NCBI GenBank assembly: GCA_963786635.1
Contig: CAWAZV010000008.1
Location: 234,051 to 298,050 of the forward strand
Length of the DNA stretch: 64,000 nt
Origin: an uncultured beta proteobacterium
GTDB taxonomy: Bacteria > Pseudomonadota > Gammaproteobacteria > Burkholderiales > Usitatibacteraceae
Reading direction: 5' to 3'
In this document: piece by piece, positions 1 through 64,000 of the stretch
How positions within the stretch are numbered: the first letter of the stretch is position 1
Layout: every line of letters begins with the position of its first letter
The notes under the pieces: generated by a model
Database searches by the model: none
Told to the model about the DNA's origin: nothing
What the model saw: only the letters and a program-made list of their open reading frames with translations
Position numbers and translations under genes: made by a program

Positions 1-377
1 AGCTCGCCCGACTTGCGCAGGCCCAGCGAGCGGTCGACCAGGAGCGCGCAGCCGGCGCGGAACCGGTCGCTCACCAGCAGGAGCCGCGCCTCGCCGGTGA
101 CCACCGTGGGCTCGCCGCCGAGAAAGGCGGCGAAATCGGTCACGCTGTAGAGATTGCCGCGGATGTTCGCCACGCCGCGGAACCACGGGCGCGCGAGCGG
201 CACCGCCGAGATCGGCGGCACGCGGATCATCTCGCCGGCCTCGGCAAGATCGACCAGCCAGGCGCCGCCACCGGCTTCCAGGCCGAGCTTCGAGGCGGCA
301 TGGCCGTCCGTCTCGGCGCGTTGCAGGCGCGCGGAGAACTCCAGCTGGTAATCGCGCAGCGACTGTCTGGCAGCCAT
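1..377 (-). CDS. pilI: CheW-like coupling protein PilI (5' part only, runs off the window start)
   Basis: My minus-strand translation from the ATG at 377 gives MAARQSLRDYQLEFSARLQ...VPLARPWFRGVANIRGNLYSVTDFAAFLGG, which is CheW-like. It lies directly downstream of pilG-pilH. It is open-ended, so it is absent from the ORF track. Confidence 0.7.
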   Translation of the reverse strand, partial: MAARQSLRDYQLEFSARLQRAETDGHAASKLGLEAGGGAWLVDLAEAGEMIRVPPISAVPLARPWFRGVANIRGNLYSVTDFAAFLGGEPTVVTGEARLLLVSDRFRAGCALLVDRSLGLRKSGE

Positions 378-378
378 G

Positions 379-744
379 TCAGCCGAGTGCGGCGATCTTC
401 GCCAGGAGGTCTTCCTGGACCACGGGCTTCACGATGTAGTCGCGGGCGCCCTGGCGCAGGCCCCAGACCTTGTCGGTCTCCTGGCCCTTGCTCGTGCACA
501 GGATGACGGGGATGTCCTTGGTGCTCTCGTCCCTGGTGAACGTGCGCGTCGCCTGGAAGCCGTTCTGCCCCGGCATCACGACATCCATGAGCACGAGGTC
601 GGGGCGCTGCTGCTTCACCTTCACCAGCGCGTCTTCGGCGCTCTCCGCCGTCGCCACCTTGAAGCCGTTCCGCGACAGCATGTCGCTCAGGTGCCGGCGG
701 TCGGTCGGCGAGTCGTCTACAACCAGGATGCTGCTGATCTTCAT
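379..744 (-). CDS. pilH: CheY-like single-domain response regulator PilH
   Basis: The 121-aa ORF has a receiver domain (VDDS...DLVLMDVVMPGQNGFQATR...KGQETDKVWGLRQGARDYIVKP), very similar to my recollection of Pseudomonas PilH. It sits in pilG-pilH-pilI order. Confidence 0.85.
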   Translation of the reverse strand: MKISSILVVDDSPTDRRHLSDMLSRNGFKVATAESAEDALVKVKQQRPDLVLMDVVMPGQNGFQATRTFTRDESTKDIPVILCTSKGQETDKVWGLRQGARDYIVKPVVQEDLLAKIAALG

Positions 745-761
745 GGGGCACCTCTCCAGGG

Positions 762-1163
762 TCAGGGAAGACTGGAAGCCGGCTTGAGGTAATCGCTCAC
801 CGCCTCGACCAGCGTTTCCTTGGTGAAGGGCTTGGTGAGGTAGCGGTCGGAGCCGGCGAGCCTGCCGCGGGCGCGGTCGAAGACACCGTCCTTGCTGGAC
901 AGCATGATCACCGGCGTGGCCTTCAGCCGCGGGTTCTGCTTGATGAGGGCGCAGGTCTGGTAGCCGTCGAGCCGCGGCATCATGATGTCGACGAAGATGA
1001 CCTGCGGCTCGTGATCGGTGATCTTGGAGAGCGCGTCGAAGCCGTCCTCGGCCAGGATCACCTCGTACCCGGCCTGGCGCAGGAATAGCTCGGCACTGCG
1101 CCGGATGGTGTTGCTGTCATCGATGACGAGCACCTTGACCGGTGCCGTCGAAGCGTCGCCCAC
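762..1163 (-). CDS. pilG: CheY-like response regulator PilG (twitching motility Chp-type system)
   Basis: The 133-aa ORF contains VIDDSNTIRRSAE...DGFDALSKI...FVDIMMPRLDGYQTCALIK...MLSSKDGVFDRARGRLAGSDRYLTKPF, close to the PilG consensus as I recall it. Confidence 0.9.
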   Translation of the reverse strand: MGDASTAPVKVLVIDDSNTIRRSAELFLRQAGYEVILAEDGFDALSKITDHEPQVIFVDIMMPRLDGYQTCALIKQNPRLKATPVIMLSSKDGVFDRARGRLAGSDRYLTKPFTKETLVEAVSDYLKPASSLP

Positions 1164-1416
1164 AGCCCCCCCTTGCTGATTCGGCCTTAAGGGTGCTCTG
1201 CCAGGCGGCTTGGTTCGGAATGACGGTCTCTAGACCGGCAACCCCGCTGCCATACGTTCAGTTCGAACGGTTAGGCCGGTAGCTTTGCGTCGCCACATTT
1301 CGGTGGCTTTGCCCTTGCCGACGAATTTGCTCTTGCCAAAAGCGGAAGTCAATGGGGTGACGGCAGCTTTTGTTAATTATTTCCTTTCAATGTCCGCGAA
1401 TTCGTGCCTAGGGGAA

Positions 1417-2337
1417 TCAGTAGACGCTCGCCACGAACCGCTGGCTCGACTTCTTCGGCCGCTTGTAACCGATGTCGGCCTGCCGCGGCGGCACCTCGAT
1501 CTCGACGGGGGTCATGTTCTCGTAGGGGATCTGGTGCAGGAGGTGGGCGATGCAGTTCAGGCGCGCCTTCTTCTTGTTGTCCGCGTTGACGACCCACCAC
1601 GGGGTCTTCTTCCGGTCGGTCGCGGCGAACATGAGGTCCTTGGCCCGCGAGTACTCCACCCAGTGCTTGCGCGACTCGATGTCCATCGGGGAGAGCTTCC
1701 AGCGCTTGGTGGGGTTGCGGATGCGCTCCTGGAAGCGCCGCTCCTGCTCCTCGTCGTTCACCGAGAACCAGTACTTGACCAGCACGATGCCGGAACGCAC
1801 CAGCATCTCCTCGAACTGCGGGCAGGAGCGCAGGAATTCCTCGTACTCGGCCTCGGTGCAGAAGCCCATCACGCGCTCGACGCCGGCGCGGTTGTACCAG
1901 CTGCGGTCGAAGAGGACGATCTCGCCGGCCGCGGGCAGGTGCGGCACGTAGCGCTGGAAGTACCACTGGCTCCTCTCGCGCTCGGTGGGCGTGCCCAGGG
2001 CGACGATGCGGCAGATGCGCGGGTTCAGGCACTCGGCGATGCGCTTGATCACGCCGCCCTTGCCGGCCGCGTCGCGGCCCTCGAAGATCACCGCGACCTT
2101 GAGCCCCTGCATGCGCACCCACTCCTGCAGCTTGATCAACTCGACCTGCAGGTGGGCGAGTTCCTTGACGTACTTGTAGTCGCCGGGCGGCTTGCGCGGC
2201 TTGGTGCGGCCCGCCCGGTGCCAGTACTGCTCGATGCTCGCCTGCTCCCTGGCGTCGGCCAGGACCTCGTTTTCGGCCTTCGCGTGCTTCGCCTTCGGCG
2301 GCGTCGCACCCTTCGCCGACTTCTTCTTCATCGCCAT
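1417..2337 (-). CDS. ppk2: polyphosphate kinase 2 (single-domain PPK2)
   Basis: The inner start MAMKKKS lies within the longer ORF 1417..3003. It carries the PPK2 hallmarks IFEGRDAAGKGG (Walker A), SWYNRAGVERVMGF and KRWKLSPMD. The upstream extension is Arg/Gly-rich shadow sequence. Confidence 0.9.
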   Translation of the reverse strand: MAMKKKSAKGATPPKAKHAKAENEVLADAREQASIEQYWHRAGRTKPRKPPGDYKYVKELAHLQVELIKLQEWVRMQGLKVAVIFEGRDAAGKGGVIKRIAECLNPRICRIVALGTPTERERSQWYFQRYVPHLPAAGEIVLFDRSWYNRAGVERVMGFCTEAEYEEFLRSCPQFEEMLVRSGIVLVKYWFSVNDEEQERRFQERIRNPTKRWKLSPMDIESRKHWVEYSRAKDLMFAATDRKKTPWWVVNADNKKKARLNCIAHLLHQIPYENMTPVEIEVPPRQADIGYKRPKKSSQRFVASVY

Positions 2338-2421
2338 CGTGGTCTCCCTTGCACCTCGCGCAATCCCGCATCGAGAATACCAGCGCGGTAACATGATGGG
2401 GACGCAACGACGGAACTTGCC

Positions 2422-3624
2422 ATGCCCGCCATCAGCCGCCGCGCCAACGAGCTCGGCACCGAAAACGCCTTCGTCGTCCTCGCCGAGGTGGCCAAGCTGC
2501 AGGCCGCCGGCAAGGACATCGTTTCCTTCTGCATCGGCCAGCCCGACTTCCCGACGCCGCTGAACATCCAGGATGCCGCCGTCAAGGCGATCCGGGACGG
2601 CAAGCACGGCTACACGCCCTCGGCCGGCATCGTGGAACTGCGCGAGGCCATCGCGAAATACGTCTCGCGCACGCGCGCCATTGCGGTGAGCGCGGACGAC
2701 GTCGTGGTCGGCGCGGGTGCCAAGCCCTTCATCGCCTACACGATCCTCTCCGTCACCGACCACGGCGCGGGCGACGAGGTGATCTATCCCAACCCCGGCT
2801 TCCCGATCTACGAGTCGCAGATCCGCGCCATGGGCGCGGTGCCCGTGCCCATCTACCTGCGCGAGTCGCGCGGCTTCAACTTCGACCCGGCCGAGCTCGA
2901 GGCGAAGATCACGCCGAGGACGAAGCTCCTCATCCTCAACTCGCCGCAGAACCCCACCGGCGGCATCGTCCCCGCGAAGGACATGCAGGCCATCGCCGAC
3001 CATCCTTGCGAGGCACCCGGACGTGTGGGTATACGCCGACGAGATCTATTCGCGCCTCGTGTACGACGGCACTTCGCCTCGCTCGCCTCCATCCCCGGCA
3101 TGCAGGAACGCACCATCATCTGCGACGGCGCCTCCAAGACCTGGGCGATGACCGGCTGGCGGCTCGGCTACGCGGTGAACAAGGCACTGGCGCCCGTGTT
3201 CACGCGCTGGGTCACCAACACCGAGTCGTGCGCCTCGCACATCAGCCAGTGGGCGGCCGTGGAAGCGTTGAACGGCCCGCAGGACGAGGCGGAGAAGATG
3301 CGCGCGAGCTTCCTCGCCCGCCGCGACCTCATCGTGGGGCTCCTGAACGAGGTGCCGGGCGTCACCTGCCAGTCCCCCGGGGGTGCCTTCTACGCGTGGC
3401 CGAACGTCACCGAGGCCTGCCGCATGATCGGCACCAGGGATTCGGAGGAATTCCGCGTGCGGCTGCTGAACGAGGCCGGTGTCGCGGTGCTCGCCGACAT
3501 CCACTTCGGCCCGCGCGTCCCGGACGAGGGCCAGCACATCCGCTTCAGCTACGCCGCCTCCAGCGCGGCGATCGAGAAGGGCGTGGCGCGCATGGCGGAG
3601 TTCGTGCGCCGCAACACGAAGTAG
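2422..3624 (+). CDS. class I/II PLP-dependent aminotransferase (aspartate/alanine type), with an internal compensated frame disturbance at 3001-3072
   Basis: The 400-aa ORF has NPGFPIY, NSPQNPTGG and the PLP-lysine motif SKTWAMTGWRLGY. Residues encoded at 3001-3072 read as nonsense in frame, but as ILARHPDVWVYADEIYSRLVYDG in the +1 frame. Confidence 0.85.
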   Translation: MPAISRRANELGTENAFVVLAEVAKLQAAGKDIVSFCIGQPDFPTPLNIQDAAVKAIRDGKHGYTPSAGIVELREAIAKYVSRTRAIAVSADDVVVGAGAKPFIAYTILSVTDHGAGDEVIYPNPGFPIYESQIRAMGAVPVPIYLRESRGFNFDPAELEAKITPRTKLLILNSPQNPTGGIVPAKDMQAIADHPCEAPGRVGIRRRDLFAPRVRRHFASLASIPGMQERTIICDGASKTWAMTGWRLGYAVNKALAPVFTRWVTNTESCASHISQWAAVEALNGPQDEAEKMRASFLARRDLIVGLLNEVPGVTCQSPGGAFYAWPNVTEACRMIGTRDSEEFRVRLLNEAGVAVLADIHFGPRVPDEGQHIRFSYAASSAAIEKGVARMAEFVRRNTK

Positions 3625-3633
3625 GCCCGGCGC

Positions 3634-4701
3634 ATGGCCGCCTGGACCTGGCTCCTCCCGGCGAGCGCCATCGCGCTCCTGGCCGCCGCCATCGCGCTGG
3701 GCGTGGGCACGTGGCTTGCGATCGCCTGCGCGGCGGCGCTGGTCGGCGCGGTGATCGCGGCCGTGCACCATGCGGAAGTGGTGGCGCACAAGGTCGGCGA
3801 GCCCTTCGGCACGCTGGTCCTCGCGGTGGCGGTCACCGTCATCGAGGCTTCGCTGATCCTGTCGATGATGCTCGCCGGCGGGGCCGACAAGGCGGCCCTG
3901 CCGCGCGACACGATCTACGCCGCGCTCATGATCATCTGCAACGGCGTGGTCGGCATCTGCGTGCTGGTGGGCGGCATCCACCACCGCGAGCAGACCTTTC
4001 GCGTGGAAGGCGCCGGCCCGGGACTTGCGGCGCTGATCGCCATGGCGACACTTTCGCTCGTGCTGCCCGCCTTCACCACGACCACGCCGGGCGGGACCTA
4101 CAGCGCCCCGCAGCTCCTGTTCGCGGCAGTCGCCTCGCTGGCGCTGTGGGGCGTCTTCGTCTTCGTGCAGACGGTGCGGCACCGCGACTACTTCCTCCCG
4201 GCGGCGGATGCGGCCAACCCGGAGGTGCACGCCGCGCCACCCACGCATGCGCTCGCCTGGGCGAGCTTCGCGCTGCTCGTCGTCGCGCTGGTCGCGGTGG
4301 TGGGTCTCGCCAAGATGCTCTCGCCGACGATCGAGCGGGCGGTGGCGGCGGCCGGCGCACCGGAGACCGTCATCGGCATCGCGATCGCGATGCTGGTGCT
4401 GCTGCCGGAGACCTGGGCCGCGGTGCGCGCCGCGCGCGCGAACCGCCTGCAGACCAGCATGAACCTGGCCATCGGCTCGGCGCTGGCGAGCATCGGGCTC
4501 ACGATTCCCGTGGTGGCGATCGCCTCCATCGTCCTCGACATCCCGCTCGTCCTGGGCCTGGAGGCCAAGGACCTGGTGATGCTCGCCCTCACCTTCGCCG
4601 TCGCCACGATCACGCTCGGCACGGGCCGCACGAACATCATGCAGGGCGCGGTCCAGCTCGTGATCTTCGCGGCCTTCCTGTTCCTCGCGTTCGTGCCCTG
4701 A
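3634..4701 (+). CDS. chaA: Ca2+/H+ antiporter, ChaA/CAX family
   Basis: The 355-aa polytopic membrane protein has HHAEVVAHKVGEPFGTLVLAVAVTVIEASLI and LLPETWAAVRAARANRLQTSMNLAIGSALASIGLTIP, which are typical ChaA repeats. Confidence 0.8.
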   Translation: MAAWTWLLPASAIALLAAAIALGVGTWLAIACAAALVGAVIAAVHHAEVVAHKVGEPFGTLVLAVAVTVIEASLILSMMLAGGADKAALPRDTIYAALMIICNGVVGICVLVGGIHHREQTFRVEGAGPGLAALIAMATLSLVLPAFTTTTPGGTYSAPQLLFAAVASLALWGVFVFVQTVRHRDYFLPAADAANPEVHAAPPTHALAWASFALLVVALVAVVGLAKMLSPTIERAVAAAGAPETVIGIAIAMLVLLPETWAAVRAARANRLQTSMNLAIGSALASIGLTIPVVAIASIVLDIPLVLGLEAKDLVMLALTFAVATITLGTGRTNIMQGAVQLVIFAAFLFLAFVP

Positions 4702-4703
4702 CG

Positions 4704-5129
4704 ATGCCCGTGCCCGGCGCAGGCTACTCCGGCACTCCGCTCGCCAGGAAGCTGGGCATGCGCGAGAACGCCCGCGTCTGCGCGCTCGACGCGCCGGCGG
4801 ACTACGAAGCCCTGCTCGCGCCCATTCCGGCCGGGGTGAAGTTCGCCGTGAAGCCGACTCCGGAGACGGACCTGGTGCACGTGTTCGTGCGCGAACGCGC
4901 CGTGCTCGCGCGCCGGCTCGGCGCCATCCTGAAGGCGACGCGCCCGGACGTGTCGATCTGGGTGTCGTGGCCGAAGAAGGCCGCGAAGGTTCCGACCGAC
5001 ATCACCGAGGACACCATTCGCGAGGTCGCGCTGCCGCTCGGACTCGTGGACGTGAAGGTCTGCGCCGTGGATGCGGTCTGGTCGGGCCTGAAGCTGGTCA
5101 TCCGGAAGGAGAACCGCCCGGCGACGTGA
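4704..5129 (+). CDS. DUF3052-like small cytoplasmic protein
   Basis: An inner ATG at 4704 in the frame of ORF 3006..5129 gives MPVPGAGYSGTPLARKLGMRENARV...SIWVSWPKK, resembling DUF3052 proteins as I recall them. It starts 3 nt after the chaA stop. Confidence 0.6.
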   Translation: MPVPGAGYSGTPLARKLGMRENARVCALDAPADYEALLAPIPAGVKFAVKPTPETDLVHVFVRERAVLARRLGAILKATRPDVSIWVSWPKKAAKVPTDITEDTIREVALPLGLVDVKVCAVDAVWSGLKLVIRKENRPAT

Positions 5130-6633
5130 CCGCCCGCGTTCCGCGCTGCAGCCACCGTTCCGCAACCTCGAACGAAACGTGGACGAGGAGCGCCATCGCC
5201 GCCGCAGGCAGGGCGCCGGCGATGAGCAAGGTGTGGTCGTTCACCGCCAGGCCCTGCACGATGCGCTCGCCGAATCCTCCGGCGCCCACGAATGCCGCGA
5301 TGGTGGCGGTGCCCACGTTCATCACGGCCGAGGTCTTCACGCCGGCCATGATGGTCGGCGCCGCGAGCGGCAACTCGATGCGCCACAGTGCTCTGTTGCG
5401 CGGTGAGCCCCAGCGCGAGGGCCGCCTGCCGCAGGCCCGCCGACACGCCCTCGAGGCCCGCGTGCGTGTTGCGCGCGATCGGCAGCAGCGCATAGAGGAA
5501 GAGGGCGATGAGCGCCGGCCACGCACCGATGCCGGTGAGCGGGATGAGGAAGGCGAGGAGCGCCAGCGACGGGATCGTCTGCAGGAGTCCCGCGGTCGCC
5601 AGCAGCGGCTGCGTGAGCAGGCGCACGCGCGCCGCGGCGATGCCCATCGGCACTCCCGCCGCCACGGCGGCGGCGAGCGAGGCGAACACCAGCGTCGCAT
5701 GCTCGACGGCGAGACGCCCGAAGTCGGGCGCGAACACCGCCGACCACAGGCTGCGCGGCGCGGTATCGGCCTTCGCACCCAGGAACTCGCCCGCGACGGC
5801 CGCGAACGCGACCCGGTCGAGTTCCGCGCGACCGTTGAGGCGGATCATCGTCGCCTCGTCGATGCGGCCCTGCAGCCCGGCCCAGGCGGCGAAGGCCTGC
5901 GGATGGCGCTTCGGCAGGTCCTGGCGGTGCAGCACCACGGCGTCGTAGCGCGGGAAGAAGCTGCGGTCGTCGGCCAGCACCCGCACGCCGAGCCGGGCGA
6001 TCTTCGCGTCGGTGGTGTAGATGTCGATCACCTCGACCTGGCCCGCCGCCAGGGCCTCGTAGGCGATGCCGTGGTCGAGCCCGCGCGGGTCCGCCTGCGG
6101 CAGGCCATACGCCGTGCGCAATCCGGGCCATCCGTCCGCGCGGCGCAGGAATTCGTGCGAGAGGCCCAGCGCGACCTGCGCGTGGCGCGCGAGATCGGAG
6201 ACGGTGGCGATGCCGCGCGCCGCGCAACGCTTTCGCGCATGCCCAGGGCGTAGCCGTTCGAGAATCCGAGGGGAATGCTGGCCGCCAGGCCCAGCGGCGC
6301 CAGGCGCCGGTTGAGCGTGGCGAGATCCGCGGGGCCGCCGTCCTTGAGGATTTCGCGCGCGATCGTGCCGGTGTATTCGGGGTAGGCGTCGATGGCCCCG
6401 CGCCTGAGCGCCTCGTAGAGGATGGCGGTGTTGCCCATGCCCGGCAGGTGCTCGGCCTGCGTCCCGGCGCCGCGCGCGGACTGCGCGAGGATCTCGCCCA
6501 GGATGTAGGACTCCGTGAAGCGCTTCGAGCCCACGCGCAGCGGCTCCGCAGCCGTCGCAGCCGGCATGGCGATGCAGAGTGCGGCAAGGAGAGCGCCCGT
6601 GCGCAGGCGAACCGGGTTCATCGGCCGCAGCAT
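5098..6633 (-). CDS. fused substrate-binding/permease component of a glycine-betaine/choline-type (OpuAC-family) ABC transporter; needs at least 2 frame corrections
   Basis: The signal peptide and SBP part (EPLRVGSKRFTESYILGEILAQ...GMGNTAILYEALRRGAIDAYPEYTGTI) are followed by a permease part (LLQTIPSLALLAFLIPLTGIG...ELPLAAPTIMAGVKTSAVMNVGTATIAAFVGAGGFG). The protein is spread over three ORF-track frames (6028..7794 tail, 4802..6121, 5098..5778). Confidence 0.7.
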
Positions 6634-6653
6634 ACCGCCCCGGGTGCGCGGAT

Positions 6654-7794
6654 TCAGCGCGGCATCAGGATCAGGTAGAGGCCCAGCAGCACCATGATGG
6701 CGCCGGAAACGAGCTTGAGCAGCCGCCCTTCCTTCTCCTGCAGGCGCTTCTGGCTCAGCGTGACGACGCCGATGGCGAGGAGGACCACGTCGTCGATCAT
6801 GTACATGGCGATGTAGAGGCCGATGTAGCCGTAGTAGTGCAGCGCGTCGAGTTGCCGCAGGGTGAGGATGCGCGTGTAGAGGGCCGGCAGCCCGGAGGTG
6901 CAGAGAAGCTCCACGATCTGCACCAGGATGCCCAGCACCACCGTGCCGGCGATCGCGAGCACCAGGCTCTGCTCGTGCATCAGGGCGCGCATGCGCTGGT
7001 AGATGCCCGGCTTGGCCGCCGCCGGGATCGACAGCGTGATGCCGCGCCCGAAGGCGAAGTAGTCCTTGACGTGGATGAGTCCCGCCACCAGCGCGATGAC
7101 GCCGAGGACGATCTCGGAGGTGCGCGAGATGCCGATCACCAGGAACAGGTTCAGCCACGCCGCCAGGAAGGCGAAGTAGGCGATGCCCTGGATCGCGACG
7201 AAGGTCCCGGCGATGGCGATCATGCGACGCCGGTCGCCCACCGCCGCGAGCATCGACACCATCAGGACCAGCACCCACATCGAGCAGGGATTGAAGCCGT
7301 CGAGGAGGCCGATGGCGACGGTGAAGAGCGGCAGGCCCACCTGGTCGATGTCGATGCGCTTGCCGATCCAGGGCAGGTCGACGTAGCCCACTTGCGCCTG
7401 CGGCGTGCCGGCCTGCGCGGAACGCTCCGCAGCCGCCTGGTCGACCATCTCCCGCAGGGCTGGCGCCCGTCGTCTCCGGCCCGGAATAGCCGATGAGCAG
7501 GCGCCCATCGAGGTGGAAGGCGGGGACGCTGGCCGCAACGCCGGGATGGGCGGCGAGAATCTCGCGCAGGCGATCGCCGGCGCCCGGATCCTGGTAGACG
7601 TCGCGTATCGTCAGGCGCAGCGCGGGGCGCTCCCGGCCGAGCTCCGCGAGGAACACCTTGGCCTTCGCGCAGTGCGGGCAGCCTTCGTAGACGAACACTT
7701 CCATCTCGACTGCGCCCGTGGCGGCTTCCGGCGGCGCAGCAGCCAGCGCTGCCGCCGCAGGCCACCACGCCGAGCATCGGCAAGCAGCAGCCAT
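6654..7794 (-). CDS. glutaredoxin-like (CPHC) domain fused to a multi-pass membrane domain with NPC and CTSG cysteine motifs (DsbD/CcdA-like thiol-disulfide conduit); one frame correction near 7465
   Basis: The N-terminal part, in frame 6028..7794, reads EVFVYEGCPHCAKAKVFLAEL...VPAFHLDGRLLIGYSGPETTG. The membrane part, in ORF 6654..7538, reads LPWIGKRIDI...LLDGFNPCSMWVLVLM...VELLCTSGLPALY. The N-terminal start is uncertain. Confidence 0.6.
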
Positions 7795-7863
7795 GCGCCA
7801 AGGCTGCGCAACCCTGCCAAAGAGGCAAGCTGCGTTTGCAACCGCCTTGCCCGCGGATGCAGG

Positions 7864-8535
7864 TCAGTTCAAGGACATATGCGACCGCCACAGCGCGCAG
7901 ATGTTTCGATGAAGCGCTTTATCAAAGTGCGAGAAGAAACCGGCACCTGCACGCGATGCGGCGATCGCGGAGACGACGAGTGAGTTGCGCGTGCCGATCC
8001 ACGGCAACTCGACGAAGCCGCCCTCCGGCCGCACGGGGGTAGCGCAAGGCTCCACTGCCTCGATGCGGCAGTTCCCTTCGTCTGCCACTGAAGGTGGCGC
8101 AGGCGCAGCCGGGCGGTCGAGCAGTTCGCGGATGCGCGCCCCCGTTGTATCGGTTCCCGTGAAACCGATGATTAGCTCGCCTTGCACGTGAAAGGCCGGC
8201 ACGCCCGCCATCCGCCCGGGAGATTTCGCGACGAGTTCGCGCAGCCGCTCCAGGGCCTCACGGTCGCGCTGGATGTCGCGGATCGACATCCGCAGTGCCG
8301 GCCGTTCCCGGCGCAGCTGCGCGAGGTAAACCTTGGCCTCCGCGCAGTGCGGGCAACCCTCGCGCACGAACACTTCGAGCTGGACGGCTTCGGGAGCGCT
8401 CGCCGGGGCATCGGCGGCGCTTGCCGGTGAGCCCGGCAGCCATGCGAACAGCGCCACGAGGAGGCCGGCACCAAGCAGGCCTCTCCGGCCGGGCGCGAAA
8501 AGCGCGGTCAGCGGGAAGAGCGGAAAATATTGCAT
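7864..8535 (-). CDS. exported glutaredoxin-like (CPHC) protein, a tandem paralog of 6654-7794 that lacks the membrane domain
   Basis: The ORF reads MQYFPLF...signal-like...LEVFVREGCPHCAEAKVYLAQLRRERPALRMSIRDI...VPAFHVQGELIIGFTGTDTTG...ELPWIGTRNS, then continues into an unrelated short tail. DNA around 8190-8340 visibly parallels 7560-7700. Confidence 0.6.
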   Translation of the reverse strand: MQYFPLFPLTALFAPGRRGLLGAGLLVALFAWLPGSPASAADAPASAPEAVQLEVFVREGCPHCAEAKVYLAQLRRERPALRMSIRDIQRDREALERLRELVAKSPGRMAGVPAFHVQGELIIGFTGTDTTGARIRELLDRPAAPAPPSVADEGNCRIEAVEPCATPVRPEGGFVELPWIGTRNSLVVSAIAASRAGAGFFSHFDKALHRNICALWRSHMSLN

Positions 8536-8701
8536 GCGCAGCTCGAGTTCGCCGAGCACGTCCCCGGCACCATGAACATTGTCAACCTCCCCATCGCCGA
8601 GGTTCTGACCAGCCTCAAGACGTCAGTAGGCGGCTTGGCGCACGCCGGCCGGACTGCGCGACCGCCTGACGGGGCGTTCGCTCCGGGCCGCGCCGGCGCG
8701 T

Positions 8702-10502
8702 TCAGCCCGCGACCAGCGTGCCGGCGAGCCCGACGATGCCCAGCCCCAGCGCCGCGAGCGAATCGCCGGCGATGAGCCCGCCGCCCGCGAGCGAAGTCGT
8801 GCTCATGTCCTCCGGCATCGCCTTTTCCCCGGCCTGCGGCTTCCTCTTCGCGAACGTGTTGACCGCGCTGGAGAGGATGCCGCCGCCGCCGAACCACAGC
8901 GAGGTGTGCAGGTTCACGAAGCCGCCGAAGGACGACGCATAGGGCGAGGGCACGAACACGGCATCGAAGAGGAAGTCGGTCGCGAACCCGCGCCTGCCGC
9001 TGGCGACGAAGGCCTTGTAGGCGGCGTTGGATTTGACCAGCACGCGCACGAGCTGGAAGGCGAAGCCGATTCCGACCCCGACCCAGATCGCGGTGCGCTG
9101 GTAGGGCTTGTCGTCGGTGAGGCTCCTCAGCACGCCCACGAACTTGTAGGTCATCGCGGCACTCCACTCCGCCGGCTGTTCGCCGGCCTTCATCACCGTC
9201 TGGTCGAGGAGAAGCACCGGGTACGCGGTCATGAAGAGCTTCGCGAAGACGACGGCCATGATGGCGCCGACCAGGATGCCCACCACCTGGTAGCGGAACT
9301 GCAGGACACGATTGGTGCCCAGGCGCCAGCCCGTGGAGCGGTCCTGCTGCATGTCGCAGGCGACGCTGGTGGCGATGAGCAGCACCATGCCCGCCATCAG
9401 GCCCACGGCCGGGTCCTTCAGGCCCAAGGCCGCCATCAGCACCACGCTCACCACGAAGGCCGACGAGATGGGGTTGGAATCGCTGATCCCGACCGAGATG
9501 CCGTTGACCAGCGCGAACACGAACACCAGGCGCCACCGCGAAGAGGAGGAAGCCCACCGGGGCCCCGAGCACGAGGTGGCCGGTGACCACGGTGCCGGCA
9601 CCCCAGGCGACGACCCAGAGGACGAGACGCGTGGTGTTCACCCGCTTCCACTCCGCCTGCGGGGCCTGCGGCTCGCCCTTGCCCGCGAGGCGCTCCGCCG
9701 CTTCCTTCAGCACCAGCGCGATGTCGATGATGGCCGCGCCCATGATGAGGCCCAGCGCGATGAGGAAGGCGATCTTGCGGAACGGCTCGCCCTCCTTGAG
9801 CCAGCCGATGGAGATGAAGTACGGAATCAGTGCCCAGAAGATCAGGCCGGAAGTAATGGCGGGAATGCCGATGCGCGCGCCCACCAGCATGCCCGCGCCG
9901 AGCGTCGAGGTGGACAGCTCGATCGCCCCGAGGAGCGCGACCTTGCCGGCTGCGATTCCGCCCGTGATTCCCACCAGGATGCCGCCGCCCAGCTTCCCCA
10001 CCGACTTGCGCAGGAGCTCGGGGTCGGTGAGGGCGCGCAGGATGTTGGCCACCGCGAAGCCGGAAGGGTAGGTGAGCTGCAGCCGGTCCACGAGCAGCGG
10101 CGTGTAGAGCATGCCCACGCCGACGCCGTACATGCCGATGCAGAGCATGTAGAGGATCAGCTGCCAGACCGGCGGCTGCGGCAGCCCCATCCACACCATC
10201 GCCTGGATGAGGACTCCCATGGCGGAGAGGCTCGCGACCGATGCCGCGGCCGTTTGCATGTAGTTGGCGCCGTGCTTGCCTTCGGCGCCATAGCCGTACG
10301 TGACCGTGGATCCGAGGATGCCCGCGAGAGTCTGCCCGCCGACGAAGAAGCCGAGCGAGAAGTTCATGTACGAAGCCGTGACGCCGCCGAGCGGGCCGAG
10401 CACGAAGACGCCAAGGCAGACGAGGAGGGCGTGGTACTTCCAGGTGCCGACGGCGGGCAGCCAGGACCAGCGCGGGGCGGATGAAGGAGCGATTGCATTC
10501 AT
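8702..10502 (-). CDS. OPT-family oligopeptide transporter; one frame correction near 9540
   Basis: The N-terminal two thirds lie in the frame of ORF 8508..10649, starting at MNAIAPSS. The C-terminal third is ORF 8702..9601 (LVNGISVGISDSNPISSAFVVSVV...). It is polytopic and OPT-like throughout. Confidence 0.75.
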
Positions 10503-10642
10503 GGGCGCGACGCTACCTGAGAATCCACGAGCCGTGTTGCCCGGCGTCAGGAGCCATACGGACAGTCGCAACGGCTGCAGGCATCGCCAGTCGACGTAGT
10601 ATCCTGCCGCAGAAGTTCCAGCCCACGGTTTCGTCGACCAAC

Positions 10643-11800
10643 ATGTCATCCCCGTCGTCCGCGCCGCTTGCCGGCATCAAGGTCGTCGAGTTCTGCCAGG
10701 TCGCGGCAGGCCCGTTCTGCGGCATGCTGCTGGCCGACTACGGCGCGGAAGTGGTGAAGGTCGAGCCTCCCGAGGGCGACGCCATGCGCCAGTGGCCGCC
10801 GGTGAATGGCGGCTACAGCGAGAACTTCGCCTCGATCAACCGCGGCAAGAAGTCGGTGGCGCTGGACCTCAAGAATCCGGCCGACCGCGATTTCGCGCGC
10901 GCGCTGGTGCTCGAATCCGACGTCCTGGTCGAGAACAACCGCCCCGGCGTCATGCAGCGGCTGGGCCTCGGCTGGGACTGGTTCGGGCCGCGCAAGCCCG
11001 CGCTCGTCTACTGCTCCATCTCGGCCTTCGGGCAGGTCGGGCCGCGCGCGACCGAAGGCGGCTTCGACCTCACCATCCAGGCCGCCACGGGCGTCATGAG
11101 CGTGACCGGCGAACCCGATGGCGCGCCCGTGAAGTGCGGCGTTCCCCTGTCGGATTTCGCGGCAGGGCTCTACGCGGCCTTCTCCATCGCCGCCCTCATC
11201 GCGCGGGTGAAGGCGGGCGGCCCGGGCGGCACCATCGACGTGCCGATGTTCGCCACCACCATCGCCATCGCGGCGCTGCAGACGAGCGAGTACTTCGGCA
11301 CCGGCAGGAATCCGCGCAAGCTCGGTTCGGCGCACCCGAGAAACGCGCCCTACCAGGCCTACCGCGCCGCCGACGGGTGGTTCGCGATCGCCGCCGGCAA
11401 CAACAAGCTCTGGCAGGCGGTCTGCCACGCGGTGGGCATGCGCGAGTGGCAGGACGATCCGCGCTTCGCCTCGACCACGCTGCGCGCCACGAACCAGGCC
11501 GTGCTGAAGGACATGCTGGAAGCGCGCTTCGCCACGGCAGGCGTTGCCGCATGGCTCGAGCGCTTCCGCGCAGCCGGGGTTCCGTGCGCACCGATCAACG
11601 GCTACGCCGAGGCGCTCGCGGACCCGCAGGCGGCGCATCTCGGGCTGGTGCTGCCGGCGACGCTGCCCGGCGGACAGGTGACGCGCACCGTGGGCTGTCC
11701 CGTGCGCCTGGACGGCGAGGCGGTCGCCGTGCGCACGACATATCCCGCGCTGGGCGAGCACACTGCCCAGGTACGCGCAACGACGAAGGAGGCGAAATGA
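10643..11800 (+). CDS. family III CoA-transferase (CaiB/BaiF type)
   Basis: An inner ATG at 10643 gives MSSPSSAPLAGIKVVEFCQVAAGPFCGMLLADYGAEVVKVEPPEGD...ENNRPGVMQRLGLGWD...GFDLTIQAATGVMSVTGEPDG. These are canonical family III motifs. Confidence 0.85.
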   Translation: MSSPSSAPLAGIKVVEFCQVAAGPFCGMLLADYGAEVVKVEPPEGDAMRQWPPVNGGYSENFASINRGKKSVALDLKNPADRDFARALVLESDVLVENNRPGVMQRLGLGWDWFGPRKPALVYCSISAFGQVGPRATEGGFDLTIQAATGVMSVTGEPDGAPVKCGVPLSDFAAGLYAAFSIAALIARVKAGGPGGTIDVPMFATTIAIAALQTSEYFGTGRNPRKLGSAHPRNAPYQAYRAADGWFAIAAGNNKLWQAVCHAVGMREWQDDPRFASTTLRATNQAVLKDMLEARFATAGVAAWLERFRAAGVPCAPINGYAEALADPQAAHLGLVLPATLPGGQVTRTVGCPVRLDGEAVAVRTTYPALGEHTAQVRATTKEAK

Positions 11801-12417
11801 CCCACGATGGAGAACGCATCGCGCCGCTGCGCGAGTTCGTGCAGGCGATGACGAGACTGGTGGACCGCACCGACGACGAGGCGGCCCTGCTTGCGGGAGC
11901 ACGGCCGTTGCTTGCGAGGCTCATCGCCGACGACACGTGGCTCCCGGAGGACTGCACGAAGCCGGACCCGCAGTTCTACCGCCAATATCTCCTGCACTGC
12001 GATCCGCAGGAGCGCTTCTCGGTGGTGAGTTTCGTCTGGGGGCCGGGCCAGAAGACGCCGATCCACGACCATACCGTGTGGGGCCTCGTGGGCATGCTGC
12101 GCGGCGCGGAGCGCTGCCGGCTCTATGCGCGTGCCGCCGACGGCCAGTTGCGCGCGATCGGCGAGGAGAAAGTGCTCGAGCCCGGCGACATCGAGGCCGT
12201 GTCGCCGACCGTGGGCGACATCCACACGGTCGCCAACGCGCTCGCCGACGCGCCCTCGATCAGCATCCACGTCTACGGGGCCAACATCGGCGCCGTGCGC
12301 CGGCACGTGTTCGATGCCGCGACCGGTGCGGCGAAGGACTTCGTCTCCGGCTACTCGAGCGCCAGCGTGCCCAACCTGTGGGACCGTTCGGCGACGGTGC
12401 GGGCATCGCTCGCATGA
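11797..12417 (+). CDS. cysteine-dioxygenase-type I cupin, bacterial thiol dioxygenase (3-mercaptopropionate-dioxygenase-like)
   Basis: The ATG overlaps the upstream stop (ATGA at 11797-11800). The cupin metal site reads WGPGQKTPIHDHTVWGLVGMLRGAE ... GDIHTV. Length is 206 aa. Confidence 0.75.
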   Translation: MTHDGERIAPLREFVQAMTRLVDRTDDEAALLAGARPLLARLIADDTWLPEDCTKPDPQFYRQYLLHCDPQERFSVVSFVWGPGQKTPIHDHTVWGLVGMLRGAERCRLYARAADGQLRAIGEEKVLEPGDIEAVSPTVGDIHTVANALADAPSISIHVYGANIGAVRRHVFDAATGAAKDFVSGYSSASVPNLWDRSATVRASLA

Positions 12418-13144
12418 GCGACGCGGTCGCGCGAAGGGGTCGCCACGATCTGGCTCGACCGTCCCGAGCGCGGCAATGCGCTTTCCGCAGTCGCGGTGGA
12501 CGCGATCCTGGCTCTCGCTGCTGGAGGCGATTGCGGATCCGGGCGTGCACACCGTCGTCTTCCGCGGACGCGGCAAGCACTTCTGCACGGGCTTCGATCT
12601 TTCCGACCTGGAGAGCGAGACCGACGCGACGTTGCGCAAGCGGTTCGTGGCTCTCGAAAAGCTCCTGCAGGCCGTCTGGTATGCCCCCGTGCGCACGGTG
12701 GCGTTCGCGACCGGGCGCGCCTGGGGCGCGGGGGCGGACCTGTTCGCCTCCTGCGACATCCGCGCCTGCGCGCCGGATGCGTCCTTCCGCTTTCCCGGTT
12801 CCGCCTTCGGCATCGTGCTGGGCACGCGGCGCCTGGTCGAGCTTGTCGGCTGGGACCGCGCGCGGCCGCTCGCGACGGAGGGCGCAACCGTCGATGCCGC
12901 AGGAGCGCTCGCGGTGTCGCTGGCAACGGACATCGTGACGGGCGATGCGGAGGAGTGGCTTGCGGCGCGCTGTTCGCCGCCCGTGGCGGATCGCACTGCG
13001 TTCGCGACGATCCGCGCGGCCTGCCGGCCGGATCACCGCGCGGGCGACATGGCGAGCCTCGATGCCTCCGCCAGCCGGCCCGGCTTGAAAGGCCGCATCG
13101 CGGACTACCGCGAGGCCCTGCGCAGCCGCAAGGCGAATCGCTAG
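12414..13144 (+). CDS. enoyl-CoA hydratase/isomerase (crotonase) family protein; two frame corrections near 12437 and 12513
   Basis: The ATG overlaps the upstream stop (ATGA at 12414-12417). Reconstructed sequence is MSDAVAR/VATIWLDRPERGNALSAVAVDAILA/SLLEAIADPGVHTVVFRGRGKHFCTGFDLSDLE...GRAWGAGADLFASCD. Confidence 0.7.
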
Positions 13145-13749
13145 GACGCCGGCCGCCTCGCGATCAGCGTCCGGAAGCGCTTCAGCTTGTCGCCGGCCGC
13201 GGGAAAGTCCTCGACGCTGTCGTGCAGGACTTCCCACCCCGCGAATGGCGCGGCGAGTTCGTCGGGCCGGAAGAGGTAATACGCGGCGGGTCGAACATCG
13301 CGAGGAAGGTCGAACCCTCGATCATCGCGTTGACGACGGCGACTCCGCCGGGCCGCACCGCGTCGTGGACCGCCTGCAGCCCCGCCAGCGCATCCTCGCG
13401 CGCGAAGAACATGAGCAGGCCGATGCAATTCACGGCATCGTAGGTCTCTTCCGGCTGCCAGCCCTTCAGGTCGACGGTTCGCACCCACACGTTGTGACCG
13501 GAGGCGAGGGCGCGCTCGGCAAGATCCTCGACCGCGTTTTCGCAGGCGTCGTAGGCCGTTACCTGCGCACCTCGCGCTGCCGCTGCCAGGGAAAGATTGC
13601 CCAGGCCGCAGCCGAGGTCGAGCACCTTGCCCGACAGGATAGGGCAGGGCACGCTCCTCGAAGGGGTTGAGCTTGTAGTCGTGCGCGGCGATCTGGCGCT
13701 CGAACTGGGCGCCGAAGAATGCGACCGCGCGAGGGGTTTCGGTGGCCAT
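13141..13749 (-). CDS. class I SAM-dependent methyltransferase; a central segment is displaced to another frame (compensated pair of shifts)
   Basis: The ends are in ORF 13141..13749 (MATETPRAVAFFGAQFERQIA..., ...YYLFRPDELAAPFAGWEVL). The core is in ORF 13182..13796 and contains SAM motif I, GKVLDLGCGLGNLSLAAAARGAQVTAYD. Confidence 0.7.
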   Translation of the reverse strand: MATETPRAVAFFGAQFERQIAAHDYKLNPFEERALPYPVGQGARPRLRPGQSFPGSGSARCAGNGLRRLRKRGRGSCRARPRLRSQRVGANRRPEGLAAGRDLRCRELHRPAHVLRARGCAGGAAGGPRRGAARRSRRRQRDDRGFDLPRDVRPAAYYLFRPDELAAPFAGWEVLHDSVEDFPAAGDKLKRFRTLIARRPAS

Positions 13750-13833
13750 GGACGCCGGAATGTTACCGGAGCCATGCAGGAGCGGTGGTCCGTCAACCCG
13801 GACCGAGCGAACGGCGTTGAGTGGGGAAGCGAG

Positions 13834-13861
13834 TTGATATAACCTGTGTGGCAGTTATATC
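13834..13861 (+). promoter_or_regulatory. candidate vapBC promoter/operator: TTGATA-N16-TATATC overlapping the inverted repeat GATATAAC-N10-GTTATATC
   Basis: A perfect 8-bp inverted repeat (13836-13843 and 13854-13861) lies 13 nt upstream of the vapB ATG, in a locally AT-richer patch. RHH antitoxins typically autoregulate through such palindromes. Confidence 0.35.
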
Positions 13862-13873
13862 GACTCGCCGGCC

Positions 13874-14110
13874 ATGAACTTCAACGTCTATCTCGATGCC
13901 GTCACCGTGACCCGCCTGAACACTCTCGCGCGCCAGCGTGGCACGACGCGCAATGCCCTCATTCGCGAAGCCGTCGCGCAGCTGCTGGATGGCGATGGCG
14001 GGCAAGCCTGGCCGGAGGCCGTACGGACATTCGTCGGGCTGCCCGATGCCCCCAGGTTCGAGGCATCGCGCCGGAAATTGCGCGCGCCCAGGAAGGATCC
14101 CCTGCGGTGA
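13874..14110 (+). CDS. vapB: ribbon-helix-helix (CopG/VapB-type) antitoxin
   Basis: The 78-aa ORF reads MNFNVYLDAVTVTRLNTLARQRGTTRNALIREAVAQLL, a typical RHH N-terminus. Its stop overlaps the downstream PIN gene start. Confidence 0.75.
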   Translation: MNFNVYLDAVTVTRLNTLARQRGTTRNALIREAVAQLLDGDGGQAWPEAVRTFVGLPDAPRFEASRRKLRAPRKDPLR

Positions 14111-14511
14111 CCTGGCTGCTCGACACCTGCGTGCTGAGCGACTTCGCGCGCGGCGAGGCGCAGACGCTCGCGCGATTGAAGGCCCTGTCTCCCGCTGCGC
14201 TCGCCGTCTCCGCCATCACGGTGATGGAGGTCGAGTATGGACTCGCCCTGGCGCCTTCCCGGACGGAAAAGCTCGGGCCGGTCATGCAGGCCCTGCTCGG
14301 CGCAATCCCGATCGTCCCCTACGCCGCCGAGGACGCGCGTGCCTCGGCCGCCGTTCGCGCCGCGCTCGAGAGGAAGGGCCGCCCGATCGGCGCCTACGAC
14401 ATCCTGATCGCCGGCACCGCCCTGGCGCACGGAATGACGCTGGTCACATCGAACGTGAGGGAGTTCGGGCGGGTCTCGGGCCTGCAGGTGGAGAACTGGC
14501 GCGGGCGATAG
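14107..14511 (+). CDS. vapC: PIN-domain ribonuclease toxin VapC
   Basis: The GTG start overlaps the vapB stop (GTGA at 14107-14110). The sequence VTWLLDTCVLSD...ITVMEVEYG...AYDILIAGTALAHGMTLVTSNVREF carries the PIN acidic residues. Confidence 0.85.
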   Translation: MTWLLDTCVLSDFARGEAQTLARLKALSPAALAVSAITVMEVEYGLALAPSRTEKLGPVMQALLGAIPIVPYAAEDARASAAVRAALERKGRPIGAYDILIAGTALAHGMTLVTSNVREFGRVSGLQVENWRGR

Positions 14512-14536
14512 GCGGCGCGAGACCCTGCTGCCTCGA

Positions 14537-14740
14537 TTACTTGCCCCGTTCCCCGACGAACCAGGTCACGAGGCCAACCGCCGCGAAGATGACGAACACG
14601 GGCAGCAGCACGCCGCTGTATCCCCCGGTCCACGCGAAGCCCCGCATGCCTTCATCCATCAGGTGTCCGCTCTGCGCCAAAGCGGCGCCGTTGGCCATCA
14701 GGGAGACTGCACCGGCAATCGTGGCATGCAAGATCTTCAT
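14537..14740 (-). CDS. 67-aa exported/membrane-anchored His/Met microprotein downstream of the multicopper oxidase
   Basis: An inner ATG at 14740 has AGGAG 7 nt upstream. The sequence is MKILHATIAGAVSLMANGAALA/QSGHLMDEGMRGFAWTGGYSGVLLPVFVIFAAVGLVTWFVGERGK, i.e. a signal peptide, an H-x-M-x3-M patch and one TM helix. Confidence 0.5.
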   Translation of the reverse strand: MKILHATIAGAVSLMANGAALAQSGHLMDEGMRGFAWTGGYSGVLLPVFVIFAAVGLVTWFVGERGK

Positions 14741-14889
14741 GGGTACTCCTCGTCTGGGACGGAGAAACAGGCGGACCGCTCCGGCATCACGTGCCACTGC
14801 AAAGCGTCCCATTCCGTGCGTCTGGACCCAAATCTACGCAGGCCGGCCGCGAGCGTCTGTGCGATAGCAGACACGGCCGGCGGCCCGTT

Positions 14890-16356
14890 TCAGGGCGCAC
14901 GCACCTCCAGCACCGCCATCATTCCGGCGTCTTCGTGCTCGAGAATGTGGCAGTGGACCATGCGTTTGCCCGGCAGGTCCTGCCGCACAAGGATCGTCGC
15001 GGTGGTCCCCGAAGGAACGTCGACGGTGTCCAGCCATGCCGCGTAGGGCGCCGGCGTGACCCGCCCGCGCGATTCACGGCTCGCCAGCCGGAACTGCGTG
15101 CCATGGATGTGGATCGGGTGGTCCATGAAGGTGTCGTTCACGATCTCCCAGGCCTCGGTGGTCCCGGCGGTGGAGACGAAGTCGACGCGATTCATGTCGA
15201 AGGCGCGGCCGTTGATGAGGAAGCCGCCACCCATCATCCCCATGCCGCCGGATTGCGTCAGCACGACGCGCTTCGTGGCCGTGGGGGCGGCGACGGGCGG
15301 CATCGGCCGCAGTACCGCAGGCAGGTCGACGGGTGTCGCCGGCGCCTCCGCCGTGGTCACGAGCGCAAGGAGATCCTCGTTCCCGTAATCGCCCATCCCC
15401 ATCGTATCGATGGCGTGCCGTGCTGCGCGCAGGGTGTAGCGCGCGCCAGGTGAGGCCGCGACGCGCACCACCACTTCGATACGCTGCGCGGGAGCAACGA
15501 GGACCTCGGAAAGGCCGGGAACCGGCGTTGCAAGCAACCCGCCATCCGTGCCGACCAGCGTGAACGCGTGGCCGTCGAGCTGCAGGCGCAGGTAACGCGC
15601 ACTCGTGGCATTGACGATGCGCCAGCGCTGCGTCGCGCCCGGGCGCACTGCGTGAATGGGCACCCGCCCGCCGTTCACCAACAGCTGCTCGCCCTGGCGT
15701 CCCACCATGAGATCCATCGGGCCGCTCCCGGAAACCTGCGCGGCAGCGTCGAGGCGAATGCCGGTGACCAGCAGGGTCACTTCCGGGATATGGGCAAGAG
15801 GATCGGCTGCGGAACGCACGATGAAGGGCGCGGCGAGCCCCTTCGCCACCTGTTCCGCCGTCGTCTGGTGCGCATGCGGGTGGTACCAGTAGGTGCCCGC
15901 AGTCCCTGCGGGAATGTCGAACTCGACCACGCGCGAGGCACCCGGCCGCACCGGGTCCATCGGATTGCCGTCCTGGTCCGCGGGAACCGGCAACCCGTGC
16001 CAATGGACCGTCGTGTCGATGGGAAGCCGGTTCTCGAGCGCGATGCGCACCCGGTCGCCCTCGCGCACATCCACGAGCGGGCCCGGAAAGAGCCCGTTGT
16101 AGAGCCACAGCGCGGTCGAGCGACCCTCGAGCAGCGCCACGCTCGCCGGCGCGGCCGCAAGGGAAGCGGAAAACAGCCCCGCAGCCGGGTTCGCATTCGC
16201 CAGCAAGGACAGCGGCCGCAAGGGCGATCCCTGCGCAAGGGCAGTTCCGGGCGCGGGCGGCGGCCCCATCATCGCGCCGCTTCCGCCACCGCCGCACGCG
16301 GGCAGGAACGACCCCATGCCCGCCAGTGCCGCACCGAAAAACTCGCGTCTCTTCAT
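14890..16356 (-). CDS. Tat-exported multicopper oxidase (CueO/CopA-like)
   Basis: The 488-aa intact ORF has a twin-arginine leader (MKRREFF) and the copper sites HWHGLPV, YWYHPHAH, HPIHIHG and HCHILEHEDAGMM. Confidence 0.9.
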   Translation of the reverse strand: MKRREFFGAALAGMGSFLPACGGGGSGAMMGPPPAPGTALAQGSPLRPLSLLANANPAAGLFSASLAAAPASVALLEGRSTALWLYNGLFPGPLVDVREGDRVRIALENRLPIDTTVHWHGLPVPADQDGNPMDPVRPGASRVVEFDIPAGTAGTYWYHPHAHQTTAEQVAKGLAAPFIVRSAADPLAHIPEVTLLVTGIRLDAAAQVSGSGPMDLMVGRQGEQLLVNGGRVPIHAVRPGATQRWRIVNATSARYLRLQLDGHAFTLVGTDGGLLATPVPGLSEVLVAPAQRIEVVVRVAASPGARYTLRAARHAIDTMGMGDYGNEDLLALVTTAEAPATPVDLPAVLRPMPPVAAPTATKRVVLTQSGGMGMMGGGFLINGRAFDMNRVDFVSTAGTTEAWEIVNDTFMDHPIHIHGTQFRLASRESRGRVTPAPYAAWLDTVDVPSGTTATILVRQDLPGKRMVHCHILEHEDAGMMAVLEVRAP

Positions 16357-16387
16357 GGCAACTCCCTTGCGGGGAAGGGCTCGTGCC

Positions 16388-16719
16388 CTACTTCACTTTC
16401 TGGATCGCGGTCACGACGTAGTCCCCGTCGGCCTGCACGACCTGGAACCTCACCTTGTCGCCGGCGGCGATGTTGTCGAGGAGCGCCGGCGGCTTCACCG
16501 TGAACGCCATCGTCATCGGCCCCATGTTCACGCTCCTGATCTCGCCATGCTTGATGATGACCTTGCCGGCGGCCTTGTCGACCTTCCTCACTTCGCCGTC
16601 GGCAAGGTCCTTCGCGGCGACTTTCGCGGCAGGGGCCGCGGCCGGCGCGGCTGCGCGTGCTGGGCGAGGGCAACCGCCGCGAAAGTGGAGAGCAGAACGG
16701 TGAATGCAATTCGCTTCAT
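16388..16719 (-). CDS. cusF: periplasmic Cu(I)/Ag(I) chaperone CusF-like; one frame correction near 16655
   Basis: The signal peptide MKRIAFTVLLSTFAAVALAQHA is in one frame. The mature part, ...KVAAKDLADGEVRKVDKAAGKVIIKHGEIRSVNMGPMTMAF...VTAIQKVK, is in the frame of ORF 16388..21541. Length is 332 nt (2 mod 3). Confidence 0.75.
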
Positions 16720-16752
16720 CTTGAAAACTCCTGTTGGTGGTGAAGGAAAAAT

Positions 16753-19700
16753 CTAGCGGCCCGCCGCCTGCGCGAGCCGGCGTGCCTCGCGCTTGCGCAT
16801 GAGAAGCCACGCGGCGGGCACGATGAGCATGGAAATGAGCGGGGCGGTGACCATGCCGCCCACCATCGGCGCGGCGATGCGGCTCATGATCTCGGAACCG
16901 GTGCCGGTATCCCAGAGGATGGGCGTGAGGCCGATCACGGTGGTCGCGACCGTCATCGCCTTGGGCCGCACGCGCAGCACTGCACCTTCGCGGATCGCCT
17001 CGACCAGCGTCGTCTCGTCGGCGCGGCCCGCCGCGATGCGCGCCTCCCACGCCTGCTTGAGGTAGACCAGCATCACGATGCCGAATTCCGCCGTGACTCC
17101 CGCCAGGCCGATGAAGCCGACCGCGGTCGCGATCGAGACCTCGTGCCCGAGCGCGTAGAGGAGCCACACCCCGCCGATGAGCGAGAAGGGGAGTGTCGCC
17201 ATGATGAGCAGCGCCTCGTCCATGCGCCGGAAGGTGAGGTAGAGCATCACGAGGATGATCATGAGCATCGCCGGCACCACGACGGCGAGGCGCTTCTGGG
17301 CGCGCTCGAGGTACTCGAACTGGCCGCTCCAGGCGATGGAGTAGCCCGGCGGCAGCGTCACCTCGCGTCCCACGACGTCCTGCATCTCGTGCACCACCGA
17401 GCGCAGGTCGCGGCCGCGGATGTCCACGTACACCCACCCCGAGGGCCGGGCATTCTCGCTGCGGATCATGGGCGCGCCGTCCGTCACCAGCACGCTCGCC
17501 ACGTCGGAGAGCCGGATCTGCGCGCCGCGTTCGGTGAGGACCGGGAGGTTGCGGAGTCCCTCGAGCGAATCGCGCATCTCGCGCGGGTAGCGCACGTTGA
17601 TCGGGAAACGCTGCAGGCCCTCGATCGTCTCGCCGACGTTCTCGCCGCCGATCGCGGCGGAAACGAGCGACTGCACGTCCGCGACGTTGAGCCCGTAGCG
17701 CGCGGCGCGGTCGCGGTCGATGGCGATGTCGATGTAACGCCCGCCGGTGAGCCGCTCGGCGAGTGCCGAGCTCACGCCCGGCAGGTTCTTCACCGCGCGC
17801 TCGACTTCGCCGGCGATGCGCTCGATCTCGATGAGGCTCTCGCCGGAGACCTTGATGCCGATCGGGCTCTTGATGCCGGTGGCGAGCATGTCGATGCGGT
17901 TGCGGATCGGCGGCACCCAGATGTTGGCCAGGCCCGGCACCTTCACCGTGCGGTCGAGTTCCTCGACGATCTTCTCGGTGGTCATCCCGGGCCGCCACTG
18001 GTCCCGCGGCTTGAACTGGATCGTCGTCTCGAACATCTCCAAGGGCGCGGGGTCGGTCGCGGTTTCGGCGCGGCCCGCCTTGCCGAAGACGCGCGCCACT
18101 TCCGGCACGCTCTTGATGAGGCGGTCGGTCTGCTGCAGCAGCTCCGCGGCCTTGCCCGCGGACAGGCCCGGCAGCGCCGACGGCATGTAGAGCAGGTCGC
18201 CCTCGTCCAGGGGCGGCATGAACTCCCCGCCAAGACGCGATATGGGCCAGGCCGTGGCCGCGGCGGCCACGATGGCGATGGCGATGGAGGCCACCGGCCG
18301 CCGGATCACGATTTCCAGCACCGGCCGGTAGATGGCGATGAGGAAGCGGTTGACCGGGTTGGCATCCTCCCGCGGGATGCGCCCGCGGATGAAGTAGCCC
18401 ATGAGCACCGGCACCAGCGTGACCGCGAGCGCGGCGGCGGCGGCCATCGCGTAGGTCTTCGTGAACGCGAGCGGCGAGAAGAGGCGGCCTTCCTGCGCCT
18501 GCAGGGCGAACACCGGAATGAAGGAGATGGTGACGATGAGGAGCGAGGAGAAGAGCGCCGGGCCCACCTCCACGGAGGCTTCCCCGATCAACTTCCAGCG
18601 CTCGTCGCCCTCGATCTCGCGGCCCGGGTTGGCGGCCTGCCAGGCCTCCAGCTTGCGGTGCGCGTTCTCCACCATCACGACCGCCGCGTCCACCATCTCG
18701 CCGATGGCGATGGCGATGCCGCCCAGCGAGACGATGTTGGCCGTGATGCCCTGGTAGTGCATGACGATGAAGGCCGTGGTGATCCCCAGCGGCAGCGAGA
18801 TGATCGACACGAACGCCGAGCGCCAGTGGAAGAGGAACACGATGCAGATGATCGCCACGACGGCGAACTGCTCGACGAGCGTGGCGCCGACGGTGGCCAC
18901 CGAGCGCTTGATGAGGTCGGAGCGGTCGTAGACCGGCACGATCTCCACGCCGGGCGGGAGGCTGCGCTTGAGGCTTTCGAGCTTCGCCTTCACCAGGTCG
19001 ATGGTCTCGAGGGCGTTCTTGCCGGAGCGCATCACGATGATGCCGCCGGCCACCTCGCCCTCGCCGTCCAGCTCCGAGATGCCGCGGCGCATCTCCGGGC
19101 CGATCTGGATGCGCGACACGTCGGCGAGGCGCACGGAAACGCCGGCCTCCGTGGTCATGAGCGGGATGCGCCGGAAGTCGTCGAGCGTCTTCAGGTAGCC
19201 GCTCGAGCGCACCATGTATTCGGCCTCGCCCAGCTCGAGCACGGAGCCGCCCGCTTCCTGGTTGGCGCGCTGGATCGCCTCCACCACCTTCGCGTGCGGG
19301 ATGTTCAAGGCGCGCAGGCGGTCGGGGTCGAGCACGATCTGGTACTGGCGCACCATGCCGCCCACGCTCGCCACCTCGGCGACGTTGGGCACGCTCTTCA
19401 GCTCGAACTTGAGGAGCCAGTCCTGGATCGCGCGCATCTGCGCGAGGTCCGTCTTGCCGGTGCGGTCGACCAACGCGTACTGGTAGATCCAGCCCACGCC
19501 GGTGGCGTCCGGCCCGAGGGCCGCGCGCGCGCCCGGCGGCAGCCGCCCCTGCACCTGGTTCAGGTACTCGAGCACGCGCGAGCGCGCCCAGTAGAGGTCG
19601 GTGCCGTCCTCGAAGATGATGTAGACGAAGGAGTCGCCGAAGAACGAGAACCCGCGCACGACCTTGGCACCCGGCACCGACATCATCGTCGTGGTGAGCG

Positions 19701-19902
19701 GATAGGTCACCTGGTTCTCGACGATCTGCGGCGCCTGCCCCGGGTAGGTCGTGCGGATGATGACCTGCGTGTCGGAGAGGTCCGGGATCGCGTCCAGCGG
19801 CGTGTGGAGCGTCGCCCACACCCCCCACGCCGCCAGGCCGATGGCGGCCAGCAGCACCAGGAAGCGGTTGGCGATCGACCAGAGGATGAGCCTCGCGATC
19901 AT
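16753..19902 (-). CDS. cusA: heavy-metal-efflux RND pump CusA (HME-RND)
   Basis: The intact 1049-aa segment starts at [18 protein letters not shown] within the 1962-aa read-through ORF. It is CusA/CzcA-like throughout. Its ATG overlaps the corrected cusB stop (ATGA). Confidence 0.95.
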
Positions 19903-21378
19903 TGCACCGCTCCCCGGGGAGCGATCTTCGTGACCACCGGCATGCCGTCCTTGTCGAGCACGAATGACAGGCGCACTTCCTGGCCCGGTCTTCGCGCCGG
20001 GCGGCACGCCGTCCTTCATCGGCATGAACTCCATCGTCATCGCGCCCCACTTGAGTTCCGGCACCGGGCCGTGGGTGATGGTCCAGGTGTCCTTCCCGAA
20101 CTTCTCCAGCTTCGCGTCGGCCTGGTATTCCTTCGCGCCGGCCGCCTCGCCCATGCGCGTGGTGGTCGCCTTGAGGCTCGCCTCGGAGTCGATGAGGAAC
20201 TGCCCCGAGACGACGACGCGCGTTCCGGCGTCGATGCCCTTCAGGACTTCCGTGCGCCCGCCCTGCTCGCGGCCGGTTTCCACCTCGACCGGCTCGAACT
20301 TGCTGTCGCCGCGGTCGACGACGATCACCGTGCGGCGCCCCGTCGGGATGAGTGCCTCGCTGGGCACGAGGACCGCCTCGCGCGAGGTGGCCGGGGAAAT
20401 GGCGAGCGTCACGTACATGCCGGGCTTCAGCTTGGTGCCCGGGTTGCCCAGCTCCACGCGCGCGCGCACCGTGCGGCTCGCCGCCGCCACGTCGGGCAGC
20501 ACGGCATTGATGCGGCCGGCGAACTTCTCGCCGGGATAGGCGGGCACGGTCGCGCTGATCGGCGCGCCGGGCACCACCGCCGCGGCCTGCGCCTCGGGAA
20601 TGTCCACGTTGACCCAGACGGTGGCCAGCCCGTTGATGCGAAAGAGCATCGCACCGGGCATGAGGGTCATGCCTTCGCGCGCGCCCAGTTCGCCGATGAC
20701 CCCGTCGACCGGGGAGACGAGGGTGATGTGCGGCCGCGGTTTGCCGTCGCGCTCGACGTCCGCGACCTGCTCCTCGCTCATGTTGAGGAGCAGCAGGCGA
20801 TTCCTGGCCGCGCGGGCGAGATCCTGCGCGCCCGGTGCCGTGCTCTTCCGCAGCGCCAGGTACTCCTCCTGGGCACCCGCCCAATCGGGGACGAAGAGCT
20901 GCGCCAGGGGCTGGCCCTTGCGCACCGTGTCGAGCGGCGCGCGCACGTAGAGCTTCTCGATGTAGCCGGGCGTGCGCGACTGCACCAGCGTGACCGCGCG
21001 CTCGTCGAAGGCGATCGTCCCCACGGCTTCCACGGTGACGGCGAGGCGCCCCTTCTCCGCGACCGCCGTGCGCACGCCGAGGTTCTGCACCACGCGCGGG
21101 CTCACCTTGACGCCGCCGGCGTCGGCGCCGTCGTCGGCGTAGACCGGCATCAGGTCCATGTCCATGAAGGGCGAGCGGCCGGGCTTGTCGAACTTCTGCT
21201 GCGGGTACATCGGGTCGTGCCAGTAGAGGACCTTGCGGCCGCCGTCCGCCTTGGCAGCGGCGGGGGCCGTGCTGGCGGCCGGCGCGTGCGCCGAGCGCTG
21301 CGCCCACCAGTAGCCCGCATAGCCACCGGCTGCGAGGAGAGCCGCACCGACGGCGGCGGCGATCAGGGTGCGGTTCAT
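19899..21378 (-). CDS. cusB: membrane fusion protein CusB with a C-terminal CusF-like metal-binding domain; one frame correction near 19985
   Basis: The gene starts [14 protein letters not shown]... and contains [28 protein letters not shown], the RND-MFP core, then [35 protein letters not shown]. After correction it continues [27 protein letters not shown] and stops. Length is 1480 nt (1 mod 3). Confidence 0.85.
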
Positions 21379-22641
21379 TTCGGGCTCCTTTCGGGAAGCA
21401 GGTAGGCGAGCTGCGCCCAGGCGCGGGCGGCTTCGGCGCGGACGTTGAGGGCCATGAGCCGCGCCTCGAGCAGCATGCGGCGCGCCTCGAGGACGGCGCC
21501 GAGTTCGGCGCGGCCGCCCTCGTAGGCGGCGAGCGTGGCATTGGCGCGCTCCTCCGCGAGAGGAACGATTTCCTTCTCGTTGCGATCGACGCGCGCGCGC
21601 GCGATCTCGAAGTCCACCAGGGCGGCGCGGACGTCGGCTTCGTAGCGGCGCCGCGCTTCCTCGGCCTGCGCCCTCGCCTGCTCGGCCTGCTTCGCCTTGG
21701 CGAGCGCGGCCGGCTCCTGGCGGCTGCCCGCGAACACCGGCAGGTCCATGCGGAACATCAGGGAAACCATGTTGGTGTAGGCCGAACCGCGCGCACCGTA
21801 GGAGAGCTCGACGCTGTAGTCGGGCAGCGTCGCGACGGCGGCGAGCTTCGCCTCCGCTTCCGCCGCTGCGGTCATCGGCGCGAACATCGCGATCTGCGGA
21901 TGCACCTCGAGGTCCGTGGTGAGCGAGGCGATGCTCTGCGGGAGCTTCGCGATGTCGGGGTCGCCCGCGGGCGGACGCTTCGCGTCCTCGCCGAGCCAGC
22001 GGCTCGAGCCGGGCCTGCGAGCGGCGCACCATGCGTTCCACCTCCAGGCGGCGGTCGGCCAGCGCCGCACGCTGCGATCGCGCCATCACCGGGTCGGCAG
22101 TGCCCATCTTGCCGGCGGCGAGTTGCGCCGTCGTGCCGGCGAGCTGCAGGTCGGCCTCCTGCATGAGTGCATCCACCAGGGCGAGGGAACGCTCGGCATA
22201 GAGGCGGTCGAACCACGCCATCGCCACTTCGCGGCGCAATTCCGCGGCCTGCATGTCGACGAGTGCGGCTTCGCGCCGGGCATCGGCCTGCGCGCGCACG
22301 GCCATGAGTTCGCGCTTCTCGCCGCGCACGAAGTCCTGCATGACGCCGATGCGGCGCATCGTCATGCCGTCGGCCGTGAGGCTCCACCTGTCCGGGCCCT
22401 CTACCGGCGCGTTCTCGACGCCGAAGAAGAGCTTGGGATCCGGGTTCTCGCCGGCGGTGATGGCCTGCGAGGCACTCGCCTCGGCAGAGGCCCGCTGCGC
22501 TGCGAGCTGCGCCGAGCGGGTCGTGGCAAGGTTCAGGGCCTCGTCGAGCGTGAGCGGCGACGACGGCGCCGCCAGGGCGGCAACGGGCAGTGCGAGCGCG
22601 GCGAAAAGGCGCGCGAGGTGGTGCGGGATGGACGAGTGCAT
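21375..22641 (-). CDS. cusC: outer-membrane factor CusC/CzcC family; one frame correction near 22005
   Basis: The N-terminus is the start of ORF 16753..22641 ([39 protein letters not shown]). The C-terminal half is ORF 21375..22070. Its stop overlaps the cusB ATG (ATGA at 21375-21378). Length is 1267 nt. Confidence 0.85.
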
Positions 22642-22704
22642 GGGACCTCCGGAGGCGATGGCAGCCGGCCGCGAACGCCGCGGACCGGGTACATCACCGG
22701 GAGG

Positions 22705-23094
22705 TCAGATGCGCAGGACGCCGAACAGGATGGCGGGTGGAGGTGGGGCAGCCGCCGGCACGTAGCGCCAGGCGGGTCGCGACTCGACCGTGGCGGTGGT
22801 GTCGCCGATCTCGATGCGCAGTTCCGGCCCCAGGACATCGGCAGCGGCGAACTGCGGAGCCTTGTCGAGGGAGGCCTTGCCGTACTGGCAGTGCTCGGCG
22901 CAGACGTTGCCGTTGACCGGGACTTCGTTCTCCCCGACCGCGCCGGCGCACCCCTCGTGGTGAGCGATCACTTCCGCGGGAGGGGCCTGTTCATGCACCA
23001 TGCAGGCATGGGCCGACACCGCGAATTGCGCGAAGACGAGCGCGAATCCGGCAAGGATGGCGGCGAAGCTGCGGTGGCGACGAGACATGGTCAC
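22705..23094 (-). CDS. exported His/Cys-rich hypothetical protein upstream of cusCBA (CzcI-like position)
   Basis: The 129-aa ORF has an N-terminal TM/signal segment and a cluster of H and C residues (HACMVHE, HHEGC, CAEHC). Function is inferred only from its position at the head of the efflux operon. Confidence 0.45.
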   Translation of the reverse strand: MTMSRRHRSFAAILAGFALVFAQFAVSAHACMVHEQAPPAEVIAHHEGCAGAVGENEVPVNGNVCAEHCQYGKASLDKAPQFAAADVLGPELRIEIGDTTATVESRPAWRYVPAAAPPPPAILFGVLRI

Positions 23095-23146
23095 GGAGTA
23101 TGCCCGTTAACCTGGGCGGGGCGAATTGATCCTGCGCAGACTCTTT

Positions 23147-23196
23147 GGGACAGGTATTGGGGACGGTTCCGAAGAACCGTCCCCAATACCTGTCCC
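23147..23196. repeat. perfect 23-bp inverted repeat with a 4-nt loop (GGGACAGGTATTGGGGACGGTTC cgaa GAACCGTCCCCAATACCTGTCCC)
   Basis: Read directly from the sequence. It lies 15 nt downstream of the amidohydrolase stop and upstream of the CzcI-like gene. It shares the ATTGGGGAC core with the element at 46175-46242. Confidence 0.8.
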
Positions 23197-23210
23197 TGCG
23201 ACCGCGCGAT

Positions 23211-24477
23211 TCAGCGGGAGTTCGCGGCCAGCCAGTCCAGGGAGAGGCCGCAGAGGGTCTTCACCCCCAGCTTGAGGCAGTTCTCGTCGACGTAGAAACG
23301 CGGGCTGTGGTTGGGTGCGGCGGTCTGCGGGTCCTTGTCCGGGGGCGTGCAGCCCATGAAGTAGAAGAAACCGGGCACGGCCTGCTGGTAGTAGGAGAAG
23401 TCCTCGGCGCCGCAGACCTTGTCCACGACCCCCACGTTGCCCTCGCCGGCGATGCGGGAGAGGGTCGGGATCGACCACTCCGTGAGACCGGGATGGTTCA
23501 CCGTGACCGGATAGCCGAGGTGGATGTGCACGTGCGCCTTGGCGCCGCCGGAGGCCGCGATCATCTCCGTGATCCGCTTCACGTGCGCGTGGATCTCGCT
23601 GCGCTGGCCTTCGTCGAAGGTGCGGATGGTGCCCTCGAGCTTCACCTCGTCCGGGATGATGTTGTTGCGCACGCCGCCCTGGAACACGCCCACCGTGACG
23701 ACCGAGGGCTCCTTGGCGATGTTGACCTGCCGCGAGACGATCGTCTGCAGCCCCATCACCACCTGCGAGCCGACGACGATGGGATCCACCCCGCGCCACG
23801 GCATGGCGCCGTGCGTCTGGCTGCCGCGGATGAAGACGCGGAACTGGTCGGCCGAGGCCATGAGCGGCCCCGAGCGGTAGCCGATCTTTCCCGGTCCTGT
23901 GGATGGAGGTGATGTGCAGGCCGAAGATGGCGTCGACCTTCGGGTTGGCGAGGCAGCCCTCCGCGACCATGAGCTTGGCACCCCCCTCCTCGCCGATGGG
24001 CGGCATTTCCTCCGCGGGCTGGAAGACGAAGACCACCGTCCCGGGAATCTCCGCGCGCATGCCGGCGAGAACTTCCGCGACCCCCATGAGCATCGCCGTG
24101 TGCGCGTCGTGGCCGCACGCGTGCATCACGCCGCATTCCTGGTCGTTCCACTGCGCCGTCACCTTGCTCGCGAAGGGAACGTCGACTTCCTCCCGGACGG
24201 GCAGGGCGTCCATGTCGGCACGAAGTGCCACGACGGGACCGGGCTTGCCGCCCCTGAGCACGCCGACGACCCCGGTGACGGCCACTTTCTCGCGGACCTC
24301 GTCGAGGCCCAGCGCGCGCAGGTGCGCGGCGACGATTCCGGAAGTGCGCACCTCGCGGTTGCCCAGCTCCGGGTGCGCGTGGAAGTCGCGGCGCCAGGCG
24401 ACCACCTTCGCCTCCACGCGGTCGGCGGCGGCGGCAATGGCGGCATCGAATCGGAACGGATTGTCGGGGGCATTCAT
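23211..24477 (-). CDS. M20D-family amidohydrolase (hippurate hydrolase / N-acyl-amino-acid amidohydrolase type); one frame correction near 23900
   Basis: The N-terminal part is in the frame of ORF 23107..24558, from MNAPDNPF (DFHAHPELGNRE, MHACGHDAHTAML, FVFQPAEE). The C-terminal part is ORF 23211..23981. Length is 1267 nt. Confidence 0.8.
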
Positions 24478-24589
24478 GGCGGGGAGTCCGGGCGAGAGGA
24501 ACGGGCATTGTATCCGCCCGTCCTCGCGCGGCCGACTATAATCAACGCCTTCCCACACGCCCTGGCGACATCACGCCGCCCGCCCCGCC

Positions 24590-24985
24590 ATGGACCACCT
24601 CGATCCCAAGCAGTCGTTCCAGTTCCTGGCCGACAATCCCGACGCGGTGTTCATCGACTGCCGCAGCGAGATGGAGTTCATGTTCGTGGGCCACCCGGTC
24701 AACGCGATCGCGGTGCCCTGGTACGACGGCGCCGAGTGGGAGCTGAATCCGCACTTCGTCGGGCAGGTGAAGAAGCTGGCCGGCGCCAACTTCCGCAACC
24801 GGCCGATCCTCCTCATCTGCCGCAGCGGCAACCGCAGCGTCGAGGCCGGCAACGCGCTCGAGGCCGCCGGCTTCCAGCGCGTGATCAACGTCCTGCACGG
24901 CTTCGAGGGCGACCTGGACGAGAACCACCACCGCAACGCGAAGAACGGCTGGCGCGTCGCGGGACTGCCGTGGCAGCAGTACTAG
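24590..24985 (+). CDS. single-domain rhodanese-like sulfurtransferase
   Basis: The 131-aa intact ORF has the active-site loop ILLICRSGNRSVEA. Confidence 0.85.
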   Translation: MDHLDPKQSFQFLADNPDAVFIDCRSEMEFMFVGHPVNAIAVPWYDGAEWELNPHFVGQVKKLAGANFRNRPILLICRSGNRSVEAGNALEAAGFQRVINVLHGFEGDLDENHHRNAKNGWRVAGLPWQQY

Positions 24986-25030
24986 GGGACGCTACCCTTC
25001 CTTGGTAGTCGACGTGGGGTAGCGTCCCCT
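24984..25030. repeat. GGGGAC-headed hairpin element (AGGGGACGCTACCC ... GGGTAGCGTCCCCT) overlapping the rhodanese stop codon
   Basis: It has 14-bp perfect arms. The 19-nt loop contains a second GGTAG that can alternatively pair with CTACC. There is no T-tract, so it is not a classical terminator. Confidence 0.65.
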
Positions 25031-25062
25031 CGAGGTACCCACCCGCCTCGCTCGCCTGGCTG

Positions 25063-26307
25063 GTGTGGAGCCTGGGCGCCGCCCTCTACCTCATCGCCTT
25101 CTACCAGCGCGTGGCACCCGCGGTGCTGGTGCAGGAGCTCACGCGCGAGTTCGCGCTCACCGGCGTGGCGCTGGGCAACCTCTCCGCGTTCTATTTCTAC
25201 AGCTACGTCGCGATGCAGATCCCGACGGGGCTCATCGCCGACCGCTGGGGACCGCGCAAGCTCCTCACGGCGGGCGCGGCACTCACCGCGGTGGGCACGC
25301 TGATCTTCGCGCTCGCGACTACCGCCTATATGGCCAACGCCGGCCGGCTCGCGATCGGCGCGGCGGCGGGCGTGGCCTTCGTCGCCATGCTGAAGCTCGC
25401 CAGCCACTGGATGCCCTCGCGCCAGTTCGCGCTCGCGAGCGGCGTGGCGCTCTTCGTGGGCGTCATGGGCGCAACGCTTGCGGGCGCGCCGCTGCGCTGG
25501 GTGACGGACGCCTTCGGCTGGCGCGCGGTGATGGTCGCCAGCGCCGTGGTCACGGCCGCGGTGGCGGTGGCCATCTGGGTGATCGTCCGCGACGATCCGG
25601 CCGAGCGCGGCTTCGATTCCTACTTTCCCCACGACAAGGGCGGCCGGCACGGCGGCTCGGTCTGGGGGGACCTGAAGGTCGTGCTCGGCTACCGCAACAC
25701 CGTGCTCCTCTACTTCATCCCCGGCGCCTTCTCCGGGATCGTTCTCATGTTCGCGGGGCTCTGGGGCGTGCCGTTCCTCACCACGCACTACCCGTACACG
25801 ACGGCGGAAGCGGCCTCGCTCTGCTCGCTGCTGCTCGTCTCCTGGAGCGTGGCGAGCATCGCCTACGGGCCGATCTCGCAGCGCCTGGGCGGGCGCAAGA
25901 TTCCCTACATCGGGGGACTGCTCGCGACGACCGCGCTGTGGGCGGCGCTGGTGTGGGTGCCCGGCTGGAGCCGCCTCGCGCTCGTGGCGCTGCTCGTGGC
26001 ACTCGGGTTCGCGGCAGGCGCCTTCATCCTCACCTTCCCGTTCGCCAAGGAATCGGTGCCCGCGCGGCTGGCCGGCACCGTCTCGGGAATCGTGAACATG
26101 GGCGTGATGACCGGCGGGCTGGTCATGCAGCCGCTGGTGGGGTGGGTGCTGGATCGCTACTGGACGGGCGCGCTCACGCCCGGTGGCGCGCGGCTCTACG
26201 ACCTGGCGGCGTACCGCAATGCGTTCTCGCTGCTGTTCCTCTGGGGCGCGCTCGCCTTCGTGCTGCTGCTCGCCACGCGCGAGACGCACTGCAGGCAGGC
26301 GCAATAG
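25063..26307 (+). CDS. MFS transporter (12-TM type), substrate unknown
   Basis: The 414-aa ORF is hydrophobic throughout, with the MFS motif GLIADRWGPRKLL. The first possible start (GTG at 25063) leaves a very short N-terminus, so the start is uncertain. Confidence 0.75.
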   Translation: MWSLGAALYLIAFYQRVAPAVLVQELTREFALTGVALGNLSAFYFYSYVAMQIPTGLIADRWGPRKLLTAGAALTAVGTLIFALATTAYMANAGRLAIGAAAGVAFVAMLKLASHWMPSRQFALASGVALFVGVMGATLAGAPLRWVTDAFGWRAVMVASAVVTAAVAVAIWVIVRDDPAERGFDSYFPHDKGGRHGGSVWGDLKVVLGYRNTVLLYFIPGAFSGIVLMFAGLWGVPFLTTHYPYTTAEAASLCSLLLVSWSVASIAYGPISQRLGGRKIPYIGGLLATTALWAALVWVPGWSRLALVALLVALGFAAGAFILTFPFAKESVPARLAGTVSGIVNMGVMTGGLVMQPLVGWVLDRYWTGALTPGGARLYDLAAYRNAFSLLFLWGALAFVLLLATRETHCRQAQ

Positions 26308-26332
26308 GCCGGCGGCGGGTCGCAGTCGGCCC

Positions 26333-27175
26333 TCAAGGCGCGTTGGCCGAGAACGTGTCGCAGTCCTTCGGCCGGCCCGATTCCATGCCGCGCTTGAACC
26401 AGCGCACGCGCTGCTCCGACGAGCCGTGCGTGAACGAATCGGGCACGACGCGGCCCTGGGACTGCTTCTGCAGGCGATCGTCGCCGATGGCGGTCGCCGC
26501 GTTGAGCGCCTCGGCGATGTCGCCGGCATCGAGCTGGTTCATGGTCCCGGCGTGGTGTGCCCACACGCCGGCGTAGCAGTCCGCCTGCAGTTCCATGCGC
26601 ACCGAGGCCCGGTTGACTTCCGTCCCGGAGGCGCGCGCGCGCACCGCTTCCATCTTCTCGAACGCGCCGGTGAGCTTCTGCACGTGATGGCCCACCTCGT
26701 GGGCGATCACGTAGGCCTGGGCAAAGTCCCCCGGGGCGCCGAAACGCGTCTCCAGGTCGCGGAAGAAGGCGAGGTCGATGTAGAGCTTCTCGTCGCCGGG
26801 ACAGTAGAACGGACCCATCGCCGCCTGCCCCATGCCGCAGGCCGAACGCACCTGGCCGTCATAGAGGACGAGGGTCGGCGGGCGGTACTGGCTGCCGGAC
26901 TTCGGGAATTGCGCGCCCCAGACGCTCTCGGTGCTGCCCAGGACCTTCGCGACGAACTGCCCCATCGCGTCCGCGGGCGCACCCTTCGCTGCCTCCCGCG
27001 TTTCGCGCTGCGGGGCCACCTGCTCGGCCACGCTCAATACCGCGGCGGGGTCGAAGCCGAGAAAGTAGGCGACGACGGCGATCACGATGCCGCCGACACC
27101 CAGGCCGCCCCCGACCATGCCGATGCCGCGTCGGTCCTCGACGTTGCCGCTGGCCTGCTGGTCATCCAGTTTCAT
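26333..27175 (-). CDS. ypfJ: YpfJ-family membrane-anchored neutral zinc metallopeptidase
   Basis: The gene begins at the inner start MKLDDQQASGNVEDRRG, followed by a TM segment, then GPFYCPGDEKLYIDL, the zinc motif AHEVGHHVQ, and ELQADCYAGVW. Confidence 0.8.
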   Translation of the reverse strand: MKLDDQQASGNVEDRRGIGMVGGGLGVGGIVIAVVAYFLGFDPAAVLSVAEQVAPQRETREAAKGAPADAMGQFVAKVLGSTESVWGAQFPKSGSQYRPPTLVLYDGQVRSACGMGQAAMGPFYCPGDEKLYIDLAFFRDLETRFGAPGDFAQAYVIAHEVGHHVQKLTGAFEKMEAVRARASGTEVNRASVRMELQADCYAGVWAHHAGTMNQLDAGDIAEALNAATAIGDDRLQKQSQGRVVPDSFTHGSSEQRVRWFKRGMESGRPKDCDTFSANAP

Positions 27176-27309
27176 GTTTGCCTCCGCCGCTTGCGGGCTG
27201 CTCGATTCGCCTGCGAAATCGTCCCGATGGACCTCGCGGCGAATGGCGCCAGCGTCCAGACTAGGCCACGGCCTGCGCTGCGACGGTGCGACAGCGAACA
27301 TAGGTCGGT

Positions 27310-28521
27310 CTAGCGGTGTCTCGTGCCGGTGTAGTACAGGCGCCAGCAGGTGAAGCCGGCGAGCATCATCGCCGCCATCGCCACCGCCATCCAGCGCGTG
27401 TCGTGGAAGACCGCGGGCGCGATGACGCCGGCGACGAGCGTGTTGATCATGCCCGGAGACGAAGCCCTGCAACGACGCCGCCATGCCGCGCCGCGTGGGA
27501 AAGAGATCGAGCGTGGTGAGGGAGATGGTCGGCATCGCCATGGCCGAGCCGATGGCGTAGAAGAAGATCGGAACCACGGCCCACGGGATCGACGGCGCGA
27601 ACGCGAAGCGAATAGGCGACGTTGGCGGCCGCGGAAATGCCCATGAACGTGTAGGCGCGCCGGATCGTCTGCGCGCGCGAAAGCTTTCCGGCCGCCCGCC
27701 CCGAGAGCTGCGAGCCGACGAGAATGCCCGCGATCGACGGAATGAAGAGCCACGAGTACTCGGTCGGCTCCAGCCCGAGGTGCGTCGACAGGAACATCGG
27801 CGCCGACAGGATGTAGAGGAAGAACGCATTGAAGTTGAAGCCCACGGCGAGCGAGAGCAGCAGGAACGGCCGGCTCGCCCCGACCTCGCGGTAGCCGCGC
27901 GAGCAGCGCCGCCGGATGAAAGGAGTGGCGGTGCTCTTCGGGAAGCGTCTCGCGCAGGAGCCGCGCGCCCGCCACGACGAGCACGAGACCCACCGCGGCC
28001 AGGAACCAGAAGATCGACTGCCACCCGAACGCCTCGAAGAGGAGGCCGCCGATGATGGGCGCGATGACCGGCGCCAGGCCGAAGAAGAGCGTGACCAGCG
28101 ACATCAGGCGCTGCGCGTCCTCCTCCTGGTAGAGGTCGCGGATCATGGCGCGCCCGACGACGACGCCGGCGCCGGTGGACATGCCCTGCAGCATCCGCCA
28201 GCCGATGAGCGCGTGCACGCTGGAGGCGAGTGCGGCGCCCACGGAGGCGACCGTGAAGACGGCGAGGGCCACGACGATCACCGGCTTCCTGCCGAAGCTG
28301 TCCGAGAGCGCCCCGTGGAAGAGGAACATGAAGCCGAAGGTCAGCAGGTAGGCCGAGAGCGTCTGCTGCATCTCGAGCGGTGTCGCGCCAAGCGCGACCT
28401 GCATGCCGCCGAAGGCGGGCAGGTAGGTGTCGACCGAGAACGGGCCCAGTGTCGCGAGCGCTCCCAGCATCGCCGCGAAAGCGATGCGGAAGGACCGCGA
28501 GCGGCGGTCGGCCGTGGTCAT
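27310..28521 (-). CDS. Bcr/CflA-family MFS efflux transporter; three frame corrections (near 27925, 27610, 27455)
   Basis: The reading cycles through all three minus frames and back. [37 protein letters not shown]...GRKPV... is followed by GFNFNAFFLYILSAPMF..., then FAPSIPWAVVPIFFYAIGSAMAMPT..., then MINTLVAGVIAPAVF.... Length is 1212 nt. Its ATG overlaps the cytochrome stop (ATGA at 28518-28521). Confidence 0.7.
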   Translation of the reverse strand: MTTADRRSRSFRIAFAAMLGALATLGPFSVDTYLPAFGGMQVALGATPLEMQQTLSAYLLTFGFMFLFHGALSDSFGRKPVIVVALAVFTVASVGAALASSVHALIGWRMLQGMSTGAGVVVGRAMIRDLYQEEDAQRLMSLVTLFFGLAPVIAPIIGGLLFEAFGWQSIFWFLAAVGLVLVVAGARLLRETLPEEHRHSFHPAALLARLPRGRGEPAVPAALARRGLQLQCVLPLHPVGADVPVDAPRAGADRVLVALHSVDRGHSRRLAALGAGGRKAFARADDPARLHVHGHFRGRQRRLFASRSRRRSRGPWFRSSSTPSARPWRCRPSPSPRSISFPRGAAWRRRCRASSPGMINTLVAGVIAPAVFHDTRWMAVAMAAMMLAGFTCWRLYYTGTRHR

Positions 28522-30417
28522 GGCTTCCCGTCGGGGACCGCGCAGCGGCGACTGCGCGCCGCATAGGTCGCCGCAAAGTCCGCCTGGGCGCGTGTCATCA
28601 CCGGCGAGTCGCCCGCATGGCAGGTGAGGCAGGCGCCGACCGTGAGGATGCGCCGCTGCTCCTCCGCGGAGAAGGGACGCGCGCCCTCGCGCGTGGACAC
28701 CATCCCGGTGCGCGTCTTCAGGAACCCCGTCCACGCGTCCTCGGGCAGCCCGTCGTGCGCGGAAGGCTTCTTCTCCGCGGTGAAATGCCAGCGGCCCGTG
28801 CCGCCCGTTACCACGTAGCGCAGCTTTCCCTTGCCGAAGCCCAGCGCCACCGGGTCGCTGTGGCAGGACACGCAGCTGCGCGCTTCGCGCCGGGTGGTGT
28901 GGGAGGAGAGCTTCGCGTACAGGCGGCGGTGGATGAGTTCGGGCGGCTTTCCGGCCTCGCGGTTGCGGTCGAACGTCATCACCATGCCCGGCACGAAGGT
29001 GTCGATGGCGCCGCGCGCGTTCCCCTCCGCGAGGACGCCCAGCGTGGGCGGCACCGCCTCGAACGGCCCGGCGGTTTCGTTCCAGGTGCCCTTCACCCAC
29101 TTCTGCGCGGCATGGTCGAAGCCCTCGCCGGCAGGGTCGAAGCTGGTGTGGCAGGTGCTGCAGCGCGGCGCCCACGCCGTGTGGCAACTGGTGCAGGAGA
29201 GTCGCTGGTGGCCCTTGTTCTCGGTGCAGGCGGCCGCCGGAGGCTTGAGCGGCAGCGCCTCTCCGGTGCGCTTGCGCAGCAGCTTCGCGCCCTTGCCCGG
29301 CTCCACGACCACGTTGACCAGCGGTTCGCCGTCGCGCGTCGTGCCCATGCGGCTACCCTGCGCGAGGGTCCAGCCGCGCAGCTTGTGCAGCAGGCGCGAC
29401 TCCGCATCGACGAACTCCGGCGCCACCGACACGAGGTTGCGCGCGTGGCAGTCCTCGCAGCCGACGCGCTGCTGCTGGCTCTTTCTCGCGACCTCCGCGC
29501 CCGCGCCCATCAGCTCGTTGGCGGTGTGGCAGTCGATGCACTCCATCCCGCGCTCGTGATGGACGTCGGCGACGATCTTCTCCACGTGCCGCCCGTCGTC
29601 GAGCCGCCGCGTCGCGCGGGAGGAATTGGGGACTGTCCCTAATTTGTCCGGCGCGGCGTTGTCGCCGACGGTCGCGCGCATCTCGTTCCACCCCTCGTAG
29701 CTCAACGCGATGCGCCCGGAGCGGCTGTGGCAGCCGAAGCAGTGGTCGTTGCGCGGATTGAGCGTGAGCGTCGGGTGTGCCGACGGAATCTCCTTGCGCT
29801 GCGCGCGCGGGATCTTCGCGTAGGTCGCGACTGCCCGGGCCGCCTCGGATCCCGTATTCCAGGTGGCACGCGTTGCAGCCGCCGCCCTGCGACTCCTGGC
29901 CGATGGGGCCCCATTCCGTCTTCGCCTGCCCGAGGTGGCAGCCGACGCAAAGCTCGCGCAGGTGGCTGTCCGCCACGCCGTGCCCGAGTCGCTGCGCGTG
30001 CGGGAGCGGTGCGCCGGGCGGGTCCGGCTCGCCGAGGACGGCGCGGTCGACCGCGATCACGCCCGCCATCGTCGTCATGATCGAGCGCTCGACGCGCGGG
30101 ACGATGGACGCGTGGCAACCGGCCTGGCCGCAGGTCCTGCCGGCATCGGCGAGGTTGCCGGGAACGAGGACCATGCCGGCGTGGGCGAGGTCCTTGTCCG
30201 TGGCCTTCGCGTCGCCCGCATGGCAGGAGGCGCAGCCGATCTTCGCCGGGGCGTGCGATCCGGCAAGGCCGGTCACGTTGCCGTGGCAGGCGAGGCAGCC
30301 TTCCCGAAGTCCGGTCGCCAGGCTCCCGCGCGGGCTGTCGCGAAACAAGTAGAGGAATGCCGCGCCCACGGCGAGGCCGGCCACGACAGCGAGCAGGAGG
30401 ACGGATTTCGCACGCAC
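28518..30417 (-). CDS. membrane-anchored multiheme c-type cytochrome (11 CXXCH plus 1 CX4CH); one frame correction near 29823
   Basis: The N-terminus comes from ORF 29353..30417: a TM anchor [25 protein letters not shown], then CLACH, CASCH, CGQAGCH, CVGCH, CNACH. My corrected bridge reads [48 protein letters not shown] 28518..29705 then supplies CIDCH, CEDCH, CTSCH, CSTCH, CVSCH and CLTCH. Confidence 0.8.
29624..29645. repeat. single copy of the AATTGGGGACTGTCCCTAATTT unit, inside the cytochrome coding sequence
   Basis: A 22-nt exact match to 46216-46237. The core GGGACTGTCCC is itself palindromic. It encodes ...[10 protein letters not shown]... in the cytochrome. Confidence 0.7.
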
Positions 30418-30441
30418 GCACGCATTCTATCGGGGCGCACC

Positions 30442-31939
30442 CTACATGGAGCCTCGCGATCGGTATTGCAGCGCCTCGGCGACGTGCTCCATGTGCAGCA
30501 TCGGGCTGCGCGCCAGGTCGGCGATGGTGCGGGCCACCCGGCGGGTGCGGTCGTAGCCTCGCGCGGAAAGTGCGTGCCGCGAGACCGCCTGGCGCAGCAG
30601 GTTGCGCGCCGCGGCGTCGAGCAGGCAGTGCCGGTTCAACTCGCCGCTGGCAAGCACGACATTCGGGTGACCCTGGCGTTCCAGCTGGCGCTCGCGCGCT
30701 GCCTGCACGCGCGCCCGGACCAGCGCGGAAGGTTCGCCGCCGGGCACCTCGTCCAGCTCGCGTTCGGGCAGTGCCGGCACTTCGACATGCAGGTCGATGC
30801 GATCGAGGAGCGGCCCGGACAGCCGGCCGCGATAGTGCGCGATGCGATCCGGCGTGCACCGGCATTGCGCGCTGTAATGCGCCGAGGAAGCCGCACGGGC
30901 AGGGATTCATCGCCGCCACGAGCTGGAAGCGCGCCGGAAAGTCCGCCTGCTGCGCGGCGCGCGAAATGGTGATGCGTCCGTTTTCCAGCGGCTCGCGCAG
31001 CACCTCCAGCACGCGCCGGTCGAACTCCGGCAACTCGTCGAGGAAGAGCACGCCGTGGTGGGCGAGCGAGATCTCGCCGGGGCGCGGCGGCGAGCCGCCA
31101 CCGACGAGGGCGACGGCGGAAGCCGTGTGGTGCGGTGCGCGCCACTCGCAAACGCCGAAGCGCTCGGGCGCGAAGCCGCGTGCGGTCAGGCTCTGTACGG
31201 CGGCGGACTCGAGCGCCTCTTCCTGCGACAGCGCCGGAAGAATGCCGGGCAGGCGCTGCGCCAGCATCGTCTTGCCGGTGCCCGGCGGCCCGTGAGCAGC
31301 AGCGAATGCCCGCCGGCCGCGGCGATCTCGAGCGCGCGCCGCGCCTGCGCCTGGCCCTTCACGTCGGCGAGGTCCGGCCAGGTCGCCTCTCCCGCCCGTG
31401 CCGCTCCCTCGATCCTCGCGAGCGGCTCTCGCCCTGCCAGGTGCGCGCACACCTGCGCCAGCGACCGCGCGGGATGGACGAGCGCTCCCGGCACGAGAGC
31501 CGCCTCGCTCGCCGAAGCCTCGGGCAGCACGAACGCGCGTGCATCGCGGTGCGCGGCCAGCGTCATCGCGAGCGCGCCGCGGATCGGGCGCAGGTCTCCG
31601 GAGAGCGCCAGTTCGCCCGCGAACTCCAGCGCGGCGAGCGGCGGCTTCGGAATCTGCGCGGTCGCGGCGAGGATGCCCAGGGCGATCGGCAGATCGTAGC
31701 GGCCGCTTTCCTTGGGCAGGTCCGCGGGCGCGAGGCTCACGGTGACGCGCGACTGCGGCACGGCGAAGCGCGCCGTGAGCAGTGCGGCACGCACGCGGTC
31801 GCGCGCCTCCTTCACCTCCGTTTCCGGCAAGCCCGACGACGTGCATGCCGGGCAGGCCCTGGCCCACGTGCACCTCCACGCGCACCAGCGGCGCCTGCAT
31901 GCCCGCGAGACCGCGGGTGTAAACGACTGCAAGCGACAC
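30442..31939 (-). CDS. comM: YifB/ComM-family Mg-chelatase-like AAA+ protein; at least three frame corrections (near 31855, 31290, 30880)
   Basis: The GTG start gives [25 protein letters not shown]. It is followed by [17 protein letters not shown], Walker [37 protein letters not shown], and after correction [34 protein letters not shown]. The tail is ORF 30442..30780. Confidence 0.8.
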
Positions 31940-32083
31940 TGCAATGACCCTCTGCCCGGAAGGCCGGGGCGTGGCGGGGCCGGCGGTGCTTCCGCGCCTG
32001 TGGTGGGAGCCGCGATCGGGCGCGGCGTGCCTTGGTCCGTTCAACGCCTTGCCCGGGACTCAGTTGACCGTCGTGCCGGCGCC

Positions 32084-33230
32084 TCACGCCTTCAGGTCGG
32101 CGTTCGCGCTCATCGACCGCAGCCGCTGCGCGAAGGCGTAGCGGGCCATCAACCGCCGGTCCAGGAGGATGCGGGCGACGCAATCCACGACGATCATCAC
32201 GACGCCCGCGAGGGGCAGGACGATGATGAGCCCCAGCACGCCGGCGACGGCGCCGCCGATGAACAGCAGCAGCACCGACACCAGCGGATGCATCTGCAGG
32301 CTGCGGCCGATGGTGAGCGGCACGAACACGAAGTCGTCGAGGAGGCGCACCAGCAGGAAGAGCGCGATGGCCGCATAGACCGTGCCCGGGCCGCCGGCCC
32401 CGTCCGCCACGGTGACCAGGACCACGATGATGCAGCCGATGATGGAGCCGACGATGGGAATCCATCCCAGCACGGCCGCCAGCAGCGCGAGGGCCATGGC
32501 GCTGGGGATGCCCAGCACGGCCAGGCCAACGCCCAGGCACGCCGTGTCGATGAGGGTGAGGTACAGCAGGCCCTGGAAGTAGGACCGCGCCATCGTGTCG
32601 ACCCGGTCCACCAGGTGGAGCGTGCGCTCGAAGAACGCGTTCGGCACGGCGCGGATGAGCCGGTTGACGAAGCGGCGCCCGTCCCGGAGGAAGAAGAACG
32701 CGAGGAACGGCGCCAGCAGCAGCGAAGGCACCCACGCGGCCGCGCCGATGAGCGCGCCGGTCACGTGTTCCTTGACGAACCGCTGTCCCAGCTCCGAGGC
32801 CTTGCGGGGAAACGCGTTCTGCAGGTCCCACTGCGCCATGAAGCCGAACCGGGCCTCCAGTCTCGCCCAGCACGCGGCCGACGAGGCCCTTGCCGCTCTC
32901 GACGTAGTTCCAGAACGCCACCTCCCCGCTCGCGCTGTTGGCGACGACCCACGCCGAGAAGGGGACCATCACGAGCACGGCGGCAACCGAGAACAGGCCC
33001 GACACGACGGCCGCGGCCGACTCGTGCGACATGCCCGCGCGGGACAGGTAACGCACGGCCGGGAAGAGGATGTAGTACAGCACGATGGCGAGGAGGAACG
33101 GCACGACGAGCCAGAGCGCGTGCTGCAGGGAAACCAGCAGCAGCGTCGTGAGGCCGAACGTGGCCAGCCAGGTGAGCGGGCCCGCGGAGCCCACGTCCGA
33201 GGGCGCTGCCTCGCGGTTGCGAGGGCTCAC
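32084..33230 (-). CDS. AI-2E family transporter (PerM/YhhT/TqsA-like permease); one frame correction near 32865
   Basis: The N-terminus is in the frame of ORF 31812..33230 (…LWLVVPFLLAIVLYYILFPAVRYL…). The remainder is ORF 32084..32839 (…LLAAVLGWIPIVGSIIG…). Its GTG start overlaps the stop of the upstream cNMP gene (GTGA at 33227-33230). Length is 1147 nt. Confidence 0.8.
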
Positions 33231-33704
33231 AGCGGCAGTTCCGAGACTACCCCGGTCTGCTCGCGCAATTGCCGCGCCAGCTGGCGGGCGATCTGCAGCG
33301 TGATCTTCAGCGCGATCGCCTTGTGGGACTCGGCGAGGCCGTCGAAGTCACGCCGGGAGAGCGTCTGCAGAAGGCATTCCTGCGCGGCGCGCGCCTGCGC
33401 CGACCGCGGGTAGCCCCCGAGGATGGCGAGCTCGCCGAATGCGCTCCCCGGGCCGATCTCGGCGATTTTCCCGGTCTCCGGCTCGCCCTGCCGGCAGATC
33501 AGCACCTTGCCGGAGATCACGACGTAGAGCGCCTGCGAGTCCTCGCCCTGGTCGAAGATGACCTCGCCCTGCTCGTAGCGGCGCTCGTGCAGCAGGCCGG
33601 CGACCACGCGATGTTCCTTCGCATCGAGGGCCGAGAACAGCGAGACGTGCGCCAGGCCGTTGCGGGCCGCGCGAGTCCTTCCTTTGCCGGGTCAGGGGAA
33701 ACAT
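33227..33704 (-). CDS. stand-alone cyclic-nucleotide-binding (CAP effector domain) protein; one frame correction near 33660
   Basis: MFPLTRQRKDSR is in one frame. The rest, ARNGLAHVSLFSALDAKEHRVVAGLLHERRYEQGEVIFDQGE...YVVISGKV...GPGSAFGELAILGGYPRSAQARA, is in another and contains the phosphate-binding cassette GE...RSA. Length is 478 nt. Confidence 0.7.
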
Positions 33705-33949
33705 GGGGGCGGTTGGCGGTCAGTTGTCGCGCGGGGACGGATCCCCGGAGGCAAGCGGATCGGGATCCTGATGCTCATGCCGCGATGATGTGAGCATGCG
33801 TGGCGCCCGTCAATGTCGCGAGCCGCGGCGATGGCCAACGCCGATCGGTCAGAGCGGATTCGGGACGCGTCCGCTTCGATCCGTTATCATGGTTCGCTCC
33901 GCATCCGGCGACGGGTGCGCTCGGATGGCGCGGCGCACGGGGGGACAGG

Positions 33950-35220
33950 GTGAATCAGGGGGACGGGCAGGCGACAGGTGCCGGCGGGCTGACGGCCTGC
34001 AAGGAGTGCGACCTGCTGCACCGCATCGCGCCGCTCGCGCCCGGGGGCAAGGCGCTGTGCACCCGATGTGCGTCGCCACTGTATCGCCACGTGCCCGACA
34101 GTCTCGACCGTGCGTGCGCGCTCTACCTTGCCGCGTTGATGCTTTGGGTGATGGCGAACGCATTTCCGTTCGTTTCCCTCAAGTTGAGCGGGCGTGTCGA
34201 GGACAACGTGATGCTGTCGGGCCCGCTTGCGCTGGCGCGCGAGGGGATGCCCGAGCTGGGTCTTCTGGTGTTCCTGACCAGCATCCTGTTTCCGCTCGCG
34301 ACCATCGCCGGTTCGCTCTACGTGCTGCTGCCCCTGCGCTTCGGCTGGCGCTTCCCCGGCGCCGCGCCGGTCTACCGCGTGGTCCGGCTGCTGGACCCCT
34401 GGAGCCTCGTCGGCGTGTTCATGCTGGGCCTGCTGGTGCGATCGTGAAGCTGCTGGACCTCGCCGACGTGGTGCCGGGCACCGGGCTGTATGCCTTCGCC
34501 GGCTTGCTGCTCGCGACCGCCGCAGCGAACGCGAACCTGGACCACGGGGCGATCTGGCCGCGCGTCGGTCCGCTGCCTGCGGGACCTGGCCCGGTGCCGG
34601 CGGCCACGGCAGCCGCGCTCGGCCTGACGGGCTGCCCCACCTGCGAACTGCTGGTGCCGGCCGCGCCGCCGGGCGGCCGCGCGCACTGTCCGCGCTGCGG
34701 CAGCCCGGTCCACGGCCTGCGCCAGCCCGACAGCATCGCGCGCACCTGGGCGCTGCTCGTTTCCGCGGCGCTGCTGCTGATCCCGGCCAACCTGTATCCG
34801 GTGATGACGGTGATCCGGTTCGGCCAGGGCGAGCCGAACACCATCCTGAGCGGCGTGATGCACCTGATCGATTCCGGCATGTGGCCGCTGGCGATGCTGG
34901 TGTTCTTCGCCAGCTTCGTGGTGCCGCTCACCAAGATCGCGGTGCTGGTCCTGCTGCTGGTGACGGTGCACCGGGATCTGCCTGGCGCCGGCGCGACCGT
35001 ACCTTGCTCTACCGCGTCACCGAGGTGGTGGGCGCCTGGTCGATGGTCGACATCTTTCTCGTCGGCATCCTGGTCGCGCTGGTGAACCTCGGCGCGCTGG
35101 CGACCGTGCGCCCGGGCGTCGGCGCGATCTTCTTCGGCGGCCGCGGTGGTGCTCACCATGCTCGCGGCCATGAGCTTCGATCCGCGCCTGATCTGGGACC
35201 GCGCGGAGCGCCCGCGATGA
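33950..35220 (+). CDS. pqiA: paraquat-inducible protein A (PqiA, duplicated zinc-ribbon membrane protein); three frame corrections (near 34440, 34985, 35138)
   Basis: It has two CxxC...CxxC modules (CKECDLL...CTRC and CPTCELL...CPRCGS) with PqiA-type TM blocks. The corrected C-terminus is AAVVLTMLAAMSFDPRLIWDRAERPR followed by the stop. The start (GTG at 33950) is uncertain. Confidence 0.75.
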
Positions 35221-36906
35221 GCGAGGCGCACGACACCCGGGACAGCGGCGCCGCCCGAGCCGGTGCTGCGCCGGCGCTCGGGGCCGTCGCTGGTCTGGCT
35301 GATCCCGCTGCTCACCGCGCTGATCGGCGGCTGGCTGATCTACAAGACGATTTCGGAGAAGGGTCCTGCGCTCAGCATCAGCTTCATGCACGCCGAGGGC
35401 ATCGAGGTCGGCAAGACGCGCATCAAGTACAAGAACCTGGACATCGGCGTGGTGGAAGGGCTGCGTTTCAGCGACGATTTCGCGCGCGTGGTGGTGCTGG
35501 CGCGGCTCAACAAGGAGGCGGCGCCGTTCCTGAAGCGCGGCACGCGCTTCTGGGTGGTCAAGCCGAGCCTCGGGCTGCGCGGCGTTTCGGGCCTGAGTAC
35601 CCTGATCTCGGGCGCCTTCATCGAGATCGAGCCCGGCCAGGGCGCGACAGAGACGAATTTCATCGGCCTCGAGGTGCCGCCGGTGGTCGCCGCGAGCGCG
35701 GCCGGGCGCAGGATCGAGCTGGTGACCACGCGGCTCGGCTCGATCGACCGGGGTTCGCCGCTCTACTACCAGGGGATCCTCGCCGGCGAGGTGCTGGGCT
35801 ACGAGATGGCCGACGACTACCGCAGCGTGCTGGTGCACGCCTTCGTCAAGGAGCCCTTCGACCGGCTGCTGCGTTCGAGCACGCGCTTCTGGCACGCCAG
35901 CGGAGTCGAAGTGGCGCTCGGCGCCGACGGCCTGCGCGTGCAGACCGAGTCCATCCAGGCCATGCTGTTCGGCGGCATCGCCTTCGACACGCCCGATGCG
36001 CAGGACGGCGCGAGCGAGAACACCGACGGGCTGGTGTTCACGCTGTTCGACGACCGGCGCTCGGTCCAGGACCGCGCCTATACGAGCAAGGCCAGGTTCG
36101 TGCTCCATTTCGGCGAATCGGTGCGCGGCCTGGCGGTCGGGGCGCCGGTGGAATTCAAGGGAATCAAGATCGGCGCGGTAACCGGAATCCGGCTCGAGTA
36201 CGAGCCGAAGAGCGGGACATTCCTGATCCCGGTGGTGATCGAAATCGAGCCCGAGCGCGTCCTCGAGCGTTCACCGGCGCGCGGCGAAGGCCTGCGGGCA
36301 GCGCCGCAGGCGACCCTCCAGGCGCTCGTCAAGCGCGGCCTGCGTGCGCGCCTGCAGACCGGCAACCTTCTCACCGGACAATTGTTCGTCGAGCTCGACA
36401 TGCATCCGAAGTCGAAGATCCGGCTGGTGCAGGCCGCCGGGCCGTATCCCGAGCTGCCGACCATCCCGGGAAGCATCGGGCAGATGACGGTATCGGTCGA
36501 GAGCATCCTCGCCAAGCTCGACCGCATCGATCTCGAGGCCATCGGCACGGATCTGCAAGGCACGCTCGCCGGCACCAGCAAGCTGGCCAATCAACCGGAA
36601 TTGCAGCGCTCGATCGCCGATCTGTCGGCCTCGCTCGCCAGCCTGCGCAGCATCCTGCACAAGGTGGACCAGCACGCCGAGCCGATCGCCGCGAACCTGG
36701 ACAAGGCGCTCGTTTCGGCGCGCGAAACGCTGACGCTGCTCGACGGTGTGCTCGCACCCGACTCGCCGTTGCACGAACGCAGCTTGCGTCTTGCCGAGGA
36801 GCTGCGCGAGGCCGCTCGCTCGATCCGCGCACTGGTGGACATCCTGCAGCGCGATCCGCAATCCGTGATGTTCGGCAGGAAGGCTCCACCGGAGAGGACC
36901 CAGTGA
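35217..36906 (+). CDS. pqiB: MCE-domain protein PqiB (intermembrane transport); a possible frame correction near 35255, or alternatively a GTG start at 35263
   Basis: ORF 35263..36906 has an N-terminal TM (SLVWLIPLLTALIGGWLIY) followed by three MCE repeats (e.g. GKTRIKYKNLDIGVVEGL, GSPLYYQGILAGEVLGY, GAPVEFKGIKIGAVTGI). The ATG at 35217 overlaps the pqiA stop (ATGA). Confidence 0.85.
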
Positions 36907-37514
36907 TGCACAAGTTCGCCATTGCCGCTTTTGCGGCCGCACTTGCCGTGGCCCTCGCGACGGGTTGCTCCTCCCTGCCGCCGGTGCGGTTCTATGTCGT
37001 CACGCCGCTCGCGGGTCCGGCGCCGGCCACGCGGGCGCCCGGCCCTGGCGTCGTGGTCGCCGCCGTGCGCCTGCCCGAGTACCTCGAACGCCCGCAACTG
37101 GTCACGCGCAGCGGCGACAACCGGCTGCAGCTGGAGGAGTTCCACCAGTGGGGCGGGAACCTGGGCAAGGACCTGACGCGCGTGCTGGCGGAGAACCTTT
37201 CCCTGCTGCTCGGCAGCGACGCGGTGGTCGCGGCGCCGCATGCGCTGCGCATGCGGCCGGATTACCGCGTGGAACTCGAGGTGCTGCGGTTCGAGCGCGC
37301 CGGCGATGCGCGGGTGCACCTGACGGCCAAGTGGTGGCTTCAGCGCGGCGCGGGCGGCTCGCCGCTGGCCAGCCCCACGACCACGCTGGCCAGCGAGCCG
37401 CTGGCCGAGGCGGCGAGTGCGGAGCTCACGGTCGCGGCGATGAGCGGCGTCTACGGCGAACTTTCGCGTGTCATCGCGCAGGCGATCACGCGCCAGGAGA
37501 TGGCGGCGCGATGA
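36906..37514 (+). CDS. pqiC: lipoprotein PqiC/YmbA (ABC-type transport auxiliary lipoprotein family)
   Basis: An inner ATG overlaps the pqiB stop (TGATG). The lipobox is LATGCSS, followed by VRLPEYLERPQLVTRSGDNRLQLEEFHQWGGNL, which is typical of this family. Confidence 0.8.
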   Translation: MHKFAIAAFAAALAVALATGCSSLPPVRFYVVTPLAGPAPATRAPGPGVVVAAVRLPEYLERPQLVTRSGDNRLQLEEFHQWGGNLGKDLTRVLAENLSLLLGSDAVVAAPHALRMRPDYRVELEVLRFERAGDARVHLTAKWWLQRGAGGSPLASPTTTLASEPLAEAASAELTVAAMSGVYGELSRVIAQAITRQEMAAR

Positions 37515-38345
37515 GCGGAGCGATCGCGAGCACTGGCTGCACTGGCGGTACTTTGCCTGGTTCCGGTTGCGGCGCTCGCTGCGCCGAGCGCCTCCGAAAT
37601 CATCGACGGGGTGCGCTCGAACCGTCCGCAGGCCTGCTGCATCTACCAGGAGCTGACCATGATCCTGTCGGATCCCGCGGGCGAAGGCGGGGTGCGGAGA
37701 ATCCGCTGGTTCGAACGCCATGAGCCGGACGGCGGCAGCCGGTTGCTCCTCGTGTTCGTCGCGCCGGCCGATGTGCGCGGCGCCGCCATACTGGTGACGC
37801 GCGACCCGTCCGGCGCCACGCGGGGCGAGGTCCACCTGCCGGCGCTCGGCAGGCCGCTCGACCTGGTCGCCAGGACTGCGGGCGCGATGCCGCTGGTTGG
37901 CAGCGACTTCAAGCTTGCCGACCTGTTCAGGGGGGCGCCGCGCGATTTCACCTACGAGCGCGAAGCCGACGCGGAGATCGACCGCAGCGTGCACTACGTC
38001 ATACGCGCCACACCGGTCAAGGGCGCGGAGCAGCGCACCGGGGGAGGTCCGCGCCGCCACTACGTGCGCAAGGGCGACTATTTTCTCGTGCGCACGGAAT
38101 TTCATGACGTGCGGGGCGTGCTGGCGCGCCGCCAGAGCTTCCGCGACGCCAGGCAGGTCGAGCCCGGCGTCTGGCAGGCCGACATGATCCTGATGGAAGA
38201 CTTCGGCGAGCGGCACCGCACGCTGCTCAAGGTCGAGCGACGCGTCTTCTCGCCCGATTACGCCCCGGCCGAAATCTTCTCCCGGCAGTGGCTGGCCGAG
38301 GGGCGCCACCTGCTCATCGGCGGCGACGCGCCGTTCGGGCCCTAG
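37511..38345 (+). CDS. LolA-like outer-membrane lipoprotein-sorting-type periplasmic protein; one frame correction near 37530
   Basis: The ATG overlaps the pqiC stop (ATGA at 37511-37514). After correction the signal peptide reads [28 protein letters not shown]. Then come LLVFVAPADVRGAAILV, HLPALGRPLDLV and GSDFKLADL, resembling the LolA_like family that usually accompanies MMPL exporters. Length is 835 nt. Confidence 0.65.
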
Positions 38346-38360
38346 GAAGGGGCGCGCGAC

Positions 38361-41094
38361 ATGCTGCAGAAACTGCTCCTGGCCGGTGTCGAACGCCGCT
38401 ACGCCCTGGTCCTGTGCCTGCTGGCGCTCACCGTGCTGGCGGCATTGGGCGTGCCCAAGGTACGGATCGACACCGGCTTCGACCGGTTGATCCTGGAGAA
38501 GAGCGCCGACCGGCAGACCTACCAGCGGGTGACGCGCGAGTTCGGCTCGGACAACCAGACGATCGTCTACGTGCGCGACGCCGCGCTGTGGACGCCCGAG
38601 AAGCTGGCGGTGCTCGAGCGCCTGCACCGCACGCTCGGGGCGCTGCCTGCGGTGGAGCGCATCGACGACCTCTATACGCAGCGCAGCCTGCGCAGTATCG
38701 ACGGCAGGGTGGCCGCCGGCCCGCTGCTCTCCGGCGTGCCGGCGGACGCCGAGGCGGCTGCGAGCGCCCGCCGCAATGCGCTTGCCGATCCGCTGGCACT
38801 GCGCAACCTGATCTCGGCCGACGGCAACGCGGTAGCGCTGACGGTCTCGCTGCGCGAGCGCGCCGACACCGAGGCGGACCGCACCGCCTACTACGCCATC
38901 GAACAGGCGCTTGCGCCAGCGCGTGACACGTTCGCCGAAGTGTTCCAGGTCGGACCGCCGCGCATCGGCGTCGAACTCGAGCGCAGCCTGCTGCACGACC
39001 TGAAGGTGCTGCTGCCGGTGTCCGCGGTGCTGCTGGTCCTTGCCGTGCTCGCGATCTCCCGCAGCCTGTTTGCGGCACTGGTGCCGCTGGCGACCGCCGG
39101 GTTGAGCCTGCTGTGGACGCTGGGAATGCTCGGTCATGCCGGCATTCCGCTCGGCATCCTGAGCGCGATCCTGCCCTCGCTGGTGGTGGCGATCGGTGCG
39201 ACCGGGAGCCTGTACTTGATGGAAGGCTACTTCAAGGGGCTCGCCGCTTCGGCAGACGGGGGGCGCGCCGCCGCCACCCGGTACCTGGTGACGCATCTCG
39301 GCGCGTCGGCAATCCTCACGGTGGCCACTACCGCAATCGGCTTCGCAGCCAACGCCTTCATCGGCATCGCGCTGATCCGGGACTTCGTGGCCGCCGCCAC
39401 GTTCGCCATCCTGGCCAATGGCGCCGTCACGCTGCTGCTGGTGCCGCTGCTGCTGGCGCTCGCCGGGCCGCGGCGCATGCCGCGCTGCGCAAGGCGCCGA
39501 CGAGGCAAATCCGGTGGCCGGCATCGCCTTGCAGGCGCTCGGCCTGATGCGCGGGCGCCTGGTCTTCTACGTGCTCGCACTTGCGGCGGCGCTGGTCGTG
39601 GCGTTCATCTACCAGGTGGAGCGGTTCCACGTGACGAACGATCCGCTGACCTACTTTCACGCCGATCGCGCGCTGGCGCTCGACGCGAGGCGCGTCCAGC
39701 ACGACCTGGCCGGGGTGAAGGTGTTCTACATCACGCTCGAGTCCGGCAACGAGCGCGCATTCCAGGACCCGCCAAACCTGCAGAAGCTCGTGGATATCCA
39801 GGCCTTCGTCGCCAAGCAGGGCGTCTTCGATCGCAGCCTGTCGCTTGCGGACAAGCTCTCGCTCGTGAACCGCGAGCTGAACGACGGCCGTCCCGAGGCC
39901 TACCGTGTGCCGGCGACGCGCAAGCTGGTGGCGCAAAGCCTGCTGTTCTTCCAGCGGCGCGACCTCGAGCCGTACGTCAGCCAGGATTTCCGGCGCGCGA
40001 ACATCGTGGTGCGCCACGACGTCAAGGACTCGACCACGCTGAACAACCATGTCGAGGAACTGCGCCAGGTCGTGCGCCACATCGCGGGGCCCGACATGGC
40101 CGGCGCGGTGACGGGGGAGAACCTGATGGTCAATGCCGCGGCCGATCGCCTGCTCAGGGGCCAGGTCGAGGCGATCTCGATCCTGGTGACGGCGATCTTC
40201 CTCGCGATGTCGCTGATGTTCACCTCGTTCAAGGGCGGGCTGATCGCGCTGGTGCCGAGCATCCTGCCGATCGCGCTGATGTTCTTCTCGATGGTGCTGC
40301 TGGACATCCCGTTGAACGCCGGCACCGTGATGGTGGCGACCATCGCCATCGGCATCGCGATCGACGGCACCATCCGCCTGTTCCTGCGCTACAACGCGCG
40401 GTGCCGCAGGACCTCGAACAACGACGCGGCGATGCTCGAGACCGTAAGGGAGGAGGCCAGGCCGGTGGTCGCGGCGAGCCTCGCGCTGGCGATCGGCTTC
40501 GGCGTGCTGCTGCTGTCGGACCTCACGATCGTGGCGCAGTTCGGCGCACTTGCGGCCTGCACCATCCTGTTTTCGACATTCACCAACCTGCTGGTCACGC
40601 CGATGGTGATGTCGCGCATCCGGCTGGTCGGCCTGTACCAGATCCTCGCCATGTCGGTGCAGCGCCAGGTACTCGACGACAGCCCGCTGTTCCAGGGCAT
40701 GACGTCATACCAGGTGCGCAAGGCGATCCTGATCTCGGAGTTGCACGAGGTCGCCGCGGGGACGCGGCTCATCGAGCAGGGCACGATGGGCAGCAGCATG
40801 TACCTGGTGGTGAGCGGCGAGCTGGAGGTGGTGCGCCGCGACGACGCAAGCGAGCACAGGCTGGCGCTGCTCAAGCCCGGGGACGTGCTCGGCGAGATCG
40901 GGTTCATCCGCGCCACGCGCCGCACCGCCGACGTGCGCGCGCTGGGACCGGTTTCGGTCCTGCGCTTCGACCGCGACAAGCTCGCGAACGACCTGCGCTT
41001 CTTCCCCAGGATCGTCGCCAAGCTCAACTTCAACATCAGCTGCATTCTTGGCCAGCGGCTCGCCGAACTGGTCGAATCCGGCGCGCCCGAGTAG
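38361..41094 (+). CDS. MMPL/RND-superfamily exporter (two 6-TM bundles) fused to a C-terminal cyclic-nucleotide-binding domain; one frame correction near 39480
   Basis: The first half is ORF 38361..41336 up to LLLALAGP. The second half is ORF 39418..41094. The last ~150 aa read SPLFQGMTSYQVRKAILISELHEVAAGTRLIEQGTMGSSMYLVVSGELEVV...PGDVLGEIGFIRATRRTADVRA, a CAP_ED fold with a GE...RTA cassette. Length is 2734 nt. Confidence 0.75.
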
Positions 41095-41098
41095 CCGG

Positions 41099-41902
41099 TC
41101 AGCAACCCCGGGGGCCGGGAAACCTGGCTTCACGAAGGAGCTCCGCGAGAACCGCGCCGTACTCGGCGCAGGCGGCGACCTCCTCGGGTTCGACGTGCGC
41201 GGTCGGCCAGGTCAGCGCGAGTCCCCGCGCATCCCACAGGAATGCCGCCCGGCCGTGGTGCCCCTCGAGCAGCCAGTCGCGGACCGACGGCGAGAGACGC
41301 TGGAGCAGCCCCTGCGGTTTGCCGAACGCCGTGTAGGCGAGACCGAAGGCATCGGCAGGAAGCGGCAGGTGGTCTTCCGGCGTGATCGACAGGGAATCGG
41401 CGCGGTCATTGCCGAAATTGAGCCTGACATACGCCTGGCCCGCCGCCCAGGCCGCCTTGGCCACCAGCCCGCCGAGAAAGCCGCTGCCGCGATTGGCCTT
41501 GGCCGCCTGCGGGTGCACACCTTCGGGAAGCGCCATCAGCAACAGCTCACCGCCGCCAGTTCCGGCCTCGGGTGCGGTCCACCGGGTGTAGCGAGTCGAG
41601 CCATTGCGACGGGTGGCAAGTCCGTCGCCAACCTCCGACGTGAGCATCGTCACCTCGGCATGCCACGGCACGCCCCGCGTGGTGCCGCTGAAACGGTGCG
41701 TGCCGGGTATGACACCCTGATTGGTGTCAAGGCCGCCCGGCGCGGTGTAGGCCATGCCATGCTGCCGCGCCTCTTCCGTGTTGCGCGCGACAAGCGCCTC
41801 ACGACGCCCGCTCGCGCCGCGCCGCAGGAGATAGCCGCCGAAAAGCGCGAACAGGACCAGGGGCCAGTATTCGCGCAGCAACACCATCAGCGTGTACTCC
41901 AT
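41099..41902 (-). CDS. hypothetical membrane-anchored protein (267 aa), no recognisable domain
   Basis: An intact ORF with an N-terminal TM (WPLVLFALFGGYLL). It follows the OmpA-like gene on the same strand. I do not recognise the family. Confidence 0.45.
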   Translation of the reverse strand: MEYTLMVLLREYWPLVLFALFGGYLLRRGASGRREALVARNTEEARQHGMAYTAPGGLDTNQGVIPGTHRFSGTTRGVPWHAEVTMLTSEVGDGLATRRNGSTRYTRWTAPEAGTGGGELLLMALPEGVHPQAAKANRGSGFLGGLVAKAAWAAGQAYVRLNFGNDRADSLSITPEDHLPLPADAFGLAYTAFGKPQGLLQRLSPSVRDWLLEGHHGRAAFLWDARGLALTWPTAHVEPEEVAACAEYGAVLAELLREARFPGPRGC

Positions 41903-41950
41903 CGCCTCACTCCCTTCCCGCCCCGGCCGGCAAGCGCCACCGGCAGGGCA

Positions 41951-42854
41951 TCAACGAAGCACCATCTCCACGCGCCGATTCTTCGCGCGCCCGGCCTCGT
42001 CCGCATTGCTGGCTACCGGCGCGAACGGCCCCACGCCCTCGGCGACCGAGGCGATCCTTCGCAATGCCGTGCTGGCCCGGCAGCGCCGCCACGACACTCG
42101 CCGCGCGATCGCGCGAGAGCTTCAGGTTGTGGTCGGCGGCGCCCTGCATGTCGGTGTGGCCGATGATGTACACCTTGCTGCCTGCGTTCGCCTTCAGCCA
42201 CTTGGCCATCTCCGCCAGCGTCGGGCCGGACTCGGGCTTGATGGTGGCCTTGTCGGTGTCGAAGTAGATGCCGTAGAAGACGACCTTGCCGCCCGTGCCG
42301 ATGTCCTTGGCGATCTGGTCGGCCGACAGCACGATCGTCTGCTCCATCGCCTTGACGCGCACGATCTTGTGCATGATGGCGCTGCACACCTTGCTGTCGC
42401 CGCGCCCGCAGCCGACGCTGCCCCAGTACTCGGCGCCGCCCTTCTCGATCCGGTAGTGGATGGACTTGCCGTTCGACGGCGTGGAGAGCACGGTGCCGCC
42501 GCCCTTCTGGAGGGCCGCCAGGAAGTTGCGCTGCAGTTCGAGAGGGGAGGGGTGCGACCCGGAAGCATCCCTGTCGATTTCGTCGAAGTAGTACCAGTAC
42601 TCCCCCTCCTTCTTGACCGTCGCGAAGTTGCTATCGAGCTTCGCGGGGTCCCTGGCCGCCTCGAGTTCCAGCTCCAGGAAGCGCGAGCGCTCGCAGCCGG
42701 AAAGGAAGGCGCCGGGAAACCTCTCGAACACCGGGTTGGGCTGGCACTTCGCGTTGTCCTTCGACTTCGCCTTTTGCGCGGCGGCATCGGTGGCGGCGAA
42801 CGCGAACAGCGCCGCGAAGGCGCCGGCAAGCACGAGTCGGACAGGGGCTTTCAT
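41951..42854 (-). CDS. OmpA-family (peptidoglycan-binding) protein with an unassigned N-terminal domain; one frame correction near 42048
   Basis: It has a signal peptide, then a Cys-containing N-domain, then FDTDKATIKPESGPTLAEMAKWLKANAGSKVYIIGHTDMQGAADHNLKLSRDRAASV. The corrected tail is VAEGVGPFAPVASNADEAGRAKNRRVEMVLR followed by the stop. Length is 904 nt. Confidence 0.75.
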
Positions 42855-42907
42855 GAAAATCCTTTCTTCTGGTTGTTGTTACCCGCATCCGGCCGGGCGG
42901 CGCTTCC

Positions 42908-43150
42908 TCAAGTGTTGGCGGAAAGCCGCGCCTCCAGCGCGGCGACTTTCGCTTCCAGCTCGGCCACGCGGATCCGGGCGCGGGCGAGGACTTCCGACTG
43001 CACGTCGAATTCCTCGCGCGTGACCAGATCGAGGCGCGCGAACGCGGTGGTGAGGACGGCACGGGCGTTCTTTTCCAGTTCACGCGCCGGGTTGTTGGCG
43101 GCGGCTTCGGCGAGACGGGCGGCGATTTCGCCCAGCAGCTTTTCGTTCAT
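42908..43150 (-). CDS. ubiK: ubiquinone biosynthesis accessory factor UbiK (YqiC/BMFP family)
   Basis: The inner start MNEKLLGEIAARL is followed by ...LDLVTREEFDVQSEVLARARIRVAELEAKVAALEARL. This matches the E. coli UbiK core LDLVSREEFDVQ as I recall it. Confidence 0.7.
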   Translation of the reverse strand: MNEKLLGEIAARLAEAAANNPARELEKNARAVLTTAFARLDLVTREEFDVQSEVLARARIRVAELEAKVAALEARLSANT

Positions 43151-43193
43151 TGCAATTCCCCGGTTGCGTGATCCGTTGACCCACCGCATGTCC

Positions 43194-43239
43194 GCACCGA
43201 TTTGGTGCGCGACTGCACTCCCCTACACCAGCGTGGTGC
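43194..43239 (+). promoter_or_regulatory. two NtrC-type enhancer half-palindromes (GCACC-N5-GGTGC and ACACC-N5-GGTGC)
   Basis: The sites are at 43194-43208 and 43225-43239, about 31 bp centre to centre and 60-110 bp upstream of the sigma54 promoter. They match the TGCACC-N5-GGTGCA consensus. Confidence 0.5.
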
Positions 43240-43300
43240 GTCCCATCGAGGGGTCGGAAATAAATCCTTCACAAACAAAGCCTTGTGCACGACTCCGCGA

Positions 43301-43316
43301 TGGCACGCGTCCTGCT
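43301..43316 (+). promoter_or_regulatory. sigma54 (-24/-12) promoter TGGCACgcgtcCTGCT
   Basis: It has exact GG-N10-GC spacing and TGGCAC at -24. It lies about 50 nt upstream of the porin ATG that heads the porin-glnK-amtB run. Confidence 0.6.
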
Positions 43317-43366
43317 AGTTGTTGCACTGCGCAATTATTTTCAACCCTGACCTCAAGGATACCGCT

Positions 43367-44564
<1,198 letters not shown>

Positions 44565-44583
44565 GACACAAGGGGAACCATCC

Positions 44584-46122
<1,539 letters not shown>

Positions 46123-46145
46123 GTTTCCAAGAGAGGCCGAAATTC

Positions 46146-46172
46146 ACGGGCACTTCGGTGCCCGTTTTTTTT
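46146..46172 (+). terminator. rho-independent terminator of amtB
   Basis: ACGGGCAC-ttcg-GTGCCCGT stem-loop followed by T8, 24 nt after the amtB stop. Confidence 0.85.
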
Positions 46173-46174
46173 GC

Positions 46175-46242
46175 CGTGAAAATCAGGGACAGTCCCCAAT
46201 TTCTGGAAATTCGGAAATTGGGGACTGTCCCTAATTTTCACG
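46175..46242. repeat. 29-bp-arm inverted repeat built from two GGGACNGTCCC-containing units (one C/A mismatch, 10-nt loop)
   Basis: The arms are CGTGAAAATCAGGGACAGTCCCCAATTTC and GAAATTGGGGACTGTCCCTAATTTTCACG. It lies between the amtB terminator and hemC. The right-hand unit recurs exactly (22 nt) at 29624-29645. Confidence 0.8.
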
Positions 46243-46287
46243 TGGTAGGATTTCCGCGCCTTTCACCTCCACGCCGATTCGACCCCC

Positions 46288-47223
46288 TTGCCTCCCCAAC
46301 GCCTCCGCATCGCCACGCGCGAGAGCCGCCTCGCGATGTGGCAGACCGAGCACGTCGCCGCGCGCCTCACCGAGCGCTACCCCTGGATCGCCGTCGAGAT
46401 CGTCGGCATGACGACCAAGGGCGACCGCATCCTCGACCGCCCGCTGGCGCAGGTCGGCGGCAAGGGCCTCTTCATCAAGGAACTCGAGGTCGCGCTGGCC
46501 GACAACCTGGCCGACATCGCGGTGCACTCGATGAAGGACGTGCCGATGGATCTCCCGGAGGGTTTCGCGATGCTGCCCTTCGGTCCGCGCGAGGACGCAC
46601 GGGATGCGTTCGTCTCCATCCGCCACGCCTCGCTCGCGGCACTCCCGCCGGGCGCGGTGGTGGGGACCTCGAGCCTGCGGCGCGAATGCCAGCTGCGGCG
46701 CGCCTATCCCACGCTGGTGATCAAGCCCCTGCGCGGCAACGTGAATACGCGCCTGGCCAAGCTGGAAGCTGGCGACTACGACGCGATCATCCTTGCCGCG
46801 GCGGGCCTCAAGCGCCTCGGTTTCGGCGAACGCATCCGCGAGCTGCTGCCCATGTCGCTGGCCCTCCCGGCCATCGGGCAGGGCGTGCTCGCGATCGAGT
46901 TCCTTGCCGCGCGCACCGACCTCGCCGAACTCCTCTCGCCATTCGTCGATCCCGCCGCGCATGCCGCGGCCGAGGCCGAACGGGCGCTGGGCCTGGTGGT
47001 GGAGGGCAGCTGCGAGGTGCCCCTGGGGGCACACGCGAGCATCGCGGGCGATTCCCTCACCCTCGAAGGCTTCCTGGGGCTTCCGGACGGGACGCGGCTC
47101 GTGCGCGAGCAGGTCCAGGGGTCCGCAACGGAGGCGCGCGCGCTCGGGCAGGCGCTGGGAGAGCGCATTCTTGCCCGGGGCGGGCGCGAAGTGCTCGACC
47201 TCCTCGCCCTGCCGCGGCAGTGA
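46288..47223 (+). CDS. hemC: porphobilinogen deaminase (hydroxymethylbilane synthase)
   Basis: The 311-aa ORF has a TTG start in the track. It contains LRIATRESRLAMWQTEHV, KGDRILDRPLAQVGGKGLFIKELE and GNVNTRLAKL. Confidence 0.9.
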   Translation: MPPQRLRIATRESRLAMWQTEHVAARLTERYPWIAVEIVGMTTKGDRILDRPLAQVGGKGLFIKELEVALADNLADIAVHSMKDVPMDLPEGFAMLPFGPREDARDAFVSIRHASLAALPPGAVVGTSSLRRECQLRRAYPTLVIKPLRGNVNTRLAKLEAGDYDAIILAAAGLKRLGFGERIRELLPMSLALPAIGQGVLAIEFLAARTDLAELLSPFVDPAAHAAAEAERALGLVVEGSCEVPLGAHASIAGDSLTLEGFLGLPDGTRLVREQVQGSATEARALGQALGERILARGGREVLDLLALPRQ

Positions 47224-47988
47224 ACGCGGCTGGCCCCCTGGCGGGACTCGGCATCGTCCTCACGCGCCCGCGCGCGCAGTGCGAGGCCCTCGCCGCCGCG
47301 CTGGAGGCGCAAGGCGCGCGCGTCATCGTGTTCCCGGCGCTCGACATCGTGCCCGTCGAACTGTCGGCAGCCAGCCGCGAAGCTCTCGCCACGTTGGGCT
47401 CGGCGGCGCTCGCCATCTTCGTGAGCGCCAATGCCGCCGAGCATGGCGTCGCGGCGGCACGCCAGCGCCGGGCCGTGGCCCTCCGGCACTCCCGTGGCCG
47501 GCATCGGCGAGGCCACCGCGGCCCGGCTTCGCGCGGCCGGCTTTGCGCACGTGATCGCGCCCGCCACCGGATTCGACAGCGAATCGTTGCTCGCCTGCCG
47601 GGAGCTCCAGGACGTGGCCGGACGCCGCGTCGTCATCTTCCGCGGCGTGGGCGGACGCGAGCACCTGCGCACCACGCTCGAGGGGCGCGGGGCGACGGTG
47701 GCCTACGTGGAGTGCTACCGCCGCGAGCGGCCGGCCTCCGATCCCGGCGAACTCCTGGCGGCAGCCGCGCAAGGAAATATCGCTGCCGTCCATGCAATGA
47801 GCGCCGAAACGGTGGACAATTTCCTGGCTCTCGCCGGCACGGCGTCGTGGTCGTCCGTGGCGCTGGTGGTGCCGCACCCGGCCATCGCGCGCCACCCGAG
47901 CGCGGCCGCGTTCGGCAAGGTGGTGGTCGCCGGACCCGGCACGGCGAGTCTCGTCGAGGCGCTTGCACAATTGCGAAAGGATTCATGA
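47220..47988 (+). CDS. hemD: uroporphyrinogen-III synthase; one frame correction near 47460
   Basis: The GTG overlaps the hemC stop (GTGA). The N-terminus LAGLGIVLTRPRAQCEALAAALEAQGARVIVFPALDI is in the frame of ORF 46158..49046. The remainder is ORF 47431..47988. Length is 769 nt. Confidence 0.75.
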
Positions 47989-49046
47989 GTTCCCCGCTTC
48001 CCGAACCGCCACCCTTCCGCTCGCGCGCGCGGCGCGCGAGCGGCTCCGGCGGCGCCGATTCCGTGGCGCGCTGGGCCGTGGCGCTCGCCATCGCGGTGGC
48101 CGCCGTCGCCGTCGGCCTCGCCTGGAACGCGCACCAGTCCTTCTCCTCGCTGTCGCAATCCGCCGGCGGCCGGCTCGCCGACCTCGGGGCGGAACTGGCG
48201 CAGTCGAAGACCGCGCTCGCGCAGGCGCAGACCGGCCTGCGCGAGGCGCTCGCGCGCATCGCCGAGCTCGAGTCGCGCGTCACCGACGCGCAGGAAAGCC
48301 GCGTGGCCGTCGAGGAGATGTATCGCGAGCTCTCGCGGAGCGCCGACGACCGCACGCTCGCCGAGGTGGAGCAGCTCCTGATCCTCGCCAGCCAGCAGCT
48401 GCAGCTCGCCGGCAACGTGCGCGGCGCGTTGATCGCGCTGCAGGCCGCGGACCAGCGGCTCGCGCGGGCCGACAAGCTGCAGGTGGCCAACCTGCGCCGC
48501 GCCCTCAATGCCGACATGGACCGCCTGAAGGCCCTGCCCCTGGTGGACACCGTCGGCATCGCGGTCAAGCTCGATGCCCTCGTGCAGCAGGTGGACACGT
48601 TGCCCCTCATCGTCTCCGAGACGCTGCCCGCGGCGCGGACCGCCGCGAAGGCGAAGCCGGCCGCGGAAGCCGAGCCGGGCTGGCTGCGCGCCCTGCGCAA
48701 CCTCTGGGAGGAGTTGAAGGGACTCGTGCGCATCCGCGAGATCGCCCCGTCGGAGGCTGCCCTCCTCGCGCCGGCGCAGAGCTTTTTCCTGCGCGAGAAC
48801 CTGAAGCTGCGCCTGCTGGCCGCACGCGTGGCGCTGCTCGCCCGCGACGAGCGCTCCTTCCGCGACGATATCCGCGCCTCGCAGGCCTGGATCGGCAAGT
48901 ATTTCGACGCCAAGGCGCGCGTGAACGTGAACGCGCTGGCCACCCTGAAGCTGCTCGCCGAGAGCCCGGTGTCGATCAGCCCGCCCGACATCAACGCGAG
49001 CCTCGCCGCGGCAAGGTCCGCGCGCGCGGCGCGCGAGAAGCGCTAG
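47985..49046 (+). CDS. hemX: HemX-family membrane protein (uroporphyrinogen-III C-methyltransferase-like)
   Basis: The ATG overlaps the hemD stop (ATGA). It has an N-terminal TM, then a long coiled-coil and a HemX-like C-terminus, in hemC-hemD-hemX-hemY order. Confidence 0.8.
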   Translation: MSSPLPEPPPFRSRARRASGSGGADSVARWAVALAIAVAAVAVGLAWNAHQSFSSLSQSAGGRLADLGAELAQSKTALAQAQTGLREALARIAELESRVTDAQESRVAVEEMYRELSRSADDRTLAEVEQLLILASQQLQLAGNVRGALIALQAADQRLARADKLQVANLRRALNADMDRLKALPLVDTVGIAVKLDALVQQVDTLPLIVSETLPAARTAAKAKPAAEAEPGWLRALRNLWEELKGLVRIREIAPSEAALLAPAQSFFLRENLKLRLLAARVALLARDERSFRDDIRASQAWIGKYFDAKARVNVNALATLKLLAESPVSISPPDINASLAAARSARAAREKR

Positions 49047-49053
49047 GCCGGCG

Positions 49054-50226
49054 ATGCGCTTCGCGATCTGGTCCGTCGTCCTCGCCGCCGTCGCGGTGGG
49101 CATCGCGCTCATCGCGCGGCAATCGGACGGCTACGTGGTGATCGTGGCCGCGCCGTACCGGATGGAGCTGTCGCTGAACCTCCTCGTCGTGCTGGTGTTC
49201 GCGGGCTACATCGCCTTCCACGTGGTGGCGCGCCTCGTCGCCACCCTCATCGCGATTCCGGCGCGCGTGCGCGCCTACCGCGCGGAGCGGTCCCGCTCGC
49301 GCACGCGCCTGGCGCTCAACGACGCGCTGCTCGCCTTCTTCCAGGGCCGCTTCGCCAGCGCCGAGAAGGCTGCGGCAACGGCGATGGAGGGCGAGGAGAG
49401 CAAGGCCGTCGCCGCGATCATCGCCGCGCGCAGCGCGCACGAGCTGGGCCGGTTCGCCGAGCGCGAGCAGTTCCTCGACCAGGCGCGGGGCGCGGCCCCC
49501 GAAGTGGACCAGGCGCGCCTCACCACGCTGGCCGACCTGCTGCTCTCGCAGGGGCGCCACGAGGAGGCGCTCGCCGTCTTGAAGGACCTCGCCGGCCGCG
49601 ATGCGCGCAACATCCGGCTGCTGAGCATGCGGCTCACGGCGGAAACGGCGCTGCGGCGCTGGGACGAGATGCTCGCCACCACCGCCACGCTGGCGAAGCT
49701 GGGCGGGCTCTCGGAAGCGCAGGCCACCGCGTCGCGGCGCGCCGCGCACCTCGGCAACCTGAACCGCAAGGCGCAGGATGCCGCGGCACTCGCCGCCTAC
49801 TGGAAGCAGCTGCCGTCCGAGCTGCGCGTCGACGGCGCCATCGCGGCGACGGCGGCGCGCTACCACCTCGCGCTCGGCGGCACCGCGGAAGCGCAGGCGA
49901 TCGTCGAAGCCGCCCTCGAGGCGGCGTGGGATGCGGGACTCGTCGCGCTCTATGCGGATTGTGCCGGCACTTCCGCGTTGCCTCTCATCGAGCGCGCGGA
50001 GAAGTGGCTGCGCGCCCATGCGCGCGATCCCGCCCTGCTGCTGACACTCGGCAAGCTCTGCATGCACCGCGAGCTCTGGGGCAAGGCGCAGAGCTACATC
50101 GAGGCGAGCCTGGCACTCGAGCCCACGCACGAAGGGCACATGACGCTCGCCGCCCTCATGGAAAGGCTGGGCAAGCCGCACGAGGCCGACCGCCACTTCC
50201 GCCGCAGCGCCGAACTGGCCGGCTAG
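49054..50226 (+). CDS. hemY: HemY-family TPR membrane protein
   Basis: The 390-aa intact ORF has two N-terminal TM helices and a TPR-like C-terminus (LGKLCMHRELWGKAQSYIEASL). It occupies the conserved position after hemX. Confidence 0.85.
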   Translation: MRFAIWSVVLAAVAVGIALIARQSDGYVVIVAAPYRMELSLNLLVVLVFAGYIAFHVVARLVATLIAIPARVRAYRAERSRSRTRLALNDALLAFFQGRFASAEKAAATAMEGEESKAVAAIIAARSAHELGRFAEREQFLDQARGAAPEVDQARLTTLADLLLSQGRHEEALAVLKDLAGRDARNIRLLSMRLTAETALRRWDEMLATTATLAKLGGLSEAQATASRRAAHLGNLNRKAQDAAALAAYWKQLPSELRVDGAIAATAARYHLALGGTAEAQAIVEAALEAAWDAGLVALYADCAGTSALPLIERAEKWLRAHARDPALLLTLGKLCMHRELWGKAQSYIEASLALEPTHEGHMTLAALMERLGKPHEADRHFRRSAELAG

Positions 50227-50271
50227 CGCCGGCATCCAGCACTACCGCAATCGTCCAGGAAGGACCAAGGC

Positions 50272-50854
50272 ATGATCCGCGATCACTCCGCTCTCAAGCA
50301 CCACGCCCTGCAAGCCGGGGCGCACGTCGCCTCGCCGCCGCCGCGGGCGCGCCTGACCCCCGAGTCGCCGGCCCTCGAGGCGATGACCGACCTGCGAAGA
50401 ATCACGGCCGCGACGATCACGCCCGACCGCAGCATCGTCGAGTGCAACGCGCTCATGAAGGCGCGCGCGATCCGGCTGCTCTTCGTCGAAAGTACGCGGA
50501 GCGGGCCGTGGTGGGCGTGATCACGGCGACCGACCTGCTCGGCGAGAAGCCGGTGCGCTTCATGCAGGAGCGCGGCGTGCGCCATCACGAGATCCTCGTC
50601 TCCGACCTGATGACCCGCGCGAGCTCCCTCGAGGCATCGACCTGCAGAGCGTCAGTTGCCCATGCCCAGGTCGGCCACATCGTCGCGACCCTCAAGGCCG
50701 CGGGCCGCATGCACACCTTCGTGACCGACGAGGACGGCAAGCGCATCTGCGGCCTGTTCTCCGCCTCCGACATCGCGCGCCGCCTCGGGGTCGAGGTGCC
50801 CACCTACGAGATCGCGGCGAGCTTCGCCCAGATCGAGGCGCCCTGGCGCGGTAG
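50272..50854 (+). CDS. CBS-domain pair protein; two or three frame corrections, 3' end inferred
   Basis: The N-terminus is ORF 50272..50520. The middle, in the frame of 49926..50909, reads VVGVITATDLLGEKPVRFMQERG...RMHTFVTDEDGKRICGLFSASDIARRLG. A TAG at 52-54 of line 50851, followed by a hairpin, suggests the true end is ...QIEAALAR. Confidence 0.55.
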
Positions 50855-50857
50855 AAA

Positions 50858-50885
50858 GGGGCCAGGCTCGATAAAAACCTGGCCC
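50858..50885. terminator. hairpin between convergent genes (GGGCCAGG-loop-CCTGGCCC), a possible bidirectional terminator
   Basis: An 8-bp GC stem with an A-rich 11-nt loop lies exactly between the inferred CBS stop and the stop of the reductase gene at 50888. There is no strong T-tract. Confidence 0.4.
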
Positions 50886-50887
50886 TC

Positions 50888-51931
50888 TCAGGGCATCGGC
50901 GCGGAGTAGGTGAAGGCGTCGCAGTAGAACTCGTCCTCGGGGAGGGCGCGCTCCTCGATGAAGGTCTTCTTCGCGATGTCGGTCATCGCCGGGGCGCCGC
51001 AGGCGTAGACCTGGTAGCCGGCAAGACTCGGAAAATCGTCGAGCACCGCCTGGTGGACGAAGCCGGTGCGCCCGATCCAGTCGTCCTCCGGCCCCGGGTC
51101 GGACAGCACGGGGATGAAGGTGAAGTTGGGGTGCTCCTCCTGCCACTTCACCGGCAGCTCGGGAAGGTACAGGTCGGCCAGCGTGCGCACACCCCAGTAG
51201 AGCACCATCGGGCGGTCGATTCCCTTGTGGAAGGCGTGCTCGATCACGGCCTTCACCGGCGCGAATCCGGTGCCGCCCGCGACGAGGATCATGGGCTTGT
51301 CGGAGTCCTCGCGCAGGTAGAACGAGCCGAGCGGCCCCTCGAAGCGGATGATCGCGCGCTCCTTCATCTCCTCGAAGACGTACTTCGAGAACACCCCGCC
51401 CGGCGTGCGCCGCACGTGCAGCTGCAGGTGGGTGTCGTCGTGCGGCGCATTGGCCATCGAATAGCTGCGCCGGATGCCGCCCTTCATCAGGATGTCGATG
51501 TACTGCCCGGCCAGGAACTGCAGGCGCTCCGCGGCGGGGAGCTTGAGGTAGAGGATCGCGACATCCTCCGCGGGCTTCTCCACCCGCTCGACGCGCGCGG
51601 GCAGCGTCCGGATGGCGAGGTCCTTGAGTCCCGCCAGCTCGCGGATCTCGATCACGAGGTCGGAGACGGGCTTCGTGCAGCAGGTGAGCGCCTTGCCGGC
51701 AGCCTTCTCCTCGGCCGTGATCGCGCGGTCCTGATGCTCTCCGTAGACCACCTGGCCGCTCTTCAGCGCGCCCTTGCAGGCTCCGCAGGCGCCGTTGCGG
51801 CAGCCATAGGGCAGGCCCACGCCCTCGCGCAGCCCGGCCTCGAGGACGGTCTCGCCGGGATTGACCGTGAAAGTGCGGCCGCTCGGCTCGAGGCGCACCT
51901 GGCGCGCGGCCGGGGAGGGTGATTCGGACAC
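50888..51931 (-). CDS. 2Fe-2S ferredoxin / FAD / NAD(P)-binding oxidoreductase (Fre/AscD, CDP-6-deoxy-delta-3,4-glucoseen-reductase-like)
   Basis: The 347-aa intact ORF has CRNGACGACKG...C (plant-type 2Fe-2S), RSYSMAN (FAD) and VAGGTGFAP (NAD(P)). Confidence 0.85.
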   Translation of the reverse strand: MSESPSPAARQVRLEPSGRTFTVNPGETVLEAGLREGVGLPYGCRNGACGACKGALKSGQVVYGEHQDRAITAEEKAAGKALTCCTKPVSDLVIEIRELAGLKDLAIRTLPARVERVEKPAEDVAILYLKLPAAERLQFLAGQYIDILMKGGIRRSYSMANAPHDDTHLQLHVRRTPGGVFSKYVFEEMKERAIIRFEGPLGSFYLREDSDKPMILVAGGTGFAPVKAVIEHAFHKGIDRPMVLYWGVRTLADLYLPELPVKWQEEHPNFTFIPVLSDPGPEDDWIGRTGFVHQAVLDDFPSLAGYQVYACGAPAMTDIAKKTFIEERALPEDEFYCDAFTYSAPMP

Positions 51932-52022
51932 GGGGAGTCTTTCTCGCGTGGAATGACGACGGGCGGCCGCGGTACGGCCACCCGTCGAAAAGCAGCGAAT
52001 TCTACCCGATTGAAGCGGGCGC

Positions 52023-52409
52023 CTACCGCTCGCGGCGGAACTGGCCGTCGATCACGTGGCCCTGCGGACGCGCGTGGACGTGGACGGGTTCCGGCATCTG
52101 GCGCGGCAGCAGCAGCAGCGCCAGGGCGATGAAGTCCGAGATGATGCCCGGGAAGATGAGGAAGAGACCGGCGAGGACGGTGCGCGCGCTGTCGACGAAG
52201 GCGGCAATGGAGAACTGGCCCGCGGCCAGCGCGGCACCGAGCCGGGCGACGAGGGCGAAACGCGCCTCCTTGAGGAGTGCCACGCCCGCCACGGCGGCGA
52301 GCACGACCCACGCGAGGACCCACCAGCCGTGCAGCTCCGCGAGGCGCGCGAGCAGCGCGATTTCCAGCAGGGGGAAACCCAGTAAGATGACAAGCAGCAG
52401 GAACCTCAT
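52023..52409 (-). CDS. fxsA: FxsA-family membrane protein
   Basis: The 128-aa ORF reads MRFLLLVILLGFPLLEIALL...LIFPGIISDFIALALLLLP, a typical FxsA signature. Confidence 0.8.
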   Translation of the reverse strand: MRFLLLVILLGFPLLEIALLARLAELHGWWVLAWVVLAAVAGVALLKEARFALVARLGAALAAGQFSIAAFVDSARTVLAGLFLIFPGIISDFIALALLLLPRQMPEPVHVHARPQGHVIDGQFRRER

Positions 52410-52484
52410 TCGACCCTTCCTCGACTGGCCGGCGATTCACGCACCGGAAAACCCAAGACTGCCGCGCCGGCTCGTTCCCAGATT

Positions 52485-52826
52485 ATGGGCGTCATCGCCG
52501 TACTCACAAACCTACCCGACTCCGCGTCCGCTTTCAATCTCGCGCGCAGCCTCGTGGAGCGCCGCCTCGCCGCCTGCGTGAACGTCCTTTCCCCGGCCAC
52601 GTCCTTCTACCGCTGGGAGGAACGCCTGCAGCAGGAGCAGGAAACACCTCTCATCATCAAGTCCACGACCGAAGCCTACGACGAACTCGAGCGCGCGATC
52701 CGCGAACTGCACCCCTACGAGCTGCCGGAAATCATCGCCCTTCCCGTGATCCAGGGTCTTGAGAATTATCTGGGGTGGGTTGCCTCCGAATGCAAGCCTG
52801 ACGCCGAAACGAACACCGACAAATGA
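52485..52826 (+). CDS. cutA: divalent-cation tolerance protein CutA
   Basis: The 113-aa ORF contains LAACVNVL...SFYRWEERLQQEQETPLIIKS...IRELHPYELPEIIALPV. Confidence 0.9.
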   Translation: MGVIAVLTNLPDSASAFNLARSLVERRLAACVNVLSPATSFYRWEERLQQEQETPLIIKSTTEAYDELERAIRELHPYELPEIIALPVIQGLENYLGWVASECKPDAETNTDK

Positions 52827-53879
52827 AACGCGTCACAGCCCTCATCCTGACCGCCCTGGCGACATGCCTGGTGCAGGCCGCCGCGCCGTCCGGCGACGAA
52901 CCTCTCGATCCGGACCAGGCGTTCCACCCCACCGCCAGGCTCATCGCCGGGGAGCCGTCCGGCAAAGGGACCGAGCGCCACGGGATCGACATCGAATACC
53001 GCATCGCGCCCGGCTACTACCTCTACCGCGACCGCATTCGCTTCGAGGTGACGCCCGCCACGCTCCTGGTGGGGGCGCCGGAGTTCCCCCCGGGCATCAC
53101 GGTCGACGACCCTTTCCTCGGCAAGTCGGTCATCTACCGCGAGCGTCTCGTGGTGCACCTGCCCTTCGCCGTGAGCATCGCCAAGGCGGGGCGTTACAAG
53201 GTCCGCATCACCGCCCAGGGTTGCGCCGAAGGCCGCATCTGCTACTCGCCTTTCCCGCAGGACGTGGTGGTGAACATCCCGCCCGGCTATCGCGTGACCG
53301 ACTCGCCCACGACCGATGCGGAGCACGCCGCGATGAAACGGTGGCTGCCGGCAGTCGGCATCGGCCTGCTCGCCCTGCTGGGCGGGCTGTCGCTGTGGCT
53401 CGCGGGACGTGGCGCTGCGCCCCCGCAAATCCCGTCGGGACCGGTCGATGCGACTCCGGCCGCGATCCTGGCCGCCCGCTTCGCGGATGCGGACGGGAAG
53501 CCGGGCACCCTGGCGCAGTTTCCCGGCAAGGTCCTGGTGGTGAACTTCTGGGCCACCTGGTGCACCCCGTGCCGCGAGGAAATGCCCGGATTCGTGAAGC
53601 TGCAGTCGCGCTGGCAAGGGCGCGGCGTGCAATTCGTCGGCCTGGCGCAGGACGATCCCGCCAAGGTCGCCGCCTTCGGCCGCGATCTGGCGATCAATTA
53701 CCCCCTGTGGATCGGCGGGGCCGACGTGATGGACCTGTCGCGGCGCCTGGGCAACCGGCTGGGTGTGCTGCCCCACACAGTTCTTGCTCGATGACCAGGG
53801 ACGCGTTCTCGAATCACGGATCGGCATGTATTCGGAGGCGGATCTGGACTCCAGGCTGGCAGCAATTACCGGAAAATAG
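52823..53879 (+). CDS. DsbD-alpha-like periplasmic domain + single TM + TlpA/ResA-type thioredoxin domain (WCTPC); one frame correction near 53783
   Basis: The ATG overlaps the cutA stop (ATGA). The sequence reads DPDQAFHP...IAPGYYLYRDRIRF...AQGCAEGRICY, then a TM, then GKVLVVNFWATWCTPCREEMP. The corrected tail is FLLDDQGRVLESRIGMYSEADLDSRLAAITGK followed by the stop. Length is 1057 nt. Confidence 0.75.
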
Positions 53880-54040
53880 CCGTAACTTCGTCAAAAAGTA
53901 GTTAATTTCTGCCATTGCCGATATCCTGCCTGGCGCACTCACGACTCGCCGGAGCCGCCAAAGCGGAGTTCGTGCCGCTGCAAGGCAAACTTCGGCGAAC
54001 GCTGGACATCTTGCATCGACTTCCGGCAAACTCGTCGGTC

Positions 54041-54490
54041 ATGTCCGGCATCCTCGTTCTCCACGGCCCCAACCTCAACCTGCTCGGCACCCGCGAGCCG
54101 GACGTCTACGGAAACGTGACGCTGGCCGAAATCGACCGCCGCCTGGCCGAGCGGGGCAAGGCGGCCGGGGTCACGGTCCGCACCTTCCAGAACAATGCCG
54201 AAGCCCCCCTGATCGAACGCATTCATGCCGCGAAAAGCGACGAAACTGCGTTCATCATCATCAATCCTGCAGCTTTTACACATACCAGCGTAGCCCTGCG
54301 CGATGCCCTGGCGGCGGTGGCGATCCCGTTCATCGAGGTCCACCTGTCCAACGTGCACGCCCGCGAGTCCTTCCGGAAGCACTCCTATTTCAGCGACCTC
54401 GCGGTCGGTGTCATCTCCGGACTCGGCGCGCAAGGTTACGAACTGGCCCTGGAGGCCGCCCTGGCCCGTCTCGCCCCCACAAGGGGCTAG
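54041..54490 (+). CDS. aroQ: type II 3-dehydroquinate dehydratase
   Basis: The gene starts at the inner [27 protein letters not shown] and contains ...[18 protein letters not shown]...[15 protein letters not shown]. Confidence 0.9.
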
Positions 54491-54515
54491 TCGCCACGGC
54501 GCCGGAGGAAGCACG

Positions 54516-54968
54516 ATGGACCTCAGGAAGCTGAAGAAGCTGATCGACCTGGTGCAGGAGTCCGGCATCGGGGAACTCGAAATCACGGAGGGCGAGGAGC
54601 GCGTGCGCATCAGCCGCACCGGGACAGCGCCCCCCGATGGTGATGGCCACGCCGGGGCAGATGGCCCTCGCCGCTCCAGGGGGCCCGGCGCAGGCTGCAC
54701 CGGCCGCACGCCGGAGGCGCCTGCCGCCCCCACCGGCCACACCCTCAAGTCGCCCATGGTCGGCACCTTCTACCGTTGCCCGTCCCCGGGCGCGCCCTCG
54801 TTCGTCGAGGTCGGCCAGTCCGTGACCAAGGGCCAGACGCTCTGCATCATCGAGGCGATGAAGCTCCTGAACGAGATCGAATCGGATGCCGCGGGGACGG
54901 TGAAGGCGATCCTCGTGGAGAACGGCCAGCCGGTCGAGTACGGCCAGCCGCTGTTCGTGATCGAGTGA
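54516..54968 (+). CDS. accB: biotin carboxyl carrier protein of acetyl-CoA carboxylase; linker region displaced by a compensated pair of indels (about 54636 and 54712)
   Basis: The sequence runs [23 protein letters not shown]...SPMVGTFY...[13 protein letters not shown] (biotinyl-Lys motif). The in-frame linker [25 protein letters not shown] reads as the natural-looking [25 protein letters not shown] in the adjacent frame. Confidence 0.9.
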
Positions 54969-54983
54969 TGACCCTCGCACGGG

Positions 54984-56348
<1,365 letters not shown>

Positions 56349-56360
56349 GGCGCCGGGCCG

Positions 56361-57257
56361 ATGGCGTGGCGCCGCGTCAACGTGGTGGTGGCGGGAGCCT
56401 TCGCGGTCGCGTTCGCCGAGGCCCTGGAGGCTGCCGGGGCGGTCTCGACCGAGATCACCGACGCCGATGCCGGCACCTCGGGCGAAAGCGCGATCTTCGC
56501 CGAGCCCGGCGCCGCGGCCGGTCTCTGGCCACGCTGCCGGGTCGTGGCGCTGCTGCCCCTGGATGCGGATCCCGACGCGCTTCTCGCCGCCGCATTCTCC
56601 GCCAGCGCCTGCGCGCCGCTCGAGGTCGCCTGCGCCGACGTACTCGAGGACAGCGACTGGGTGCGCGAGACGCAGCGCCAGTTCGCGCCGATCCGCGCGG
56701 GCAGGCGCGTGTGGATCGTGCCCACCTGGCACGTGGCGCCCGATCCGGCCGCGGTGAACATCGTGCTCGACCCGGGCGCGGCCTTCGGCACCGGCAGCCA
56801 CCCGACCACGCGGCTGGTGCTCGCCTGGCTGGAGAGCGAGGTGCGCGGCGGCGAGACCGTGCTCGACTACGGCTGCGGCTCCGGCATCCTCGCGATCGCG
56901 GCGATGAAGCTGGGGGCGGCGCGCGCCGTCGGCGTCGACATCGACCCGCTGGCACTCGAGGCCGCTCGCTATAATGCCTCGGCCAATGCAGTCGCCCTCG
57001 ACGTGCGCGGGGCGGACGCAACGCTCGCCGTCACCGCCGATCTCACCGTGGCCAACATCCTCGCCAATCCCCTACGCATGCTGGCACCGCTCCTCGCCTC
57101 GCACACCCGCCCCGGCGGACGCCTGGCCCTGTCGGGCATCCTCGCCGCGCAGGCCGACGAGGTGATGCGGGCCTACGCCCCGTTCTTCGCCATGGCACAA
57201 GCGGGCGCCGAGGCCGAATGGGTGTGTCTCGCGGGCACGCGCAGGCAGGCGGCCTAG
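56361..57257 (+). CDS. prmA: ribosomal protein L11 methyltransferase
   Basis: The 298-aa intact ORF contains DPGAAFGTGSHPTTRL, VLDYGCGSGILAIAA and ANILANPL. It occupies the conserved position after accC. Confidence 0.9.
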   Translation: MAWRRVNVVVAGAFAVAFAEALEAAGAVSTEITDADAGTSGESAIFAEPGAAAGLWPRCRVVALLPLDADPDALLAAAFSASACAPLEVACADVLEDSDWVRETQRQFAPIRAGRRVWIVPTWHVAPDPAAVNIVLDPGAAFGTGSHPTTRLVLAWLESEVRGGETVLDYGCGSGILAIAAMKLGAARAVGVDIDPLALEAARYNASANAVALDVRGADATLAVTADLTVANILANPLRMLAPLLASHTRPGGRLALSGILAAQADEVMRAYAPFFAMAQAGAEAEWVCLAGTRRQAA

Positions 57258-57260
57258 GCG

Positions 57261-58097
57261 ATGCTCGTCACCGAATGCACGCACTGCGGCGCGCGTTTCC
57301 GCGCCACGCCGGACCAGCTGAACCATCGCCAGGGGCAGGTGCGCTGCGGCGAGTGCCAGGGGATATTCAACGCCTTCGAGTCGATCGTGCGCGTGCCGGC
57401 CGAGACGGGGCAGGCGCTGCCGCAGGCGGCATCGGTTCCGGGCGTGCCGGCAGCCGCGCCGGAAGGCACGGACATCCTCGACTTCCTGGAGGCGCCGCCG
57501 GCGGCCGAACCCGCGGAGTCGCCAGGCGACGAAGCGCCGAAGATGCCGCCACCGGCAGAGGCCGCGGCGGAAAGGGAAGCGGCGGATCTCGCCGCAGCGC
57601 TGGCGCCGGCCCGGCCGGCGCGCCCGGCACGCGCCTGGTCGCTGGGCGTGTTGCTGCTTGCCCTGGTCCTCGCCATGCAGGCCGCCTACGCGTTTCGCGC
57701 CCAGCTCGCGCGCAATTACCCGACGCTGCGGCCGGCCCTCGAATCGGCCTGCGCCACGGTGGGCTGCCGGGTGCCGTGGGTGAACGACGAGTCGGCGCTC
57801 AAGCTGGAGGACTCGGAGATGCTCGAAGTGCCGGGCAAGCCCGGGCAGATCGCGTTGCAGGCGCGCATCCGCAACCTCTCCTCCTCCGCGCAGGAGTTCC
57901 CGTACCTCGAACTCACCCTGACCGACCTCACCGGGCAGGCCGCCATCCGCCGCGTGCTGCGCCCGGCGGACTACCTCGGCCGCGGCGCGGAAGGCGGGCA
58001 CGTCATGGCCGCGGGATCGGAAGCGCTCCTGAGCGTGCGCCTGGAGACGGGACGCATCCGCGCGACCGGCTACGAACTGCTGCTCTTCTACCCCTGA
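57261..58097 (+). CDS. MJ0042-type zinc-ribbon plus DUF3426-like membrane protein
   Basis: The N-terminus reads CTHCGARFRATPDQLNHRQGQVRCGECQGIFNAF. It is followed by an AP-rich linker, one TM and a C-terminal beta-rich domain, the usual partner downstream of prmA in betaproteobacteria. Confidence 0.7.
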   Translation: MLVTECTHCGARFRATPDQLNHRQGQVRCGECQGIFNAFESIVRVPAETGQALPQAASVPGVPAAAPEGTDILDFLEAPPAAEPAESPGDEAPKMPPPAEAAAEREAADLAAALAPARPARPARAWSLGVLLLALVLAMQAAYAFRAQLARNYPTLRPALESACATVGCRVPWVNDESALKLEDSEMLEVPGKPGQIALQARIRNLSSSAQEFPYLELTLTDLTGQAAIRRVLRPADYLGRGAEGGHVMAAGSEALLSVRLETGRIRATGYELLLFYP

Positions 58098-58106
58098 AGG
58101 GAATTC

Positions 58107-59047
58107 ATGTCGATCCTGGTCTGCGGTTCCATCGCGTACGACACCATCATGGTGTTCCACGACCAATTCAAGAACCACATCCTCCCCGACCAGATCCACA
58201 TCCTGAATGTCGCCTTCCTGGTGCCGGACCTGCGGCGCGAATACGGCGGCTGCGCCGGCAACATCGCCTACGGGCTGAAGCTCCTGGGCGAGGAACCGCT
58301 GATCATGGCGACCGTCGGCCACGACTTCGACCCCTACGAGCGCCGCCTCGACCTGCTCGGGATCTCCCGCCGGCACGTGCGCAAGCTGGACGAGCACTTC
58401 ACCGCGCAGGCGTTCATCACCACCGACATCGACGACAACCAGATCACCGCCTTCCACCCCGGCGCGATGTCGCATTCGCACGCCAACCGCATCGGCGAGG
58501 CGGAGCGGCGTGCGCCTCGCGATCGTCTCCCCGGACGGCCGGCAGGGCATGCTCGAGCACGCCCGCGACCTCGCCCACGCGAAGATCCCCTACGTGCTCG
58601 ATCCCGGCCAGGGGCTGCCCATGTTCTCGGGCGAGGACCTCCTCGAGATGCTCGCCGGCGCGCGCTGCCTGACGGTGAACGACTACGAGGCACGCCTGGT
58701 CGAACAGAAGACCGGAGAAGCCCATCGCCGAACTCGCCCGGCGGGTCGAGGCGGTGGTGGTGACGCGCGGTGCGGAAGGCGCGGACATCCTCGTGGGCAG
58801 TGAACGGATCCACGTGCCGGCCGTCACGCCCGATAGCCTCGTCGATCCCACCGGCTGCGGCGACGCGTTCCGCGCGGGCCTGCTCTTCGGGATGTATCGC
58901 GGATGGGATTGGCCCAGGTGCGGGAGGCTCGCCTCCCTGATGGGGTCGATCAAGATCGCCCACCGCGGCGGGCAGAACTACCGGCCGCCGCGCGAGGAAA
59001 TCGCAAGGCGTTACGAGGAAGCGTTCGCCGAAAGGCTCCAGGCGTGA
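58107..59047 (+). CDS. PfkB-family carbohydrate/nucleoside kinase (adenosine-kinase-like); two frame corrections (near 58505 and 58720)
   Basis: Three consecutive track ORFs (58107.., 58510.., 58754..) join into one protein: MSILVCGSIAYD...GGCAGNIAY.../RLAIVSPDGRQGMLEH.../VVTRGAEGADI...DPTGCGDAFRAG. Length is 941 nt (2 mod 3). Confidence 0.75.
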
Positions 59048-59091
59048 CTCCCGCCTGCGGGAACGGCGGACAACGCAAGAGGAGATCGACG

Positions 59092-59553
59092 ATGCACGCA
59101 AGGACTCTCGGTATCGCTCTCGTGGCCACTGCCATGCTCGGCATCGCCGGCTGCGCCGCACCCGGCCGCGGCAGTGCCGATTACCGCGGCTACCAGACGC
59201 GCACGGAGCAATCGATCCGCTTTGGCGTGGTCGAGACCATCCGCCCGGTGCGCATCGATGCGCCGAACACCGGCGTGGGAACCGCCACGGGCGCCGTTCT
59301 CGGCGGCCTGGCCGGCAACACCGTCGGCGGCGGCTATGGGCAGACTGCGGCCGCGATCGCCGGCGCCGTCATCGGCGGCATCATCGGCTCGCACGTCGAG
59401 GCGGACGCCAACAAGGGCCAGGGCATCGAGATCACGGTGCTGCTCGACGGCGGCCAGTACATCGCGGTGGTGCAGGAGGCGGACGAAGCCTTCCGCGTCG
59501 GCGACCGCGTGCGCATCGTCTCGGGCCAGGGCACCACGCGCGTCACGCACTGA
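59092..59553 (+). CDS. glycine-zipper (2TM) outer-membrane lipoprotein, SlyB/17-kDa-antigen-like
   Basis: It has an inner ATG, the lipobox LGIAGC, and the glycine zipper GAVLGGLAGNTVGGGYG...AGAVIGGIIG. Confidence 0.75.
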   Translation: MHARTLGIALVATAMLGIAGCAAPGRGSADYRGYQTRTEQSIRFGVVETIRPVRIDAPNTGVGTATGAVLGGLAGNTVGGGYGQTAAAIAGAVIGGIIGSHVEADANKGQGIEITVLLDGGQYIAVVQEADEAFRVGDRVRIVSGQGTTRVTH

Positions 59554-59570
59554 ACGACCGCCCGCGACAC

Positions 59571-60379
59571 TTGCCCCGCAACAAGGCCTCCGCGCTCGTC
59601 CGCGTCGTTCGCTGGGCCAGGCTCGCCCTGCACCTGGGGTCCGCCTTCCTGATCCTCGCCTTCACCTGGCCGCGCGCCAGGCCGCGGCGCGCCACGTCAT
59701 CGCGGTGCGCTGGGCGAAGCGGCTCCTCGCGATACTCGGCGTGCGCGTGCACTGCACGGGAAGGCGCCCGCCGCGCGGCCGCGCCGGCGTGCTGATCGCC
59801 TCCAACCACGTCTCCTGGGTCGACATCTTCGTCATCGCCTCGGTACGGCACACGCGCTTCATCGCCAAGAGCGAGGTCCGCGACTGGCCGCTCGCCGGGT
59901 GGCTGGCCGAGCGCTCCGGGACGATCTTCATCCACCGCGCGCGCCGCCACGACACCGCGCGCATCAATGCGCTCGTGCACGACGCGCTGGCCGAGGGCGA
60001 GTGCGTGGGGCTGTTTCCGGAAGGCACCACGACCGAGGGCGATCGCCTGCTCAAGTTCCACAGCTCGCTCTTCGAGCCGGCAGTCGCCAATCGCGCGCGC
60101 GTGCACCCGGTGGCCGTGCGCTACGAGAACCCCGACGGGACGCCGCTCGCCTCCGTGGCCTACGTGGGCGACCAGACGCTCGCCGAATCCCTGCGCATGG
60201 TGATCGGCACGCGGGAGACGATCGCGCGCCTCTCTTTCGCGGAGCCGATCGAGCCGGCGAGCCTCACGCGCCAGCAGGTGGCCGGCGAGGCGCACCGGCG
60301 CGTGGCTAGTCTTCTGGGCCTCCCGACCCCGGGCAAGGCACCTGGACCAGGCGGCGATCCTCCATCCGCACCGCGGTGA
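59571..60379 (+). CDS. plsC: 1-acyl-sn-glycerol-3-phosphate acyltransferase family (PlsC-like); one frame correction near 59685, ends uncertain
   Basis: The N-terminal TM is in ORF 59571..59795 (TTG start). The catalytic part, in the frame of ORF 59174..60379, has NHVSWVDI (HX4D) and FPEGTT. Length is 809 nt (2 mod 3). Confidence 0.7.
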
Positions 60380-61127
60380 GCGTGCGGCCCCAGACGCAGC
60401 CGCTGTCGAGCGAAAGCACGTTGTCGCCGATGCGCAGGCCCAGCGCGGACCAGTGTCCGCAGACGATGGTGTGCGTCGTGCTCGCGCGGGCCGGCATGGC
60501 GAACCACGGAGTGCGATGCGAGTAGTTCTCCCCGGGCTCGCCCTTGAACGCGAGCTCCATCTCGCCGTCCCGCGTGCACACGCGCAGCCGGGTCATCGCG
60601 TTCACGATGGCGCGCAACCGATCGTCGCCCGCGAGCGCGTCGTGCCAGCGCGTCGGGTGGTTGCCGTACAGGTGCGCGAGGAAGCGCCGCCATCCCGGCC
60701 CCTGCAGCACGGCCTCGACTTCCCCCGCCAGCTCGCGCGCGCGGAAGACCGTCCACTCGGGCAGCAGCCCCGCGTGCACCATCGCAAAGGCGCCCTCGAC
60801 ATGCATGAGCGGCCGGTGGCGCAGCCAGTCGAGCAGCTCGTCGCGATCCGGTGCGGCGAGCAGGTCCTCGAGGGTGTCGCGCGGCCGCGCCTTCTCGATG
60901 CCCGCCGCCACGCAGATCAGGTGCAGGTCATGGTTGCCGAGCACCGTGATCGCGGAGGTCCCGAGGCTCTTCACGAAGCGCAGGCAGCCGGCCGAGTCGG
61001 GACCGCGGTTCACCAGGTCGCCCACGAACCAGAGGCGGTCGCGCGCGGGGTCGAAGTCGATCGCCGCGATGAGGCGCTCGAGCGGCGCGAGGCATCCCTG
61101 CAAGTCGCCGATCGCGTAGAGGGCCAT
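60306..61127 (-). CDS. apaH: symmetrical bis(5'-nucleosyl)-tetraphosphatase
   Basis: The 273-aa intact ORF begins MALYAIGDLQGC and contains GDLVNRGPDS, GNHDLHL and VHAGL. Confidence 0.9.
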   Translation of the reverse strand: MALYAIGDLQGCLAPLERLIAAIDFDPARDRLWFVGDLVNRGPDSAGCLRFVKSLGTSAITVLGNHDLHLICVAAGIEKARPRDTLEDLLAAPDRDELLDWLRHRPLMHVEGAFAMVHAGLLPEWTVFRARELAGEVEAVLQGPGWRRFLAHLYGNHPTRWHDALAGDDRLRAIVNAMTRLRVCTRDGEMELAFKGEPGENYSHRTPWFAMPARASTTHTIVCGHWSALGLRIGDNVLSLDSGCVWGRTLTAVRMEDRRLVQVPCPGSGGPED

Positions 61128-61140
61128 GGGGGTGGAAATG

Positions 61141-61166
61141 AAAAAGGGCGACCGCGATCGCCCTTT
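61141..61166 (-). terminator. rho-independent terminator downstream of the cytochrome c5 gene (hairpin flanked by an A5/T3 run, possibly bidirectional)
   Basis: AAAGGGCGA-ccgcga-TCGCCCTTT. On the minus strand the stem is followed by TTTTT. It lies 26 nt after the stop at 61192. Confidence 0.6.
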
Positions 61167-61191
61167 CGCTTCGGTCCGGGCGGTTGCGCGG

Positions 61192-61732
61192 CTACTTCGA
61201 GCCGGCGACCATGTAATCGACCGCCGCCTTCACGTCCGCGTCGGCAAGGGCCGCGTTGCCGCCCTTGGGAGGCATCGCGCCCTTGCCCTTGATGACGCTG
61301 GCGTACAGGGCCTCGGTGCCCGTCTTGATGCGTGGCGCCCACGCGGCCTTGTCGCCCAGCTTCGGGGCATTGGCGGCACCGGTCGCGTGGCAGGCCATGC
61401 AGGCGGTGTCGTAGGTCTTCTTGCCGTCGGGCTTGGCTGGCGCGGCGGTCACCTTGGCGGTAGCGACCTTCGGTGCGTCGGCCGCAGGCGCGACGGGCGT
61501 GGAACCTTCGAGCTGCAGCTTCGCGACGGGCCCGATCCGCCTGGCGAGCGCTTCGGGAGTCATGGCCGGGTCCTTCTCCAGCGAGCGGCCGCCATAGGCG
61601 CCGACCGCGAACTGCGCCATCAGGATGATGCCCACGACGAGCGCGATCGCGCCCACGCCGATCCAGATCGCCAGCTGCAAGGGATGCGATTTCGATGTTG
61701 TCTGCGACAGGGTCGTGGTGGGCTTCGGACAT
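61192..61732 (-). CDS. membrane-anchored class I c-type cytochrome (cytochrome c5-like); one frame correction near 61683
   Basis: MSEAHHDPVADNIEI (ATG at 61732, GAGGAAG upstream) is in one frame. HPLQLAIWIGVGAIALVVGIILMAQF...YDTACMACHATGAANAPKLGD...GAMPPKGG is in ORF 61192..61794. Length is 541 nt. Confidence 0.75.
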
Positions 61733-61860
61733 GGCTTCCTCGGGATTTTCGGGCGAACGCGATCGTTTCCGCAGGCCGCGATTATAGCCCGCACTGCCCG
61801 GGGAAATCACCGCTCGGGTTGGACGGGGGGTGACGAAGTCGTTTAGAATCCGACACCTAC

Positions 61861-61937
61861 GCGCCCGTAGCTCAGCTGGATAGAGTACTGCCCTCCGAAG
61901 GCAGGGGTCGCACGTTCGAATCGTGTCGGGCGCGCCA
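61861..61937 (+). tRNA. tRNA-Arg (anticodon CCG)
   Basis: I folded the cloverleaf by eye. The acceptor GCGCCCG pairs with CGGGCGC, the anticodon stem is CTGCC/GGCAG with loop CTCCGAA, the T-loop is TTCGAAT, and there is an encoded CCA end. Confidence 0.95.
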
Positions 61938-61999
61938 CGAATCTTTTCAGGCAAGCCACGCTCCTGCAGGCGAAAAGCGGCCGGGTAGAATGCGGCCCC

Positions 62000-63418
62000 A
62001 TGCTTTTCAACTCGTGGCACTTCGTCGCATTCCTCCTGGTAGTCCTGCTCGTGGCGTCGTACCTGCCGCGCTACGGCCGCGCGTGGAAGGTGTTCCTCGT
62101 CGTTGCCAGCTGCTACTTCTACGCGCAATGGAGCTGGAAGTACCTGAGCCTCATCGCGCTCACGGCGACCGTGGACTACGTGATCGCCCGGCAGCTGGGT
62201 ACCTCAGCCTCGCCCCGAAGGCTCATCACCGTCAGCCTGTGCGCGAATCTCGGCGTGCTCGCCTTCTTCAAGTACGCGAACTTCCTCATTGCCACCGCCA
62301 ACGGGCTCGGGGCGACCGCCGGCGCTTCGCTCGCGTCGAGCCCCTCGACATCATCCTGCCGGTGGGCATCTCGTTCTACACGTTCCAGAGCGATGAGCTA
62401 CACGATCGACGTCTACCGCCGCCATCTCGCCCGCGCGACGTCGCCGCTCGACTTCGCGGTCTTCGTCGCGTTCTTCCCGCAGCTCGTCGCCGGGCCGATC
62501 GTGCGCGCGTCGGAGTTCTTCGGCCGCAGCTCGAGCCGCCCGCAGCGCGCCTCGAGCTGCGCGACCTGCAGTACGGGCTCGTGCCTCATCGCGACTCGGC
62601 TACGTGAAGAAGGTGGTCGCTCGCCGACTACGCTGGCGCATCGGCGTCGACGAGACTGTTCGAACCCTGCGGGCCGCGGACCCGTGGATGGCCCTCGTCG
62701 CGGTCTACGCGTTCGCGTTCCAGATCTACTGCGACTTCTCCGGCTACACCGACATCGCGATCGGCGTCGCGCTGCTGTTCGGCTTCGAGCTTGCCGGAGA
62801 ACTTCAACCATCCGTACCTCGCCGCTGATCGCTCCAGCGACTTCTGGCGCCGCTGGCACATGTCGCTGTCGCGCTGGCTGCGCGACTACCTGTACGTGTC
62901 CCTCGGCGGCAACCGCTGCGGCGCCGCGCGGACCTACGCCAACCTGATGACCACGATGCTGCTGGGCGGCCTGTGGCACGGCGCCAGCTGGAATTTCGTG
63001 ATCTGGGGCGGCCTGCACGGCCTCTATCTCGTGCTGGAGCGATTGGCACTGTCACGGCTGTCCTGGTGGACGGCGCCCGCCATCGCTGCGAGGCTCCTGC
63101 GCTGGCTGGTGGTGTTTCACCTCGTCTGCTTCGCCTGGATCTTCTTTCGCGCGCCCGACATCGCGGCCAGCTTTGCCATGATCGGCAGGATCGCCGCCAT
63201 CGGCACAACGCCCTTCCCGCGGGACGCCGGCGGGCGCATCGCCGGCACTGCTCGCCGGACTCGTCCTGCTCCACCTGGCGATGTCGCACTGGAACGTGAA
63301 GCATCGACTTGCGAATGCTCGCGCGATCACGTTCGGCGCCTACGCGAGCGTGATGATCCTGGCGCTCGTCTGGTTCACGCCCGCGAAGACGATCCCGTTC
63401 ATCTACTTCCAGTTCTGA
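62000..63418 (+). CDS. MBOAT-family membrane O-acyltransferase (AlgI/PatA/DltB-like); at least six frame changes, possibly a true pseudogene
   Basis: Fragments lie in all three frames: [17 protein letters not shown]..., [23 protein letters not shown]...[39 protein letters not shown]...[21 protein letters not shown] (catalytic His region), ...TIPFIYFQF and the stop. Confidence 0.65.
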
Positions 63419-63419
63419 A

Positions 63420-64000
63420 ATGCCGCGCACCGACATCCTGGGATTCATCGCGACGCGCGTCGTGATCGTGGTCGCGATCCTCGCGGTAGCCGAAGGCGCG
63501 TTCCGGCTGGGCGCCTGGGAGCCGTTCGCCAATCGCGAGAGCAATGCCGGACAGACCATCGCCCTTCGCAGGGCTCTGGAGAGCATTGGCCCGGAGAAGC
63601 TCGACTTCATCACCATCGGCGACTCGCGGGCAGTCTACGGGCTCGACCACGAACGGATCGCCGCAGTGGCGAAGAGCCGGGGCTACACGCACGCGAGCGT
63701 GGCCATTCCGGGAATGCACTGGATGAGCATGCGCGCGCTCGTGGACTGGCTGCGGGAGCGGGCGCCGAACATCAAAGGGGCCGTCATCGCCACGACCCCG
63801 TCGAACTTCATGTTCCTGGGCAACGGGGCCTACGAACTGAACATGGTGGCGCCGTTGTCCCGCGCCTGGGACAGCGCCTGGATGACGAAACACGTTCCAT
63901 TCGATCCGGGAAACCTGCGACCATGGCACGCAGTCCGGCGGAGGCTCAGGGAACCTTCACGCCAGAAGGTAACGGCCGACTGCAGCGCGAAGGCGTCGTG
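63420..64000 (+). CDS. membrane-anchored hypothetical protein with a GDS(R) SGNH-hydrolase-like block, partner of the MBOAT gene (runs off the window end)
   Basis: My translation from the ATG 2 nt after the MBOAT stop gives [26 protein letters not shown]...[16 protein letters not shown].... It is not in the ORF track because it has no stop within the window. Confidence 0.45.

Follow-up and report, generated by a model that had tools for sequence, protein, structure and literature searches.

Within the 64-kb stretch of DNA analyzed here (the window), five genes follow one another on the plus strand: pqiA, pqiB, pqiC, a gene for a LolA-like protein, and a gene that fuses an MMPL-type RND transporter to a cyclic-nucleotide-binding domain (CNBD) (Table 1). 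An ATGA at 35217-35220 joins pqiA to pqiB, the stop codon of pqiB overlaps the ATG of pqiC at 36904-36908 (open reading frames 35263..36906 and 36906..37514), and a second ATGA at 37511-37514 joins pqiC to the LolA-like gene. A 15-nt spacer lies between the stop of the LolA-like gene (38345) and the ATG of the MMPL gene (38361), which ends at 41094. All four junctions lie where the initial annotation had placed them, and the five genes are packed closely into one unit on the same strand. Pfam searches also recovered each of the families proposed there (PqiA, MlaD, ABC_trans_aux, LolA_like, MMPL, and cNMP_binding).

Table 1. Features of the pqi-RND region, in window coordinates
Feature	Position	Strand	Remarks
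Stand-alone cNMP-binding protein gene	33227..33704	-	Pfam cNMP_binding E=2e-20; corrected ~158 aa
Divergent intergenic region	33705..33949	.	Promoters of both transcription units presumed here
pqiA, inner-membrane PqiA/LetA family	33950..35220	+	Pfam PqiA on three frame pieces
pqiB, MCE protein, three MCE domains and C-terminal helical "needle"	35217..36906	+	Pfam MlaD
pqiC, outer-membrane lipoprotein, intact, 202 aa	36906..37514	+	Pfam ABC_trans_aux; lipobox LATGC
LolA_like/TP_0789-like protein, ~277 aa, predicted secreted and periplasmic, type-I signal peptide	37511..38345	+	PF17131
MmpL/HAE3-type RND body, 12 transmembrane helices and two periplasmic domains	38361..40641	+	Pfam MMPL
Cytoplasmic C-terminal cyclic-nucleotide-binding domain, fused to the RND transporter	40642..41094	+	Pfam cNMP_binding

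Components of the operon

The three Pfam pieces of PqiA (E=1e-28, 1e-32, and 2e-16) cover two modules, each with a CxxC...CxxC zinc ribbon. The ortholog in an intact relative (L001, 84% nucleotide identity) passes the TIGR00155 model with 274.6 bits against a cutoff of 260.35 and is 33% identical to Escherichia coli PqiA over 408 aa. PqiB matches MlaD in three stretches (E=2e-33) and is 34% identical to its E. coli counterpart over 539 aa, the C-terminal helices included; it aligns to positions 9-533 of the 542 in the NCBIfam PqiB model with 442.8 bits, under the cutoff of 525. PqiC (ABC_trans_aux, E=2e-36) shares 24% identity with E. coli PqiC (E=2e-7) and matches the NCBIfam pqiC model weakly, at 26 bits. 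Over their full length the first three genes are homologous to and colinear with E. coli pqiABC, and the A-B-C order and overlapping junctions are common to both. In E. coli, however, pqiABC is a stand-alone set between uup (upstream) and rmf (downstream), whereas LolA-like and RND–CNBD genes follow the window-type pqi genes; in addition, PqiB and PqiC of the window remain under the NCBIfam equivalog cutoffs, and one clade of the window-type operon lacks pqiC.

The fourth protein belongs to Pfam PF17131 (LolA_like, E=2e-23), and its start at ATG 37511 is confirmed by intact 277-aa relatives (90-92% identity) that begin MSGAIAAL. Signal peptides occur throughout the family and a lipobox does not, and the protein is predicted to be secreted and not lipidated. 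The AlphaFold model of a 92%-identical relative (pLDDT 85.6) indicates a LolA-superfamily fold, with Foldseek TM scores of 0.86-0.91 to 3bk5, 9tp6 (LolA3-PG), and 4z48. Fold (TM about 0.9) and Pfam family are thus shared with these structures, while sequence identity is ~22% and none of the three has been reported alongside Pqi or a CNBD. All are PF17131/DUF1329-type LolA paralogs, 3BK5 and 4Z48 coming from structural genomics; 9TP6 is LolA3 of Porphyromonas gingivalis, which is not a LolB partner and has no assigned function (PMC13103446).

Both halves of the RND body match Pfam MMPL (E=2e-18 and 7e-17), with a Sterol-sensing match in addition, and the best NCBIfam match is HAE3 (TIGR00921), under its cutoff. 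Sequence matches in the PDB are marginal (E about 1e-3). In Foldseek searches with the RND–CNBD model (pLDDT 82.6), the closest structures are MmpL4 and MmpL5 (TMt 0.70-0.75) and MmpL3 (0.56-0.72), with HpnN at about 0.58. The protein resembles MmpL, HpnN, Patched, and NPC1-type transporters in its 12 transmembrane helices, two periplasmic domains, Sterol-sensing-domain signature, and conserved TM10 GxxxD aspartate. It differs from the MmpL and HpnN proteins in an identity of just 12-17%, in having no MmpS partner, in its C-terminal CNBD, and in TM4, whose acidic residues the window's clade has not kept. Gamma/delta members of the family typically carry an acidic TM4 motif, TEDTH; the window's clade lacks it, so proton coupling of the pump in this clade is putative.

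The C-terminal domain, proposed from the outset to bind cyclic nucleotides, matches cNMP_binding with E=5e-19, and its best PDB sequence matches are the CNBDs of PKA, PKG, and SthK (E~1e-11). It is modeled as a beta-roll and C-helix after TM12, and the phosphate-binding cassette G-E-x-G...R-T-A is invariant among the 44 family members compared. Like the SthK and MloK1 channels, the protein carries a cytoplasmic C-terminal CNBD after the last transmembrane helix, with the canonical cassette GE.G...R(T/S)A that is also found in the regulatory CNBDs of PKA and PKG. Unlike in those proteins, the effector is an RND transporter and not an ion channel, kinase, or transcription factor.

Gene order across genomes

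Relatives of the RND–CNBD fusion were found in 215 species-level genomes, with more than 120 full-length MMPL and cNMP fusions of 907-947 aa among the matches listed. To survey gene order, 61 loci that had 4.6 kb or more of upstream DNA were annotated with HMMs; they span Proteobacteria, Desulfobacterales, Nitrospinota, and Verrucomicrobia. The complete pqiA-pqiB-pqiC-LolA_like-RND/cNMP block lies on one strand in 55 of these (54 scored as such and L051, which had been scored incomplete solely through an ORF-merging artifact). Five further loci, all from Burkholderiales, lack only pqiC, and in one locus only the LolA-like gene is found beside the RND–cNMP gene. A Nitrospinia locus has no pqiABC nearby, and pqiAB is divergent in a Magnetococcales locus; together with the pqiC-less loci, these variants indicate that the parts are separable. 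Even so, pqiAB adjoins the RND–cNMP gene on the same strand in 59 of the 61 loci.

Relatives at 82%, 63%, and 56% identity keep the order PqiA-MlaD-ABC_trans_aux-TP_0789-like-MMPL/cNMP with 1- to 11-nt overlaps amid unrelated flanks. Flanking genes vary from clade to clade, and no other conserved neighbor, biosynthetic or otherwise, was detected in the survey, no further gene family occurring in more than 14 loci. Depending on the junction, 37/65 to 55/77 cases have a start codon that overlaps the preceding stop by 4 or 1 nt, and 18-37 of these overlaps are of the ATGA form. Pairwise identities of PqiA, PqiB, the LolA-like protein, and the RND protein are correlated (r=0.78-0.93, 54 loci). The carriers are nearly all metagenome-assembled genomes and represent more than 50 uncultured Gram-negative species; recurrence of the five-gene order in more than 50 independent genomes is more than chance would give. 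The region is therefore one conserved five-gene operon, and the adjacency of PqiC and LolA_like and the MMPL–cNMP fusion, both noted from the window, persist across several phyla.

The stand-alone cNMP gene does not share this conservation. It lies upstream only in two loci (L007 and L008, 78–80% identity) and is absent in the 82% relative and in every more distant locus, which places it outside the conserved module as a lineage-specific neighbor; the initial description of a system flanked by two cNMP modules does not hold beyond this lineage. As it stands, its open reading frame encodes 126 aa (33227-33607, minus strand). The proteins that share its 90%-identity cluster have 158 aa and start MLSLTRQRKDSRGP, from which the true start is ATG 33704; the N-terminus sits in another frame, which implies a frameshift at about 33650. 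The protein is not a CRP-type regulator, the 158-aa CNBD having no DNA-binding domain. The 246-nt gap first reported between the divergent genes agrees with a cNMP gene that starts at 33704 and a pqiA gene that starts at GTG 33950; the latter start is uncertain, because relatives begin at the position aligned to 33992. The intergenic region is ~80% conserved with L007 and L008, invariant blocks included, and holds one sigma-70-like site on the minus strand (33813-33785). It gave no Rfam match, and no regulatory element was identified in it.

A proposed envelope transport module

We consider it somewhat probable that the products of the five-gene block act as one envelope transport module, which would move a lipid or some other hydrophobic molecule and be gated by a cyclic nucleotide in the cytoplasm. 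A precedent for such a partnership is AmeABCD of Castellaniella defragrans, whose HAE3-type RND pump works together with a LolA-superfamily protein in the periplasm and a partner in the outer membrane (PMC6394551). In both, one conserved cassette encodes an HAE3/MmpL-like RND pump, a secreted LolA-superfamily protein, and components that reach the outer membrane. Ame, however, relies on a DUF1302 beta-barrel together with DUF1329 and COG4447 proteins, and has neither a cNMP domain nor MCE proteins (PMC6394551), whereas here PqiB and PqiC are the periplasm-spanning and outer-membrane parts and the LolA-like protein is of the PF17131 type.

From gene order alone, a single machine cannot be told apart from two that are co-regulated. 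PqiABC and an RND/LolA-like shuttle may each move lipids alone, for example in opposite directions or with different cargo, and a shared operon would then only balance their levels. E. coli pqiABC has no RND neighbor, variants without pqiC or pqiABC exist, and two distant LolA_like homologs adjoin plain MMPL genes without Pqi, in line with the pairing that the initial annotation called usual. Set against this autonomy are the exact order, translational coupling, and co-variation kept across phyla and the same-strand adjacency of pqiAB and the RND–cNMP gene, a pattern tighter than usual for mere co-regulation; we regard two merely co-transcribed systems as possible but rather unlikely.

Efflux of toxic hydrophobic compounds, with PqiB and PqiC replacing the outer-membrane and adaptor components of an AmeABCD-like tolerance system, seems improbable as an alternative to membrane lipid homeostasis. 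The RND part does score best against HAE3, and the HAE3 cassette AmeABCD, with its LolA-superfamily protein, gives monoterpene tolerance (PMC6394551). Yet the fold of the RND part is closest to the lipid-exporting MmpL proteins, PqiABC is implicated in phospholipid transport (PMC13017536 and abstracts of other papers), the Ame DUF1302 and COG4447 proteins were not seen in four annotated loci, and the conserved neighbors include no catabolic or xenobiotic-related genes.

The genes are not open as deposited, as seven ±1-nt frameshifts interrupt this part of the raw sequence. DNA alignment to L001, with tblastn as a second method, places 1-nt indels in pqiA at about 34439, 34977, and 35139 and one in pqiB at about 35238 (codons 8-12; the frame is open from GTG 35263), where the N-terminus MSE...AAPPEPVLRRR agrees with L001 only after correction. 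A 1-nt insertion follows codon 6 of the LolA-like gene (about 37521-37529), another lies at about 39486-39488 of the MMPL gene, in the cytoplasmic loop that connects its halves, and the last indel is that of the stand-alone cNMP gene. Since similar breaks occur throughout the 64 kb (~19 further mid-ORF frame switches outside the region, housekeeping-type genes included) and close relatives at 90-92% identity are intact, the indels are most likely sequencing errors in the assembly and not operon decay. A decaying pseudogene cluster would account for seven frameshifts within about 8 kb and for the 526-aa MMPL fragment called in the source assembly (P0049), but is very improbable given those window-wide switches, lesions that are all ±1 nt, corrected frames with zero in-frame stops, and an MMPL protein that departs at 8 of 191 family-invariant columns, within the range of 0-9 in other members.

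No paper linking Pqi with MMPL, LolA-like, or cNMP proteins and no described RND–CNBD fusion were found in the literature searched, in agreement with the first impression that the architecture had not been described. We infer that both halves serve as lipid routes and act together under cyclic-nucleotide control. In the module that we propose, the RND pump, driven by proton motive force, would extract cargo from the inner membrane; the soluble LolA-like protein would take it over or escort it in the periplasm; and a PqiA–PqiB–PqiC tunnel would span the way to the outer membrane. The pump, and with it the flux, would be switched on or off when the cytoplasmic CNBD binds cAMP or cGMP.

A conserved five-gene block

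Pfam searches on the relevant frame pieces supported every family that the initial annotation had named, and the four junctions that it had described between pqiA, pqiB, pqiC, the LolA-like gene and the MMPL gene (here the RND gene) lie exactly where it had placed them. Two of these junctions are ATGA overlaps (pqiA/pqiB, 35217-35220; pqiC/LolA-like, 37511-37514), the pqiB/pqiC junction is TGATG (36904-36908), and a spacer of 15 nt separates the LolA-like gene from the ATG of the RND gene (38361). The block spans ~7.2 kb in a window of ~70% G+C, in which spurious long ORFs are consequently abundant. Rfam gave no match in 33000-41500 with a threshold of E ≤ 1. In a promoter and terminator scan, terminator-like sites were no more frequent than expected by chance, and the one promoter-like site lay on the minus strand. 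Alignment of the intergenic DNA with two close relatives yielded conserved blocks with no recognizable operator.

Features of the window within and around the five-gene block
Feature	Position	Strand	Remarks
Multicopper oxidase gene	14890-16356	-	adjoins cus-type heavy-metal efflux cluster (region 14890-22641)
Mg-chelatase/ComM-like AAA protein	29702-32044	-	upstream neighbour
AI-2E-family transporter	31812-33230	-	recognizable over first ~90 residues only, then frameshift
cNMP_binding (stand-alone gene)	33227-33607	-	Pfam E=2e-20
PqiA	three pieces, three frames	+	Pfam E=1e-28, 1e-32, 2e-16
MlaD, three stretches (pqiB)	35263-36906	+	Pfam E=2e-33
ABC_trans_aux (pqiC)	36906-37514	+	Pfam E=2e-36
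LolA_like (PF17131, now TP_0789-like)	37611-38345	+	Pfam E=2e-23, 83.3 bits (cutoff 30)
MMPL, two pieces (RND)		+	Pfam E=2e-18, 7e-17; 67.1, 61.8 bits (cutoff 20.5)
cNMP_binding, C-terminal end of second MMPL piece		+	Pfam PF00027 E=5e-19, 68.6 bits (cutoff 27.5)
Convergent ORF, 267 aa	41099-41902	-	directly downstream of RND gene
OmpA-family gene	41907-42854	-	
Gcw_chp	43319-44179		
glnK P-II	44226-44564		
amtB	44584-46122		
hemD/hemX	46158-49046		read as one 962-aa ORF
hemY	49054-50226		

The genes from 41907 to 50226 are ordinary chromosomal context, and the 267-aa ORF ahead of them has no Pfam match and is not conserved beside the operon in other loci. In the cus-type cluster, a single ORF of 1962 aa contains the OEP, CusB/HlyD, CusF and CusA/ACR_tran domains, which were presumably merged by stop codons shifted out of frame.

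Querying with the RND protein after frame correction, we retrieved 258 proteins at E ≤ 1e-10. Both the MMPL and the cNMP_binding domains were present in all of the 120 matches listed, and nearly all of these 120 were full-length proteins of 907 to 947 aa with 49 to 86% identity. Gene calls at four loci from related genomes (L001/L002, 82% identity; L003, 63%; L004, 56%) place PqiA, MlaD, ABC_trans_aux, TP_0789-like and MMPL/cNMP proteins in that order, with overlaps of 1 to 11 nt and with unrelated flanks in each case. A scan of species-representative genomes found a relative in 215, of which 80 were retained. By record title the carriers, almost all of them MAGs, belong to the Beta-/Gammaproteobacteria, Desulfobacterales/Thermodesulfobacteriota, Nitrospinota, Verrucomicrobia and Magnetococcales.

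Every locus was annotated with HMMs built for the four upstream proteins, and counts refer to the 61 in which 4.6 kb or more of upstream DNA was available. All four upstream genes lie on the same strand as the RND gene in 54 of these 61 loci, or in 55 when L051, scored as incomplete only through an ORF-merging artefact, is included. Clustering of all flanking ORFs across ~80 loci revealed no other neighbour conserved beyond a single clade, and no conserved cyclase or lipid-biosynthesis gene beside the block. The pairwise identities of PqiA, PqiB, the LolA-like protein and the RND protein are correlated across the 54 loci (r=0.78-0.93). Start/stop overlaps of 4 nt or 1 nt occur at 45/62 (PqiA), 43/69 (PqiB), 37/65 (PqiC) and 55/77 (LolA-like) junctions, the ATGA form alone accounting for 32, 18, 18 and 37, respectively. 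The conserved order, the lack of a further partner, the correlated identities and the overlapping junctions collectively indicate, at the level of sequence, a conserved unit of exactly these five genes that is co-inherited and for the most part translationally coupled. The cNMP-fused, five-gene architecture proposed from the window is therefore real and conserved.

Departures from this arrangement are few. In five of the 61 loci, all from Burkholderiales, only pqiC is missing, and the space between pqiB and the LolA-like gene is too short to hold it. The pqiC-less clade (L010, L012, L014, L015 and L023; ~4200-10700 in each) reads pqiA-pqiB-LolA_like-RND/cNMP, and its LolA-like gene begins right at the pqiB stop. 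In these genomes the LolA-like protein might substitute for PqiC, or pqiC might lie elsewhere. One further locus of the 61, in a Nitrospinia MAG (L072), has the LolA-like gene alone ahead of the RND gene. A Magnetococcales MAG (L005/L042, 1-6803), not counted in the 61 because its contig has too little DNA upstream, carries pqiAB and the RND/cNMP gene in divergent orientation on either side of a Ser/Thr protein kinase gene. A ~1-kb insert parts pqiC from the LolA-like gene in a Verrucomicrobia MAG (L068, 4468-5546).

Predicted components of the block

The three Pqi proteins are colinear, full-length homologs of the Escherichia coli proteins. PqiA consists of a tandem pair of PqiA modules; both contain transmembrane helices and a CxxC...CxxC zinc ribbon (CKEC...CTRC and CPTC...CPRC in the translations). 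The intact L001 ortholog scores above the TIGR00155 cutoff and matches E. coli PqiA along its full length (33% identity over 408 aa). PqiB has an N-terminal transmembrane helix, three MCE domains and a long C-terminal helical region, which is included in the alignment to E. coli PqiB (34% identity over 539 aa, residues 17-534); its score of 442.8 bits does not reach the NCBIfam equivalog cutoff of 525. PqiC, the start of which overlaps the pqiB stop, is a lipoprotein with an ABC_trans_aux domain and the lipobox LATGC; it is 24% identical to E. coli PqiC (E=2e-7) and likewise stays under its NCBIfam equivalog cutoff.

The LolA-like protein is a secreted periplasmic protein: in the window as throughout the family it carries a type-I signal peptide and lacks a lipobox. 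Its gene adjoins the RND gene, and those of two distant homologs likewise lie beside an MMPL/RND gene. A relative of 92% identity, as modelled by AlphaFold (pLDDT 85.6), has the open beta-barrel fold of the LolA superfamily, and Foldseek matched this model to 3bk5, 9tp6 (Porphyromonas gingivalis LolA3) and 4z48 at TM 0.86-0.91. P. gingivalis LolA3 does not pair with LolB (PMC13103446). A canonical LolA of the Lol pathway was ruled out, as true LolA structures reach a TM of only 0.3 to 0.5 against the model (0.3 to 0.6 with LolB included) and no lolCDE or lolB neighbours occur in the annotated loci L001/L002, L003 and L004.

The RND protein has 12 transmembrane helices in two repeats, each with a large periplasmic domain ahead. 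A sequence search of the PDB with the body of the transporter gave marginal matches only (Patched, HpnN and NPC1, E~1e-3), so a fold search was needed. Modelled from 44 family members (pLDDT 82.6, pTM 0.74), the protein shows a 2 x (1+5) transmembrane topology with two periplasmic domains, and its closest Foldseek matches are MmpL4, MmpL5 and MmpL3 (TMt 0.70-0.75, E~1e-23), followed by NPC1L1, Patched and HpnN. Among NCBIfam models HAE3 scores highest, followed by MMPL and HpnN, all of them under cutoff; the protein thus falls outside the curated subfamilies HAE3 (TIGR00921, 173.7 versus 351.9 bits), HpnN (TIGR03480, 89.6 versus 751.85) and BstA (24.5 versus 1400). Candidate proton-relay acidic residues lie in TM4 and TM10. 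The TM10 motif GIAIDGT, with its GxxxD aspartate, is conserved, the window included. The acidic TM4 motif GSTEDTH is conserved in the gamma/delta-proteobacterial and Magnetococcales members, and the window (~39190-39230) and its close relatives have GATGSL(H/Y)LMEG instead. Also in TM10, the window alone has an arginine (DGTIR) where the other 15 aligned members have a histidine (DGTIH).

The cyclic-nucleotide-binding domain (CNBD) of the pump is modelled as a beta-roll and C-helix behind a flexible linker, a placement that would necessarily be cytoplasmic. Its best PDB matches are PKA, PKG and the SthK channel (E~1e-11). In the 16-member and the 44-member alignment alike, the phosphate-binding cassette reads G-E-x-G...R-T-A without exception, and together with the beta-roll it conforms to the PF00027 pattern (G-E-x-G...R-[ST]-A); the pump CNBD keeps its ligand-binding residues.

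The initial annotation had further described the operon as flanked by two cyclic-nucleotide-binding modules. This does not hold for the family: the stand-alone cNMP gene upstream of pqiA is a local neighbour, recovered only in L007 (80% identity) and L008 (78%). Its product aligns to the CRP model at positions 24-134 of 214, the N-terminal half only, and profile searches found no match to an HTH family. This protein of 158 aa was rejected as a CRP-type regulator of the operon because it lacks a DNA-binding domain and does not accompany the operon across the family.

Proposed transport model and alternative readings

We lean, without strong conviction, towards a reading in which the five proteins act together as one module that transports a lipid or another very hydrophobic cargo. 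The RND pump would draw cargo from the inner membrane, powered by the proton gradient; the LolA-like protein would receive or escort it; PqiA, PqiB and PqiC would form a bridge to the outer membrane; and binding of cAMP or cGMP to the CNBD would gate the pump. AmeABCD of Castellaniella defragrans provides a precedent: its HAE3 RND pump is encoded alongside both an outer-membrane protein and a periplasmic protein of the LolA superfamily, and the system gives tolerance of hydrophobic monoterpenes (PMC6394551). We infer both the functional coupling of the two halves and their cyclic-nucleotide control. The interpretation offered earlier accordingly stands in part: the architecture is real, conserved and apparently undescribed, while the second, stand-alone cNMP module is only local. 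More speculatively, the proteins might form one hybrid trans-envelope machine, in which the proton-driven, MmpL-type RND pump loads or energizes the PqiB/PqiC MCE tunnel through the LolA-like periplasmic adaptor and the C-terminal CNBD, responding to cytoplasmic cAMP or cGMP, allosterically gates lipid flux to or from the outer membrane. We put this version forward tentatively and consider it rather doubtful; if true, it would supply an energy coupling not established for PqiA/LetA systems and would mark the first case of an envelope lipid transporter gated by a second messenger, as well as of an MCE-RND hybrid.

The main rival to a single module is that the halves are autonomous and merely co-expressed, to which we assign a limited likelihood. 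Both halves are found alone elsewhere, and variants without pqiC or without pqiABC exist. The conserved, translationally coupled association of pqiABC with a predicted proton-driven RND lipid pump and a soluble lipid carrier is a natural experiment that suggests a functional link between two transport principles.

A role in xenobiotic efflux is a lesser rival and in our view improbable. Like AmeABCD, the block here holds an HAE3/MmpL-type pump and a LolA-superfamily periplasmic protein in one cassette. The Ame genes for the DUF1302 outer-membrane protein, DUF1329 and COG4447 are all missing from the annotated L001/L002, L003 and L004 blocks, which have no further conserved neighbour, and an AmeABCD-type HAE3 cassette was thus discarded.

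The remaining alternative, a pseudogene cluster, arises from the broken reading frames of the window. Three-frame translation and comparison with the intact relative L001, by tblastn of its proteins and by DNA alignment (84% nucleotide identity), located single-base indels in pqiA (~34439, 34977 and 35139), in the first codons of pqiB (~35238), after codon 6 of the LolA-like gene (~37521-37529) and in a cytoplasmic loop of the RND protein (~39486-39488), with one more in the stand-alone cNMP gene. The RND gene call of the deposited assembly (P0049) is a 526-aa fragment, 100% identical. Intact relatives allow the starts to be checked. LolA-like relatives at 90 to 92% identity begin MSGAIAAL, which confirms the ATG at 37511 chosen in the initial annotation, and the 158-aa mates of the stand-alone cNMP protein in its 90%-identity cluster share the N-terminus MLSLTRQRKDSRGP, which sits in another frame of the window, so that the true start is the ATG at 33704.

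Along the entire window, a Viterbi path based on codon usage traced ~19 further same-strand, mid-ORF frame switches outside the operon region (for example, at 5388, 6227, 7460, 9531, 21995, 23888, 27456-27898, 29846, 30849, 32860, 47492, 58505 and 62593). They hit the cus-type metal efflux cluster, the hem genes and the AI-2E transporter, and beyond each of them the previous frame remains open for another 90 to >5000 nt. The corrected frames contain no internal stops, and the RND protein departs from 8 of the 191 family-invariant columns, within the range of 0 to 9 among other members. These switches, the open corrected frames, the normal RND substitutions and the intact relatives mark the seven frameshifts in the operon region as assembly errors and leave a truly decayed operon with hardly any probability. 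The assembly, probably a long-read MAG, carries 1-nt indels throughout the window, so any gene-level reading of it requires frame correction. With that caveat, the original observation is confirmed.

Bearing on envelope lipid transport

Each component belongs to a known family, and what is new is the combination of an MCE system, an RND/LolA-like pair and a fused CNBD. The literature searched contained no description of such a block or of any RND-CNBD fusion, and mentioned PqiB together with MMPL in a single paper, where MmpL occurs only among the references. Nor did it describe second-messenger control for any RND or MCE system. As the block is compact, the hypotheses can be tested in a heterologous host, although the natural hosts are uncultured.

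The question addressed is that of the power source and lipid direction of PqiABC/LetAB-type MCE tunnels. Whether LetA, of the PqiA family, is passive or proton coupled was left unclear by the LetAB structure paper (PMC13017536), and the conserved genetic joining of such a system to a predicted proton-driven pump bears directly on how LetA/PqiA proteins are energized. The invariant CNBD, in turn, would place envelope lipid transport under direct post-translational control by a second messenger.

Follow-up and report, generated by a model that had tools for sequence, protein, structure and literature searches.

The known control of RND pumps is chiefly transcriptional, with a handful of small proteins acting besides. 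In mycobacteria, the lipid and siderophore exporters MmpL3, MmpL4 and MmpL5 are proton-driven members of this superfamily, and their cytoplasmic face or tail is involved in partner binding. The HpnN and HAE3 proteins (TIGR00921; PDB 5khn, 6wu0) are RND transporters of lipid-type substrates, built from 12 TM helices and two periplasmic domains. An experimentally studied betaproteobacterial pump of the HAE3 type is AmeABCD of Castellaniella defragrans, which exports hydrophobic compounds and whose RND component works with a periplasmic protein of the LolA superfamily (PMC6394551). In a review, the only post-translational regulators listed for RND pumps are the small proteins AcrZ, YajC and WatS1, and MFS transporters fused to cyclic-nucleotide-binding (CNB) domains are noted (PMC10710835).

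The pump gene described here lies in a 64-kb window, which is the whole stretch of DNA that was analysed, from a metagenome-assembled genome (MAG) of 14 contigs and 85% completeness. It is the fifth and last gene of the module pqiA-pqiB-pqiC-LolA-like-MMPL::CNB (Table 1). The best overall explanation, to which we assign a probability of roughly 0.6, is that this operon gene encodes a 910-aa lipid-type RND protein with a CNB domain, that its reading frame is interrupted by a spurious T at 39486, and that the protein takes part in a putative lipid transport mechanism under cyclic-nucleotide control.

Table 1. Coordinates in the window of the five-gene module and of the parts of its pump gene.
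Feature	Coordinates	Strand	Evidence or remark
pqiA	33995..35240	+	read in three frames, about three breaks; tblastn pieces in frames 2, 1 and 3
pqiB, MCE/MlaD-domain periplasmic bridge protein	35236..36906	+	tblastn 82% identity over 552 aa; orthologs PF02470
pqiC-like outer-membrane lipoprotein	36906..37514	+	tblastn against L002 PqiC 75% over 200 aa; orthologs PF03886 (ABC_trans_aux)
LolA-like periplasmic protein (PF17131, TP_0789-like)	37511..38345	+	Pfam LolA_like 83.3 bits
MMPL/RND N-half (TM1-6, first periplasmic domain)	38361..39485	+	frame of 38361; Pfam MMPL 59.8 bits, Sterol-sensing 25 bits
Frame-shifting surplus T	39486..39486	+	six-way DNA alignment, GC3 model
Transporter C-half (TM7-12, second periplasmic domain)	39487..40632	+	frame of 39418; Pfam MMPL 61.8 bits
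CNB/CAP_ED domain, then stop codon	40633..41094	+	Pfam cNMP_binding; cassette GEIGFIRATRRTADV

Both halves of the transporter exceed the cut-off of 20.5 bits of the MMPL family PF03176 (59.8 and 61.8 bits), which bears out the MMPL/RND identity proposed in the initial annotation. By tblastn, residues 1-372 of the intact ortholog P0002 are placed on the N-half with about 80% identity, and residues 374-912 on the C-half with 86% identity. The fold was examined on this 86%-identical ortholog rather than on the frame-broken product of the window. Its AF2 model (pLDDT 82.6, pTM 0.77) has the 12-TM fold with two periplasmic domains of the solved MmpL and HpnN structures, and the C-terminus, with the CNB domain, is located on the cytoplasmic side. 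In the Foldseek comparison, MmpL4/5/3, NPC1L1, Patched and HpnN rank highest. The closest structural matches are the mycobacterial exporters (PDB 9gi0, 9syj, 9u51, 6ajg), with E values of about 5e-24 to 1e-23 and TM-scores of 0.70-0.75 on the target, and 9gi0 is also the top PDB sequence match of the membrane part (E 1.4e-10). Judged by this modelled fold, the pump is a lipid-type RND transporter, and the alternative of a drug pump was set aside on the same fold matches. However, the identity to MmpL3/4/5 is only 13-16%, and those proteins have MmpS and AcpM as partners and carry no cyclic-nucleotide domain. The acidic residue of TM10 is Asp or Glu in 77 of 80 homologs and Asp in the window; at the acidic position of TM4, Glu is the consensus (61/80), and Gly is found in the clade of the window.

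The closest named subfamily is HAE3, since TIGR00921 is the best NCBIfam match, but P0002 scores 173.7 bits and the C-half encoded in the window 84.9 bits, far below the 351.9 bits set as its curated cut-off. A hopanoid function of the HpnN type was rejected on both scores and gene context: TIGR03480 gives 89.6 bits (cut-off 751.85) and NF052374 gives 26.5 bits (cut-off 1100), and the pump locus contains no hopanoid genes and has pqiABC and the LolA-like gene as partners.

The genes upstream of the pump form a PqiABC-type MCE system, adjacent and co-oriented, with tblastn identities of 69-86%, 82% and 75% to the PqiA, PqiB and PqiC of the relative L002. The pqiA, pqiB and pqiC genes that open the operon have the canonical sizes and belong to the canonical families (PF04403, PF02470 and PF03886) of E. 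coli PqiABC, an MCE-family trans-envelope lipid bridge, but here a LolA-like gene and a CNB-bearing RND pump follow in the same chain; the E. coli pqi operon is not known to contain such extra genes. PF04403 matches pqiA in five separate pieces, and no second PqiA locus was found in the genome; in a control search of 14 reference genomes, PqiA was found in E. coli only. Residues 3-283 of the L002 LolA-like ortholog are placed by tblastn at 37515-38357, and the frame of the LolA-like gene is broken just past its start. Compared with AmeABCD, the LolA-superfamily partner is of the PF17131 type instead of the DUF1329 type of AmeB, PqiABC stands in place of a DUF1302 outer-membrane protein, and the 787-aa AmeD lacks a CNB domain.

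It could be argued that the pump and PqiABC are mere neighbours, the MMPL::CNB protein and its LolA-like partner being self-sufficient and pqiABC an independent upstream system. MMPL proteins that lack the CNB domain (identity of 28% or less) also have a LolA-like neighbour, and neither PqiC nor any other Pqi gene was found in their 1.5-kb flanks, which at the same time sets them apart from the CNB-bearing pumps. Moreover, one locus (L073) carries the MMPL::CNB and LolA-like pair without pqi genes, another (L039) has pqiAB on the opposite strand, and pqiC is missing from five loci. Nevertheless, where at least 4.7 kb of upstream sequence is available, the full five-gene module is present in 49 of 57 loci, with constant order and strand from the Beta- and Gammaproteobacteria to the Desulfobacterales and Nitrospinota, over several phyla or classes, and down to a pump identity of about 50%; PqiA and PqiB occur together in 56 of these 57. 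In L002, successive genes of the operon overlap by 4-11 nt, and in the window the ATG of the LolA-like gene overlaps the stop codon of pqiC (ATGA, 37511). The constant order and strand, these overlaps and the single PqiA locus found in the genome make the independence of the two systems unlikely.

The C-half of the transporter closes with a conserved linker after TM12, SRIRLVGLYQILAMS, in which R754, L755 and L758 do not vary among 80 homologs. The initial annotation had proposed a cyclic-nucleotide-binding domain at the C-terminus, and the profile search agrees: the last 150 residues match Pfam cNMP_binding (PF00027) with 68.6 bits (cut-off 27.5, E 4.8e-19), the match covering residues 443-523 of the 558-aa ORF and positions 2-83 of the 89 in the profile. 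The strings quoted earlier, LLVTPMVMSRIRLVGLYQILAMS and GEIGFIRATRRTADVRA, are present in the translation, and the phosphate-binding cassette GEIGFIRATRRTADV contains both Gly-Glu and the Arg-Thr/Ser-Ala motif. The Glu and Arg-Thr-Ala that had been called conserved are in fact invariant in the 80 homologs (51-89% identity), where the fixed positions of the cassette are G844, E845, G847, R854, T855, A856 and V858. In the PDB, the sequence hits of the tail are CNB domains from PKG, PKA-R, SthK and CRP, with E values down to 4e-14. The arrangement thus resembles that of SthK-type channels and PKG/PKA-R, with a C-terminal cytoplasmic CNB domain, the same cassette and a conserved linker to a membrane protein, although SthK is a tetrameric channel and the protein here is a secondary-active RND transporter. 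The MFS-CNB fusions follow the same principle, a secondary transporter with a regulatory CNB module plugged in, but belong to another transporter superfamily. None of the matched solved RND structures or NCBIfam models carries a cytoplasmic CNB domain. The RND/MMPL transporter is genuinely fused at its C-terminus to a cytoplasmic CNB domain.

Such a tail might keep the CNB fold without sensing cAMP or cGMP, and might instead bind another ligand or serve only for dimerisation or partner docking, as some domains of the CRP/FNR family do. The sequence does not reveal nucleotide specificity, and the P0002 model of the domain has its lowest confidence around the cassette (residues 847-851, pLDDT <50); the linker between the CNB domain and the pump is also modelled with low confidence (pLDDT 56-66). 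Adjacent cyclase genes are also rare. In L010 and L018, the gene immediately after that of the pump encodes a class III cyclase, and a cyclase gene is found near the operon in 5 of 84 loci with an HMM built from Pfam-verified domains. The association of cyclases with the operon is weak, and a dedicated cyclase for the pump is not claimed on these counts. On the other hand, known CNB domains hold the ribose and cyclic phosphate through G-E and R-T-A, the residues that are invariant in the cassette here and that are usually missing from CNB-fold domains for other ligands. The top sequence matches PKG, PKA-R, SthK and CRP are genuine cyclic-nucleotide binders, and class III cyclases are plentiful in the genome, which gives 11 matches to the cyclase domain and 30 to the CNB profile. 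A tail that does not sense cyclic nucleotides is therefore improbable.

With regard to the reading frame, the earlier description of the transporter and tail as a single frame holds for the tail, whose approximately 149 residues past the last TM helix lie in the frame of the C-half, but not for the gene as a whole. Both ends of the gene, the ATG at 38361 and the stop codon that finishes at 41094, coincide with those of intact orthologs of 910-917 aa, yet the span of 2734 nt is not divisible by 3, and the gene is split over two frames. A single surplus T at 39486 (CCGCGC-T-GCGCAAGG) accounts for this. In a six-way DNA alignment, the column is filled only in the window, the T being absent from L001 (93.5% DNA identity), L005, L006, L007 and L029. 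By tblastn, the N-half runs in the frame of 38361 to approximately 39485 and the C-half in the frame of 39418 from approximately 39487, and a GC3 hidden-Markov frame model places the switch at 39488. The site falls in the cytoplasmic loop that joins TM6 to TM7; this loop is poorly conserved, and its residues 374-396 have a pLDDT below 50 in the ortholog model.

The T at 39486 is likely an assembly indel and not biological, as judged from the density of similar breaks in the same sequence. Six frame breaks are verified by homology within about 9 kb (about three in pqiA and one each in the LolA-like gene, an AI-2E permease gene and the pump gene), and a composition model gives about 22 candidate same-strand frame switches without a nearby stop codon across the 64 kb. 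The opposite view, that the break is genuine and reflects either a recent pseudogene or expression in two parts (the N-half running on into a long out-of-frame tail, and the C-half, CNB domain included, starting at an internal GTG at 39514), is quite improbable. It can appeal to the T in the given sequence, which does not lie in a homopolymer, the commonest setting of long-read indels, to the 526-aa C-half P0001, which is the only product that the gene caller reports for the pump in this genome, and to the dispensability of the module in most species of the genus. However, at least five further verified breaks surround it in the neighbouring 9 kb, in addition to the candidates across the window. 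The 2.7 kb of the pump gene contain no second lesion and carry a strong GC3 coding signal through both halves, and the upstream frame stays open past the break without a stop codon for 1.85 kb, to 41336, so that a tidy split into two genes is not encoded. Among the relatives, the pump gene of L001, whose contig name is of the long-read style, has four other private indels, whereas that of L002-L004, on contigs with k141-style (MEGAHIT) names, has none and is intact at 917 aa. The dN/dS values of the window against L005, L006 and L029 (0.25-0.66, plus 4.5 for L029) are uninformative here, because a GC3 of about 90% compresses synonymous divergence and L029 contains Ns. A programmed frameshift at 39486 was rejected, since the T is private to this assembly and falls in the least conserved loop.

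The initial annotation had also suggested surveying MMPL proteins for this architecture. Relatives of the fusion protein are present in 217 species genomes, and the CNB domain is found on 99 of 122 full-length cluster representatives, so the MMPL::CNB architecture is common in public data and is no rarity of this genome; the window copy adds little beyond one more member of the family. In the databases, the protein is named merely "MMPL family transporter", and full-text literature searches yielded no account of an RND/MMPL protein joined to a cyclic-nucleotide domain or partnered by Pqi or LolA proteins. Of the 80 fetched loci, 79 are from MAGs and the remaining one is from a single-cell genome, which may account for the lack of study. 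Within the genus of the source organism, the module is present in 3 of 24 genomes, and this patchy distribution indicates that it is accessory rather than core.

Returning to the preferred explanation of an intact lipid-type RND-CNB protein, a mechanism may be proposed. The proton-motive force would drive the pump to lift a lipid or another hydrophobic molecule from the inner membrane, and the cargo would then go to the LolA-like carrier in the periplasm, to the PqiB tunnel that PqiC anchors at the outer membrane, or to both. Binding of cAMP or cGMP, produced by one of the approximately ten class III cyclases of the genome, to the CNB domain would alter the activity of the pump, and the signal would travel along the conserved linker that follows TM12. 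Envelope lipid traffic would in this way come under post-translational second-messenger control. Such direct gating may reasonably be inferred from the domain architecture, and the class of the substrate, the direction of transport and the identity of the ligand are likewise putative; binding may either activate or inhibit the pump.

A bolder proposal is that the five genes form one machine, in which the proton-driven RND pump and the LolA-like adaptor load lipids into, or energise, an otherwise ATPase-less PqiABC, and a cytoplasmic cyclic nucleotide switches the flow on or off through the CNB tail. We regard this as a tentative possibility and rather doubtful as it stands; if it were true, the pump would be the first second-messenger-gated RND transporter, and a power source would be named for a Pqi-type MCE bridge. 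More generally, a cyclic-nucleotide sensor built into a lipid-type RND transporter would control it directly and quickly. The constant linkage of the pump to a LolA-like carrier and pqiABC suggests a testable way in which a Pqi-type bridge without its own ATPase may be fed or powered, and it bears on how bacteria may tune outer-membrane lipid traffic to signals.

In the ORF list for 37000-42500, the pump gene consists of two overlapping plus-strand ORFs (see table), and the interval 38361-41094 spans 2734 nt, which is no multiple of three; the single ORF reported in the initial annotation is therefore wrong for the given sequence. In a Pfam scan, the first 370 aa of the pump match MMPL (59.8 bits) and Sterol-sensing (25 bits), and the second ORF matches MMPL (61.8 bits) and, at its residues 443-523, cNMP_binding, so that the profile search proposed for the tail is significant (68.6 bits, cut-off 27.5, E 4.8e-19). 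When searched alone against the PDB, the tail retrieves the CNB domains of PKG, the PKA regulatory subunits, the SthK channel and CRP, with E values down to 4e-14, and both peptide strings quoted in the initial annotation are found in the pump translation. Therefore, the observation of a C-terminal cNMP-binding domain on an MMPL pump is right.

The position of the frame change was located by three approaches. By tblastn, residues 1-372 of P0002, an intact 917-aa ortholog (86% identical), lie in one frame up to approximately 39476, and residues 374-912 lie in another frame from 39481. Without any use of homology, a hidden-Markov model based on GC content by codon position (coding GC of approximately 69%, 45% and 91% at positions 1, 2 and 3) places a frame switch in the pump gene at 39488. 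In a DNA alignment of the pump gene with five relatives (L001, 93.5% identical; L005; L006; L007; L029), the T at 39486, in the context CCGCGC-T-GCGCAAGG, occupies one column that is filled in the window only and is empty in all five. Reading without T39486 gives ...GPRRMPRAQGADEANPVAG... and a protein of 910 aa, as long as other family members in the database (P0003 and P0009, for example). The site falls between TM6 and TM7, in a cytoplasmic loop that is less conserved and modelled with less confidence than any other part of the pump (pLDDT <50 at residues 374-396 in the ortholog model).

Most likely, T39486 is an assembly error and the apparent split of the pump gene is an artefact. That the gene is a real pseudogene is improbable. 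In favour of a pseudogene, the T lies outside any homopolymer and most species of the genus do without the module; against it, the source genome is an indel-rich 14-contig MAG (85% complete), and the neighbouring genes are broken as well. Within the 9 kb around the pump gene, which is the scope of the homology-verified further breaks, pqiA has approximately three (tblastn pieces in frames 2, 1 and 3; PF04403 in five pieces), the LolA-like gene has one just past its ATGA-overlapped start, and the divergent AI-2E permease gene has one. Over the whole 64 kb, the GC3 model gives approximately 22 same-strand frame switches for which a stop in the upstream frame is absent within 100 nt, a few of which may be false; the one at 42054 probably marks a genuine gene boundary. 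The assembly indel rate in the window thus seems to be roughly one per 3 kb, and therefore single-ORF or pseudogene claims in the window require read support. Also against a pseudogene, L001, whose contig name is of long-read style, carries four private indels in its pump gene that differ from the window's (the gene is called as pieces of 286 and 471 aa), and the pump gene is intact (917 aa) in three contigs whose names are k141-style (MEGAHIT). Read as an artefact of assembly, the frame break is the one particular feature of the window copy, which is otherwise an ordinary family member.

Features in the window and at the loci of relatives (L001, L010, L013, L018)
Feature	Location	Strand	Remarks
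First ORF of pump gene	window 38361-41336	+	991 aa; good membrane protein until ...LLLVPLLLALAGPRR, GC-rich nonsense beyond
Second ORF of pump gene	window 39418-41094	+	558 aa; nonsense at start, good protein from ...AAQGADEANPVAGIALQ
AI-2E family permease gene	window 32084-33230	-	frame-broken near 32850 (homology)
Stand-alone CNB protein gene	window 33227-33690	-	~158 aa; next to AI-2E family permease gene
267-aa ORF	window 41099-41902	-	convergent with pump gene, 4 nt between stop codons
OmpA-family gene	window 41907-42854		OmpA domain 55 bits; upstream of 267-aa ORF
Frame-switch candidates	window, near 5388, 6226, 7458, 9530, 19983, 21996, 23887, 27451, 27919, 29847, 30850		GC model
Frame-switch candidates, rest	window, near 31293, 31829, 32860, 34981, 35135, 39488, 47492, 58505, 59663, 63247		GC model
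Class III nucleotidyl cyclase gene	L010:7481-8542	+	directly downstream of MMPL::CNB gene; FHA domain
Class III nucleotidyl cyclase gene	L018:10597-12012	+	directly downstream of MMPL::CNB gene
Class III nucleotidyl cyclase gene	L013:12486-13865	+	near downstream of MMPL::CNB gene; FHA domain
STAS protein, HATPase_c_2 anti-sigma-type kinase, CNB-SpoIIE phosphatase	L001:15301-17384		6 kb downstream of pump gene

The nearest NCBIfam subfamily of the ortholog is HAE3 (TIGR00921), although its 173.7 bits are well below the 351.9 cut-off, and scores for the HpnN models are far lower. P0002 was modelled with AlphaFold2 using 80 homologs (mean pLDDT 82.6, pTM 0.77); the model has the expected helices and two alpha/beta domains in the periplasm, and at its C-terminus a beta-roll is flanked by helices. 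Foldseek against the PDB places MmpL4, MmpL5 and MmpL3 on top (E ~1e-23, TM-score 0.70-0.75 on the target), followed by NPC1L1, Patched, NCR1 and HpnN. The predicted fold thus groups the pump with the lipid movers of the RND superfamily and not with the AcrB-type drug pumps. Neither the PDB sequence search nor Foldseek against the PDB found RND and CNB combined in one solved structure. In the 80-sequence alignment, the phosphate-binding cassette residues G844, E845, G847, R854, T855, A856 and V858 are invariant, as are the post-TM12 linker residues R754, L755 and L758 (P0002 numbering); the acidic residue of TM10 is present in 77 of the 80 sequences, and the consensus glutamate of TM4 is replaced by glycine in the window's clade. 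Judged from its residues, the invariant RTA would leave cAMP and cGMP undistinguished.

In the window, the pump gene is preceded on its own strand by pqiA, pqiB, a pqiC-like gene for a lipoprotein and a gene of the LolA-like family (PF17131). Close relatives have the identical five-gene order, with successive genes overlapping by 4-11 nt, and distant relatives also keep the order. Among the 57 genome loci that extend at least 4.7 kb upstream, all four genes are on the pump's strand in 49, PqiA and PqiB are present in 56, and five are without PqiC; the Pqi genes are absent in L073, and pqiAB is on the opposite strand in L039. A Burkholderiales subclade with 62-64% pump identity (L009, L011, L012, L015 and L020) has pqiA, pqiB, lolA-like and pump, with no space for pqiC between pqiB and lolA-like. 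The one PqiA locus found in the window's own genome is at the pump operon. In an even phylum sample, CNB-less MMPLs also have a LolA-like neighbour, and PqiC was not seen in their flanks, which were just 1.5 kb; therefore, the pump and LolA-like pair looks like the older unit, and the PqiABC linkage is a mark of the CNB-bearing clade.

Other cyclic-nucleotide genes also occur around the pump. The stand-alone CNB and AI-2E permease pair is divergent from pqiA; a stand-alone CNB ORF upstream of pqiA is present in L001, L006, L007 and L029 and absent in L002-L005. The convergent 267-aa ORF has no match in Pfam or NCBIfam. In L001, the closest relative, the CNB-SpoIIE cluster is a second cyclic-nucleotide-linked module in the pump neighbourhood. 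A cyclase gene is found in the flanks of only 5 of 84 loci. The window's own genome (3.57 Mb) has 11 class III cyclase-domain and 30 cNMP_binding matches, a dense signalling set for its size.

A word-indexed protein search gave 710 matches, and all 120 of those listed carry PF03176 and PF00027, mostly at 905-947 aa. Names, where given among the matches listed, are "MMPL family transporter" and "efflux RND transporter permease subunit", and one listed match is named "RND exporter/CRP-like cAMP-binding protein". When one genome per GTDB species was scanned, 217 genomes had a relative, a count skewed to CNB-bearing members because the search patterns were derived from the cassette and linker. The best 80 of the 217 span the whole 917 aa, come from 79 MAGs and one single-cell genome, and belong to Burkholderiales and other Betaproteobacteria, Gammaproteobacteria, Desulfobacterales, Nitrospinota and Magnetococcales. 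As an unbiased query, the second membrane half alone (400 aa, without the CNB) was run with HMMER against 1.84 billion cluster representatives and matched 914 clusters at E <=1e-30. Among the best 150 of these representatives, 122 reach a length of at least 740 aa, and 99 of the 122 have a CNB domain behind the pump; the architecture, for which a survey of MMPL proteins had been suggested, is widespread. In an unrooted, quick FastTree of the pump cores, CNB-less rows are scattered among CNB-bearing ones (17 changes), a pattern compatible with an ancient fusion in which the domain was repeatedly lost or gene calls are truncated; such a tree cannot prove that history. Approximately 15 of 393 good genomes in the even phylum sample have a CNB-bearing ortholog (mostly 46-52% identity, one 33%); the next best MMPLs there reach at most 28% and end at residue 750. 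In the window's genus, MMPL::CNB is present in only 3 of 24 genomes, and the distribution is therefore patchy.

Longer members are also found. P0192 (1055 aa) is MMPL-CNB-GGDEF and P0135 (1075 aa) is FHA-MMPL-CNB with an N-terminal FHA domain (both by Pfam); given the FHA domains on the L010 and L013 cyclases, FHA thus occurs twice around the family. Approximately ten more representatives (1015-1068 aa) extend some 150 aa past the CNB domain; among the three extensions scanned with Pfam, that of P0192 is GGDEF, and those of P0175 and P0204 have no match.

Full-text literature searches found no publication in which an RND or MMPL protein carries a cyclic-nucleotide domain, and none that links Pqi to an MMPL pump. 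In a 2023 review on how transporters are controlled post-translationally, CNB fusions are listed for MFS transporters only, and for RND pumps the list has small-protein regulators only (PMC10710835). Among studied HAE3 systems that have a LolA-superfamily partner, AmeABCD is the nearest (PMC6394551). The component parts are all of known kinds, and all that databases show of their combination is a domain architecture without a name.

The results presented here show that the domain fusion is real and make the family an interesting one: a conserved operon of pqiABC, LolA-like and pump genes ends with the gene for a lipid-type RND pump whose cytoplasmic CNB domain is canonical and strongly conserved. 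A hydrophobic molecule would be pulled from the inner membrane by the pump, powered by proton-motive force, and may then be passed to the LolA-like carrier and/or the PqiB tunnel. Binding of a cyclic nucleotide may alter pump activity via the conserved linker, and direct gating of the pump by a second messenger is hypothesized.
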